Positions 1 through 64,000 of a stretch of DNA of 64,000 nt are shown in pieces (within the stretch, counting starts at the first letter, position 1; each line of letters opens with the position of its first letter). A program made the position numbers and the translations under genes. The notes below the pieces were generated by a model. The model did not search any database and was not told the DNA's origin. It saw nothing but the letters and a program-made list of their open reading frames with translations. The stretch lies in assembly GCA_038087875.1 (NCBI GenBank), contig CM075995.1, forward strand, positions 6,264,001-6,328,000. The letters run 5' to 3'. This stretch comes from Malacoraja senta (lineage: Eukaryota).

Positions 1-443
1 CAACTTCATCACCAATTTTCATCCTGCACTCAAATTTACTTCGACCATCTCCGATACCTCCCTCCCCTTTCTTGATCCCACAGTCTCCATTACAAGAAAC
101 AGACTATTGACTGACATCTGTTACAAACCCACTGACCCACAACTATCTCGACTAAACTTCTTCCCACCCTGCTTCCTGCAAAGACTCTATCCCCTACTCC
201 CAATTCCTCCGTTCTACCCCGCATCTGCGTCCAAGATGAGATGTTCCATACCAGAACATCCAAGATGCCCTCATTCTTTAGGAAACGGGGGTTCCCCTCT
301 CCCATCATAGATGAGGCCCTCACTCGTGTCTCCTCGGTACCTCGCAGCTCCGCCCTAGCTCCCCCTCTCCCCAGTCGTAACAAAGACAGAGTTCCCCTGG
401 TCCTTACCTTCCACCCCATCAGCCATCGCATGCAACACATAAT
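1..443 (+). mobile_element. Penelope-like element, RT C-terminal part (left half, split by CR1)
   Basis: Frameshifted KDSIPYSQFLR..RIC and RGFPSPIIDEAL..RVPLVLTFHP motifs typical of PLE RT. Continues at about 3617. Confidence 0.8.
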
Positions 444-3400
444 AGAAACATAGAAACATAGAAAATAGGTGCAGGAGTAGGCCATTCGGCCCTTCGATCC
501 TGCACCGCCATTCAATATGATCATGCCTGATCATCCAACTCAGTATCCCGTACCTGCCTTCGCTCCATACCCCCTGATCCCTTTAGCCACAAGGGCCATA
601 TCTAACTCCCTCTTAAATATAGCCAATGAACTGGCCTCAACTACCTTCTGTGGCAGAGAGTTCCAGAGATTCACCACTCTCTGTGTGAAAAAAGTTTTTC
701 TCATCTCGGTCCTAAAGGATTTCCCCTCTATCCTTAAGCTGGACTGGACTTCCCCAACATCGGGAACAATCTACCTGCATCTAACCTGTCCAACCCCTTG
801 AGAATTTTGTAAGTTTCTATACAATCCCCCCTCAATCTCCTAAATTCCAGCGAGTATAAGCCAAGTCTATCCAGTCTTCCTTCATATGAAAGTCCTGACA
901 TCCCAGGAATCAGTCTGGTGAACCTTCTCTGCACCCCCTCTATGGCTATAATGTCCTTCCTCAGATTTGGAGACCAAAACTGTACGCAATACTCCAGGTG
1001 TGGTCTCACCAAGACCTTGTACAACTGCAGTAGAACCTCCCTGCTCCTACACTCAAATCCTCTTGCTATGAAGGCCAACATACCATTCGCTTTCTTCACT
1101 GCCTGCTGCACCTGCATGCCCACTCTCAATGACTGGTGCACCATGACACGCAGGTCTCGCTGCATCTCCCCATTTCCTAATCGGCCACCATTTAGATAAT
1201 AGTCTGCCTTCCCGTTTTTTCCACCAAAGTGGACAACCTCACATTTATCCACATTATACTGCATCTGCCAAACATCTGCCCACTCACCCAGCCCATCCAA
1301 GTCACCCTGCAGTCTCCTACCATCCTCCTCACAGCTAACACTGCCCCCCAGCTTAGTGTCATCCGCAAACTTGGAGATGTTGCTTTCAATTCCCTCGTCC
1401 AGTTCAGAACCATTGTTTCTGAATTAACCATGTCACTCTCCATCCTAATGAAGAACTCAACCATATTATGGTCACTCTTGCCCAAGGGGCCACGTACAAC
1501 AAGACTGTTAACTAACCCTTCCTCATTACTCAATACCCAGTCTAGAATAGCCTGCTCTCTCGTTGGTTCCTCTACATGTTGGTTTAGAAAACTATCCCGC
1601 ATACATTCCAAGAAATCCTCTTCCTCAGCACCCCTGCCAATTTGATTCACCCAATCTATATGTAGATTGAAGTCACCCATTATAACTGTTTTACCTTTGT
1701 TGCACGCATTTCTAATTTCCTGTTTGATGCCATCCCCAACTTCACTACTACTGTTAGGTGGCCTGTACACAACACCCACTAGCGTTTTCTGCCCCTTAGT
1801 GTTTCGCAGCTCTACCCATATCGATTCCACATCCTCCAAGCTAATGTCCTTCCTTTCCATTGCGTTAATCTCCTCTCTAACCAGCAACGCTACCCCACCT
1901 CCTTTTCCTTTCTGTCTATCCCTCCTGAATATTGAATATCCCTGGATGTTCAGCTCCCAACCTTGGTCTCCCTGGAGCCATGTCTCCGTGATCCCAACTA
2001 TATCATAATCATTAATAGCTATCTGCACATTCAACTCATCTACCTTATTACGAATACTCCTTGCATTGAGACACAAGGCCTTCAGGCTTGTTTTTACAAC
2101 GCTCTTACCCCTTATACAATTTTGTTGAAAAGTGGCCCTGTTTGATTTTTGCCCTGGATTTGTCTGCCTGCCACTTTTACTTTTCACCTTGCTACCTATT
2201 GCTTTTACCCCCATTTTACACCCCCTCTGTCTCTCTGCTCACACATTTAAGAACCCCACCACCTCTTATTCCCTGTTTATTATTTTCTTCTTCCCCCCCT
2301 ACATGTTGGGTCTGAGTGCTTCCCTTCTCTGCCTCCTGCCTCACACACTGTCTACTAGCTTACTCTATTTGAGTCCCTCCCCCCAACCGTTCTAGTTTAA
2401 AGTCTCCTCAGTAGCCTTTGCAAATCTCCCCGCAAGGATATTGGTCCCCCTCGGGTTCAAGTGCAACCCATCCTTTTTGTACAGGTCGCACCTTCCACAA
2501 AAGAGGTCCCAATGATCCAGAAACTTGAATCCCTGCCTTCTGCACCAGTCCTTCAGCCACGCATTTATCCTCCACCTCGCTCCATTCCTACTCTCACTGT
2601 CGCGTGGTACAGGCAGTAATCCCGAGATTGTTACCTTTGCGGTCCTTCTTTTTAACTCTCCTCCTAACTCCCTAAATTCTCCTTTCAGGAGCTCTTCTCT
2701 TTTTCTACCTATGTCATTGGTACCTATATGTACCACGACCTCGGGCTCCTCTCCCTCCCATTTCAGGATATCTTGGACACGTTCAGACACATCCGAGACC
2801 CTGGCACCAGGGAGGCAAACTACCATCCGGGTCTCCCGACTGTGTCTCCAGAATCGCCGGTCTGACCGCCTAACTATAGAGTCCCCTATTACTAATGCCC
2901 TCCTCTTCTTTTCCTTACCCTTCTGAGCAACAGGACCGGTCCCTGTACCGGAGGCCCGGCCGCTGTTGCTACTCCCAGGTAGGCTGTCCCCCCCAACAGT
3001 ACTCAAACAGGAATACTTATTGTCAAGGTGTACAGCCACCGGGGTACTCTCTAGTCCCTGCCTGTGTCCCTTGCCCCTCCTAACCGTGACCCACTTGCCT
3101 GCCTCCTGTGGTCTTGGAGTGACCACCTCTCTAACTCCTCTCAATGACTTCCTCGCTCTCCCTGACCAGACGGAGGTCATCGAGCTGCTGCTCCAGGTTC
3201 CTAATACGGTCCCTTAGGAGCCCCATCTCGACGCACCTGGCGCAGATGTGGACGTCTGGAAGGCTATCAGATTCCTTGACCTCCCACATCTGACATCCAG
3301 AACAGTAAACTGCCCTGGCACTCATACTCCCCTCTTACCCTGGATACAATACAAAGTACAGTACAATACAATCAGCAAGGATCCAACTCCCAATCAGCTG

Positions 3401-3616
3401 CTCCCTCTTGTCTGCTTCCACCAATCAGCGGCTTCCTCAAGCCCACTTGTTTTGAAATGTGAATGGAACTTGGAACGTTACAGATTTCGGTTCCTCCCTC
3501 TGCGACCTCTCCAACGGCTCTCGGGCCTCTGTAAGAAGCAAGCCTGCGCTCGAATTTATCTCCTACCGCTCGGGTGTAGCGCCTCCCTCTGCGACCTCTC
3601 CTACGGCTCTCGGGCC
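444..3616 (-). mobile_element. CR1 LINE, 5'-complete, with about 1.25-kb internal deletion in ORF2
   Basis: (TTTCTATG)n-type tail at 444-462. ORF1 has a CxxC..HxCxxC finger and SGNH esterase (IGDSIVR, HIGTND, DGLHL; 2392-3325). APE endonuclease (CLNARS, ITETW, GDFN, SDH; 1192-2214) is joined at about 1400 directly to the RT C-terminus. Same subfamily as 24621-29009. Confidence 0.92.
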
Positions 3617-4497
3617 CTCTCCAAAATTTCCACCACCTCCAACGGGATCCCACCACTAGCCACATTTTCCCATCTCCACCCCTTTCCGCCTTCCGCAGAG
3701 ACCGTTCCCTCCGCAACTCCCTGGTTAACTCATCCCTTCCCACCCAAACCACTCCCTCCCCAGGTACTTTCCCCTGAAACCACAGATGAATGCAACACCT
3801 GTCGTTATTCCTCCTGCCTCGACTCCATCCAGGGACCCCGACAGTCCTTTCAGGTTAGGCAGATGTCCATTTGCACTTCCTCCAACTTCATCTACTGTAT
3901 CCTTTGTTCAAGATGTGGACTCTTATGCATCGGCGAGACCAAACGCAAATTGGGCAATCATTTCGCGGAACACCTTCCCTCAGCCCACGTGAACCAACAT
4001 GTTCTGAGTTACTCCAGCTTTTTGGGTCCATCTTCTGATCTCCCGGTTGCTGGACACTTTAATTTTTCTTCCCATTCCTACACAGACCTTTCTGTCCTTG
4101 GTCTCATCCATTGAGGTCAAACGCAAATTGGAGGAACAGCATCTCTTATTTCGCTTGGGCAGCTTAGAGGCCAGTGGTATGACTATTGATTTCTCTCACT
4201 TCAGGTAGCCCCGGCATTCCCTCTCCCGCTATCCCTCCCCCACCCAAGACACTCTAGCTTCTCATTTTCACCCTACAATCAGCTTACAATGGCCTGCTTC
4301 CTTTATAATTGCTACTTTTTTGCATATCTTTTATTCATTGTTCTTTATCTCTCCACATCACCTTCTATTTCTCTCGTTTCCCTTATCCCTATCCAGTCTG
4401 AAGAAGGGTCTCAACCCGAAACGCCACCCATTCCTTCTCTCCAGAGATGCTGTCTGTCCTGCCGAGTTACTCCAGCTTTTTGTGTCTATCTTCGATG
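3617..4497 (+). mobile_element. Penelope-like element 3' half (GIY-YIG endonuclease and 3' terminal repeat)
   Basis: NFIYCILCSRCGLLCIGETKRKLGNHFAEHL GIY-YIG-like motif. Terminal region has CTGAAGAAGGGTCTCAACCCGAAACG at 4398-4423. Confidence 0.82.
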
Positions 4498-4717
4498 GAG
4501 ATTAAAGTAGCTTTGACCACAACTTTGCCACATCCTCAAATACAGGAATGGGGCAGAAAACTTGAGGATTGCAACAAAGCAAAGAAAATTGGAAACCACA
4601 AGCCAGTGAGTTATAAACTCAAATTATGATTTTTTTTAAATTCCAGACCAACAAACAATCTGCTGGAGTAATTCAGTGGGTCGAACTACATCTGTAGGGG
4701 TTGTGGAGGGGGGAGGG

Positions 4718-5449
4718 TGATAAAGCTGAATTATGTTAAAAATATAAGAAAAGCTTACAGCTTATATTTAGTCTCAAATCAGGCTTTTCTCCAGTAGAAT
4801 AATACAGAAAGGCAAGTTAAGTTGCCTCGGGTTTTGGGGTATTGAGATAATAAATACCATAACATTGTCTCCCAAGTGAGGAAGTGACAGAGAAAGAAAC
4901 AGCTAGTCACATCTTTGAAGTAAGATGCCATAAAACAAATGGCCAATGTTTATGGGGGAGGAGGCGATAAAGGAAGAGAGAAACAGCTAGTCACATCTTT
5001 GAAGTAAGATGCCATGAACCAAATGGCCTATGTTTATGAGGAACCAAGTGACAGAGAGGAAGCAGCGAAAGAGCTAGGGTGATCTCTTTTAAGATAAAAT
5101 GACCTAAAACAAATGGCCAATGTTTTTAGTATATCTTGTACCATGTAAACAAAAGGCCTTTGATGTGATGCATTCTGTGGAAACCTTTTCCTGTACCTCT
5201 GACCATGACTAATGTTTGTGGAATGTGCTAAGGTGACAAAAAAACACTATATAAGACAATGTAATTCTGTTGTTCAGAGAAGGGGACCGAGGACAGTCGA
5301 GTGTCTACATTGGTCACTTAGCTGGAATTCTCGCTCCCTTCCATCGGCCGATGTTAAGTAAAGTTTTGAACTGGTCTACCAAACAGTTTGTGTGGTGTCT
5401 GTTTATTAAGAAGCGAACCTGTTTAGTTGTTATAAAAGTAACTTTTTCA
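4718..5449 (+). repeat. ERV 5' LTR (LTR1, 732 bp)
   Basis: TG...CA termini. U3 has about three imperfect direct repeats with CCAAT boxes, TATATAAG at 5248-5255, and an AGTAAA poly(A)-signal variant at 5357-5362 followed by a GT-rich tract. Nearly identical to 10137-10866. Confidence 0.95.
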
Positions 5450-5450
5450 T

Positions 5451-5468
5451 TGGCGTAGTTATGCAGGC
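5451..5468 (+). promoter_or_regulatory. Primer-binding site, tRNA-Ser-like (degenerate)
   Basis: TGGCGTAGTTATGCAGG 1 nt after the LTR CA; resembles the tRNA-Ser PBS TGGCGTAGTCGGCAGGA. Repeated at 10868-10885. Confidence 0.7.
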
Positions 5469-5990
5469 TTCGCTGGGACCACATCAACGGCTGACTGTGC
5501 AAGAGGTTGCAGAGGTTGCCGGGATTGGAAGGGAGATAACTGAGCTCTATAGGCCCCCTTGTAAGACCGACTCCCTAGAAACTCCCGGGAACGTCTGTGA
5601 TCCTTCATCAGAGGTTGATACAGGTTCCCTGCCGAGGTTCTTAGAAACAGACCAAGGTAAGACCAGTTGGGCTTTATAGGGTTTTTTTTTTTTAAGAAGG
5701 GATTGTGTATGTATTTTTAAGACAGAATTGTGCATGTATTTTTAAGGGCTTGTGTATATTGTTAAGAAGGACGTGAGTGGTTTCTCTTTCTCTCTCTCTC
5801 GGTCTATCTCTCTTTGTTTTCTTTTATTTTCTCTTCTCTCTTTCTCTCTACCAAGGGCTCATCGGCCTCGTTGAGATATCCGTGATTTGTCGGGTTGAGA
5901 TACGGGGGTTGAGGTGTGCGTCTGGCTTATTGAGATCCGAAGAGTTGTCGGATTGAGAAATAAGTGGCGTTGTATATTAAACAGTAAGAA

Positions 5991-6550
5991 GTCTGCCAGG
6001 TTGAGAAACGGGGGTCCCGGTTAGCGGGTCTGCTTCATTGAGACACCTGGGGCTTTTTTTTAGGTCTGCCAGGTTGAGAAACGGGGGTCCCGGTTAGCGG
6101 GTCTGCTTCGTTGACACCTGGGGCTTTTTTTTAGGTCTGCCAGGTTGAGAAACGGGGGTCCCGGTTAGCGGGTCTGCTTCGTTGAGACACCTGGGGCTTT
6201 TTTTAGGTCTGCCAGGTTGAGAAACGGGGGTCCCGGTTAGCGGGTCTGCTTCGTTGAGACACCTGGGGCTTTTTTTAGGTCTGCCAGGTTGAGAAACGGG
6301 GGTCCCGGTTAGCGGGTCTGCTTCGTTGAGACACCTGGGGCTTTTTTTAGGTCTGCCAGGTTGAGAAACGGGGGTCCCGGTTAGCGGGTCTGCTTCGTTG
6401 AGACACCTGGGGATTTTTTTAGGTCTGCCAGGTTGAGAAACGGGGGTCCCGGTTAGCGGGTCTGCTTCGTTGAGACACCTGGGGCTTTTTTTAGGTCTGC
6501 CAGGTTGAGAAACGGGGGTCTCGGTTAGCGAGTCGGCCTCGTTGAGACAC
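5991..6550 (+). repeat. About 72-bp tandem repeat array (about 8 units) in the ERV leader
   Basis: Unit gtctgccaggttgagaaacgggggtcccggttagcgggtctgcttcgttgagacacctggggctttttttag starts at 5991, 6064, 6135, 6207, 6279, 6351, 6423 and 6495. Degenerate units lie on both sides. Confidence 0.95.
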
Positions 6551-6700
6551 TTCGGTCGTATATCAAAGAGGTAAAAAAAAAAAAGTCAGCCAAATTGAGA
6601 AACTGGGGTCTCGAGTAGCAAGTCGGCCTGGTTGATATATTTGGAACGATTCGGAATTAAGAAGTCTGCTTTCTCTTTCTCTCTCTCTCTCTATCTATCT

Positions 6701-7318
6701 ATGGGGAATGCACTGGATAACAGTGAGGGGGGAACCCCCGTCCAACATATGTGTTATTTGAATCCTAAGTATAATAAGAAATTTAGAATGTTAAGTTACA
6801 AGTTGACCAAACGGTTGGGGGATGAAGCCGCGCCAGTAGGGGGCACATGGAATGTCGAGACAATTAAAAAAGCAGAGATGTTGATATGGGAAAGGAAGGC
6901 AGGAAAGAAATGGAAGAAGGGAATTAAAACGTGGAAAGCAGAAGCAGAGAAGAAGCATGAGGAGAGTAGAGATCGAAGTTGGATGGATACTGCATGTAAA
7001 CAAGGGATAGAGTTACGAAATAAGGATGGCACTATGAAAGGATGGAAAGTATTGCAACTAGAATGCCAGTGGGCGGAGGAACAAGAGAAAATAATTAAGA
7101 GACAGGCAGGAGGTGAGAAACAGGTGATGGTTAGTAAAAATAAACCCAGTACTGGTAAATCCTCTGGAGGAGACTTCATGTCTGGCACGATGACCATGTT
7201 TGGTAGTGAAGATGAGGAGTTAGATAATCTTGGGAGATGTCCAGTAGCCCTACGTCCTACCAGTAGCAATGGCATCCTTACCTGTGGCAGCTCCGTCAGT
7301 AATATCCCTATACCTTGA
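6701..7318 (+). pseudogene. gag: ERV gag N-terminal fragment (matrix-like), truncated by internal deletion
   Basis: MGNALDNS.. start (possible myristoylation Gly2) just after the leader, with a basic, Trp-rich N-terminus. No capsid, nucleocapsid, protease or RT follows. Confidence 0.6.
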
Positions 7319-7360
7319 AGTTCTGACCTTACAAAGCTCCCCAGATTTGGGAGCACGGGA

Positions 7361-8251
7361 ATGCCCCTTTCTGTGCATAATTTGCTTAAAGCATTGATGC
7401 TACCAGAACAGCTGGCCATTATTAAATGTGCTACACACACTGGTGCTGGGGACCCTATAACAAAAGGCAATGCATTTGCCGATAGTGTATCCAAGCAAGC
7501 AGCCTATGCATACAAATGCTTAGTGACAGCAGGTAAACAGATGCTAACAAATAGAACGGTCCTGCCAAACATGAGGGAGGTATGTACATTACAGAGGGAC
7601 GCCTCGTATATAAAAACAACTATGGAAACAAGAGGGCTGTGCCATTGATTCGGCTCACCCCGCTTGGACAAGTTGGTGTATACGATGCATTTTTCCCCGT
7701 CTGACTAACATATATTCATTCTCTTACCCATGCTGGTAAGGAGGGAATGATAAGGATGACAAAGGAAACGTGGTGGCACCTGAAAATTTGGCAAGAGGCA
7801 CTGAAGCAGGCCTCTGAATGTAAAATTTGCCAACGAAGTAATCCAGGCAAACCAATTAAGATACCCTCAGGGGTGACGCCAATGCCATCACGACCGTTTG
7901 AATGCATAGATTGATTTTATTGAAATGCCAAGGGCCCAGTGTTATAAATATTGCTTAGTGATTTTAGATTTATTTAGCAGGTGGATTGAAGCTCTACCAA
8001 CCACTAATAATACTGCTGAGACTACAGTAACATTGGTGTTAAGGGAAGTTATTCCCAGGTTTGGCCTACCTACTGTCATAAGCTCGGACAATGGTCCCCA
8101 TTTTATTGCCACTATTAATAAGGAAATATGTACACATTTTTATATCCGACAGCAATTTCACTGTGTACACCACCCACAGGCATCTGGGATGGTGGAAAGA
8201 GCCTATGGGGCATTGCAAAACAAAATTACCCCGGAGGAATCCTTTTTCTGA
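7361..8251 (+). pseudogene. pol: ERV pol 3' part: RNase H C-terminus and integrase (frameshifted)
   Basis: LAIIKCATH..KGNAFAD (RNase H end), HSLTHAG...CKIC zinc finger, and YCLVILDLFSRWIEA, SDNGPHF, HPQASGMVER integrase core. Gamma/epsilon-like. A WIHLTDC-like integrase tail remnant lies near 9826-9846. Confidence 0.88.
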
Positions 8252-9298
8252 CAAGCAACTATGTTATAAAAAAATTGGGGATGAAGACAAATTCGGTGGA
8301 GAAATGAGGATAGGATAGGGAGACTGAAAAGTCACGGGGAGTCTGACTAATCATGATCTGGATCAAAGTCCAATTAGGGTTAGGTAACCAGGATTCTGGT
8401 AAACAGAAGTCTTGTCAGAAAAAGGGAACGTAAATTACAAAGAGACGTCTTTGAAGATGAAATATTATATACTGCTGGTAAAACAATTTTTTTTGTGTAT
8501 GTACTGCTTGTAAAACAATGTTTTTTGTATGTGGAATGTGTGAAATTTGAAGCAATGAGCAAAGGTATGAGTCCCTTTAAGAACAGTTTGTCCTTTAAAA
8601 TGCAAATGAACAGGCAGGTTATGGTGTGTTCCTTTAAGACACTGCCATGAATGGGGGGCTGAGCTATACTCAAATGATAAAATGTGTTGGTTGTTATAAA
8701 TCGTTTGAGCCGAGTTCAAAAAGAGACTCATCCCAATTAAAGTGTTAAATGAGATTGGAAATGTCAACATTAGAGAGAAAAAGAAAATGTATTATTGATT
8801 ACTGATTCTGAGTGAGTTCTTTTGGGAAAGATTGTTTTGATGTGATAATAGAGGTTGTCCTTTAAAATGCAAATGAAGCAAGATTACGCTCTGCAGACGA
8901 ACAAAGGTGTTGAAGCATGTGCTGTGTAAGGGAAATGAATGTACATGTAAAATTGTCTTATGGCTTACAAAAGGGGGTTTGAGGGAACTCATAATGAGGG
9001 ATAAAAGGTGAGAAGATAAGTAGATTGGGGAAGAGAACATATTTGGAGAATTTAATATTTAGGTGGGGAGAGCCTCTTCAGATATAATCGGATTAAAGAA
9101 TAAGTTCACAGAGAAGTGCTTAAGAAGGAACTGCAGATGCTGGAAAATCAAAGGTAGACAAAAGTGTTGGAGAAACTCAGGGGATGAGGCAGCATCTATG
9201 GAGCGAAGGAAATAGGCATCATTTCGGGCCGAAGCCCTTCTTCAGAGTAGATTGGGATTATTCAACTGCAGCTAGAGAAACAGGATTTACAACTTGTT

Positions 9299-9514
9299 AA
9301 AGAAGGAACTGCAGATGCTGGAAAATCGAGGGTACACAAAAATGCTGGAGAAACTCAGCGGGTGCAGCAGCATCTATGGAGCGAAGGAAATAGGTAACGT
9401 TTCGGGCCGAAACCCTTCTTCAGACTCAGGGTTTCGGCCCGAAACGTTACCTATTTCCTTCGCTCCATAGATGCTGCTGCACCCGCTGAGTTTCTCCAGC
9501 ATTTTTGTGTACCT
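9299..9514. mobile_element. Penelope-terminus-derived foldback insertion with 17-bp TSD
   Basis: Perfect 86-bp inverted repeat (9331-9416 / 9428-9513), flanked by AGGATTTACAACTTGTT at 9282-9298 and 9515-9531. A second Penelope tail fragment lies at about 9121-9245. Confidence 0.85.
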
Positions 9515-10136
9515 AGGATTTACAACTTGTTTTATTGATTCAGGAAAGGCTGCTGTGCCCACCCCCTGGAGAGTGGGGGGGAAGCCACCTACATGCCCTG
9601 GGCAATTAGCTAATTATGTATGGACAGCAATTAACCCATGTCTTGCCAGATCTGCATTCCCAGGTTAGAGGAGCTGTGCTGAAAACCAGTGAGCACAGGG
9701 ACGAGCCCAAAAAGGCTACAAAATGACTATGTGGTGGGACAGAAAGAAATTGAGATTGTGTTGAAAGGATCAACAAAGTGCCACCAACAACATAAATTGC
9801 TGTGAAGATTGAAGATCATCGTCGTTGGATACATTTGATTGACTGTGAACAGTTTGTGGAAACAAGAAAGGACAATGGGCTATTGACCCTCCTTTTATTC
9901 TGGGGTGGCCCACATGGACTGGACTTTCTTCAGAATGGCAAACTTGCAGACTAACCCACATTTAAAGGATGGTACACACATCCTTTTAAACAAGATTGGA
10001 GTCAAACATGACAAGTGCAGCAAAGATACCCTGGCTACAGACAGTGAGATAATTTGCCTGATGAGATGCATATGGTCTTTCGTATGTACTCGGCAAGGAC
10101 TGTAGTTATTATCAAGATTTTGATAAAAGGATGGAA

Positions 10137-10866
10137 TGATAAAGCTGAATTATGTTAAAAATATAAGAAAAGCTTACAGCTTATATTTAGTCTCAAATCA
10201 GGCTTTTCTCCAGTAGAATAATACAGAAAGGCGTTAAGTTACCTCGGGTTTTGGGGTATTGAGATAATAAATACCATAACATTGTCTCCCAAGTGAGGAA
10301 GTGACAGAGAAAGAAAAAGCTAGTCACATCTTTGAAGTTAGATGCCATAAAACAAATGGCCAATGTTTATGGGGGAGGAGGCAATAAAGGAAGAGAGAAA
10401 CAGCTAGTCACATCTTTGAAGTAAGATGCCATGAACCAAATGGCCTATGTTTATGAGGAACCAAGTGACAGAGAGGAAGCAGCGAAAGAGCTAGGGTGAT
10501 CTCTTTTAAGATAAAATGACCTAAAACAAATGGCCAATGTTTTTAGTATATCTTGTACCATGTAAACAAAAGGCCTTTGATGTGATGCATTCTGTGGAAA
10601 CCTTTTCCTGTACCTCTGACCATGACTAATGTTTGTGGAATGTGCTAAGGTGACAAAAAAACACTATATAAGACAATGTAATTCTGTTGTTCAGAGAAGG
10701 GGACCGAGGACAGTCGAGTGTCTACATTGGTCACTTAGCTGGAATTCTCGCTCCCTTCCATCGGCCGATGTTAAGTAAAGTTTTGAACTGGTCTACCAAA
10801 CAGTTTGTGTGGTGTCTGTTTATTAAGAAGCGAACCTGTTTAGTTGTTATAAAAGTAACTTTTTCA
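10137..10866 (+). repeat. ERV LTR2 (730 bp), preceded by PPT and followed by PBS plus about 50 nt of leader
   Basis: Purine tract AAAAGGATGGAA at 10125-10136. Only a handful of differences from LTR1. 10867-10936 repeats 5450-5519. Confidence 0.95.
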
Positions 10867-10936
10867 TTGGCGTAGTTATGCAGGCCTCGCTGGGACCACA
10901 TCAACGGCTGACTGTGCAAGAGGTTGCAGAGGTTGC

Positions 10937-13900
10937 TTTATCTAAGGCACTTTTGGAGATGGAGATGTAATGTAAACTTAAAAATTTGGAATGACCACCC
11001 AACGTCCAGAACACGGAGGTATTTGTTTGCACCATATGTTTCAAGAACATCACTTTGATATACAATGCAGGACGATAGGCAAATAAAGAATGGAGGAATC
11101 ACATTCTGTAGTTGGAATATAAGGGGTGCCAATGAACCAATAAAGAGGGGTAAAATTTTTGCTCACCTAAAATCTTTGAAAAGCGACATAATCTACTTGC
11201 AAGAAACTCACATGAAACAGGAAACACAAATGAGATTAAAGGCGAAGTGGATAGGCCAAACATATTATTCGTCATTTACTTCTAAATCTAGAGGTACGGC
11301 TATTCTTATTCGAAAAGGTATACCGTTCAAATTAAAGAATACTATATCAGATAAAGAGGGAAGGTATATTATAGTTTCGGGAGAAATTTATGCTACCCCA
11401 ATAACTATGGTAAATATTTACGCTCCGAATTTTGATAACCCTCAATTTTTTGAGAAAATTATAGATATAATACTGGAGTTTAATTATCAAAATGTCATAA
11501 TAGGAGGGGATTTCAACTGTGTTTTAGATCCTTAGACAAATCAGCAAAACAAAGAAGGAGTAATACAAAATCTAAGACCAGTGAATTTCTAAATACATAT
11601 ATAAAAAATACTAACATAACAGATGTATGGAGATCTGCTAACCCAGCAGGAAGGGAATACTCGTTTTACTCTTCGGTACATAAAACATACTCAAGAATTG
11701 ATTATTTTTTAGTGGATAGGAAATTAATGCCATATATAATTAACCGAACTTACCATATTAGTAGTATTTCTGATCACTCTCCATTGACTTTTTTAGTAAA
11801 ATTTGAAGGAATGCCGGGAAAGAATTTTTTTTGGAGGTTTAACACATATATATTAAATGACTTACAGGGTTATCAATATTTGAAACAACAAATGATATCA
11901 TTTTTTGAGATAAATGATACACCAGGTACCTCACCTTCTTTAATATGGGAAACTTTTAAAGCATTTATTAGAGGAATTATAATTTCATATGAAATTTTTC
12001 AAAATAAGAAGAATAAGACAGAACAGATGCTGTTAGAACAAGAAATAAGACAGTTAGAGTTAGATAATGCTAAAGATCCCACTATAGATAAACATAATAA
12101 GATAATACTACTGAAATTTAAACTTAACCGAATTCTCTCGGCAAGAGTAATAAGATTATTCCAAATTACAAAACAGGAACATTTTGAGTTTGGTGACAAA
12201 CCACATAAGCTGTTGGCGCGTCAATTGAAAAAACAGGAAAAGGAAAATACTATAAATAAAATTAAATCCGAGAATGGTGAATTACTAACACTACCTAAAG
12301 ATATCAATAAAAGATTTGTTCAATTTTATCAGAATTTATACACATCAAAAACCAAAACAGAAGATAGTAAAATTACAAATTTTTTAGATAAATGTAATCT
12401 ACCAAAACTTGATCTTTTGGAACAAGAAGAACTAGGAGCGCAAATTACAATCGAAGAAATAGGTGAAACAATAAAATTGCTGAAAAATGGTAAGACACCG
12501 GGACCAGATGGTTTTAGTAATGAATTTTATAAAAAGTTTCATGAGATAACGACCCCCTATCTATTTAATTTATATACTTACGTTTTTAAAGAAAATAAAT
12601 TACCTGAAACATTAGCAGAATCAACTATTACGCTTATTGCAAAGAAAGATAAAGATCTAGAGGAACCGGACTCATATAGAGCTATATCACTTTTAAATAC
12701 CGACCAGAAAATTCTAGCAAAGACTTTAGCTAGAAGACTAAGCAAATATATTAGTAAATTGATAAACCCTGATGAAACGGGGTTTATACCCAAAAGATAT
12801 TCATTTAATAATTTGAGACGCCTGTTTAATATAATGTACTCGCATAAAAAGGAAGAAAAAGACTTAGCAATTATTTCTTTGGACGCAGAGAAAGCATTTG
12901 ATCAGGTAGAATGGCAGTATTTATACATAGTATTACAAAAATTTAATATGGGAGAGAATTTTATTGCATGGGTGAAATTATTATATGATAAACCGATGGC
13001 AAGAATATTAACTAACAGCATGTTATCTCAAAAATTTCAATTATCAAGGGGTAATAGGCAGGGATGTGCTTTATCACCCCTGCTATTTGCCCTTATGATA
13101 GAACCTCTGGCTGAAAGTATAAGAAGCCATCCGAATATTCAGGGTTATAATACTAGGGACTCAAATAATAAAATTTCATTGTATGCAGACGATATTTTGT
13201 TATATATAACAAATTCACAAACGAGCATACCAAATTTATTAAATTTAATAGAGGAATTTGGGTCCTTTTCAGGATATAGAATAAACTGGAACAAAAGTGA
13301 AATTATGACGTTAAAACCTCAAGAATCCACACACTTATTGAAATTCCCCTTTAAAATAGCAACAGAAAAATTCAAATATCTGGGTATACAGATTACTAGA
13401 AAACATAAAGCTTTATTCAATGCTAATTTTATACCCTTAATAAATAAACTTAATATAATGATAAAATTTTGGAAAACACTCCCTTTATCATTAATAGGCA
13501 GAATAAATGCTATTAAAATGAGCTTCTTACCACAGTTATTATACCTATTTCAATCTATACCAGTATATGTACCAAAATATTTTTTTTCTAAACTGAACGC
13601 TAATATTACTAATTTTGTTTGGGATTACAAATCACATAGAATTAAAAAAGAACACTTATGTAAACCAAAAGATGTCGGGGGACTTTCACTCCCTAATTTT
13701 TTGTATTACTATTGGGCAATACATATTAAGAATATAATTTACTGGTTGGATAGTTCAACTCAACAGACAGAATGGATAAAAATGGAGAAAGAGGATTGTT
13801 ATCCTTGTAATATAGGAACAATCCTCTTCTCCCCGAAAAAAATGAACAATACAATATATAAGAAAAACCCAATTATACAAGATACAATAAGAATATGGAA

Positions 13901-15177
13901 ACAAATAAAACTATCCTTAAAATTAAGAAACCTATCATTGTTAACACCGATAGCGAATAATCCTTTATTTAAACCATCTATGATGGATAAAATATATAAT
14001 CAATGGGAAAGTTTAGGAATTAAAAGGATCGGGGATATGTATGAAATGGGAGATTTATTATCATTTCAACAATTACAATTAAAATTTAAACTGAAAAACA
14101 CTCATTATTTTAAATATTTTCAGATTTGTAATTTTTTGAAGACATACATACAGGGATATCAAAAAATAACTCCTGATTTAATAGAAGAAGTAATGAATAT
14201 AAAAGCTGATACACAAAAATTAATAGCATATTTATATAATAGTATCTTAAATATAGATTTACCTGTGACCGAGGTAATTAGAGAAGAGTGGGAACGGGAA
14301 TTATTGATAAAAATTACGAAGGCTACATGGGAAAAGTATTTGACATACATTCACAAGTGTTCGATTAACGCAAGACATAATCTAATCCAATTTAAAATTT
14401 TACATAGATTATATTACTCAAAAACAAGATTAAATAAATGTTATCCAAATATATCGCCCATTTGCGATAAATGTTTAACCCAAGAAGCAACTATAACACA
14501 CTCTTTTGTTTCTTGTATAAAACTTCATGGATTTTGGAGTGATATTTTCAAAATATTTACAAAACTATTTATGACAAAAATGGAACCCAATAATGAATTG
14601 ATTATATTTGGGGTAATGGAAGACGGGAACAAATTGAGTTCATCTCAAAAGTCAATTTTTAATTATGGTTTAATAATAGCAAAAAAATTAATATTGAAAT
14701 TTTGGAAAAATACACCAATACCAACGCTCAAAATGTGGATTGCAAGTATGTTGGATACCGCACATCTTGAGGAAATGCGATTCCTCCTAATAGATAAATT
14801 TGACCAATTCATAACGAGTTGGTCTCCATTTGTCGTCTTTTTGGAAACGTATGGTGCAAAACAGGTGTAAAAGCTAATCCGTGACTGCGGATGGTCAAGA
14901 TTATAAATGATCTTCTATTTTCTTTTCTTCTCATCTTTTCTTTTATTCTCTCTTTTCTATTTTCTATGTCTCAACTTTCTTATTTCATTCTTTATTTTTC
15001 TTTTTCACACACTATATATCTCACATTTTTCTATTTTTCATTATCTAACTTTTTTCTTTTTCTTCTTTATTTCAAAAAATTTAAAAAATAAGAAGCTGTA
15101 CATGAAAGGTATTATGAAAATATGATTGTATATAATTGTACCTACTTCTAATAAAAAAAAAAAAAGAAAAAAAAAAA
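10937..15177 (+). mobile_element. L1-clade LINE lacking ORF1; full-length ORF2 (EN-RT-Cys) with one frameshift; poly(A) tail
   Basis: SWNIRG, YLQETH and GGDFN endonuclease motifs (11065-11535), frameshift at about 11532, then RIDYF, SDH, SLDAEKAFD, RQGCALSPLLF, LYADD and CDKC..H...C (to 14870). T-rich 3'UTR, AATAAA and A-tail at 15150-15177. Confidence 0.93.
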
Positions 15178-15350
15178 GAGAAGGGGACCGAGGACAGTCG
15201 AGTGTCTACATTGGTCACTTAGCTGGAATTCTCGCTGCCTTCCATCGGCCGATGTTAAGTAAAGTTTTGAACTGGTCTACCAAACAGTTTGTGTGGTGTC
15301 TGTTTATTAAGAAGCGAACCTGTTTAGTTGTTATAAAAGTAACTTTTTCA
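15178..15350 (+). repeat. Partial third LTR (R-U5 only)
   Basis: Matches LTR1 5277-5449 (about 1 mismatch seen), ends in CA, followed by the TSD AGGG. Confidence 0.93.
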
Positions 15351-16292
15351 AGGGGGGAGATGGTCATCATTTCAGGTCAAATTCCCGCATCAAAAACTCT
15401 AGAGACTACTGTCAGGGACAAAATTACATGGTTGAAAGAAACAACCAGTTTTGTTAAGGTAAATTACATTTAGCTAACATGACTGAGCTGTATAATTAAA
15501 TATAAGAGCACTGGTGCGGGTAGTGGCGGTCTTTGAAAAGCCATTTGATAAAATAGCACATAATTTGGATGATAGAATCTCATCTCTACATAATTCTTCA
15601 AATTCACAGGGAGAATCAACAAGCAAACATCAGTGTCTTCGCCCTGGGCAAAATCACTCGCACAGAGGCTCTAGTCACTCAATCAGCCACACTGAGCAGG
15701 CCACATTATTCGCAGACTCGGTAACCAATACACACATTACGAGTTGTCAGAGGAACAGATTGCCAGGAGACAGAGGAAAAGATTCAAGATATTTTGATGG
15801 TACAACAGTCTTACTGATTCCTTGAAACCTCTTGTGGGGCATTCAGAATAATTCATGGCTCAAACAAAGACAGAAGCCTTTATTAGCAGAAACAAACCAC
15901 CCCCAAACTCCCTGTCAGACACCTCTTTCCCCAGTAGTGGAGGTTATTATATTAGTTTTATCAGCCACCCAGAATCAACAAATCTGGAGAGGATGCAAGT
16001 GTGTCTTCAATCTCGAGGATCTGGTCAGAAGAACGTGACAATATTGCACAAGCTGCTCAAATTTAACCATGCAAAAATGTTACCTTGTGATAGAATTTTC
16101 CAAATTCTCAAAGAGGAAGAAAATGTATTTCTCTCAATTACGAGTATGCTTGTGTCAGATTTCGCTTCACTTTCCATTTTTAGAACCGACACATCAAAAT
16201 GTTGATTGCTACCAACAAGGCCATCCATTCAAACACAGGAATTGTAGAATAAGACAGGAAACCTCATATTCTACTCATTTGCCACCAATTCA

Positions 16293-19260
16293 CATAGAAA
16301 CATAGAAGATAGGTGCAGGAGGAGGCCATTCGACCATTTGAACCAGCACCGCCATTCATTGTGATCATGGCTGATCGTCCCCAATCAATAACCCGTGCCT
16401 GCTTTCTCCCCATATCCCTTGATTCCACTAGCCCCTAGAGCTCTATCTAACTCTCTCTTAAATCCATCCAGTGATTTGGCCTCCACTGCCCTCCGTGGCA
16501 GGGAATTCCACAAATTCACAACTCTCTGGGTGATAATGTTTTTTCTCATTTCAGTCTTAAATGGCCTCCCCTTTATTCTCAGACTATGGCCCCTGGTTCT
16601 GGACTCGCCCAACATTGGGAACATTTTTCCTGTATCTAGCTTGTCCAGTCCTTTTATAATTTTATATGTTTCTATAAGATCCCCCTCATCCTTCTAAACT
16701 CCAGTGAATACAAGCCCAGTCTTTTCAATCTTTCCTCATATGACAGTCCCACCATCCCAGGGATCAATATTGTGAACCTACGCTGCACTGTCTCAATCAC
16801 AAGGATGTCCTTCCTCAAATTAGGAGACCAAAACTGTATGCAATACTGCAGATGTGGTCTTACCAGAGCCCTATACAACTGCAGGAGAACCCGTCTACTC
16901 CTATACTGAAATCCTCTTGTTATGAAGGCCAACATTCCATTAGCTTTCTTCACTGCCTGCTGAACCTGCACGTCAACTTTCAATGACCGGTGTACAAGGA
17001 CACCCAGGTCTCACTGTACCTCCCCCTTACTTAACCTAACCCCATTGAGATAATAATCTGCCCCCTTGTTTTTGCCACCAAAGTGGATAATCTCACATTT
17101 ATCTATATTATACTGCATCTGCCACGCATCTGCCCACCCAATCAACCTGTCAGGTCACCCTGCAACCTCCTAACATCCTCTTCACAGTTCAAACTGACAC
17201 CCAGCTTTGTGTCATCCGCAAACTTGCTAGTGTTGCTCCTAATTCCCTCTTCCAAATCATTAATATATATGGTAAACAGTTACGGCCCCAACACCGAGCC
17301 TTGCGGCACTACACTCACCACTGCCTGCCATTCTGAAAAGGACCCGTTCACTCCTACTCTTTGGTTCCTGTCTGCCAACCAATTTTCTATCCACGTCAGC
17401 GACAATACCATGTGTTCCAATTTTAGTCACCGGTCTACCGTGCGGGACCTTATCAAAGATTTTCTGAAAGTCTAGATACACTACATCCACTGGCTCCCCT
17501 TCATCCATTTTACTTGTCGCATCCTAAAAAAATTCCAGAAGATTAGTCAAGCATGATTTTCCATTCATAAATCAATGCCGACTTGGACTAATCCTTTTAC
17601 TGCTATCCAAATCCTTTTACTGCTATCCTTTTAGTGCTATCCAACTGCCCCATTATTACCTCTTTAATAATTGACTCCAGCATCTTTCCCACCACCGAAG
17701 TCAGGCTAACTAGTCTGTAATTCCCCGTTTTCTCTCTCGCTCCTTTCTTGAAAAGTGGGATAACATTAAAGGCCTGTCTCACGAGTCTGCGGTCATTGGC
17801 GGTGATACAGGAAGTATCTACCGCTCGTGGACTGCCAGAGACCGCGGGTTCGGTCAAACGACCACCGCCGGGGCCGTGCGGCGTTTGTCCCAACACCGCA
17901 CGGTGCTAAAAAAAAGTCAGCACTGCCCAAAAATAATTTCTTACCGCAAAGCCGCCGCCAGTGAGGCACGAGTGCAGCACGGTCACTGCCACAGCTGCCG
18001 CCAGTGAGGCACGAGCGCCGTGAGTCGAACTCTCACCGCCACAGCCACCGCCAGTGAGGCACGTGTGCGGCACGGCCGCCGCCACAGCCGCCATCAGTGA
18101 GGCAGGTGTGCGGCACGGCCGCCGCCACAGCCTCACGATCCGAAAGACGTCATCGCGTAGCGCGTCGCGCGATAACGTCATCGCGTAGCGCGTCGCGTTG
18201 CGCGATGACGTAATCACCCAATGCCGCAAGCTCGTGGAACCGGCCGTACGGAGATCACTCGGCCCCCGCGCAGCATGCGTGCGGCGCTCTCGCGGTTGAC
18301 GTGCGGTCCCCTCTACCGGCGACGCCGCGCTTCACCGCCAATGACCGCAACACCGTGAGATAGAGCCTTTAGCTATCCTCCAATCCACAGGAACTGATCC
18401 TGAATCTATTGAGCATTGGAAAATGATCACCAATGCGTCCACTATTTCTAGAGCCACCTCCCTGAGGACCCTGGGATGCAGTCCATCAGGCCCCTGGGAT
18501 TTATCATCCTTCAGTCCCATTAGCCTACCCAATACTATTTCTCGCCTAATGAAAATTTCTTTCAGTTCCTCAACCCCCTTAGATCCTCTGTCCTCCAGTA
18601 CTTCTGGGAGATTGTTTGTGTCTTCCTTAGTGAAGACAGATCCGAAGTACCTGTTCAACTCTTCTGCCATTTTCTTGTTCCCCATAATAATTTCACCCGT
18701 GTCTGCCTTCCAGGGACCCACATTTGACTTTGCTACTCTTTTTCCCTTAACATATCTAAAGAAGCTTTTACTGTCCTTCTTTATATTCCTGGCCAGCTTC
18801 CCTTCGTACTTCATCTTTTCAGCCCGTATTGCCCGTTTTGTTTCCTTCTGTTGTCCTATGAAAGTTTCCCAATCCTCTGGCTTCCGGCTACTCTTTGCTG
18901 TGTTATACATCTTTTCTTTTAGTTTTATTCTATCCCTAAATTCTCTCGTCAGCCACGGTTGCCTCCTACTCCCCTTAGAATATTTCTTCCTTGTTGGAAT
19001 GAAATGATCCTGTGTCTTCCGGATTATGCCCAGAAATTCCTGCCATTGCTGTTCCACCATCATTCCTGCTAGTATCCCTTTCCAGTCTACCTTGGCCAGC
19101 TCCTCTCTCATGCCTTCATAATCCCCTTTGTTCAGCTGCATCAATGCCACTTCCGATTTAACCTTCTCCTTCTCAAATTGCAGATTAAAACTAATCATAT
19201 TATGATCACTACCTCCAAGCGGTTCCTTTACCTCGAGTTCTGTAATCAAATTTGATTCAT
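16293..19260 (-). mobile_element. CR1 LINE, 5'-truncated ORF2, interrupted by a MITE
   Basis: Tail at about 16293. RT motifs VDVVYLDFQK.FDKVPH, NYRLVSLTSVVGK and PGPDGLHPRVL-like in broken ORFs 16385-19249. Confidence 0.9.
17769..18369. mobile_element. GC-rich MITE (non-autonomous DNA transposon), copy 1
   Basis: TIRs AAGGCCTGTCTCACG / CGTGAGATAGAGCCTT. It splits the CR1 sequence at a duplicated TA and has internal GC-rich tandem repeats. Confidence 0.85.
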
Positions 19261-19278
19261 TGGTTATAGGTTCATAAT

Positions 19279-22200
19279 AGTAAGATTAAACGAGAACTTA
19301 CCTAAGTTTGAAGTTTGATCTTTATTTTATGAGGAGTTACGTAGGTGATTACGTGAAGAACCCCGCCAGTGCGCCTGCGCGTCAATCTTCAAAGCAGCGG
19401 TGTGAAATCACAAAAAACAACAACCGAAGTAATATAGTCTCATAATAAAACGAGTAATACAAGAACTTCCATCTGACCTTTATGATAGAGTGTAGGGTCG
19501 TGGTGGGCACGTAATCACCTACGTAACTCCTCATAAAATAAAGATCAAACTTCAAACTTAGGTAAGTTCTCGTTTAATCTTACTATTTTACTTCGGAGTC
19601 ACGTGAGTGACTACGTGAAGATTTTAAAGCTTTGTGATTTCATGCCGTGGATCAATCCCTGCTTTTCACTGCATAGATTGATTCGGAACGAGAATAATCA
19701 ATCATGCATTCATAATAACATTTGTACCACAAATGCAGTAATTCATTTCAATAATGAAATGAATCAGATCCCCTTTAAACCAGAGGAATTTACACAGAAC
19801 TTAAAATAGTTTCTGCAACCAACCCCGCATTAACAATAGGCCGATGGTAAAAATGTTGGAACATCAACTCATTGGACCACCCGGCGGCTGCGAGGATATG
19901 GTCGACGGGGCCGTCTTTTGCCCTGGCCACCGACGTTTCTGCTGCCCTAGTCGAGTGAGACGTAAAAACATAAGTGTTAATACCAGCAGCTGTTAAGACT
20001 TCTTTTATCCATCTGGAAATAGTCTGTATTGAAACTCTCTTGTGTGGTTTCTTGTGTGTGATCAACAACCCAGTTTCCGTATTCTCAAATTCTTTGTGAC
20101 CTCAATGTATTGTAATAAATATGTCTTATTGTCACGTACCTAGGTTTCGGTGGTTTGGAATTAAAGATTCCTTTCATTAGTCTGGAAACAATTGGGTGTG
20201 ACCCAATTGAGTTTCTTTCTGAATCCAGAACCAAATATGAGGACAATGCACTTCTGGCTGAATTAATTGCACTACAACTCAGACCTTCATCATAATAAAG
20301 TTTTGACAGAAATTCTAAACATTTGAAATATCTGCAGTACTTTATTGCACATTCTTTTGTACACAGAACTCTACCCATTTCTTAATATAAGAAAGGTACT
20401 GTTTTTGAGTGTTCTTCCTCCCGGCTGCCGTAAGCATGTCCACAGTATGCTCAGACAGCCCTCGTCCCAGAAAAGGCATTCTTAAAACCTGCAAATCAAC
20501 AAATCCAAACGATGATATAATGGATGTTGTTACCCTGTTACAGGGTGCAGCAATAAATTACTCCTTTTTGGGACTTTCATCAACATTTGTGTTGTTAATT
20601 CTAATATCAACAGATACCATGGCTGTATAGGCCAATCTGGTACTACCAATACCCTTGAAGCAGCATCTTGCCTGATTTTAAGCAAACATTGGCTTATGAG
20701 GCAGAAAGGTGGAAATATATATGAAAACATACCACCCCAATGTAGCGAGAAAGCATCAATCGCCACTGCTCCTGGATCTGGTTTCCATGAGACATATCTC
20801 GATAGCTGATGATTCAAGTCGATGTCGGTCATTCCAAATCCGATTACTATATCATTGAATACCTCTTGATTCAACATACATTCTTTATTATCATGGAACT
20901 TTTCGTGACCAGGTGTCTGCTATCGTGTTCATTCTACCTGGTAGATAGATAGCTGAAAAACCAAATGTTCTTTTCAATACACCAAGACCCAAGTTGATTT
21001 AACCATTTTGTCACATGACACTGACTTAATTCCACCCATATCATTAATATAGGCAACTACTGTTGTGTTTATTAATTTGAACTTGAACTTTCCTTTTAGT
21101 TGTGTTAGAACCATAAGCTTGGAGTCCATAGAAACCTCCTAAAAGCTCCAAATAGGTAATTCCCCATGTCTGCAGTAACATTAACTTTTCCAGATTCCAT
21201 CTGCCTCCGCAGCTCCATGTTAAGTCAGTTGCACCCCATCCTAGTGCACTGGCATCAGTTTGTAATATCATGGAAGGTTGTTCAATCAGCACTTTGCCTG
21301 AACTGCTTGAGACATGTAGAATCCACCACTGCAGCTTAGAAACAGCATTTGTTGTTACTTGCATGGTTCTATCAAAATGACCAGCATTTACTCTCAGTGC
21401 CTGTTGTTTAATTCTCTGCAGCTGTTGATAATGTAATGGTCCATACTGGACTGCTGGGAATCTACTAATTTTCCCAGTACTCGAGCCACCTCTCTGATTA
21501 GAGGTTTTTGCTCGTTTAACAGATTACTGCAATCTTTAATCAACTCCACCCTTTTTTCACTGGGCAAAGTAATTTGCATTTGGGCTAAATCAATTGTGAA
21601 CCCCAAATAATTAATCGAGGTACATGTTTTTAACCTTGATTTCTTTGGATGAATTTAGAAACCCCCAAACTTTCAAAAGTTTGATTTTATTACTGCAACC
21701 GATGCTTCTGTTGACTGTTTTGTCCTTCCTATAATCAGGACATCATCCAGGTATGCCATTAGTGCATGCCCCTGGCTCTCAGCAACCCCAGAATTGATTT
21801 TAACAATTTTATGAATATTCTGGGAGGGAACGTTAACCCTTTAGGCAGAGCTTTGAACTGCCCTAATTGGTTCATCCATGTAAATTTAAAATACTTCATA
21901 TCTTGCAAGTGAACAGACACTGAGCAAAAGGATTCAGACTTGTCAAGTCTATAATAATCCTACATCCTCCATCCTTTTTTGATCGAGGGAATATATTTGA
22001 CCCAAATTGGTGAATTTGGTAGACTGATTCTTTAATAACACCTTTTATATATAGGGTTTTGAAGCGCAACTTGAACCTCCATTACTTCGCAAAGTGGAGA
22101 GTTCTGCTAGGAACATGCTGGACAGGCAAATCATAATTTGGATTGAATTCAATTCGAAATCCTTGTATATTATTCAGAATTACCACATCTGAAGTAATCT

Positions 22201-23208
22201 TCTTCCAATGTTTATAGAAGAGACGTAATCTGCCTCCAACTTTTGGACTTAATCCAGTTAGTATGTTCCCCTGAGAACCAGGTCCACCTACCTCTTGAGT
22301 CATTTGAGTATTCTGAGATCCCTGGATTCTCCCGGAAGCACCACCACTGGTCCTTACTCCCGCTGCAGGCCGCCAGCTACGTCCCTGCATTGATGAGCGA
22401 CTTGGTCCTGGTCTAGGATCCGTATAACGTCTGAAAGGATACTTCCTCTTTACAGACTTTGCAACCATTGATGTATTTATCAATCCTGTTTTCGCTTCAT
22501 CTTCCAACTCTTTAATACGTCTCCCGAGATCCTCTCCAAAGAGTAAGTTGGGGTAATTGTATATTACTTGGTTTGCAGAGTGCTGCGAATTTCGGATTCA
22601 TAGTAGGCCGTATAGCACTTTCCTCAGATAATTGATCTCGAAGTGGGTGCTGCATAGCAACCCCAGTGCTTGCTGATGCAACTTCGTCATCTTTTGGCTG
22701 TTACCTGCTATTCTGGTAAAAGCAGTTATTCCAGAACCCAGCAGCTTTAATATTCTCTGCAACTGATTCCAGATAATTTGGTTCACTGCTGCTGCTTTCA
22801 GCAACCCACAGTTACTTGGGGTCTCCTGCTTTCTTGCGGTCTCATCCATCTCCTGCTGTTCCAGCTAATGGTAAACCAAGTACTTTATTAAGGAGGCCAG
22901 TTCTTCTCCTAATGGCTCTCCTGACACTGACGGGGCAGCGAATCCTACTGCCAGGGTTGGAACATCTGGCAGCTGCCGTTCATCGCCTTGTACAGCCTCA
23001 CCGTCAGAGTCGGGGTCTGAAATCTCATGACCCATAGCACGCTCCTCATTCCTGAGGGTGCATTCCATCAGCCCTGAGCCAGGTGCTGTTAAGCTGCTCC
23101 TGCAGCTTGGATTACAGTACACTCCTTCCTGAGGCGTCTGACGTAATGACGCGCAGGCGCACTGGCGGGGTTCTTCACGTAGTCACTCACGTGACTCCGA
23201 AGTAAAAT
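19279..23208 (-). mobile_element. DIRS1-like tyrosine-recombinase retrotransposon (decayed ORFs, intact termini)
   Basis: ITRs at 19351-19384 / 23147-23180 and an internal complementary region at 19508-19621. Gag-like pieces at 22598-23122, RT AYLDDVL at about 21737-21759, RNase H LQTDAS..GWG at 21044-21364, Dam-like MTase (YIFPPF, VPDWPIQPWY) at 20530-20877, and YR HSTRAA..AGWS..F.HFY at 19790-20068. Confidence 0.93.
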
Positions 23209-26200
23209 TAAAAATTATAGGTTATAGGTTCATAATTAAAAATAGTAGTAAAATGGATTTTCCAACATACTTTGTAAAAAATGACAATTCAATTATTGAA
23301 AATACAGAGGACATTGCTAATGAGTTGAATGATTTCTTTGTTAATGTAGGCCCAAATTTGGCAAAGGAAATTAACCTTCCTAGAGATGAAAACATAAATT
23401 TTGATTTGAACTTAACAACAGCAATTCAATGTTCCTTGTTGGAGCTTGTGAGAGTGACATGTTAGAAGTAGTCAGAAAGTTTAAGGATTAAAAAATCAAC
23501 TGATGGTAACACCATTGATATGTCACTTATAAATGAAGTAATTGATTGTGTCCTCGAGCCCTTTACCTATATATGCAATAAATCCTTTCTAAAAGGTGTT
23601 TTTCCCAATAAAATGAAAATGGCTAAGGTGGTTCCAATGTATATAAATGGTGACAAACATATTGTATCAAATTATAGACCTGTGTCTTTGCTACCTCAAT
23701 TTTCTAAAATACTTGAAAAGCTATTTGTGAATAGACTTGATGACTTCATTGAGAAATATGAGTTATTGAGTGATCATCAATATGGGTTTAGGAGTAATCG
23801 ATCGACATCTTTAGCGTTGATGGATTTTGTAGAAAATATAGCAACAGCAATAGATAAGAAACTACACACTGTGGGTGTATTTATTGATTTACGTAAAGCA
23901 TTTGATACAATTGATCATTCCTTACTTTTGCAGAAATTGGAACGTTATGGTATAAGAAGTGTCACACAAAATTGGTTGGGAAGTTATTTAAGTAATAGGT
24001 TTCAGTATGTAAAAATTAATAATACTGAATCACAGCTTAGAAGAGTAACCTGTAGTGTTCCACAAGGTTCGTGTTCCACAAGTAATTTATACTTTATTTA
24101 AATGATATTTGTAAAGTATCCAAGACGATGAAGTTTGTTACGTTTGCGGATGATACAAATGTATTTTGTTCAGGGAATGATATAAAAGAACTATTGAAAA
24201 CAGCAGAAAGAGAATTGATAGTGCTAAAAAAATGGTTTGATATTAATAAATTATCCCTAAATGAAAATAAAACAAAATTTATGGTGTTTGGTGGTGACAG
24301 GGTTAATTGTGAAATAAAATTGAATTTAAATGGAGTTGAAATTGAAAGAGTATATCAAACAATATTCCTGGGAGTGATTATAGATCATAAACTTTGTTGG
24401 AAGCCACATATAGAATACATCAAACGGAAATTATCTAAATCCATTGCTATTCTTTACAAAACAAAGGATCTGTTGAATAAGAAGTGTTTGTATATATTGT
24501 ATTGCTCGCTTATAATGCCATATATGTCATATTGTGTTGAAGTTTGGGGAAATGTATATAAAACAAATATAGACCCTATAATTAAACTCCAGAAAATAGC
24601 TATTAGAATAATACATAAAGGTTCAGAGGGAGGAGCTACACCCGAGCGGTAGGAGTTAAAGTGGAGCGCGGGGCTTGCTTCTTACAGAGGCCCGAGAGCC
24701 GTTGGAGCGGTCGCAGAGGGAGGAACAAAAGTTCCAAGTTCCACTCGCACTTCAAAAACAAGTGGGCTTAAGGAAGCCGCTGATTGGTGGAAGCAGACAA
24801 GAGGGAGCAGCTGATTGGGAGTCAGATCCCTGCTGATTGTACTGTATTGTAGCAGTTTGTTTTGTATTGTAGCAGTTTGTTTTGTATTGTATCCTAGGTA
24901 AGGGGAGTATGAGGGCCAGGGCAGTTTACTGTTCTGGATGTCAGATGTGGGAAGTCATGGAGTCTGATAGCCCTCCAGACGTCCACATCTGCGCCAGGTG
25001 TATCGAGATGGGGCTCCTAAGGGACCGTATTAGGAACCTGGAGCAGCAGCTCGATGACCTCCGTCTGGTCAGGGAGAGCGAGGAAGTCATTGAGAGTTAC
25101 AGGGAGGTGGTCACTCCAATACCACAGGAGGCAGGCAAGTGGGTCACGGTTGGGAGAGGCAAGGGGCACAGGCAGGGACTAGAGAGTACCCCTGTTTGAG
25201 CACTGTTGGGGGGGACAGCCTACCTGGGGGTAGCAACAGCGGCCGGGCCTCCGGTACAGAGACTGGTCCTGTTGCTCAGAAGGGTAAGGAAAAGAAGAGG
25301 AGGGCAATACTAATAGGGGACTCTATAGTTAGGGGGTCAGACAGGCGATTCTGTGGACGCAGTCGGGAGACCTGGATGGTAGTTTGCCTCCCTGGTGCCA
25401 GGGTCTGTGATGTGTCTCAACGTGTCCAAGATATCCTGAAAGGGGAGAGGAGCCCGAGGTCGTGGTACATATAGGTACCAATGACATAGGTAAAAAAAGA
25501 GAAGAGGTCCTGAAAGGAGAATTTAGGGAGTTAGGAGGGGAGTTAAAAAGAAGGACAGCAAAGGTAACAATCTCGGGATTAATGCCTGTGCCACGCGACA
25601 GTGAGAGTAGGAATGGAGCGAGGTGGAGGATAAATGCGTGGCTGAAGGACTGGTGCAGAGGGCAGGGATTCAAATTTCTGGATCATTGGGACCTCTTTTG
25701 TGGAAGGTGCGACCTGTACAAAAAGGATGGGTTGCACTTGAACCTGAGGGGGACCGATATCCTGGCGGGGAGATCTGCAAAGGCTACTGGGGAGACTTTA
25801 AACTAGAATGGTTGGGGGAGGGACTCAAATAGAGAAAGCTATTAGACAGTGTGTGAGGCAGAAGGCAGAGAAGGAAAGCACTCAGACCCAACATGTAGTG
25901 GGGAAAGAAGAAAACAATAATAAACAGAGAATAAGGGGTGGTGGGGTTCTTAAATGGGTGAGCAGAGAAACAGAGGGGTGTAAAATGCGGGCGGAAGCAA
26001 TAGGTAGCAAGGTGAAAAGTAAAAGTGGCAGGCAGACAAATCCAGGGCAAAAATCAAAAAGGGCCACTTTTCAACATAATTGTATAAGGGGTAAGAGCGT
26101 TGTAAAAACAAGCCTGAAGGCTTTGTGTCTCAATGCAAGGAGCATTCGTAATAAGGTGGATGAGTTGAACGTGCAGATAGCTATTATTGATTATGATATA

Positions 26201-29200
26201 GTTGGGATCACGGAGACATGGCTCCAGGGTGACCAAGGCTGGGAGCTGAACATCCAGGGATATTCAATATTCAGGAGGGATAGAGAGAAAGGAAAAGGAG
26301 GTGGGGTAGCGTTGCTGGTTAGAGAGGAGATTAACGCAGTGGAAAGGAAGGACATTAGCTTGGAGGATGTGGAATCGGTATGGGTAGAGCTGCGAAACAC
26401 TAAGGGGCAGATAACGCTGGTGGGTGTTGTGTACAGGCCACCTAGCAGTAGTAGTGAAGTTGGGGATGGCATCAAACAGGAAATTAGAAATGCGTGCAAC
26501 AAAGGCAAAACAGTTATAATGGGTGACTTCAATCTACATATAGATTGGGTGAATCAAATTGGCAGGGGTGCTGAGGAAGAGGATTTCTTGGAATGTATGC
26601 GAGATAGTTATCTAAACCAACATGTAGAGGAACCAACGAGAGAGCAGGGTATTCTAGACTGGGTATTGAGTAATGAGGAAGGGTTAGTTAGCAGTCTTGT
26701 TGTTCGTGCCCCCTTGGGCAAGAGTGACCATAATATGGTTGAGTTCTTCATTAAGATGGAGAGTGACATTGTTAATTCAGAAACAACGGTTCTGAACTTA
26801 AAGAAAGATAACTTTGAGGGTATGAGACGTGAATTGGCCAAGATTGACTGGCAATTAGTTCTAAAAGGGTTGACGGTGGATATGCAATGGAAGGCATTTA
26901 AAGACTGCATGGATGAACTACAAAAATTGTTCATCCCAGTTTGGCAAAAGAATAAATCAGGGAAGGTAGTGCATCCGTGGATAACAAGGGAAATCAGGGA
27001 TAGTATCAAAGCAAAAGATGATGCGTACAAATTAGCCAGAAAAAGCAGCATACCAGAGGACTGGGAGAAATTCAGAGACCAGCAGAGGAGGACAAAGGGC
27101 TTAATTAGGAAAGGGAAAATAGATTATGAAAGAAAACTGGCAGGGAACATAAAAACTGACTGCAAAATGTTTATAGATATGTGAAGAGAAAGAGATTAGT
27201 TAAAACAAATGTAGTCCCTTGCAGTCAGAAACAGGTGAATTGATCATGGGGAACAAGGATATGGCGGACCAATTGAATAACTACTTTGGTTCCGTCTTCA
27301 CTAAGGAAGACATAAATAATCTGCCGGAAATAGCAGGGGACCGCGGGTCAAAGGAGATGGAGGAACTGAGTGAAATCCAGTTTAGTCGGGAAGTGGTGTT
27401 GGGTAAATTGAATGGATTAAAGACCGATAAATCACCAGGGCCAGATAGGCTGCATCCCAGAGTACTTAAGGAAGTAGCTCCAGAAATAATGGGTGCATTA
27501 GTGATAATTTTTCAAAACTCTTTAGATTCTGGAGTAGTTCCTGAGGATTGGAGGGTAGCAAAAGTAACCCCACTTTTTAAGAAGGGAGGGAGAGAGAAAA
27601 CGGGGAATTACAGACCAGTTAGTCTAACATCAGTAGTGGGGAAACTGCTAGAGTCAGTTATTAAAGATGGGATAGCAGCACATTTGGGAAGTGGTGAAAT
27701 CATTGGACAAAGTCAGCATGGATTTACGAAAGGTAAATCATGTCTGACGAATCTTATAGAATTTTTCAAGGATGTAATTAGTAGAGTGGATAGGGGAGAA
27801 CCAGTGGATGTGTTGTATCTGGACTTTCAGAAGGCTTTCGACAAGGTCCCACATAAGAGATTAGTATACAAACTTAAAGCACACGGTATTGGGGGTTCAG
27901 TATTGATGTGGATAGAGAACTGGCTGGCAAACAGGAAGCAAAGAGTAGGAGTAAACGGGTCCTTTTCACAATGGCAGGCAGTAACTAGTGGGGTACCGCA
28001 AGGCTCAGTGCTGGGACCCCAGCTATTTACAATTTATATTAATGAACTGGATGAGGGAATTGAAGGCAACATCTCCAAGTTTGCGGATGACACTAAGCTG
28101 GGGGCCAGTGTTAGCTGTGAGGAGGATGCTAGGAGACTGCAAGGTGACTTGGATAGGCTGGGTGAGTGGGCAAATGCACGGCAGATGCAGTATAATGTGG
28201 ATAAATGTGAGGTTATCCACTTTGGTGGCAAAAACAGGAAAACAGACTATTATCTAAATGGTGGCCGATTAGGAAAAGGGGAGATGCAGCGAGGCCTGGG
28301 TGTCATGGTACACCAGTCATTGAAAGTAGGCATGCAGGTGCAGCAGGCAGTGAAGAAAGCGAATGGTATGTTAGCTTTCAAAGCAAAAGGATTTGAGTAT
28401 AGGAGCAGGGAAGTTCTACTGCAGTTGTGCAGGGTCTTGGTGAGACCACACCTGGAGTATTGCGTACAGTTTTGGTCTCCAAATCTGAGGAAGGACATTA
28501 TAGCCATAGAGGGAGTGCAGAGAAGGTTCACCAGACTGATTCCTGGGATGTCAGGACTTTCATATGAAGAAAGACTGGATAGACTTGGCTTATATGCGCT
28601 AGAATTTAGGAGATTGAGAGGGGATCTTATAGAAACGTACAAAATTCTTATGGGGTTGGACAGGCTAGATGCAGGAAGATTGTTCCCGATGTTGGGGAAG
28701 TCCAGGACAAGGGGTCACAGCTTAAGGATAAGGGGGAAATCCTTTAAGACCGAGATGAGAAAAAAAGTTTTCACACAGAGAGTGGTGAATCTCTGGTGAA
28801 GAGGGTAGTTGAGGCCAGTTCATTGGCTATATTTAAGAGGGAGTTAGATGTGGCCCTTGTGGCTAAAGGGATCAGGGGGTATGGAGAGAAGGCAGGTACG
28901 GGATACTGAGTTGGATGATCAGCCATGATCATATTGAATGGCGGTGCAGGCTCGAAGGGCCGAATGGCCTACTCCTGCACCTATTTTCTATGTATCTATT
29001 TATCTATGTATAAAGCTTCTTACCGTGTAAGTACAAATCCATTATTCATAAAGTCCAGTACCTTAAATTTTTGGGATATTGTGCATGTAAAGACATTAGA
29101 AATACTTTTCTGAGTTAGGAATAAAAGCCTTCCTGTTAGTATTCAAAAATGTTTTTAATTAAGAGAAGGACATTATAATTTAAGAGGGTTGTGTATTTTT

Positions 29201-29643
29201 GAAACATGTAAAGTGAGAACCAATGTAAAATATAGATGTGTCTCAGTTTTGGGAGTCAAATTATGGAACGGGCTTAGTGATGAGTTGAAATTTTGTAGCT
29301 CTCTGTCGAGTTTCAGAAAAACCTTAAAATGTAAAATAATTAAGGATTATAATGTAAAATTATTAAAATGTAAAATAAGTAAGGATTACAATTTAGAGTA
29401 AATTTTATTTATTTATTTCCTTTGTAATGCTGATATTCTGGGTTATCTTATCTTATGGATTGGATCGGATAGGCAAAAATAAGCTTTGTGGCTTCAGCCT
29501 ATTCCTTTTTCGGTCATTGATTATGTGAACGTTGTGTGAAATGGTTACTGTGTTGGTTCATATTCACACAGATTGTAAAGTTTTGTTCTTTTTAATGTAT
29601 GACCGAAATAAACTATTAATTAATTCATTCATTCATTCATTCA
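23209..29643 (+). mobile_element. Crack/L2-group LINE, 5'-truncated, split by a CR1 insertion (parts 23209-24620 and 29010-29643)
   Basis: NYRPVSLLPQFSKILEK, QYGFR, FIDLRKAFDTIDH and FADDTN motifs. 3' end has AATAAA plus (ATTC)n at 29608-29643. Clade assignment is by recalled similarity. Confidence 0.75.
24621..29009 (+). mobile_element. Essentially full-length CR1 LINE (ORF1 zinc finger/esterase; ORF2 APE-RT, few frameshifts)
   Basis: ORF1 in pieces at 24882-25806; ORF2 at 25808-27184 plus 27219-28799 (YLDFQKAFDKVPH, VPQGSVLGP, FADD). TCTATGTA-type tail. TSD ATAAAG at 24615-24620 / 29010-29015. Confidence 0.95.
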
Positions 29644-29699
29644 ATGGACAACACTAAATCCAGAATTGCCTTTTCTCTGGTCGGCATCATAAAATTTAC

Positions 29700-29907
29700 C
29701 TGTTGAAAATCTTTTGTTGTGCTGGGCTGCTTGCTGTGCACTTTGCTGCAGAATGCTCAAGCAATCACCTAGGCAGCTCATGGTAGCAGCTGAGGTAGCT
29801 TTCAAAAGAAGTAAATCTTGATCCAATGCAGACAGAGGCCCAGAAGATGGAAGAGATTCTATTGAATGAACAAGGTTCTTCAGTTGTCCTTCTGCCTGGC
29901 TCATAAT
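29700..29907 (-). CDS. OSBPL10: OSBPL10 internal coding exon (208 nt)
   Basis: ttttaatag|ATTATGAGC...TCAACAG|gtaaat. Translates to [56 protein letters not shown]..., nearly identical to recalled OSBPL10 [41 protein letters not shown]. Phase 0 to 1. Confidence 0.95.
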
Positions 29908-30624
29908 CTATTAAAAATAGATAAATCATCAATTGATAAGAAAAATAATTACAAGATGATAATAATTGAATTATACTTTGTGTTATTTGTAAATAATGCG
30001 CTTAAAAATATATTGCGGACAAATATTAATAAGTTAAAAAAATTCCTAAAGTTTCCTTGCAGTCTCTGCATTTGAATTGCATTAATAATTAGTAATACAA
30101 GTAGAAACATCCACCTCATATTGTTGATGTCTTGATTTTAAATAGCTTTCTAAGCGATCTTTAAACAGTGCAGTACTATTCTGGTCAATCTCAGTTACCC
30201 AAACACTAGGAGTCCCTTACTTTCAGCTCACCGAGCATCTTTTCCCTGCCTCAGTGCAAAAATAAAGATCAACTGAACTAAAAAATCAAAATAGACTATT
30301 ATCTCATGTCAACTGATCTTCCTCGTGCATTTCAAGATTCGAGAGAGTTTATTGTCATGTGTCCCTGATAGGACAATGAAATTCTTGCTTTGCTTCAGCA
30401 GAACAGAACATAGTAGGCATGACTACTACTAGCAGGCATTTCCGGAGCATTTGTTTATTGTATGCCATTGTGTATACCAGTGCACCTACATTGTGCTACC
30501 TCAGGGTCTTAAGTATGCATGGTAGAAGAATGCTGTATTAAAATTAAAATGGAAACTGAAAATTTACTGTACCCTGAGGTACATGTGAAAATAAACTGAC
30601 CTTGAAACCTTGAGTATTGTGTGC

Positions 30625-31220
30625 AGTTTACATTGGCTACCCTCCAGTCCACAGGAACTGATCCAGAGTCGAGAGAACATTGGAAAATAATCACCAATGC
30701 ATCCACGATTTCTAGGGACACCTGCCTACCAGTGGGGTGGGAGATTGCAACCTTCACGTGGTCCACCCTGTTTCGACATGCAATCAACCCGACGTGCGCA
30801 AACAAGATCAAATAGAACAAGTTGACCTACAACTTTAGGCTGTGCACGTCATACGCAAAAAGAAGAAGTCCCAACAGTTTACCTAACACCATTTCCTGAC
30901 TAATGTGGATTCCCTTATGTTCCTCCCTCCCACAAGATCCTCGGTCCCCTAGTATTTCTGGGAGAATGTTTGTGTCTTCCTCAGTGAAAACAGAACCAAA
31001 GTACTTGTTTAACTGGTCTGCCATTTCCTTGTTTGCCATTATAAATTCACTAGTTTTCTGACTGCAAGGGGCCTAAATTTGTCTTCACTAATCATTTTCT
31101 CTTCACATATTTAAAGAATCAGTTTTACAATCAGATTTTATATTTCCTGCCAGCTTTCTTTAATGCTCTATTTTCCCCCTCTCAATTAACCCCTTTGGCC
31201 TCCTCGGTCGAATTCTAAAT
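30625..31220 (-). mobile_element. CR1 ORF2 fragment containing a short unrelated insert ending in (AAG)n (about 30718-30868, + strand)
   Basis: MANKEMADQLNKYFGSVFT and LEIVDALVIIFQCSLDSG fragments; the insert ends catacgcaaaaagaagaag. Confidence 0.7.
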
Positions 31221-31494
31221 AACCATCTTCAATATCTATGATATCACCTACTTTAATATAATTTGCAAATTTACTAAACATCTCATTTACAAGCACATTA
31301 AAAGCAATACAACAAATAAATTTACGATAAATTACTAGTTATTCCAGGTAAAGTAGACTATGATAATGTAAGTATGTGGTGTAACCGTAGTAGTGCAAAA
31401 TCCATTGTAGTTCAATGCCGTTGTGGCTAGGGTTGGCTGATGGCAAAAGGCTATTTCTGAACCTGGAGAATGTCAGAGAAACTCAGGCCTTTGT

Positions 31495-32314
31495 CAAAGT
31501 CAAATTTATTCGTCACATGCACCTGAAAGTGCAGTGAAATGAATTTGCCAGCAGCGATACACTTAAAAAAAGAACACACAATACACAATAGAATTTAACA
31601 CAAACATCCACCAAAACATTCTTCACTGTGGTGGAAAGCAACAAAGTTCAGTCAGTCCTCCTCCTTGTTCACCCGTGGTCAGGGCCATAAACCCTCCGTA
31701 GTCACCGCTACGGCCGGCCGGATGTACAGGCCCTCTCGTCAGGATAATCCAAACTCCAACGTCGGGACGGTCAATCGGAGCTCCCGAATTGGCACTTTCC
31801 TACCGGGGACCGCGGCTTCAGGATGTTATAGGCCGCAGGCCGGCGGTCGGAGCTCTTCTCCAGTGATCCCCGGCAAGAGATCCCAGACTCCGGATGGTAA
31901 GTCCACTCCACGCCCGCGGCTAGAAGCTCCGCAGACCTCAGCCCCATGATGTCAAAGTCAACAGGCCAGCGATCGGAGCACTCCTGTCTGGCAACCCCCG
32001 GCAAGGGTTCGCCCGCTCCACGATGGAAAAGTCCACGCAGCGCCCGCTGCTCAAGCTCCAGGCCCAACTCCAGGAAAGGCCGCTCCAATCCATGTTGTTA
32101 GGCGCGAGGGAGGCGACATGGAAAAAAAAACGCCTCTCCGTCAAGGAGGCGACCAAAAGCGGTTTCTCCCTCCCCCCCCCCACCACCCCCTACACAAGAC
32201 ATACCGAGAGACACCTAAACTAACATTTGGACACAAAAAAAAAAAAAAAAAAAGTCGAAATAACGAACACGCTTCTGGCAGGGCAGTCGACTCGCAGCGC
32301 CCCCAACCGACCAA
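31495..32314 (-). mobile_element. GC-rich non-autonomous retroposon (SINE-like), copy 1, inserted in a Rex1-like fragment (about 31440-32680)
   Basis: Collinear with 47716-48783, has a LINE-type 3' tail, and an apparent TSD CCTTTGT at 31488-31494 / 32315-32321. Confidence 0.65.
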
Positions 32315-33316
32315 CCTTTGTACATTTTTCCTGATGGTAACAGTGAGATGAAAGTGTGGCCAGAAGGTGTAGATTTAGCTGCCTTCTTGCTTCCTGTAGA
32401 TTCCGCCGATGGATACCTTTGATGGACCGGGCAATGTCCACCACTTCCTGCGCATTCCTTCATTCTTGAGCATTCAAATTACCGAACCATCCCGTGATGC
32501 AACCAAGTATGCTCTCCACCACACAGCTGTAGAAGTTTGACAGATTATTCGGCAACAGGCCAAATATCCTCAAACTTCAGAGGAAGTCCTGGCATTGGTT
32601 AACTTTCTTTGTAATTTCATCAATGTGCTGGAGCCAGGATATTGAAGCTGTTGACTCTCATCAGCGGCATCCTGCCATTGAAAATAGGTGCACGATCTCT
32701 CAGCCTTCCCATTTTGAGTTAGCATTTCAGCACTGTAAATGTACTGACAGCTTGGCCAGAGGCACAGCAAATTGTGGAGTGCCTACCTTTTGGACCAAAT
32801 TCAGAATATTTTTTGGTCTCAAGGATTTGCTGTATCCAATGCATGGGATATCATACTTTCTTGTAATCACATGGAGTAAATCAAATTAACAATAGATTGC
32901 TTCAGTGATGCTGGAGATCTTAGCCAGCATAGTTCATCCACTTGGCAACTCTGGTTGTACATAGCTGCAAATACTTTACAGCCTTTCCTTGGCATTCATT
33001 TACTGGGCTTTGACAAGCTTAGGACAGCTATATTCTTGGAACTGTTTAGTCTCTGCTGGCGCAATAATACATCCTCCTCAAAACAGTGCAGATCTGCTTT
33101 AAACAAAGCAACCTGGATTTAAGAGGAGCTAAACACTCACAATTCAGGCCTGAACACTTGAAAATTATGGGTAAACTGGTCAGTTTTATATCTGCACTTA
33201 CATTAGAAGAGGCAAAGACACAGAACATTTACCCTACATAAATGCATAACTGTTCCATCCAAATTAACTCTTCACAACATCAAATATAATTATTCTCCAT
33301 TAGTTGCCAAACTTAC

Positions 33317-33508
33317 CTCTTTAACATCTAGAAGGCGCCCTGGACATTGAGTCTTGGCACGTCGGGTAATTGCAGGAGACTTATGATGGGTAATAGTGAC
33401 AATTCCTGGTCCACTATGTGTCTGTTGCTTCTGGCTCCCAAGAGGCGCTGAGTTTGATGCTCCAGGGGGAAGTAAAGATAAACTTCTCGCCCTCACTGAA
33501 GGAGTAAC
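33317..33508 (-). CDS. OSBPL10: OSBPL10 internal coding exon (192 nt)
   Basis: tatttgtcgtag|GTTACTCCT...AAAGAG|gtaagt. Translates to VTPSVRARSLSLLPPGASNSAPLGSQKQQTHSGPGIVTITHHKSPAITRRAKTQCPGRLLDVKE; the VTITHHKSPA..RRAK motif is recognisable as OSBPL10. Phase 0 to 0. Confidence 0.93.
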
Positions 33509-34959
33509 CTACGACAAATAATAGTTTAAATATAAATTTCTTCAGCACCAAACTAAATTCCATTTCAATAAATAAACATTGTTAGTCAAAAGACTAACCA
33601 TCAAATACTCCCAGTGCTGCCTTGAGACAAATTAGGCTCCCTTAATAAAATCCCCTCAAATAGAAATATGTGCAAAGCTCCCTCTACACTGTTTCAGCAA
33701 ATACTCCAATAGCAAGTACTGCACAGGATAGAAACAGACTAGACCTCGCTCCACCAAGTTCCATCACTCATTCCCACGTCTGAGTACTGACGCAAAATCA
33801 CTAACTTGAAATATTAACTATGTTTCTTGCCAACAAATACTGCGTTCTCAGTATTTGCAGCAGTCTGTGCTTCCATTTCAGATTTCCAACGTGGGCAGTT
33901 TTTTGTTTAAATCAGTGAGTCAACAGCTATTTCCCTTCATTGAGCTTTTTCAACGACCTGTTCTAAGCACTGTTGTCCAGTTTCTGGGTACCAGATAATC
34001 AGAATCCCATTGCTGATTCTATCAATCAAGCTTGGCCTGAGGCCAATCAAACATTTCTTGCAGGATGTGCCAGAACACAGATGAGGTTAGTGCCCTACAA
34101 GGCTGGAATCCTTTGCTAAATCCTTGAACAGCATCGATGCATGGAGACAACATCTTAAAGTCTATAGTACACCTACACACACACATAAATTAATTTTACT
34201 AGAATACATTCTTTATTAACAAGCTCTCAATAACCCTTCCCCATTTCAAATGTGAAGCATGGCAAGGTCAACTCAGCAAGGATTAATGGGCAGTAGTTGC
34301 AGGGGAAGTTCATCGCGTAAACCATTTTAGAAACTACCGCGACGCAATTGAATTGAATTATGTAGTCAGTTTATATTCATGCTACATGTCGAAAGTTTAG
34401 AGAATTCCAATTCAAACATTTAATACTGAATGTTCTAATCTTGAAACACAGCATTTTGAAATCTATACTTAAAAATACCATAACTTATGTCAATAATCCA
34501 ACTAAATATATTTAATCAGAATGCAACAGTACACAGGACTGATGTTTACAAATGAAAAGGATCAAAATCACTCCGTAACATTGCAGAATTTTTCTGGATG
34601 GGTTGTGATAATCGTAACACTTGATTAGAGGTGTCAGAGGTTATGGGGAGAAGGCGGTAGAATGGGGTTGGAGGAAGAGATAGATCAGCCATGATTGAAT
34701 GGCGGAGTAGACTTGATGGGTCGAATGGCCTAATTCTGCTCCTATCACTTATGATCTTATGAACACTTCCTTCATGAACAGTTCAAATTTCACTAAACCT
34801 CAACATATATTTTGAAAATCAATTTTCTAAGGAACAAAAACTAATTTGAGTTTATAATTCATAGGACAAAAGGTTCAGGACTTCAATTACTGTTCCTCCC
34901 TGGAAAACAAATTTCACCTCCTAATTTTGTTCTGATTTTCCTCTAACAATTCCAAAATA

Positions 34960-36080
34960 TCAACTCATACCTCGACAAAAACCTAGACCCATTACAGTTC
35001 GCTTACCGACACAACAGATCAACGGTGGATGCGATCTCGCTGGCTCTCCACTCCGCTGTGGCCCACTTGGACAACAAAAACTCATATGTCAGGCTGCAGC
35101 TCGGCATTTAATATAATCATCCCCTCCAAGCTAGTTACCAAGCTCCCAGAACTGGGTCTCTGCACATCACTCTGCAACTGGATCCTCGACTTCCTCATTC
35201 ACAGACCACAGTCTGTTCGTATTAGTGGAAATGTGTCGGCCTCGATAACAATCAGCATGGGAGCACCTCAAGGCTGCGTGCTCAGCCCCCTGCTGTACTC
35301 ACTCTATACTCATGACTGCATAGCCGGTCATAGTGCATTCTCCATCATAAAGTTCGCCGACGACACCACTGTTGTGGGACGTATCACTGATGGAGAAGAG
35401 TCAGAGTATAGAAGGGAGATTGACTGACTGACCAAATGGTGCCAGCACAATAACCTGGCTCTCAACACCAGCAAAACCAAGGAACTGATTGTGGACTTCG
35501 GAAGGGGTAGGATGGGGACCCATAGTCCCTTTTATATCAACGGGTCGATGGTGGAAAGGGTCAAGAGCTTCAAATTCCTGGGCGTGCATATTTCCGAAGA
35601 TCTCTCCTGAACAGAACACTGAACCAGAACACTGATGCAATTATAAAGAAAGCACATCAGCGCCTCTACTTCCTGAGAAGATTACGGAGAGTCGGTATGA
35701 CGAGGAGGACTCTCTCGAACTTCTACTGGTTGCATCGTGGCTTGGTTCGGCAACTTGTGCGCCCAGGAGCGGAAAAGACTGCAAAAAGTTGTAAACACTG
35801 CCCAGTCCATCATCAGCTCTGACCTCCCTACCATCGAGGGGATCTACCAGTCGCTGCCTCAAAAAGGCTGGCAGCATCATCAAGGACCCACACCATCCTG
35901 GCCACACACTCATCTCTCCGCTGCCCCCTTCAGGTAGAAGGTACAGGAGCCTGAAATCTGCAACATCCAGGTTCAGGAACAGCTGCTTCCCCTCAGCCAT
36001 CAGACTACTAAACTCAACTCAAACAAAAATCTGAACTTTAATAGCCTATTGCACTTTATATGCTTATTTATGTGTGTGTG

Positions 36081-36111
<31 letters not shown>

Positions 36112-36240
36112 TCAATGGTTTATGGACACACTGATCTGTTCTGTATTTATTTATGCCTACAATATTCTGTTGTGCTGAAGCAAAACAAGAATTTCATTGT
36201 CCCATCTGGGACACATGACAATAAACTCTCTTGAACTTGA
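34960..36240 (+). mobile_element. Rex1/Babar-like LINE 3' portion
   Basis: [29 protein letters not shown] and [12 protein letters not shown] motifs; tail aataaactctcttgaacttgaa; internal (TG)/(TA) microsatellite. Confidence 0.8.
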
Positions 36241-37235
36241 AATATAAAACATGACTGGTTGAAGGATTGTTTAATCCTATAGTGTTATTTCACCATGTTG
36301 GCACCTCAATTTTACCCGATAGATACCTATTGTCTTATGGTGATATTGTAGGGAGGGCAAGCCATGTCTTGAACTTAGTGAAATACATCTCTTGGATTCC
36401 AGTTTTGAGCTGCTAAATCTGTACTAACATTTCCTATTCAGCAAATGGTGGTGTTGCACAACACGACTTTATCACAAGAACTGAACGATAAGGACTCCAA
36501 TCAGCATATAACTGCAACAGTTACATAAGAAAGAAAATCAAATAAGTTCACACGTTGTTCTTCTCACCTGTTGTTCCCCTGGTCTAAAGCAGGTATTTCT
36601 TGGCATTATGGCAAGCTGAGGACATTGCTGCTTCTAGATTCAATAACAAATTGTCCAACTTTATGTAAATTACCAAAACTAGCCATTTCTGCCTGTCATC
36701 CATCTGTGATTTTGGCTCAGTTTTCTGAATATTGCCTACCTTGCTGGACATTTCCATAACCTGTTATTACTAATACTTATCACACACAAAGCAGTGTGAT
36801 GTGCTTATAATTGCCATGTTAACCCAGTTGGTTTCACCCTGCCAGACATATTCATTTTACTCCACCCATGCCCACCTCACTGTCTCTTTAACTGAAAACT
36901 ATTAGTTTTTCTCTTTCCTAGTTCTGACAAAAGAATTTGACCTAAAACATTATCCCTGTTTTTCTTGGCTGAACTGCTGCATGTTTTTGCCCAAATTATA
37001 TGCTATTGTGCTGTTGTTAAAGGAAGGTCTGAGCATTTGAAAGCATCAAACAGAATTCTATGACATATGCTCAAACATAAAATTGTGTAAGAACACAGTT
37101 AGTTGTTTAGCTAAACTGTGGAACAATTCTTCACAAATCACAAGATTTTTTTAAAGAAGATTCAAAACCAGAGCAAGAGCATCTTCTGTAAAACTCTTAC
37201 CATACATAGGCACAACCATATTTAAGAATAGTAAA

Positions 37236-38100
37236 ATCAAGAGTCAAGGGTCAAGTGTGTTTTATTGTCATATGTCCCAGATAGAACAATTAAATTCTTA
37301 CTTGCTGCAGCACAACAGAATATGTGATCATAATAAATAATAACAAAAACTCAGAAAAAAAGAACAAACAATAACAGTGGAATGATAATAATAATAATAA
37401 TCTACTGTACTTCATAGCTTATGAGGTTGTAGTGTTTAATAGCCTGATGGCTGTAGGGAAGTAGCTGTTCCTGAACCTGGATGTTATAGTTCTCAGGCTT
37501 CTGTACCTTCTTCCTGATGACAGTGGTGAGATGAGTGTGTGGCCAGGATGGTGTGGGTCTTTGATGATGTTGGCAGCCTTTTTGAGGCAGCGACTACGAT
37601 AGATCCCTTCAATGGTAGGGAGGTCAGAGCCGGTGATGGCCTGGGCAGTGTTTACAACTTTTTGCAGTCTTTTCCCCCCTGGACAATCAATTTGCCGAAC
37701 CAGACCACAATGCAGCCAGTCAGTATGCTCTCTACTGCGCAGCTGTAGAAGTTCAAGAGAATCCTCTTTGACATAGTGAATCTCCGTAATCTTCTCAGAA
37801 AGTAGAGGCGCTGATGTGCTTTCTTTATGATTGCATCAGTGTGCTGGGTCCAGGAAAGATCGTCAACCTGACGTAAGTGTTTTTATTGTCCAAGTGGTCC
37901 AGTGCGGAGCGGAGAGCCAGTGAGATCGCATCCTCCATGGACCTATTGTGATGGTAGGCAAACTGTTGTGGGTCGAGGTTCTTATTGAGGTTGTAGTTGA
38001 TATGCCCCATAACCAAAGCACTTCATCACCATGGACGTTAGTGCCACTGGTCGAACGTCATTGAGGCATGTCACCTTACTCTTCTTGGGCACCGGTATTA
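37236..38100 (-). mobile_element. Rex1/Babar-like LINE fragment, internally deleted
   Basis: Reverse-complement similarity to 34960-36240 (LDPQQFAYHHNRSMEDAISLAL) and a cttgactcttga tail. Confidence 0.72.
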
Positions 38101-39984
38101 TTCATGCCCTCTTAAAACAAATACTCAACAATGTAAGAATAATAGAGTAGACAGAGGTAGTGTAGAATAGTATAGAATAGTTGCCATGTTTCCAGCACCA
38201 CCTTGTATCCTTCACGTTCAGAGCTGTTAAGAATGTGAAGGATACAATCTTGGCCATAAAGGATAGTTGTCTTGGCAGCAGCACTGGGTTAGAGTTGCAG
38301 GGATTGGCCTGGGCAGACAGTTTTGTTGGGGTCTTCCACCAATGCTCCACTGCAGGCTTTGGCCGATCCACACGCTCAACCTCTTCAAGCAGCACCCAAT
38401 CCAGTCGAGCCCTAGACCTCCTGTGGCCCACTCAATCAACACATCGACCCACAAAAGTGCCGTCCCTTACCTCACACAGCCATGACTCAACCTCCATACC
38501 CCGCAGCTGACCTCAGGACACACAGAGTGCCTCCTAGGTCGCAGGAAGTAAGCCCCCAACCTGCTCACCAGTACGGTTCCTTTTCTCCATCCACCGCCAG
38601 TGTCATCTTGAAGGTAAATCACCCCCATCTGCATCTCTTGAAATCTGTCCACCCCCAGGCCCAGGCCACTCCTCTTCCATGGGCCTCCTTGCCCCTGTGG
38701 ACCTTTGCTTTTATGTTGGGGGTTGGCAGAAATGTTAAACTTTCTAGGCCATTTCAGAGTCAAGTGCATTACAATTGCTCTGGTGTCACTTATAATCCTG
38801 ACTAGGTGAAATAGGGGATTTCCTTTCCTAAAGGATAGGGTTTTTAATTGGAAATCAAATAGTTTAGTAATCACAATTATTGATGCCACCTTTTAGTTCT
38901 AAGTAATTTTATGAGGTAAATCTAAGTGACCTAGCTGGTGGGACATTATTAAAATGTCTGCAGATCATTAGTTCAGGTCTCTCGATTCAGTATCGCACAT
39001 TACACTGCCATTCACATATGGCATTACAGTCGTTGGAGCCAATCCATGATTTCCAGCATCATTTTTAAAACACAGATCATCAATCTTGCTTGCTACACTG
39101 TACTTGTACAATTATATCACTGAATCATTTTTCATTTCCTTACAAAGGTCATGCACTGCCAATTTATGTCATCAGACTACGGTCATTGCTCATTTGTACT
39201 GTTCTGCATGGATTATCCACCAATTAGTTTTCCTTTAGCAGCTGTGTTCAGTTTCTGCCTTTCATTTGATTCATCATTTAATCCTATTCATTCTTTAGCC
39301 CCTATCAATATACTGCCTATAAATGTTTACAGATATTAAGTACCCTCCTTCTACTGTGCCTTCTCAAAGGTTTAAATGTATTGAAAGCTATGCAAATCCA
39401 AGAAAACCTAATTTAACCAGCCTCTTTCTGATAAATTGGACATCAGTTAAATTCCCACAACTTTCTGGTTCTAATGCAATACTCACGGCACAACAAAATG
39501 ATTCTAATAATTCTATATCTATTCATTCAATTCCCCACTAAGGAATCAAAATTGATGGGGGTGTTTAAGAGGGAACTGCAGATGCTGGAAAATCGAAGGT
39601 AGACAAAAATGGTGGAGAAACTCAGCGGGTGAAGCAGCATCTATGGAGCGAAGGAAATAGGCAACGTTTCGGGTTGAGACCCTTCTTCAGAAAATTGATG
39701 GGGGTATGTCTTTCATAAACATCAGCTTTGCCTTGAGTGAATAAAAAAAAAATAGACTGGGTGTTACATGATGTATCCAAAACCAAGCAAAATGTCAAAA
39801 GAATCAAATCATAATTAAAAGAAAGCAGTGAGGGCATTTGCTTCAAGCAAATCCTCAGTAATGCACAAATGTTATTCTGTCCAACTCTGAGAAAGACTAC
39901 ATGAACATAATCTATTATGCAGCACAAAGACCAAATACCACGATTCCTACATAAGGCACCAAATTCCAATTAACCCTTCGGCCC

Positions 39985-40230
39985 ACTAAATTCACACCGA
40001 CCACCTGTACACAAGTTGTTGATTATCCCTTTTTTGTATCCTACACACTAGCGGAAATTTACAGCAGCCAATTAACCTATCAACCTGCACGTCTTTGGAA
40101 TGTGGGAGGAAACTAGGGCACCTGGCGAAAACACACATTTTCATAGGGAAAATGTACAAACTCCATACTGACAGCACCAGAGGTCAGGATTGAACCCGGG
40201 TCTCTAACGCTGCGCCAATGTGCTGCCCTT
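39985..40230 (-). mobile_element. tRNA-headed SINE (HE1/V-SINE-like), degenerate
   Basis: Minus strand gggcagcacattggcgcag..acccgggttcaatcc (A/B-box-like head), followed by the same core as 46920-47225. Confidence 0.65.
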
Positions 40231-42299
40231 TAATGTGAAGTTTTTATTTGGCCAGATTATTTGAACCTGTTATCATCTCATATCAAATCACATTTCAACC
40301 TCCTTTGTTTCAAAGGGAAGTGACCCAGGTTCTCCAACCCAACGTTTTATCTGAAATCCTTCATTTGAAACCAATGGTCAATCACCTTGCACCCTTTCAA
40401 GGATCTTGGCATCCTTCCAAAAGTGTGGTTACCAGAAATAAACATTTTACTTAAGAACATTTTCTGAAGAAGGCTCTCAATTCTTCACCCATTCCTTCTC
40501 TCCAGCGATACTGCCTGTCCCGCTGAGTCATTCCAGCACTTTGTGTCTATCTTCGGTTTAAAACAGCATCTGCAGTTCCTTCCTACACATATTACTCCTG
40601 TCGTGGTCAATTTACCTGGAGCAAAATTATACTGAAGTGTTGGTATTAACTGCAAACAAAGTAGATTGTGGCTGGGTGGGGGAAGCTCTGTTCCCTGGAG
40701 GACACTGTGATTGGCATCAGGCAAAAAAACAACTGGTAACCACAGATGATCATGTAGAGAAACAGTATGTACAAAAACAACAGGGCAAACCATAGGCAAG
40801 TGAAAATTCAGAGGTAATACAATAAGAGCAGAGAAAAACAAAATGCTATTTCTCTTCCTTTAATCTGAGATGCACAAATTAAATTGAACAATTGCTGTCC
40901 CTGCTAGTTGATGAAATGTATCCCACACTGGCTAGAGGAAGCATAACCAAATATTTTGTGGATGCTCCAAAAAGTACAAAGGCATGTACCAGTGGACTAT
41001 TTCTAAAGGAATTCAAAACTTTAAAATCACATAAGTAGCGAATCAAAAGAATAATAAAAGAACAAAGCAAGAAGGTGAAGGTAAAGTTACAGTTAGTGAA
41101 AGTATTGAAAAGTGAACTGACTAGATGATAGGCACGGTGCAAACTGAATAAGTGAATGATTAAGTTTGAATGAATGAATAAGTTTATTGGCCAAATATTC
41201 ACATACAAGGAATTTGCCTTGGTGCTCTACCCACAAGTGACAACGTGACATACAGTGACAGTTAAGAATGACACATAAAACATTAAACATTAATAATAAA
41301 ACATTATTGATTAAACATGTGAATTAAATAAAATACCAGAGCAAAAGGAGGCTACAGATTTTTGGATATTGAGTAGAGCTACTACTCATGGGGAAAAAAA
41401 GCTGTTTTATGTCTGGAGCCCACGACATATTAAAAATAAAAGTAAATGGTGAAAACTGAAAACTATGAACAAATTAAGGATGTTTTTGCTGCAACCAAGG
41501 TGTTCAAAAGGTTAGAGAGGAGACAATGCGAGAGCCCAAGTCAGATACTTGTAATGAATATGCTGGAGTAACTCAACGGGTCAAGCAGCATCTCTGGAGA
41601 ACAGGAATGGTGACATTTCAGGTTTAGACCCTTCTTATGACTGATTATGGTAGGAAGGGGGGTGGGGGGGGGAGAAAAAAGCTGGAAAAGGGGTGAGGTG
41701 GGAAAAGCGTGATAGGTAATAGGTCATCATTGGTAAGGGAGGCTTTTGATAGCAAGATGGTTGAAGCATGGGCAAAGATAAGACAGATGTGAGACATATT
41801 TGAAGAATTCTGGATTGTAAAGCCAGAGGGAGGAAAGTAGGAGGAGGTTGGGGGTCATTCAGCACTTTGTGCCCTTTTGTGTATTAACCAGCATCTGCAT
41901 TTGTTTGTTTCTACGACTTGTGATGAATAAGTTGAGTGAAAGCACCGAAGAACAAATGTGCAAGGTTCATCATCATCTGCCTCCTAACTGAATCAGAGGG
42001 TCCACGATCCACAATTTTCCTCACTGATTCCGTGTGCTTTGAGATATACATTCTGCTCTCCCAAAGTCACTAACTTTCTGATAATGTACCATTTTATTCC
42101 TTTTAACATAGTCCCAATTGCATTCTTATGCTGTAAGCCCAGCAGCAAGGTCAATACAACATACTACTGCACAAGGCTTCTCTGCATAACTATACCTACA
42201 GATAGAACTTTAATGACTGGATACCATACTCTCAGCTCTAGCAGCCATCAACGCTCCCACAATGAATATTTGCCAACGTCTCTGATCAATCATAAGCCA

Positions 42300-42870
42300 T
42301 CAAATGCCTGTGTTCAACAGGGATCAGTGCTGGGGCCCTGGCTGTATAAGATATGCATGAACAACTTGGAAGTGAATGCATGATTAATAAATTCTCAGAT
42401 GTTGACCCTGTTTAGGATAGTCTTAGGCTACAGGGTTATATTGGTCAGATGGTCTGAGAAATGGCAGATGGAGTTTAATCCTGATAAATATGAGGCAATG
42501 CATTTTGAAAGCACAAATGAGGCAAGTATACACACCATGAAAGGCAAGGGAGTATTGAGGAATAGCGAGGACGGTGTACAACTCCTAAGATCCTTGATGG
42601 TGGCAGTGTATGGAGGTAAAATAGTTTTAAAGGATATAGGATATTGGTCAGGGCATTGAGTACAAGAGCTGGGAGGTTATGCTCCAACTTTATAAAACGT
42701 TGGCAAGACCTCAGCTGAAGTAGCATGTGTAGTACTGATCACCCCTCTAGTTGAAGGATCTAGTGCTAGAGACAGTGTGAGCAGATTCATCAGGATGCTG
42801 CCTGGGATGGAACATTTAAGTTATGAAGAGGGACTGGATAAGGTGGGTCTGCTTTCCCTGGAACGGAGAT
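42300..42870 (+). mobile_element. Old degenerate CR1 RT fragment
   Basis: QGSVLGP and WQMEFNPDKYEAMHF remnants. Confidence 0.7.
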
Positions 42871-43058
42871 AAAATTTAAGGAGATGATTTTAACTTTATG
42901 AATTCATTCTGAATGAATTCATTCTAAATGAATTCATTTATGAATTTTAAAGTTTTAAGAATTAATTTTCACTCCTTAAAAAAACATTAAAATATTTCAA
43001 AGCTCCACTTATTTTTTTTACTGACAGTGAATTTCTCCAATTTTGATATGACCATCGT

Positions 43059-46000
43059 AAAGGAGCGAGAGAGAAAATGGGGAATTACAGACCAGTAAGC
43101 CTGACTTCGGTGGTGGGAAAGATGCTGGAGTCAATTATTAAAGAGGTTATAATGAGGCATTTAGATAGCAATAAAAGGATTAGTCCAAGTCAACATGGAT
43201 TTATGAAAGGGAAATCATGCTTGACTAATCTTCTGGAATTTTTTGAGGATGTGACAAGTAAAATGGATGAAGGGGTGCCAGTGGATGTAGTGTATCTAGA
43301 CTTTCAGAAAGCCTTTGATAAGGTCCCGCACGGGAGACTAGTGACTAAAATTAGAGCACATGGTATTGGGGGTAGGGTGTTGACATGGATAGAAAATTGG
43401 TTGGCAATTATGTGAAATTATGCCAATAAGGGAACACATCAAACAGATAATACAACAATTTCCATTTAAAATAGTAAACGAAAAATTCAAATACCTAGGC
43501 ATTTACGTAACTAAGATATATACATCATTATTTAAAGCAAATTTCCCCCATTACTGAACAAACTACATAAGAATATTCAATATTGGAAAACACTTCCTAT
43601 TTCAATGGTTGGCAAAATTAATGCCATATTTTTTACCGCAAATATTATACCCTTTTCAGACAATTCCGATATATTTGTCAAAAAACTTTAAAAAAAAATT
43701 GGATTCCATTGTTAATTATTTTATCTGGGATTATAAGAATCATAGGATAAACAAAAGACATTTGTGTAAATCAAAAATAAATGGAGGCTTGGTTTTTACC
43801 AAACTTTCTGTTTTATTTTTGGGCAGTTAATATTGAAAATATGAATTTCTGGTTGGAAGAAATAGATCAACAACCAGATTGGTTAAAAATGGAAAAGGAA
43901 GATTGTTTACCTTTTGATATCGGCTCGATATTATTTGCTACGTCTAAATTAAACAAAAACATTTATATGGAAAACCCTATAATATTTAGTGCTATACGAA
44001 TTTGGAAACAATTAAAAAAGACATTAAAATTAGATAACTTATCACTTTTTCTTCCAATTGTGAATAACCCTTTGTTTAAGCCCTCATGGTTGGACAGGGG
44101 TTTTACACAATGGAAGAATTATGGAATTAAAAATATGGGACAACTTTACAAGGAAGGCACTTTTCTTACATTTCAGGAGTTGCAACAGACTTATGGACTT
44201 CGAGGAAATGATTTTTTCAGATATCTTCAACTCAGAGATTATGTAAAATCGAATACTCAAAATTTTCGAATTAGAAATTCAGAAATTCTTGATGAATGTT
44301 GGAATAAACATCCTAATACAGAAAAATTAATATCTTATATATATAATATTTTATTAGACAGTGACATTCCATCGACGGACTTACACAGACAAACATGGGA
44401 AAAAGAATTAAATCAAATAATAACGAAAGATACTTGGGAAGAAAGTTTACAACACATACATCAATGTTCATTAAATGCCAGACATTCTTTAATACAATTT
44501 AAAGTAATACATAGGTTACATTATTCAAAAACAAAATTACATAAAATCTTTCAACATATCTCACCTATATGTGATAAATGGCAACATTTAGAAGCTAACT
44601 TATCTCATATGTTTGCAAACTGTATAAAAATAAAAAAATTCTGGGTAAATATTTTCAGTATAATATCTAAAGTGACCAGCACACAATTGGACCCAGATCC
44701 AAAATTAATAATACTCGGAACATTAGAATTAAATCAAACATTTACAACAACACAAAGAAACTTTATTGATTATAGTATAATAACGGGAAAGAAATTAATT
44801 CTAAAATTTTGGAAAGGCCCTATAACCCCCACAATCAAAATGTGGATTATAGAAAACGGAGACCTTAAATGTGGAAAGAATCAGATTTTCCCTGTTGGAC
44901 AAACAGGAATTATTCATTGGAACATGGTCTCCCTTTATTGATTATTTAAAGGGTCAGAATGGTTCAGCACAGGAGCCTGACTAACACTCGGGCTAAAGAA
45001 TGGATGAAATGTTATACTCTGAAATGTACGAATATATCTCGAACGAAGTATTTTATCTTAATAAATTTTTCCATTCTTCTTTAACTATCTTTTTCTTTTC
45101 TGTTTTCTTTTATTTATTTATTTATTTATTAATATTATTTTTTGTTGTTTTATTTTCTTTCTCTTTTCTTTACTTCATCTATCTTTTTAGTTCTATCTAG
45201 TTTAAAAAAAACAAAAAAGGCAAAAGGTATTGGAGACAATGTAATAATAATTGACAATATTATCAATTTAAAAATGTAAGACTGGTAATGATGATAATAT
45301 GTTGTGTACTTATCTCCAATAAAAAATATTTTCAAAAAAAAATAATAAAAAAATTGGTTGGCAGACCGGTAGCAAAGAGTAGGAGTGAACGGGTTCTTTT
45401 TAGAATGGCAGGCAGTGGCGAGTGGAGTGCCGCAAGGCTCGGTGTTGGGGCCGCAACTGTTTACCATATATATTAATGATTTGGAAGAGGGAATTAGGAG
45501 CAACACTAGCAAATTTCCAGATGACACAAAGCTGGGTGGCAGTGTGAGCTGTGAAGAGGGTGTTCGGAGGTTGCAGGGTGACCTGGACAGGTTGAGTGAG
45601 TGGGCAGATGCGTGGCAGATGCAGTATAATATAGATAAATGTGAGATTATCCACTTTGGCGGCAAAAACAAGGGGGCAGATTATTATCTCAATGGGGTTA
45701 GGTTAGGTAAGGGGGAGGTGCAGCGAGACCTGGGCGTCCTTGTGCACCGGTCACTGAAAGTTGGCTTATAGGTACAGCAGGCAGTGAAGAAAGCTAATGG
45801 AATGTTGGCCTTCATAACAAGAGGATTTCAGTATAGGAGTAAAGAGGTTCTTCTGCAGTTGTATAGGGCTCTGGTGAGACCACATCTGGAGTACTGCGTA
45901 CAGTTTTGGTCTCCTAATTTGAGGAAGGACATCCTTCTGATTGAGACAGTGCAGCGTAGGTTCACGAGATTGATTCCTGGGATGGCGGGACTGTCATATG

Positions 46001-46445
46001 AGGAAAGATTGAAAAGACTAGGCTTGTTTTCACTAGAGTTTAGAAGGATGAGGGGATATCTTATAGAAACATATAAAATTATAAAAGGACTGGACAAGCT
46101 AGATGCAGGAAAAATGTTCCCAATGTTGGGCGAGTCCAGAACCAGGGGCCACAGTCTTAGAATAAAGGGGAGGTCATTTAAGACTGAGGTGAGAAAAAAC
46201 GTTTTCACCCAGAGAGTTGTGAATTTATGGAATTCCCTGCCACAGAGGGCAGTGGAGGCCAAGTCACTGGATGGATTTAAGAGAGAGTTAGATAGAGCTC
46301 TAGGGGCTAGTGGAGTCAAGGGATATGGGGAGAAGGCAGGCACGGGTTATTGATAGGGGACGATCAGCCATGATCACAATGAATGGCGGTGCTGGCTCGA
46401 AGGTCCGAATGGCCTCCTCCTGCACCTAGTTTCTATGTTTCTATA
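43059..46445 (+). mobile_element. CR1 LINE, 5'-truncated, split by an L1 insertion (parts 43059-43406 and 45350-46445)
   Basis: RT ORF pieces at 43077-43415 and 45385-46353; tail ttctatgtttctat. Same subfamily as 16293-19260 and 49272-50055. Confidence 0.92.
43407..45349 (+). mobile_element. L1-clade LINE, 5'-truncated (second subfamily)
   Basis: ORF2 C-terminus homologous to 11712-14870 (CSLNARHSLIQFKVIHRLHYSKT), T-rich UTR and A-tail. 14-bp TSD AAAATTGGTTGGCA at 43393-43406 / 45350-45363. Confidence 0.92.
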
Positions 46446-46919
46446 TATATGCTCAGCTAGTAACCGTTCCAGCCCAAGAGCTGATTAGCCATGCAAGTTG
46501 ACAATTTCCCCCTGTGGACTCTATACCAGCCCATGTCACAGGAATGGCACTCATAATTTTCCAGCGCACCTGGGTAGGCTGATCTTGCTGGAAGATATCT
46601 CCATTTATCTTGTCCCTGCTACATCCCCATCACCTCCAGAGATTTAGGGATCCCAATTTGAGGATCACTGATGTATGATCACCCAAGAAATAGGAATATC
46701 GGACTGTGACATGAAGTTCACCTTAATATCACTTTCTAGGGCAAGACTGAAGATTTCCCAGAGAAGCCGAGATATTTCTAGCAATGGAGAGCAGGTCAGA
46801 AAGTCAAACATATAATATACAACTGAATAGAAGATCTGAATCATAAAATCTCAATCTTACAATAATCACAAGTAGCATAGGCTGACTCAAACTAGTCTCA
46901 TGAATGTAAGTCACATTAA

Positions 46920-47225
46920 GGGCAGCACGGTGGAACAGCAGTAGAGTTGCTATCTTACAGTACCAGAGACCCGGATTTGATTCTTACTACAGGTACTGTG
47001 TACGGAGTTTATACGCTCTCCCCGTGACCTGCGCAAGTTTTCTCCGGAAGCTCCAGTTTCTTCCCACACTCAAGACGTACTGATTTGTAGGTTAATTGGC
47101 TTGGTCAAATTGTAAAATTATCCCTAGAGTGTGTAGGATAGTGTTAGTGTGCAGGGATTGCTGGTCGGCGTGGATTCGGTGGGCCAAAGGGCCTGTTTCC
47201 ATGCTATATCTCTTAACTAAACTAC
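46920..47225 (+). mobile_element. tRNA-headed SINE (HE1/V-SINE-like) with CR1-type tail
   Basis: ggcagcacggtgg.. head, B-box-like segment, conserved core, and gggccaaagggcctgtttcc..ctaaactac tail. Confidence 0.72.
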
Positions 47226-47715
47226 ATTTGCACTAATATTCAGTACTCACTGATGAGACAGGACACAAATGCATTGAGTAAAATTAGTGGAGGGGCAGTG
47301 GAAGCAGGATGCTTTTAACTTCAGCTTGCACTTAGTGGTGCTGAATGAAATATGTAATGGATGCATATCGGTGTCATAAGCAACTGCTATTTGCTTTATA
47401 TTTGTGTTTTGTAATAATGACCGGAACACATTTATTTCACACATTAGAAGCTTTTTCTCTACATACTGATTTGAAATAAATCAAATTAATTATTTACAAC
47501 ACACCATCCTTTCTTCCTCTACAACCTTTAACATAATGCTCATTGAGATTAAGTACGATCTTTCAGATGAGACAATTATCAGAGACCCGACCTTCATACT
47601 CCCAGGTAACTGGAACAGATTCTATGCTATTAGATGTTTTAGTGCTCTGACTAAAATGTATCCTATTCCAGCATTATGGATACCTAGTCATTAACACATT
47701 GCATTTCATGGAACT

Positions 47716-48783
47716 TCAATTCAAGTCAAGTGTTATTCGTCACGTGCATATAAAGTGCAGTGAAATGAATTTGCCAGCAGCGATACAATAAAAAACACAC
47801 AATATACAGTAAAGAGTTAACACAAACATCCACCACAGCATTCATCACTGTGGTGGAAGGCACAACATTTGGTCAGTCCTCCTCCATTTTCCCCTGTGCT
47901 CGGGACCTCAACCATCCGCAGTAGCCGCTGCGGGCGTCCAGATGTGCAGACAAGGTAAGTCCAGAATCGGTGCCTCCCCACCGGAGACCGCGGCTTCAAG
48001 ACGGTGTAGGCTGCATGCCGGCAGTCGAAGATCTAAAGTCCCCGCCGCGCCGCAGCCAGAAGCACCGCAGACTGCAGGGCCGGTGGTCGGAGCTCCTCTC
48101 CAGGGATCCCCGGCGAGGGATTCCACTCCGCTTGGTAAGTCCCCGCCTCGCCCACGATTAGAAGTAGGCCGCGGGCCGACGGTCGGAGCTCTTCTTCTCC
48201 CAGGTCCCCAACGAGGGATCCCAGGCTCCGGATCCACGCCAGCCGGAAGCACCGCAGTCCACGGCTTCTGGATGATGTAGGCCTCGGGCCGGCGGTCGGA
48301 GCTCCTCTCCAGGGATCCCCAACGAGGGATCCCAGGCTCCAGATGGTAAGAAATAGGCCGTGGGTCGGCGGTCGGAGCTCTTCTCCGGGGTCCCCAACGA
48401 GGGATCCCAGGCTCCGGACGCTGCGCCAGCTGGTGCTCCGCAGACCGTGGCTTCAGGGTGCCGTGGGCCAGCGAACGGAGCTCTCCCCTCTGGCGAGGGC
48501 TCACCCACTCCATGACAAGAGTCCTTGATGCGCCCCGAGCGCGTCTCCGGGAAAGGCCGCACCGATCCTCTATGTTAGGCCACGAGGGAGGCGACATGGA
48601 AAAAGTCGCCTCTCCATGGAGGAGGTGACCGAAGCGGTTTCCCCCTTACCCCCCCCCCCCCCACACAAGACACACCAAGAAACATTAAAAACACACATTG
48701 AGACACACTAAAAAAACAAAAAAACTTTTTAAAAAACAACACGCTGCTGGCAGGGCAGCCGGATCGCAGCCCCCCCACCGACC
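47716..48783 (-). mobile_element. GC-rich non-autonomous retroposon, copy 2, with internal tandem repeats
   Basis: Shares both ends with 31495-32314; about 4 copies of ggtcggagctc..gggatccc..gagggatcccaggctcc. Confidence 0.65.
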
Positions 48784-49271
48784 TACAACTTGCTGTAAAT
48801 AAACCAGGTGCCTCAGTTCCCACATAACAAGAGTGATTATACTTCAAGAGTAATAATGGACACTAAAGTGGTTGGCAAGTCCTGAAAGGAACACAAATGT
48901 CTATTGCTCTGCACTGTACTGCACAAGTTCAATCATAACTGACAAACGTCTGCTTACATGTATTCTGTGGGAGACAGTTGGGAAAGACCATCTGGATTAA
49001 TTGAGAAATGGTCATGACTAGTAAAATAATAAACCATTGAAAAGAAAGAAATAACCGGGTGAGGGAGGAAATTCCCTTCGCTCCATAGATGCTGCCTCAC
49101 CCGCTGAGTTTCTCCAGCATTTTTGTCTACCTTCGATTTTCCAGCATCTGCAGTTCCTTCTTAAACAAGAAATAATATTGGAATGGACAGACATAACATG
49201 CCAAGCAAATGATCCATCTCTGCTTCTGTGTGAGTTTTCCATCAGCACAGAACCAGTCTTCAATTTGATTC

Positions 49272-50380
49272 ATAGAAACATAGAAAATAGGTGCAGGAGG
49301 AGGCCATTCGGCCCTTCGAGCCAGCACCGCCATTCATTGTGATCATGGCTGATTGTCCCCAATCAATCACCCGTGCCTGCCTTCTCCCCATATCCCTTGA
49401 TTCCACTAGCCCCTAGAGCTCTATCTAACTCTCTCTTAAATCCATTCAGGGAATTCCACAAATTCACAACTCTCTGGGTGAAAAAGTTTTTTCTCACCTC
49501 AGTCTTAAATGGCTTCCTCTTTATTCTAAGACTGTGGCCCCCGGTTCTGGACTCGCCCAACATTGGGAACATTTTTCCTGCATCTAGCTTGTCCAGTCCT
49601 TTTATAATTTTATATGTTTCTATAAGATCCCCCTCATCCTTCTAAACTCCAGTGAATACAAGCCTACTCTTTTCAATCTTACCTCATGTGACAGTCCCGC
49701 CATCCCAGGGATCAATCTCGTGAACCTACGCTACACTGTCTCAATCACAAGGATGTCCTTCCTCAAATTAGGAGACCAAAACTGTACACAATACTCCAGA
49801 TGTGGTCTCACCAGAGCCCTATACAACTGCAGAAGAACCTCTTTACTCCTATACTGAAATCTTCTTGTTATGATGGCCAACATTCCATTAGCTTTCTTCA
49901 CTGCCTGCTGTACCTGCACGCCAACTTTCAGTGACCGGCGTACAAGGACACCCAGGTCTCGCTCTACCTCCCCCTTACCTAACCTAACCCCATTGAGATA
50001 ATAATCTGCCCCCTTATTTTTGCCGTCAAAGTGGATAACCTCACATTTATCTATATATATGTAGATGTATAAGATAAAAGATTAACTTTTATCTCTCCCC
50101 ATGTTCCATATCAAGACAATAGACAATAGGTGCAGGAGTAGGCTATTCGGCCCTTCGTTCCAGCACCACCATTCAATGTGATCATGGCTGATCATCCATA
50201 ATCAGTACCCCGTTCCTGCCTTCTCCCCATGTCCCCTGACTCCGCTATCTTTAAGAGCTCTAACTCTCTCTTGAAAGCATCAAGTGGAGAGAATTGGCCT
50301 CCACTGCCTACTGAGGTAGAGAATTCCAGATTCACAACCCTCTGTGTGAAAAAGTTTTTCTTCATCTCCATTCGAAATGG
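49272..50380 (-). mobile_element. Two adjacent CR1 3' fragments (49272-50055 and about 50115-50380)
   Basis: CR1 tails and RT C-terminus (RPHLEYCVQFWSP). Confidence 0.85.
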
Positions 50381-50845
50381 CTAAATCTAAAAGTCAGTAT
50401 CGTATCTGCCTCCAACACATATTTATATTTGAAAGCAAGTGCTACACCCAAACTGCAGATCTAAAAAATGAAACAGAAAACTTTCAAAATGAAAACAGAA
50501 ATTATTTAGTAAATCTAGTGAGCATAGTCACTGGTAAATATACTTAAAATTTAAACTATGGAGGACTTAAATGTTACTTTTAAGAGGTATAAACCAAACT
50601 CATAAGTAACTATACTAAAAGTTCAGTAAGTTTAAGTTCCAGACCATAATTCTGGCTTCAATTTTGGATTATTCATAAAAATCTACTAAATCATTCCAAT
50701 TATTGTCAACCTTATGAATTTTTTTAATTAATTCCCGAAATTGTGGGTATCACTGGTCAGGCATGTATTGCCCATTCCAACTTACGCGGGAGATTGTAGT
50801 GGGTTCCCGCCTTCCTGAACCTCTGGTATTCGTAATAACAGCTTA

Positions 50846-52816
50846 CAGTGCCCGCCATAATGTTTGGGACAAAGACCCATCATTATTTATTTGCCTCTGT
50901 ACTCCACAATTTGAGATTTGTAATAGAAAAAAACACATGTGGTTAAAGTGCACATTGTCAGATTTTATTAAAGGGTATTTTTTATACATTTTGGTTTCAT
51001 CATGTAGAAATTACAGCTGTGTTTATACATAGTTCCCCCCATTTCAGGGCACCATAATGTTTGGGACACATGGCTTCACAGGTGTTTGTAATTGCTCAGG
51101 TGTGTTTAATTGCCTCCTTAATGCAGGTGTAAGAGAGCTCTCAGCACCTAGTCTTTCCTCCAGACTTTGCATCACCTTTGGAAACTTTTATTGTTGTTTT
51201 TCAACATGAGGACCAAAGTTGTTCCAATGAAAGTCACAGAAGCCATTATGAGACTGAGAAATATGAATAAAACTGTTAGAGACATCAGCCAAACCTTAGG
51301 CTTACCAAAATCAACTGTTTGGAACATAATTAAGAAGAAAGAGATCACTGGTGAGCTTACTAATCGCAAATGATACAAAGATTATCTTATATCAGAGCGA
51401 TGGCAAGAGCAAAGTATGGAGGAGAGAAGGAACTGCCCAAGATCCAAAGCATCCTCCAACGTGACCCCACCACTCGCCACATCTTCCCATCTCCCCCCAT
51501 GTCTGCATTCCGCAAAGACCGCTCCCTCCGTAACTCCCTTGTCAATTCTTCCCTTCCCTCCTATACCACCCCCTCCCCTGGTACTTTCCCTTGCAACCGC
51601 AAGAGATGCAACACTTGTCCCTTCACCTCCCCCCTCGACTCCATTCAAGGACCCAAGCAGTCGTTCCAGGTGCGACAGAGGTTCACCTGCATCTCCTCCA
51701 ACCTCATCTATTGCATCCGCTGCTCTAGATGCCAGCTGATCTACATCGGTGAGACCAAGCGGAGGCTTGGCGATCGTTTCGCCGAACACCTCCGGTCGGT
51801 CCGCAATAACCAACTTGACCTCCCGGTGGCTCAGCACTTCAACTCCCCCTCCCATTCCGTATCTGACCTCTCTGTCCTGGGTCTCCTCCATGGCCACAGC
51901 GAGCAACACCGTAAATTGGAGGAAATGCACCTCATATTCCACTTGGGCAGTCTACATCCTGGGGGCTTGAACATTGAATTCTCCCAATTCTGCTAGCCCT
52001 TGCTGTCCCCTCCCCTTCATCAGCCCTCTGGTTGTCTCCTCCCCTCCCCCAGCCCTCAGGCTCCTCCTCCGCCTTTTTCCTTTTTTCCTTTCTTCTCCCC
52101 ACCCCCTATCGGCCCGAAACGTTGCCTATTTCCTTCGCTCCATAGATGCTGCTGCACCCGCTGAGTTTCTCCAGCATTTTTGTGTACCTTCCAAAGCATA
52201 CCACCTCATTTGTGAAACACGGTGGTACAACTGCTGATGGTAGTAGCATAATGAATTCTGAAGTGTAGAGACACATCTTATCTGCTCAAGTTAAAAAAAA
52301 AAGCTTCAAAACTCATTGGTCGGCGGTTCATTCTACAGCAAGACAATGATCCCAAACATACTGCTAAAGCAACAAAGGAGTTTTTCAAAGCTAAAAAATG
52401 GTCAATTCTTGAGTGCCAAGTCAATCACCCGATCTGAACCCAATTGAGCATGCCCTTTATATGCTGAAGAGAAAACTGAAGGGGACTAGCCCCTAAAACA
52501 AGCATAAGCTAAAGATGGCTGCATACAGACCTGGTAGAGCATCACCAGAGAAGACATCTGGTGTTGTCCATGAATCGCAGACTTCCAGCAGTCATTGCAT
52601 GCAAAGGATATGCAACAAAATATTAAACATGACTACTTTCATTTAAACAACAATGCTATGCTCCAACCAAAAAGCATAAAAACACCCTTTATTAAAATCT
52701 AACAATGTGCACTTTAACCACATGTGATTTTTTTCTATTACAAATCTCAAATTGTGGAGTACAGAGGCAAATAAATAAATGATGGGTCTTTGTCCCAAAC
52801 ATTATGGAGGGCACTG
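50846..52816 (+). mobile_element. Tc1-family DNA transposon (defective), TA TSD
   Basis: TA|CAGTGCCC..ATAATGTTTGGGACAAAG and its inverse ending CACTG|TA. TIRs exceed 100 bp, with an inner direct repeat at about 51050. Paired-like HTH MRTKVVP..VRDISQTLGLPKSTV at 51206; QQDNDPKH and SPDLNPIE catalytic motifs at 52336-52450. Confidence 0.92.
51453..52189 (+). mobile_element. Penelope-like element 3' fragment (GIY-YIG) inside the Tc1
   Basis: NLIYCIRCSRCQLIYIGETKRRLGDRFAEHL; TSD TCCAAAGCAT at 51443-51452 / 52190-52199. Confidence 0.88.
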
Positions 52817-53052
52817 TATATAGATTAATTTAATCAACTAAATTTAAAGTTCTAAGCTGCTGTGGTGGACTCTCACTGCACGTCATCAATTCAAACCTTT
52901 GGATTACTAGTCCAGTAATGTAACCACTTTACAACTGTTCCTTTAATAATTAATCTAAACAGAAATAATGTAGCTTTAAATATTAATATGTGTACTTTCG
53001 TTCATGTCAAGGCGAGGTATAGCATTTTGGTACTTAAGCAGTAACCCTTTAC

Positions 53053-53132
53053 CTTGGTATTACTGTCTGTGTGGTGCTTGGCAGAAGCCTGAAGCTGGTT
53101 CACCCAGTAGAATCTCTCTTTGGAATCCCCCG
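53053..53132 (-). CDS. OSBPL10: OSBPL10 internal coding exon (80 nt; end of PH domain)
   Basis: Minus strand reads ctttctgcactgcag|CGGGGGAT...AATACCAAG|gtaaag. It translates to (A)GDSKERFYWVNQLQASAKHHTDSNTK, matching my recollection of OSBPL10 [27 protein letters not shown]. It ends in phase 0, compatible with the next exon. Not called by the ORF track. Confidence 0.88.
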
Positions 53133-53310
53133 CTGCAGTGCAGAAAGTAGACATAATTTTAAAAATGACGCTTCGTTTTTTTTTAAAAGCACAATTTTAT
53201 AGAATGGCAGAATGAAAGCAAAATAGGACAGTTCTGTCTTAATATATTTATTAAATATCTGTAGCACGTTAAACAAGTAAACCAACTGTGATTAAACAAT
53301 GCAAACAAAT

Positions 53311-53350
53311 ATCAGTCTGAAGAAGGGCCTCGACCTGAAACGTCACTCAT
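53311..53350 (+). ncRNA. Putative minimal type-I hammerhead ribozyme in a Penelope tail fragment
   Basis: AGU-CUGAAGA-AGG(gccucga)CCU-GAAA-CGUC|ACU: intact catalytic core, GUC cleavage triplet, palindromic ACGU stem III and short stem I. Confidence 0.55.
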
Positions 53351-53879
53351 TCCTTCTCCCCAGAGATGCTGAGTTACTCCAACATTTTGTGTCTACCTTC
53401 AAACAAATAAAGTTAGATTTGATGAATCAAAAACAATATCTTTCTACAATTGGGCAGATCCAGATTTCAAATATAAAAATATGAAAAACACAAGGAATCA
53501 ATTGGTTCAATAGATTTAATTATATCCCTTAACTCCAAGCATATGTTAATTTCCCAACATCGGTACCATTCTCATTGTATTAAATCTCACTTTGTCCTTC
53601 ATAATTAATGCATCCTTTTTTCAATAATGGAATCAGTATTCGTGCACTTAATGTACTCTTTCTAAAGCAAGTATATCTTGTAAATTGATGGCCAAAGCTA
53701 ACTGCATTTCTACGCGACCATAACAGTATCTCAAAGCTTCAGCATACCTACGAAAGACTTGCAAAACCAGAAATGACAAATACCAGAAGAACACTTAAAG
53801 CATTTACACAGCTCATCTTTCTAGGATTTCACTAACTTGCTTGATTGAAATTGATCATCAAAATAGTCATTTGATTATA

Positions 53880-54345
53880 AGCTAGAAAGGGTGCAAAGAA
53901 GATAGTGCTTGGACCCAAGGGCCTGAGCAAAAAAGGGAGAGGGTTAGCTGGCTAGGATTTTATTACTTAGAGCTCACGAAGATAAGGGGTGATCTTACAG
54001 AGGTGTATAAGATCATGGGAAGAATAGATTGGGTAAATGCACAGAGTCTTTAGCCAAAGTAGGGCAATCAAAAATCAGACATAGTTTAAGGTAAGGGGGG
54101 AAAGTTTTAATGGGAACTTAAGGGGCAACTTCTTTACAGAATGGGTAGTGGGTATATGGAACGAGCTGGCAGAGGAGAGAGTTGAGGCAGGTACTATCAC
54201 AACATTTAAAAAAACATTTGTACAGGTACATGGATAGGATAGTTTTAGGATATGGGCCAAACACAGGCAGGTGGGGACAAGTATAGAAGGGTTGGTTGGT
54301 GTGGGCAAGTTGAGCCGAAAGGCCTGTTTAGCATGTATGACAATG
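53880..54345 (+). mobile_element. Degenerate CR1 3' fragment
   Basis: RGDLTEVYKIM and FFTEWVVGIWNEL remnants plus a CR1 3'UTR. Confidence 0.7.
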
Positions 54346-54445
54346 ATTACTGCCATGTAGTGCATTATTTGTACCAAACAGGACTTGCAGCTATATATTG
54401 GCTTCATATTGTTGTATCTGGTTATGTTAATTAAGGAATAACCTT

Positions 54446-55160
54446 AGGGGGCACCGGATGAGGGAGCTGGCAACCCTGCCGGCAGTCTGTTCATTTTTTT
54501 CATCCTTTTTGTTATTTTTAGCGTTTATTTAAAGTTTGTTTTAATGTTCTTCTGTTTGTTTTATGTGGGGGTGGGGGGGGGGGGGTCGGGGGAAACTTTT
54601 TTTTCAGGTTCTTACCTTCCCGGAGATGTGATCAAGTTTCGGATCTGGAGCTGGATGCCGCCTCGGACTGTCGTGAGCCCCACCGCGGGGCGAAGACTTA
54701 ACATCGGAGCGGATCCCTTGCCTGGGATCGCTCCCACCGCAGCCTGCGGACTTACCATCCAGGGGTCGCAGTCTCGGGAGAGGTTAGTCGGGAGCTCCAA
54801 CGCCGCAGAAGGTTCGTCCAGCCCCGATGCAAGGTTTGATCGCCCAGCGCGGGGAGCTGACATCCCCCCGATGCGGGAGCTGAACGCCTCGACGCGGAGG
54901 GCCTGAACGCCGCCGGCTACGGGAGTCAAGACCGTCCCGTCAACGGGGGCTCGAGGCCCCCGACCAAGGAAGAACAACAAGGGAATGACTTGGAACTTTA
55001 TTTTTGCCTTCCATCACAGTGAGGAATGTGTAGGAGTCACTGTGATGGATGTTTATGTTAAAATGTGTTTTCTGAGTCTGTTGCTTTTTTAAATTGCATG
55101 ACTAACCTGGCCAGTGAATTTCACTACACCAATTGGTGTATGTAACAATAAATGAACTTA
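54446..55160 (+). mobile_element. GC-rich non-autonomous retroposon, related copy 3
   Basis: G-run head, T-rich segment, G-tract, CpG-rich body, and tail gccttccatcacagtgaggaatg..aataaatgaactt shared with copies 1 and 2. Confidence 0.6.
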
Positions 55161-56826
55161 TAAATTTATGAATGTACCATCCTATCAAGTCAATTTTTTA
55201 ATTTACTATGTTAATAAATGTAAATTTATATTTATCAAGTGTTTAAATCGAATACTTTTTAATTTGTTATGTATTAGTCAGAATAAGGTTTAGTTTGCCA
55301 TTCATTGCACATTCATGTCAAATCTTTTCCCAGACAGCCCAGATGTTTTTGTAAAATCTGCAGACTAATCTTCCTAAAGTACTTCATAATCTATTTCTAC
55401 TGAAGCATACGGGATAAACAAATCTTAGCTCATGAAGCATCACTAGGCATTGCGTGTTGCATCTTTGCCTCAATTTAATTCGATCTCAATTAATGAGCAA
55501 AGATTAATCACTGAATGCCAAATTAGCTTTTAGGGCTAAAGGAATCAAAGGATATGGGGAAAAAGCAGGAACGGGGTACTGATTTTAGATGATCAGCCAT
55601 GAGCCGAGCTGGCTATAAGGGTCGAATGGCCTACTCCTGCACCTATTTTTCTGTTTCTAAATCAAAAGATGGTTTTTTAAATGTTTTCAAAAACATGCTG
55701 CGTAAACTTATATAATTAATGATAACGTAGAACACTTTATACAAGTCTGTCTTCACGAATTCATGGAATCATAGAAAATTTAGAACAAAGAGGTAATTTA
55801 GATCATAATGATCATATTAGTAGAAAAGAAGAGTCTAATGCCACCTTCCAGCATTAGGTCTGTGGCCCTGAAGATTACAGCTTTCCAACTGCGCATCAGC
55901 TACATTTTAAATGCAATAAGGTTTTCTACCTAACCATTCAAAACTATGTTCTTTCGATTGTACGTCTGTGACCAGTCGTGCACCACAAGCATCAGTGCTA
56001 GCATTTTTGGTGTTGCAACTAACAATAGAAGGTCTGATTAATAGGTTTGCAGCTAATACAAAAAATGGTGTTGTAGATAGCAAGGAAAGTTGTCTACGTC
56101 TACACAGGAGTTGGGCAGAGCAATTTTGTATGCTTTAACTAATATCAGCTTGCAGTGACACAAAAATGTCATCACCCTTTATTTCTTTCAAGTGGACCAC
56201 TTTCATAAGTTCCATTTGTTTCCATTAATTTTTGAAATTCAGTCTGTCATATGGGATCTTTACAAAAGTCTTGCTGAAATCCATATAGACTATGACTTAC
56301 TGTTCTCATCCATCCTACCACCTCAAAAGATTCAACCAAGTTAATCAGAAAGAGCCATTCCATAACAAATCGACACCATCTTTAATGAACCCGTGGCTTT
56401 CACATGAGAATTTATACCATGTTTCAGAACAGATTATAATAATTTAGTTCAATAGTGCTTTATTTGTCACACATGCAACTGCACAGTGAAATTCTTTTTG
56501 CATATATTACACGTGTGGGCACTGCCATTTTTGGCACCATTATTCAAAATCCAAAGTCCCAAAATGTACCTGCAATTAAAATGCAACTATTCATTTCTTC
56601 CTTTTACGGTAATTGTACAACGTTTAGAATGATTACAAAGCTCAAAAATAAGTCTCAGCTTTTTTGATTTCCTCTCCTATCTCCATTGACAGACTGGATA
56701 ATTTTAATGGAGATGTGTTTTAAAGAAAAAGATGCTAAACCTCTTAATTCCTCGTTTACTTTGGTTATCCCACCAAAATTCCCACCGCATAGCTATAATG
56801 TTGCCAGACTATATCCAAAGACCCTT

Positions 56827-57395
56827 AAGGCTCTGTCTCACGGTGTTGCGGTCATCGGCGGTGAAGCGCGGCGTCGCCGGTAGAGGACCGCACGGCAACG
56901 GCGAGAGCGCCGAGCCTATGCCGCGGGAGCGCTGCACGGATGCTGCGCGGGGGCCGAGTGATTTAAGTACGGCTGGTCCCACGAGCTTGCGGTAAGTAAA
57001 AAAAAAGGGCGGGCCGACTGCGATGACGTCATTTCGGATCTGCGGGGCTGTGGCGGCGGCAGTGCTGATCGCGGCGCTGTGGCGGCGGCTGTGCGGCACA
57101 CGTGCCTCACTGGCGGAGGTTGTGGCGGTGCAAGTTCGACGCACGGCGCTCGTGCCGCACTGGCGCCGGCTGTGGCGGTGACCGTGCCGCACTCGTGCCT
57201 CACTGGCGGCGGCTGTGCGGTAGGAACATATTTTTGAACAGTGTTGGTTTTATTTTAGCACCGTGCGGTGTTGGGAACAACGCCACATGGCCCCGGCAGT
57301 GGCCGTTTGACCGAGCTCGCGGTCTCTGGCGGCCCAGGAGCGGTAGATTGTTCCTGTTTTGCCGCCAATGACCGAAGACTCGTGAGACAGGCCTT
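56827..57395. mobile_element. GC-rich MITE copy 2 (opposite orientation to 17769-18369)
   Basis: TIRs AAGGCTCTGTCTCACG / CGTGAGACAGGCCTT, flanked TT..TT, with the same internal repeats. Confidence 0.85.
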
Positions 57396-58808
57396 TTACT
57401 CACATCCACTGTATCCGTACATTGATCATATTTTTGTTTCCCAACAGATCTGTTTCCCAACAGATCTAATCCTCTTTTTAGATATGTAATTATAAAACAT
57501 ATGTGAAGCTACACTATATATAAGAATATAAGACGACTCACTTAAATTCTTATAATTCTGCTTGCAATGGAGAAGCTTCTTGCTTCTTGCATCACGAGTC
57601 CAAAGCCAGTATAGAAAAAATATTGGCACAAGCTAGTTGAATTAGCTTTTAGATGTTAATATTCATCTAAACTAAGTTCTGAAATACTTGTTGGAATTTA
57701 AAACTACCAGTTCAATCAGAGACTCATTTGAAAAAATAAGCCATGGAAATCATTTTGGCTATCATTATACTAATTAGCAACGGTATTAAGGATAGTCTCA
57801 GTGGTAATTAAATGATGGCTCAGAGGAAACAAAGATCACTTCAGCTCAAATGGGATTAGAATCTCATCGCAGATAGAGTCATAGAGAGTCATAGAATGAT
57901 ACAGTGTGGAGATAGGCCCTTCGGCTCAACTAGCCACATCAGCCAACATGTCCCAGCTACACTAGTCCCACTGCCTGAATTTGGTCCATATCCCTCCAAA
58001 CGTGTCCTATTATCCATGTACCTGTCTAACTGCTTCTTAAACGTTGGGATAGTCCCAGCCTCAACTACCTCCTCTGGCAGCTTGTTCCATAACCCACCAC
58101 CCTTTGTGTGAAAAAGTTGCCCCTCAGATTTCTACTAAATCTTTTCCCCTTCACCTTAAACCTATTTCCTCTGGTCCTCGATTCACCTACTCTGGGCAAG
58201 AGATGCTGTGCATCTACCCAATCTATTCCTTTCATGATTTTACAGAACTCTATAAGATCTCCCCTCATCCTACTGCGCTCTAGGAAATACAGTCCCAGCC
58301 TACTCAACCTCGCCCTACAGCTCAGACCCTCTGGTGGTGGCGACATCTTCGTAAATCTTCTTAGTACCCTTCCCAGCTTGACAACATCCTATAACAAGGT
58401 GCCCAGAACTGGGCACAATATTCTAAATGCAGTCTCACCAATGTCTTAAACAACTGCAACATAACATTCCAACTTCAATACTCTGACTGATGAAGGCCAA
58501 TGTACCAAAAGCCTTTTTGACCACCTTATCTATCTGCGACTCGACCTTCAAGGAACCATGCACCTGCAATCCTAGATCCCTCTGCTCTACAACACTCCCC
58601 AGAACCCTACCATTCACTGTGTAGGTCCTGCCCATGTTAGACTTCCAAAAATGCAACAGTTCACATTTCGTTGTATTAAATTCCATCAACCATTCCTCAG
58701 CCCACCTGGCCAATTGATCAAGATCCTGCTTCAATTTCTCACATCTTCACTATCTGTAAAACCATCCACTTTTGCATCTTCTGCAAATTTGCTAATCTTG
58801 CCATGTAT

Positions 58809-61489
58809 TAGCAATGTTACAAAATTTTGAGATTTTAAAAATAAAGTCTGCAATTTATCCATATAACCATATAACCATAACAGCACGGAAACAGGCCATC
58901 TCGGTCCTTCAAGTCCGTGCCGAACATTTTTTTAATTTTTTTTTTTTTAATTAAAAATAAATACTTCCCCCTAGTCCCATCTACCTGCACTCAGACCATA
59001 ACCCTCCATTCCTTTCCCGTCCATATACCCATCCAATCTATTTTTAAAGGATAACATCGAACCTGCCTCCACCACTTCCACTGGAAGCTCATTCCACACA
59101 GCTACCACTCTCTGAGTAAAGAAGTTCCCCCTAATGTTCCCCCTAAACTTCTGTCCCTTAATTCTCAAGTCATGTCCCCTTGTTTGAATCTTCCCTACTC
59201 TCAATGGGAAAAGCTTATCCACGTCCACTCTGTCTAACCCGCTCATAATTTTAAAGACCTCTATCAAGTCCCCTCTTAACCTTCTGTGCTCCAAAGAATA
59301 AAGACCTAACTTGTTCAACCTTTCTCTGTAACTTAGTTGCTGAAACCCAGGCAACATTCTAGTAAATCTCCTCTGTACTCTCTCTATTTTGTTGACATCC
59401 TTCCTATAATTAGGCGACCAAAATTGTACTCCATACACCAGAATTGGCCTCACCAATGCCTTGTACAATTTTAACATTACATCCCAACTTCTATATTCAA
59501 TGCTCTGATTTATAAAGGCCAGCACACCAAAAGCTTTCTTTACCACCCTATCTACATGAGATTCCACATTCAGGGAACTATGCACAGTTATTCCTAGATC
59601 CCTCTGTTCAACTGCATTCCTCAATTCGCTACCATTTACCGTGTACGTCCTATTTTGATTTGTCCTGCCGTGATGTCGCACCTCACATTTGTCAGCATTA
59701 AACTCCATCTGCCATCTTTCAGCCCACTCTTCCAAATGGCCTAAATCTCTCTGTAGACTTTGAAAATCTACTTCATTATCCACAACACCACCTATCTTAG
59801 TATCATCTGCATACTTACTAATCCAATTTTCCACACCATCATCCAGATCATTGATGTACATGACAAACAACAGTGGACCAACACAGACCCCTGAGGCATG
59901 CCACTAGTCACCGGCCTCCAACCTGACAAACAGCCATCCACCATTACTCTCTGGCATCTCCCATTCAGCCACTGTTGAATCCATCTTGCTACTCCACCAT
60001 TAATACCCAACAATTGAATCTTCTTAACCAACCTTCCATGAGGAACCTTGTCAAAGGCCTTACTGAAGTCCATATAGACAACATCCACTGCTTTACCCTC
60101 ATCAATTTCCCTAGTAACCTCTTCGAAAAATTCAAGAAGATTAGTCAAGCATGATCTTCCAGGCACAAATCCATGTTGACTGTTTCTAATCAGACCCTGC
60201 TTATCCAGATGCTTATATATATTATCTTTAAGTATCCTTTCCATTAATTTGCCCACCACTGACGTCAAACTAACAGGTCTAGAATTGCTAGGTTTACTCT
60301 TCGAACCCTTTTTAAACAACGGAACAACATGCGCAGTACGCCAATCCTCTGGCACTATTCCCGTTTCTAATGACATTTGAAATATTTCTGTCATAGCCCC
60401 TGCTATTTCCACACTAACTTCCCTCAATGTCCTAGGGAATATCCTGTCAGGACCTGGAGACTTATCCGTTTTCATATTTTTCAAAAGTGTTTTTCATATT
60501 TCATATTTTTCAAAAGATAAAGCATAAAAAGAAGTTTAATTTGACACTTAATTCACTTTCATATCTTCAGTATTAAAAATGTTATGGCCATTATCATACT
60601 CAGAAATTAGCATCTAGTTCCCTATTGCTTTTCCATTGACTTAACACAAAAGCTGTGATCGAGGACAGTTAAAAGCCCATAACTTTCTTAAAAATTATGA
60701 TAACTGAAAGAAATTTTCAGTTGTTATAGATTGAAGCATTCTGAAACAAATATGAAACAATCTTACTTCGAAGACATGAAAGTAAAGCATATAATTAGTT
60801 AGTTACCTAATTGTAGCTAATTACAAAATTCAATTGCTAGATCTAAACATCTATCAATTTCTTAAGAATATATTAACATTTTTAAATAGCCTAAGTGTCC
60901 AAATAACATTCACACAATAATACACAATATAACATAATTTTTAAATCTCATTTTCATGAATTTACAGGCCAAATGGAAGGAATTGAATGTTTAATACCTG
61001 TAAATTTAATTCATCTTGCGAGTGAGGATTTCTGGAACGCGATCTTTTGGAACGTTAATTTGCGGTGAATTTAACCCCGTATTGGCATGAAAAATACTGC
61101 CGTTAATTCGGGGAATAAAATCACCGTGTCGCATGAAAAAATGTGAATTAAAGGCTTCTTAAGAAGCGCTTTTATACATTAAAAAAACCCACTTTCGTTT
61201 ACCTGTCCCGTGTGTGAAATCCGACCCCGTTATCGGCGTTGACGCTTCAGGAGCTGCTTTTAAAATGACTCCAGCGCTGACATTGACGATTTAATTTTTT
61301 TTAAAAATTCACAAAACGCCGGTAGGAACGATTTGTCTGCCAAGGCTTGTACTCCAACAAAATATTAACCAGGACCAGGGAGGAGAAACCCACGTTTTAA
61401 CCCCGCCCCCCCCTAAAGGCGCCAAAATCGTGCACACGGCCAGTGGCAGAATTACAGCGCGACTGAAGGTAAGTTTTGTAACATACCTA
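58809..61489. mobile_element. Unclassified non-autonomous DNA transposon (about 1 kb net; TAG..CTA termini), itself split by a CR1
   Basis: Imperfect TIRs TAGCAATGTTACAAAA / TTTTGTAACATACCTA; duplicated CATGTAT at 58802-58808 and 61490-61496. Confidence 0.72.
58862..60490 (-). mobile_element. CR1 LINE (another subfamily), 5'-truncated
   Basis: ORFs 58971-59870 and 59792-60484 (YMDFSKAFDKVPH, YADD); (TTATATGG)n-type tail. Confidence 0.92.
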
Positions 61490-62384
61490 CATGTATGTTC
61501 TCATCCAAATCATTGATGTAGATGACAAACAATAACGGGCCCAGCACCGAACCCTGAGGCACACCACTAGTCACAGACCTCCAGACCGAGAACCAATCTT
61601 CCACCATCACCCTCTGCTTTGTCCCATGAAGCCAATTTTCTATCCATTCAGCTATCTCTCCTTGGATCCCATGTAATCTAATCTTCCAGAGCAGCCTACC
61701 ATGTGGAACCTTGTCGAATGCCTTACTGAAATCCATGTATACATCTACAGCTCTGCCCTCATCGATCTTTTAGATCACGTCTTCAAAAACTCAGATTTGT
61801 GAGACACGACCACCCACATACAAAACCATGCTGACTATCCCTAATCAGCCCTTGTCCATCCAAAGGCGTGTATATCCTATCCCTCAGAATACCCTGTAGT
61901 AACTTTCCAACTACAGATGTTAAGCTCACCGGCCTATAGTTCCCAGCATTTTCCCTGCAGCCCTTCTTGAATAGAGGCACAACATTTATCACCCTCCAGT
62001 CTTCCGGCACCGCTCCTGCTTTTAAAGATGACTCATAAATTTCAACCAGGGCTCCGGCAATTTCCTCTATAGTTTCCCACAGTGTCCTATCGGATATATC
62101 TGATCAGGCCTTGGAGATTTGTCTACCTTCATACACAATGTCAAAGATGTGCATTGTTCTAGTGAACATTTTCCAATCAGCAATCCATAATTGTTTCACT
62201 GATCTGATTTTACTTAGCAAAATAAATAAAACCATAAAAATGTGGAAAATTACAATGGAAGGATTTTTTCCCGTCAGATCATGCAAAAAGCAATTTTAGG
62301 TACAATCCATGGGTTACTACTAGCTGGCACCATGTATCTAATGATTGTATCAAATAATTGTCTAGGTAATCCTCTAAGTAATTG

Positions 62385-62660
62385 AGGGCAGTACAGTGGC
62401 ACAGCTATTAGAGACCTGGGTTCCATCCTGCCCTTGGGAGTTGCCTGTGTGAAGTTTGTACATCCTCCCTGTGATCGCATGGGTTTCCTTTGGGTGCTCA
62501 AGTTTCCTCTCATATCCGAAAGACATGTAGGTTAATTGGCCACTAAATTGCTCCAAGTGTAGGGAGTGGATGAGAAAGTGGGATAATATTGAACTAGTGT
62601 GAATAGGTGATTGTCGTTGGGCCAAAGGGTCTGTTTCCTTGCTGTATCTCTAAACTAAAT
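62385..62660 (+). mobile_element. tRNA-headed SINE (HE1/V-SINE-like), degenerate
   Basis: Same head, core and tail organisation as 46920-47225. Confidence 0.65.
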
Positions 62661-64000
62661 GGTCTCTGTACGAGAAAGCACTTTATATTCTAATAATTTA
62701 ACGACCAAGAAAAATCGCAACATTTCATATTGTTCTTCGTGACCATTTTCTTGATTCACCATCAACTCCTCAGCCAGAAAATCTAATCCTCACTCTTCAG
62801 AAGTTTGCAATGTATCAGGTTCCCGTATAACTATTGATTTTAGTGAAAGAGTCTCAGGATCTCAGTCACATCTTACTTTTATACAACTTCTGATTCTGGC
62901 GTTATTCCTGATAAATTTTAGCATTATGATTTTCTGCAGGTTTAAAGACCTTTTTAAGATATTCAGAACTGCACCCAACTCCCAACCAATAGTTTGGATA
63001 GATCCATCCTTACCTCTCTTCCACAGTGGTCTAAAGCTAGATGATTTTAACAATTTAAATTCACTCTTCTAAATTGTATTAACTTGCATGCATTCATCTA
63101 TTCTACATACTTGTCAAGTTCCATTCATGAAGTATATAAACTGCCATCTTATGAGAAAAATTGAATCCTTTTGCCTTAGATTATAAATGTCATATCTGTA
63201 TTCATTCTGCTGGTTGCTTTATGTTACTCCCCAACCTCCCCCCATGAATATTTTGCAGTTTACAATATTTGCTCACCACATACTTTGTATCAAGCAATTC
63301 AATACATCTGTCCAAAGCATCTAGATATGGAGAACAAATCTGCTTCAGTACAGACTTCTACGGCATGCTACTTCCAATTCACCTCTATCCAAATTATATC
63401 TATTTGCTTTAATCTGCTTTCCTGTCCATCGATTTTCCATCTATGCCACAGCATCACGTATTTCTCACCCGATTTTCTTTCTAAAAAGAGGCCTCACACA
63501 ACAGGTCAACAAATTCATTCAGAGTCCAGTGACAATCCTAATCCATTCTCAAATATACTACAATGCCAAAACACCTTGTTCAACCATAAACATCAATCTT
63601 ATCCTCACATAACTAATTTTGCTTTGATATTTGCAGCTGCTCTATTGTTTTTAAACAGAATGATGGTCATGAGGTAATCAAACCTCTAAATATAATAAAT
63701 TAATTACAAATTATGGATTTCAATTGTTTGTCCAAAAGTAACATGAGGTGACAAATCAAGTTTTGTTATGGTAGTCAAAATTATTACATTTGTTTTCATA
63801 TTTCCAAAACAAATCAGACCCTGTAGCTTGAGACTCAATGAACATGGCTTTCACTTGGCAAGAGGATGATGGTAATTATTAATAATCATATTAAGTTTTT
63901 ATTCTGTTAATCACCATTTTAATGGCCTTAATATTCAATTAATATATAGTTGGAGCAGTTTCCTGTCTGAATGCTAATTCACAAAGAAAATCAGTCAGAA

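Follow-up and report, generated by a model that had tools for sequence, protein, structure and literature searches.

Retroviruses reportedly take up host RNA, with capture or oncogene transduction said to be described by Hajjar and Linial in 1993, Swain and Coffin in 1992, and Dunn et al. in 1992. Aberrant strong-stop transfers and LTR-associated cell inserts have been described in unintegrated avian retroviral DNA, and Ty1 has been reported to be joined to oligo(A) close to where R begins. LTR-mediated retroposition is exemplified by 15 Drosophila cases that, in the account of Tan et al. (2016; PMC5131818), carry no poly(A) tails and have internal ORFs partly replaced. HIV-1 is described as packaging fragments of LINE RNA, and packaged host RNAs are described as recombination templates (PMC4997597). 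In yeast, according to PMC7175516, Ty1 makes DNA copies of a cellular RNA that it packages (Y' RNA), and these come to lie in the genome. Work on human cells (PMC11702581) describes 9 cases in which two RNAs gave rise to an L1 insertion and 3 in which nearby DNA served as template for part of it.

Here, we describe a block in Malacoraja senta, contained in an analyzed window of 64,000 nucleotides, in which an L1 with its A-tail is embedded in sequence of an endogenous retrovirus (ERV). The L1 tail meets the R region of an LTR within 1 nt of the transcription start mapped for the ERV family in a related species, and we lean toward an origin of this joint in retroviral strong-stop DNA.

Anatomy of the block

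From left to right, the block consists of a 4-bp target-site duplication (TSD), LTR1, an internal part, LTR2, a PBS-leader piece of 70 nt, a 5'-truncated L1 with its A-tail, R-U5, and the TSD again, as follows.

4714..4717, + strand: left TSD of the whole block, AGGG
4718..5449, + strand: LTR1 (U3 4718-5275, R about 5276-5383, U5 5384-5449)
5450..10136, + strand: PBS (5451-5468), leader, and internal part of a non-autonomous ERV
10137..10866, + strand: LTR2, with R starting at 10693
10867..10936, + strand: second copy of the PBS and the first 70 nt past the LTR, equal to 5450-5519 with one substitution
10937..15152, + strand: L1-clade LINE, 5'-truncated, with a frameshifted ORF2 and Exo_endo_phos, RVT_1, and zf-RVT domains
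15153..15177, + strand: A-tail, A13-G-A11, its final A common to the tail and the first base of R
15177..15350, + strand: R-U5 piece ending in an intact LTR end and starting no more than 1 nt from the mapped cap site
15351..15354, + strand: right TSD, AGGG; the flank beyond is single-copy in the assembly

This order and these coordinates bear out a preliminary description of the sequence, which had also recognized that one integrase-type TSD encloses the entire block. Both integrase ends are intact (TG start at 4718, CA end at 15350), and the L1 cargo is bordered on either side by sequence of one LTR element. The ERV family makes TSDs of 4 bp in 14/14 copies, proviruses or solo LTRs, whose two ends could be read, from a count of 30 loci, 7 of which were unreadable. 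The flanks to the left and right are the two halves of one old repeat, as evidenced by comparisons in which L184 beat 200/200 shuffles and L185 beat 188/200, with L183 and L186 being uninformative. Neither a second haplotype nor an empty site of these flanks was found in the assembly.

The provirus has LTRs, a PBS, a polypurine tract ahead of LTR2, remnants of RNase H and then integrase, and the 4-bp TSD; given its motifs and TSD length, we take it to be a putative class I (gamma/epsilon-like) element. Its internal region is about 3.7 kb shorter than in longer relatives, and the RT region is absent. LTR1 has a TATA box at 5248 and a poly(A)-signal-like hexamer at 5357-5362, and it continues into plain leader and internal region without an L1. 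A comparison of LTR2 with LTR1 shows four substitutions and one gap of 2 bp; all five differences are in U3 and within 4814-4966, with none in 4967-5449, and four of the five are changes on LTR2 alone. The middle R-U5, that of LTR2, is the same as LTR1's, while the right R-U5 piece is one base different. Private changes present in 0/70 other loci set the three LTR pieces of the block apart. Gene conversion of the LTR2 U3 from a sampled relative was rejected, since its four private alleles occur in 0/70 loci. By eye, the first 100 of 271 places of the family included 36 two-LTR copies and 25 single LTRs on chromosome-scale contigs, and no other triple-LTR copy there; tandem arrays are present on contigs C29, C3882, and C3692. 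No tRNA genes were found in the window, nor were genomic retrocopies of ERV RNA with terminal poly(A), which were sought to map R/U5 from DNA. The R-U5-leader has a folding z score of -2.8, which has no bearing on the question of origin.

The LINE is, on its sequence features, a member of the L1 clade: it has an APE-type endonuclease, an RT, a C-terminal zinc motif, and an A-tail, its full-length relatives are about 6 kb long, and their TSDs vary. Compared with full-length 6.2-kb relatives, this copy misses about 2.0 kb of the 5' end (5' UTR and ORF1 region). The ORF2 span is all present, in two frames, 11059-11535 (endonuclease) and 11484-14870 (RT), which are split by a short deletion near 11530 that is absent from 29/29 relatives. 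The ORF2 first reported as complete is, therefore, complete only in its span, and the accompanying suggestion that a retrovirus transduced a LINE ORF2 carries no functional weight, as the frame is broken.

The cap site and the two joints

The ends of the ERV transcript were read from adapter and poly(A) loose ends of raw RNA reads from a related species, whose copies are mostly 90-95% alike. The family cap site falls at 5275-5276, as evidenced by a template-switch adapter directly ahead of 5275 in at least 51 reads (run X23), and the poly(A) site falls at 5380-5383, with poly(A) directly after 5383 in at least 280 and at least 247 reads (X23 and X24, respectively). No peaks of read starts or ends were seen among the matches listed for the related-species reads. 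With the cap at 5275-5276 and the poly(A) site at 5380-5383, 15177-15350 corresponds to R-U5 to within 1 nt. The preliminary description had predicted a transcription start at 5276-5277 and had equated the final LTR piece with the extent of minus-strand strong-stop DNA; both claims agree with the related-species cap to within 1 nt.

The LTR piece at 15177-15350 equals 5276-5449 over 174 nt with one substitution. Because base 15177 is common to the A-tail and the LTR, the joint placed earlier at 5277 and here at 5276 is the same, and its distance of 28-29 nt past the start of the TATA box is confirmed. Given the related-species cap at 5275-5276, the L1 tail thus meets the LTR no more than 1 nt from the cap, the end of strong-stop DNA. 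Homology at this joint is 1 nt only. Among 271 exact R starts, the one at 15177 is the sole one without U3 sequence directly upstream, and none of the other 270 is joined to an ordinary mRNA. The A-tail is purer than the tails of 51/51 relatives, and the T-broken pattern found in 47/51 of them is absent from it.

The leader joint lies 52 nt beyond the PBS, where the viral RNA still intact would come closest to the site of priming. Microhomology between the ERV leader and the L1 upstream of 10937, a question raised at the outset, amounts to 4 nt (10933-10936), and the same 4 nt stand upstream of the break in 29/29 L1 relatives. Microhomology of 4 nt also occurs at the ordinary 5' ends of 4/21 truncated relatives. 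A family-trained target matrix gave no support for an L1 nick site at one TSD length from the leader joint (50th percentile). Each joint is single-copy in the assembly, with no second or re-mobilized copy, so a search for further poly(A)-R-U5 joints and copies of the chimera, as the preliminary description had proposed, found none there; no donor provirus with an L1 in its leader was found in the assembly either.

As noted before, the L1 lacks a TSD of its own, unlike most of its relatives. A canonical L1 TPRT event would be expected to leave a flanking TSD of about 9-18 bp; a clean TSD is present in 35/46 relatives examined and missing from about 6/46 (a script missed 9, but inspection by eye showed that 3 of these do have a TSD, short or plain). 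At 3/35 relatives the duplication is long, with 37, 77, and 105 bp, the last being the longest TSD seen. The nearest repeat in the block is the 174-bp R-U5, separated from the L1 by the 70 nt of PBS-leader. The tail-joint target, TTC/AGAG, had been considered weak; it is instead typical of this L1 family, which has Y/AGA in 8/35 sites. In the family-trained target matrix, it ranks 239 of 10824 positions and receives 0.09% of L1 insertions into one LTR-plus-internal unit; when only sense insertions into an LTR are considered, its share is 1.1%. Dating the L1 against the provirus by private changes gave no difference, at low power (13 in 4214 versus 7 in 1778 branch-bases, p = 0.63); equal loads are what one event would give.

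Routes to the block

On balance, we favor a reading in which ERV strong-stop DNA was extended on L1 poly(A) RNA, synthesis went back to viral RNA, and a deletion between direct repeats removed the left-end L1. Synthesis primed by tRNA would copy U5-R up to the cap, and the strong-stop DNA, with a 3' end that is all pyrimidine and finishes in T, would be extended on the A-tail and 4.2 kb of L1; the L1 tail would sit on R-U5 at the cap because this DNA likely jumped to L1 poly(A) and not to the viral 3' R. Copying would then proceed into leader-PBS-U5-R. Here, a 4-nt microhomology switch from a free L1 mRNA onto viral RNA is suggested only tentatively, and a template in which an earlier, ordinary L1 insertion had already produced an LTR-driven leader-L1 chimera is rather doubtful. 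Likewise tentative is the stronger claim that the block is a germline fossil of an event inside an ERV particle, in which the retroviral first strand was transferred, at the cap nucleotide, to the poly(A) tail of a free LINE mRNA. A second, normal jump would carry R to the 3' R of viral RNA, with U3 and the internal region being copied. The left-end L1 would be deleted between 244-bp direct repeats, in reverse transcription or after integration, or else plus-strand transfer would use the inner PBS, and integrase acting in trans would insert the block and make the 4-bp TSD. The preliminary description held that the internal PBS must have been used, as LTR1 is without the L1; this can be softened, since the 244-bp-repeat deletion gives the same product. 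According to the data given in PMC3187697, deletion between direct repeats of 110-250 bp has a frequency of 16-41% in each cycle, similarly in RNA- and DNA-dependent synthesis, and nonhomologous recombination is at least 1000-fold rarer than homologous recombination.

The strong-stop reading predicts the cap-site joint, to which the target matrix gives L1 so small a share of sense LTR insertions. The position of the leader joint near the priming site, the single 4-bp TSD like those of 14/14 relatives, the missing L1-type TSD, the equal private-change loads, and the scarcity of tandem precursors among the places inspected are also consistent with it. The rates of direct-repeat deletion and the packaging of LINE RNA fragments by HIV-1, with packaged host RNAs acting in recombination (PMC4997597), speak for it too. 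Nevertheless, TTC/AGAG is a typical target of this L1 family, and L1's own insertion mechanism therefore stays a live rival; because the initiator and the L1 target both have a pyrimidine-purine step, the coincidence at the cap site is less than random. Also against the strong-stop reading are the 1 nt of homology at the tail joint, a cap site taken from another species with copies mostly 90-95% alike, the lack of a donor in the assembly, and a leader joint unenriched for a nick site at TSD distance. Since no ordinary mRNA is found at the other 270 R starts, the free-mRNA route must account for the sole cargo being an L1. Normal plus-strand transfer would leave the insert in both LTRs, and because LTR1 has none, the strong-stop reading pays one extra step. 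The confinement of U3 differences to 4814-4966 mildly fits a later recopying of the 3' part of LTR2 from LTR1 (p about 0.03-0.09, by hand and post hoc, from the family variability profile). L1 TPRT at the U3/R boundary of a resident provirus's 3' LTR, with templated duplication of R-U5 and PBS-leader, strikes us as unlikely. A truncated cDNA would pair over 4 nt either with viral RNA or with the leader that follows LTR1, copy leader-PBS-U5-R, and re-anneal to LTR2, with the cap-site position being chance aided by a common sequence preference. This would yield the exact structure, an untouched LTR1, and one TSD from a single event on one ordinary provirus, and it accounts for the L1 identity of the cargo. 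The tail joint is a top-2% target, the 4-nt microhomology and the long duplications have counterparts among the relatives, and two-RNA and templated L1 insertions are described from human cells (PMC11702581); a middle R-U5 equal to LTR1's, a right piece one base off, and U3 differences clustered upstream of 4967 fit too. However, it requires a 1-in-90 LTR site plus rare templated repair, the right R-U5 of an older provirus, if it changed as fast as the 5' U3 patch, should carry about 3 changes where 1 is observed, and four of five U3 changes on LTR2 alone look more like a local patch than old divergence. Moreover, the L1 gives no measurable sign of a younger age than that of the provirus, and its tail is without the T-broken pattern of 47/51 relatives.

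It is improbable that an L1 entered a tandem LTR-internal-LTR-internal-LTR provirus, whether it removed the 5.2 kb that separate the second leader from R of the third LTR or duplicated 244 bp, with R-U5 copies recombining afterwards. Tandem arrays of the family exist, the target is typical, microhomology is present, and about 6/46 relatives likewise have no TSD, but the first 100 of 271 places showed no further tandem. For the deletion form, two coincidences would be required, the cap site (0.09% of the unit) and an end within the first 70 of 4687 internal bases, while 105 bp, the longest TSD seen in L1 relatives, tells against the duplication form. Quite improbably, the RT of L1, which shows a cis preference, might have been primed by strong-stop DNA, endonuclease-free, on its own RNA and passed on to the viral leader, the product being finished retrovirally or recombined into LTR2. 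The cap-site joint, the L1 cargo, and the L1-type 5' truncation with microhomology would be explained together, but strong-stop DNA normally stays inside the viral core, a literature search found no precedent, and the copying enzyme cannot be told from sequence. There is very little chance that an assembly artifact fused the L1 and LTR pieces: repeats lie on every side, with neither a second haplotype nor independent reads across the joints, yet the three LTR pieces carry distinguishing private changes (0/70 other loci), the 4-bp TSD fits the family, the flanks continue one old repeat, and overlaps of 1 and 4 nt at the joints are too little for an assembler. With an L1-typical target, a 4-nt overlap that is common at ordinary 5' ends of the family, no second copy or donor in the assembly, and a broken ORF2, the strong-stop jump onto L1 poly(A) put forward in the preliminary description, which gained from the cap site and the microhomology, is the best reading but unproven.

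Meaning and comparison with known systems

The block is a single dead copy, a mechanistic record without functional interest; it is limited to one copy with a frameshifted ORF2, no ORF1, a non-autonomous provirus, and no sign of spread. If the strong-stop reading is true, it would be a natural, base-resolved record of strong-stop DNA landing on host poly(A), which is known mainly from cell culture and yeast. It would also add a tailed class to LTR-mediated retroposition, described as without poly(A), and a LINE cargo would bear on how LINEs pass between hosts. The free-mRNA reading, if true, would mean that a single round suffices for retroviruses to acquire L1 ORF2 RNAs almost in full and integrate them, and would provide a concrete route for LINEs in viral particles, between hosts included. 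An A-tail fused to R at the cap nucleotide would be a simple signature to look for in any genome.

A literature search, in which older virology was thinly covered, brought up no description of a LINE fused to an ERV at its cap site. If the preferred reading holds, the block is best read as a variant of LTR-mediated retroposition. Like the cases described by Tan et al. (PMC5131818), it has a foreign RNA copy amid LTR-element sequence, two joints, microhomology at one of them (the 5' joint, with 4 nt, as against 1 nt at the tail), and integrase-type ends. Unlike the cases as described there, it has a LINE cargo with an A-tail, a 3' joint that overlaps by 1 nt and sits at the cap site, and an additional R-U5-PBS-leader. 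Among the L1 hallmarks expected to be absent from an LTR-mediated retrocopy, the A-tail and the family target are present and the L1 TSD is absent. Some LTR-mediated retrocopies, but not all, have been re-mobilized into further copies, of which the assembly shows none for the block. Retroviral host-RNA capture and oncogene transduction share with the block a nonhomologous switch between viral and co-packaged host RNA; the products treated in PMC4997597 are from cell culture and tumors, whereas the block is a germline copy with a read-mapped start site. Ty1 retrosequences are alike in that an LTR element copies packaged cellular RNA into the genome, but those described in PMC7175516 are from yeast and induced systems, have non-LINE cargo, and are mostly placed by recombination. 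Finally, noncanonical L1 insertions, which include two-RNA chimeras, templated insertions, and target-site deletions, resemble the block in the endonuclease-type tail site, the 5' truncation with microhomology, the templated 5' extra, and the lack of a normal TSD; as characterized in PMC11702581, they predict neither a tail joint at an LTR cap site nor PBS-leader as the templated piece.

Structure of the block and its cap site

The block is a genuine and unusual structure present as a single dead copy, in which a provirus, a second PBS-leader, an L1, and a further LTR piece share one pair of AGGG repeats.

Features of the block (window coordinates)
Directly before 4718, forward: left TSD, AGGG
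4718-5449: LTR1
5450-10136: PBS, leader, and internal region
10137-10866: LTR2
10867-10936: PBS and leader, second copy
10937-15152: L1
15153-15177: A-tail, A13-G-A11
15177-15350: R-U5 piece
Directly after 15350: right TSD, AGGG

The R-U5 piece is 174 nt long and departs from LTR1 5276-5449 by a single substitution; its first A is also the last A of the L1 tail. The two PBS-leader copies differ by one base. Between LTR1 and LTR2 there are four substitutions and a 2-bp gap, all inside 4814-4966. These five differences fall within 150 bp of U3 (10233-10383 in LTR2). Their clustering upstream of 4967 (p of about 0.03-0.09, calculated by hand with a family singleton share of 48% there) slightly favors recopying from LTR1, but four of them are private to LTR2 and the right R-U5 carries one change only. 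The patch could reflect local mutation, gene conversion by a copy outside the sample, or recopying of the remainder from LTR1.

LTR1 plus leader served as the target for aligning three raw RNA runs and a contig set at 88% likeness. In run X23, judged from its coded label and read likeness (mostly 90-95%) to come from a related species, 51 reads carry the template-switch adapter immediately 5' of 5275 (a match listed for X23 only), and no G-run suggesting strand invasion lies upstream in the window. Among the matches listed, poly(A) follows 5383 in 280 reads from X23 and 247 from a second run, X24, and follows 5380 in 56 and 43 reads, respectively. R therefore spans approximately 5276-5383, and the right-hand piece matches R-U5, the stretch covered by strong-stop DNA, to within 1 nt. 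The preliminary description, which had predicted transcription initiation at 5276-5277 and equated the piece with strong-stop DNA, agrees within 1 nt with these related-species reads. Sense reads in the related species are dense over R (5276-5383) and carry the cap adapter or poly(A), a hint of very short, R-only LTR transcripts.

The provirus, the L1, and their families

The provirus, which we take to be a class I ERV from its motifs and TSD length, retains RNase H and integrase remnants. Its internal region lacks about 3.7 kb found in longer relatives, and the provirus is therefore nonautonomous. The family comprises 840 candidates in the genome, with 271 exact R starts. Of 30 loci inspected for TSDs, 7 were unreadable; the 14 copies that could be read at both ends, 9 proviruses and 5 solo LTRs, all have a TSD of 4 bp. 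The leader at 5977-6624 holds at least seven 72-bp tandem repeats with cores 96-100% alike, more than in most relatives, and 9117-9514 contains short SINE- or LINE-tail-like insertions, two back to back, part of which are missing from the relatives compared. Two longer relatives (L149 and L165) have a PBS variant in which a T run replaces the usual middle, and L175:249-6704 shows the reverse nesting, an older L1 hit by a provirus of this family.

Among the first 100 of the 271 listed places, on large contigs, there are 36 two-LTR copies and 25 single LTRs, and the window block is the sole triple-LTR copy. Head-to-tail arrays of the family occur on unplaced contigs C29, C3882, and C3692 (loci L176-L180); they consist of nonautonomous proviruses with a 4723-bp period and at least five LTRs on C29, and they are a macrosatellite-like expansion. 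A tandem precursor for the block is possible but uncommon.

The L1 belongs to a young and large family (1477 and 3144 candidates at first look, the best copies being 97-99% alike), whose full-length members of about 6.2 kb start 2.0 kb upstream of its break. Pfam places an endonuclease in 11059-11535 and, in a different frame, a reverse transcriptase with a weak zinc motif in 11484-14870. ORF2, previously described as complete, is split by a short deletion near 11530 that is present in 0 of 29 relatives. The tail is also atypical: 47 of 51 relatives have a T-broken tail and none of the 51 has at least 12 straight A's after the signal, whereas 15153-15177 is pure A with one G. Other LINE-like copies lie in both orientations at 1-3400, 16300-19000, 24900-29000, 43000-46400, and 57000-60500, some pairs being 93-96% alike.

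Target preference was derived from 46 L1 copies, 31 of 40 fetched (9 were excluded as duplicates or because no tail was found) and 15 of 29 from a second set. A script found 37 TSDs, of which 2 composed of A/T only were discarded, leaving 35; 3 of its 9 misses have a TSD by eye. Lengths are mostly 9-18 bp, with outliers of 37 (L042), 77 (L101:427-503), and 105 bp (L109:385-489). The nick context is pyrimidine/A-purine-A, and Y/AGA, at 8 of 35 sites, is the most frequent class; TTC/AGAG, once considered a weak target, is therefore a normal one for this family. In a matrix from the 35 sites, it ranks 239 of 10824 positions in one LTR-plus-internal unit and carries 0.09% of the weight of that unit and 1.1% of the sense-strand weight of the LTR.

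Origin of the block

The tail joint (A-tail/R-U5, 15177) is unique: only 1 of the 271 exact R starts, that of the block, is not preceded by the U3 base, and a looser poly(A)-R search returned the same single place. The assembly contains no second leader joint (PBS-leader/L1, 10936/10937) and no poly(A)-leader joint, the mark of a donor. The chimera did not spread, and the further polyA-R-U5 junctions or chimera copies that the preliminary description proposed to look for are absent assembly-wide.

We lean toward a retroviral jump, with the tail joint formed on strong-stop DNA. Such DNA would have been extended on the L1 tail, placing the joint at the cap site; copying would have returned to viral RNA just past the PBS, and integrase insertion would have left one TSD. 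This route predicts the cap-site position and explains both the return behind the PBS and the single integrase TSD. According to PMC4997597, HIV-1 particles contain LINE fragments, and host RNAs that are packaged act as templates for recombination. The left-end L1 would have to be lost through direct-repeat deletion or recombination after integration; PMC3187697 gives 16-41% deletion per cycle for direct repeats of 110-250 bp, during DNA-dependent synthesis too. Weak points are the 1-nt overlap at the tail joint, the rarity of nonhomologous switches, and ordinary mRNA cargo at 0 of the other 270 R starts. Priming on strong-stop DNA by the L1's own enzyme is improbable.

Chromosomal L1 insertion after a nick at the cap site is a credible but less probable origin; this standing belongs jointly to variants in which LTR1 or viral RNA was the template for the PBS-leader and variants in which a deletion in a tandem exposed it. 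L1 insertions built from two RNAs or with locally templated sequence are on record (PMC11702581), but this origin requires a rare repair in addition to a 1-in-90 to 1-in-1100 site. At the leader joint, the microhomology sought between the leader and L1 sequence upstream of 10937 does exist: the four bases ending the leader copy also lie directly upstream of the break in 29 of 29 relatives. They fit a retroviral template switch but also ordinary L1 truncation: of 21 truncated relatives that have a TSD, 4 overlap it by at least 4 nt. Private changes in the L1 amount to 11 substitutions and 2 deletions across 4214 bases (the source's own changes included), and those in the LTR and leader pieces to 7 events in 1778 branch-bases (p = 0.63), similar loads that would be compatible with one event, with little power.

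The right flank is single copy, and it continues an old repeat at the end of the left flank in 2 of 4 relatives tested (shuffles as good, 0 of 200 for L184 and 12 of 200 for L185). None of 70 other loci carries any of the six alleles in the three LTR pieces. Judged from sequence, mis-assembly seems unlikely, and we give an assembly artifact very little credence. By rough weighing, complex L1 insertions are perhaps 10- to 30-fold commoner a priori and the cap-site match favors the retroviral jump about 50-fold; our ordering of these origins follows from the two.

Relation to known systems

Cell-derived inserts associated with LTRs and oligo(A) joints of Ty1 have been described before. The literature searched, in which older virology is thinly covered, yielded no account of a LINE fused to an ERV at its cap site. 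Ty1 is reported to copy packaged cellular RNAs (PMC7175516). The block works like retroviral host-RNA capture and like LTR-mediated retroposition; unlike the latter, by the marks set out in PMC5131818, it carries a poly(A) tail, lies at an L1-type site, and has not been remobilized.
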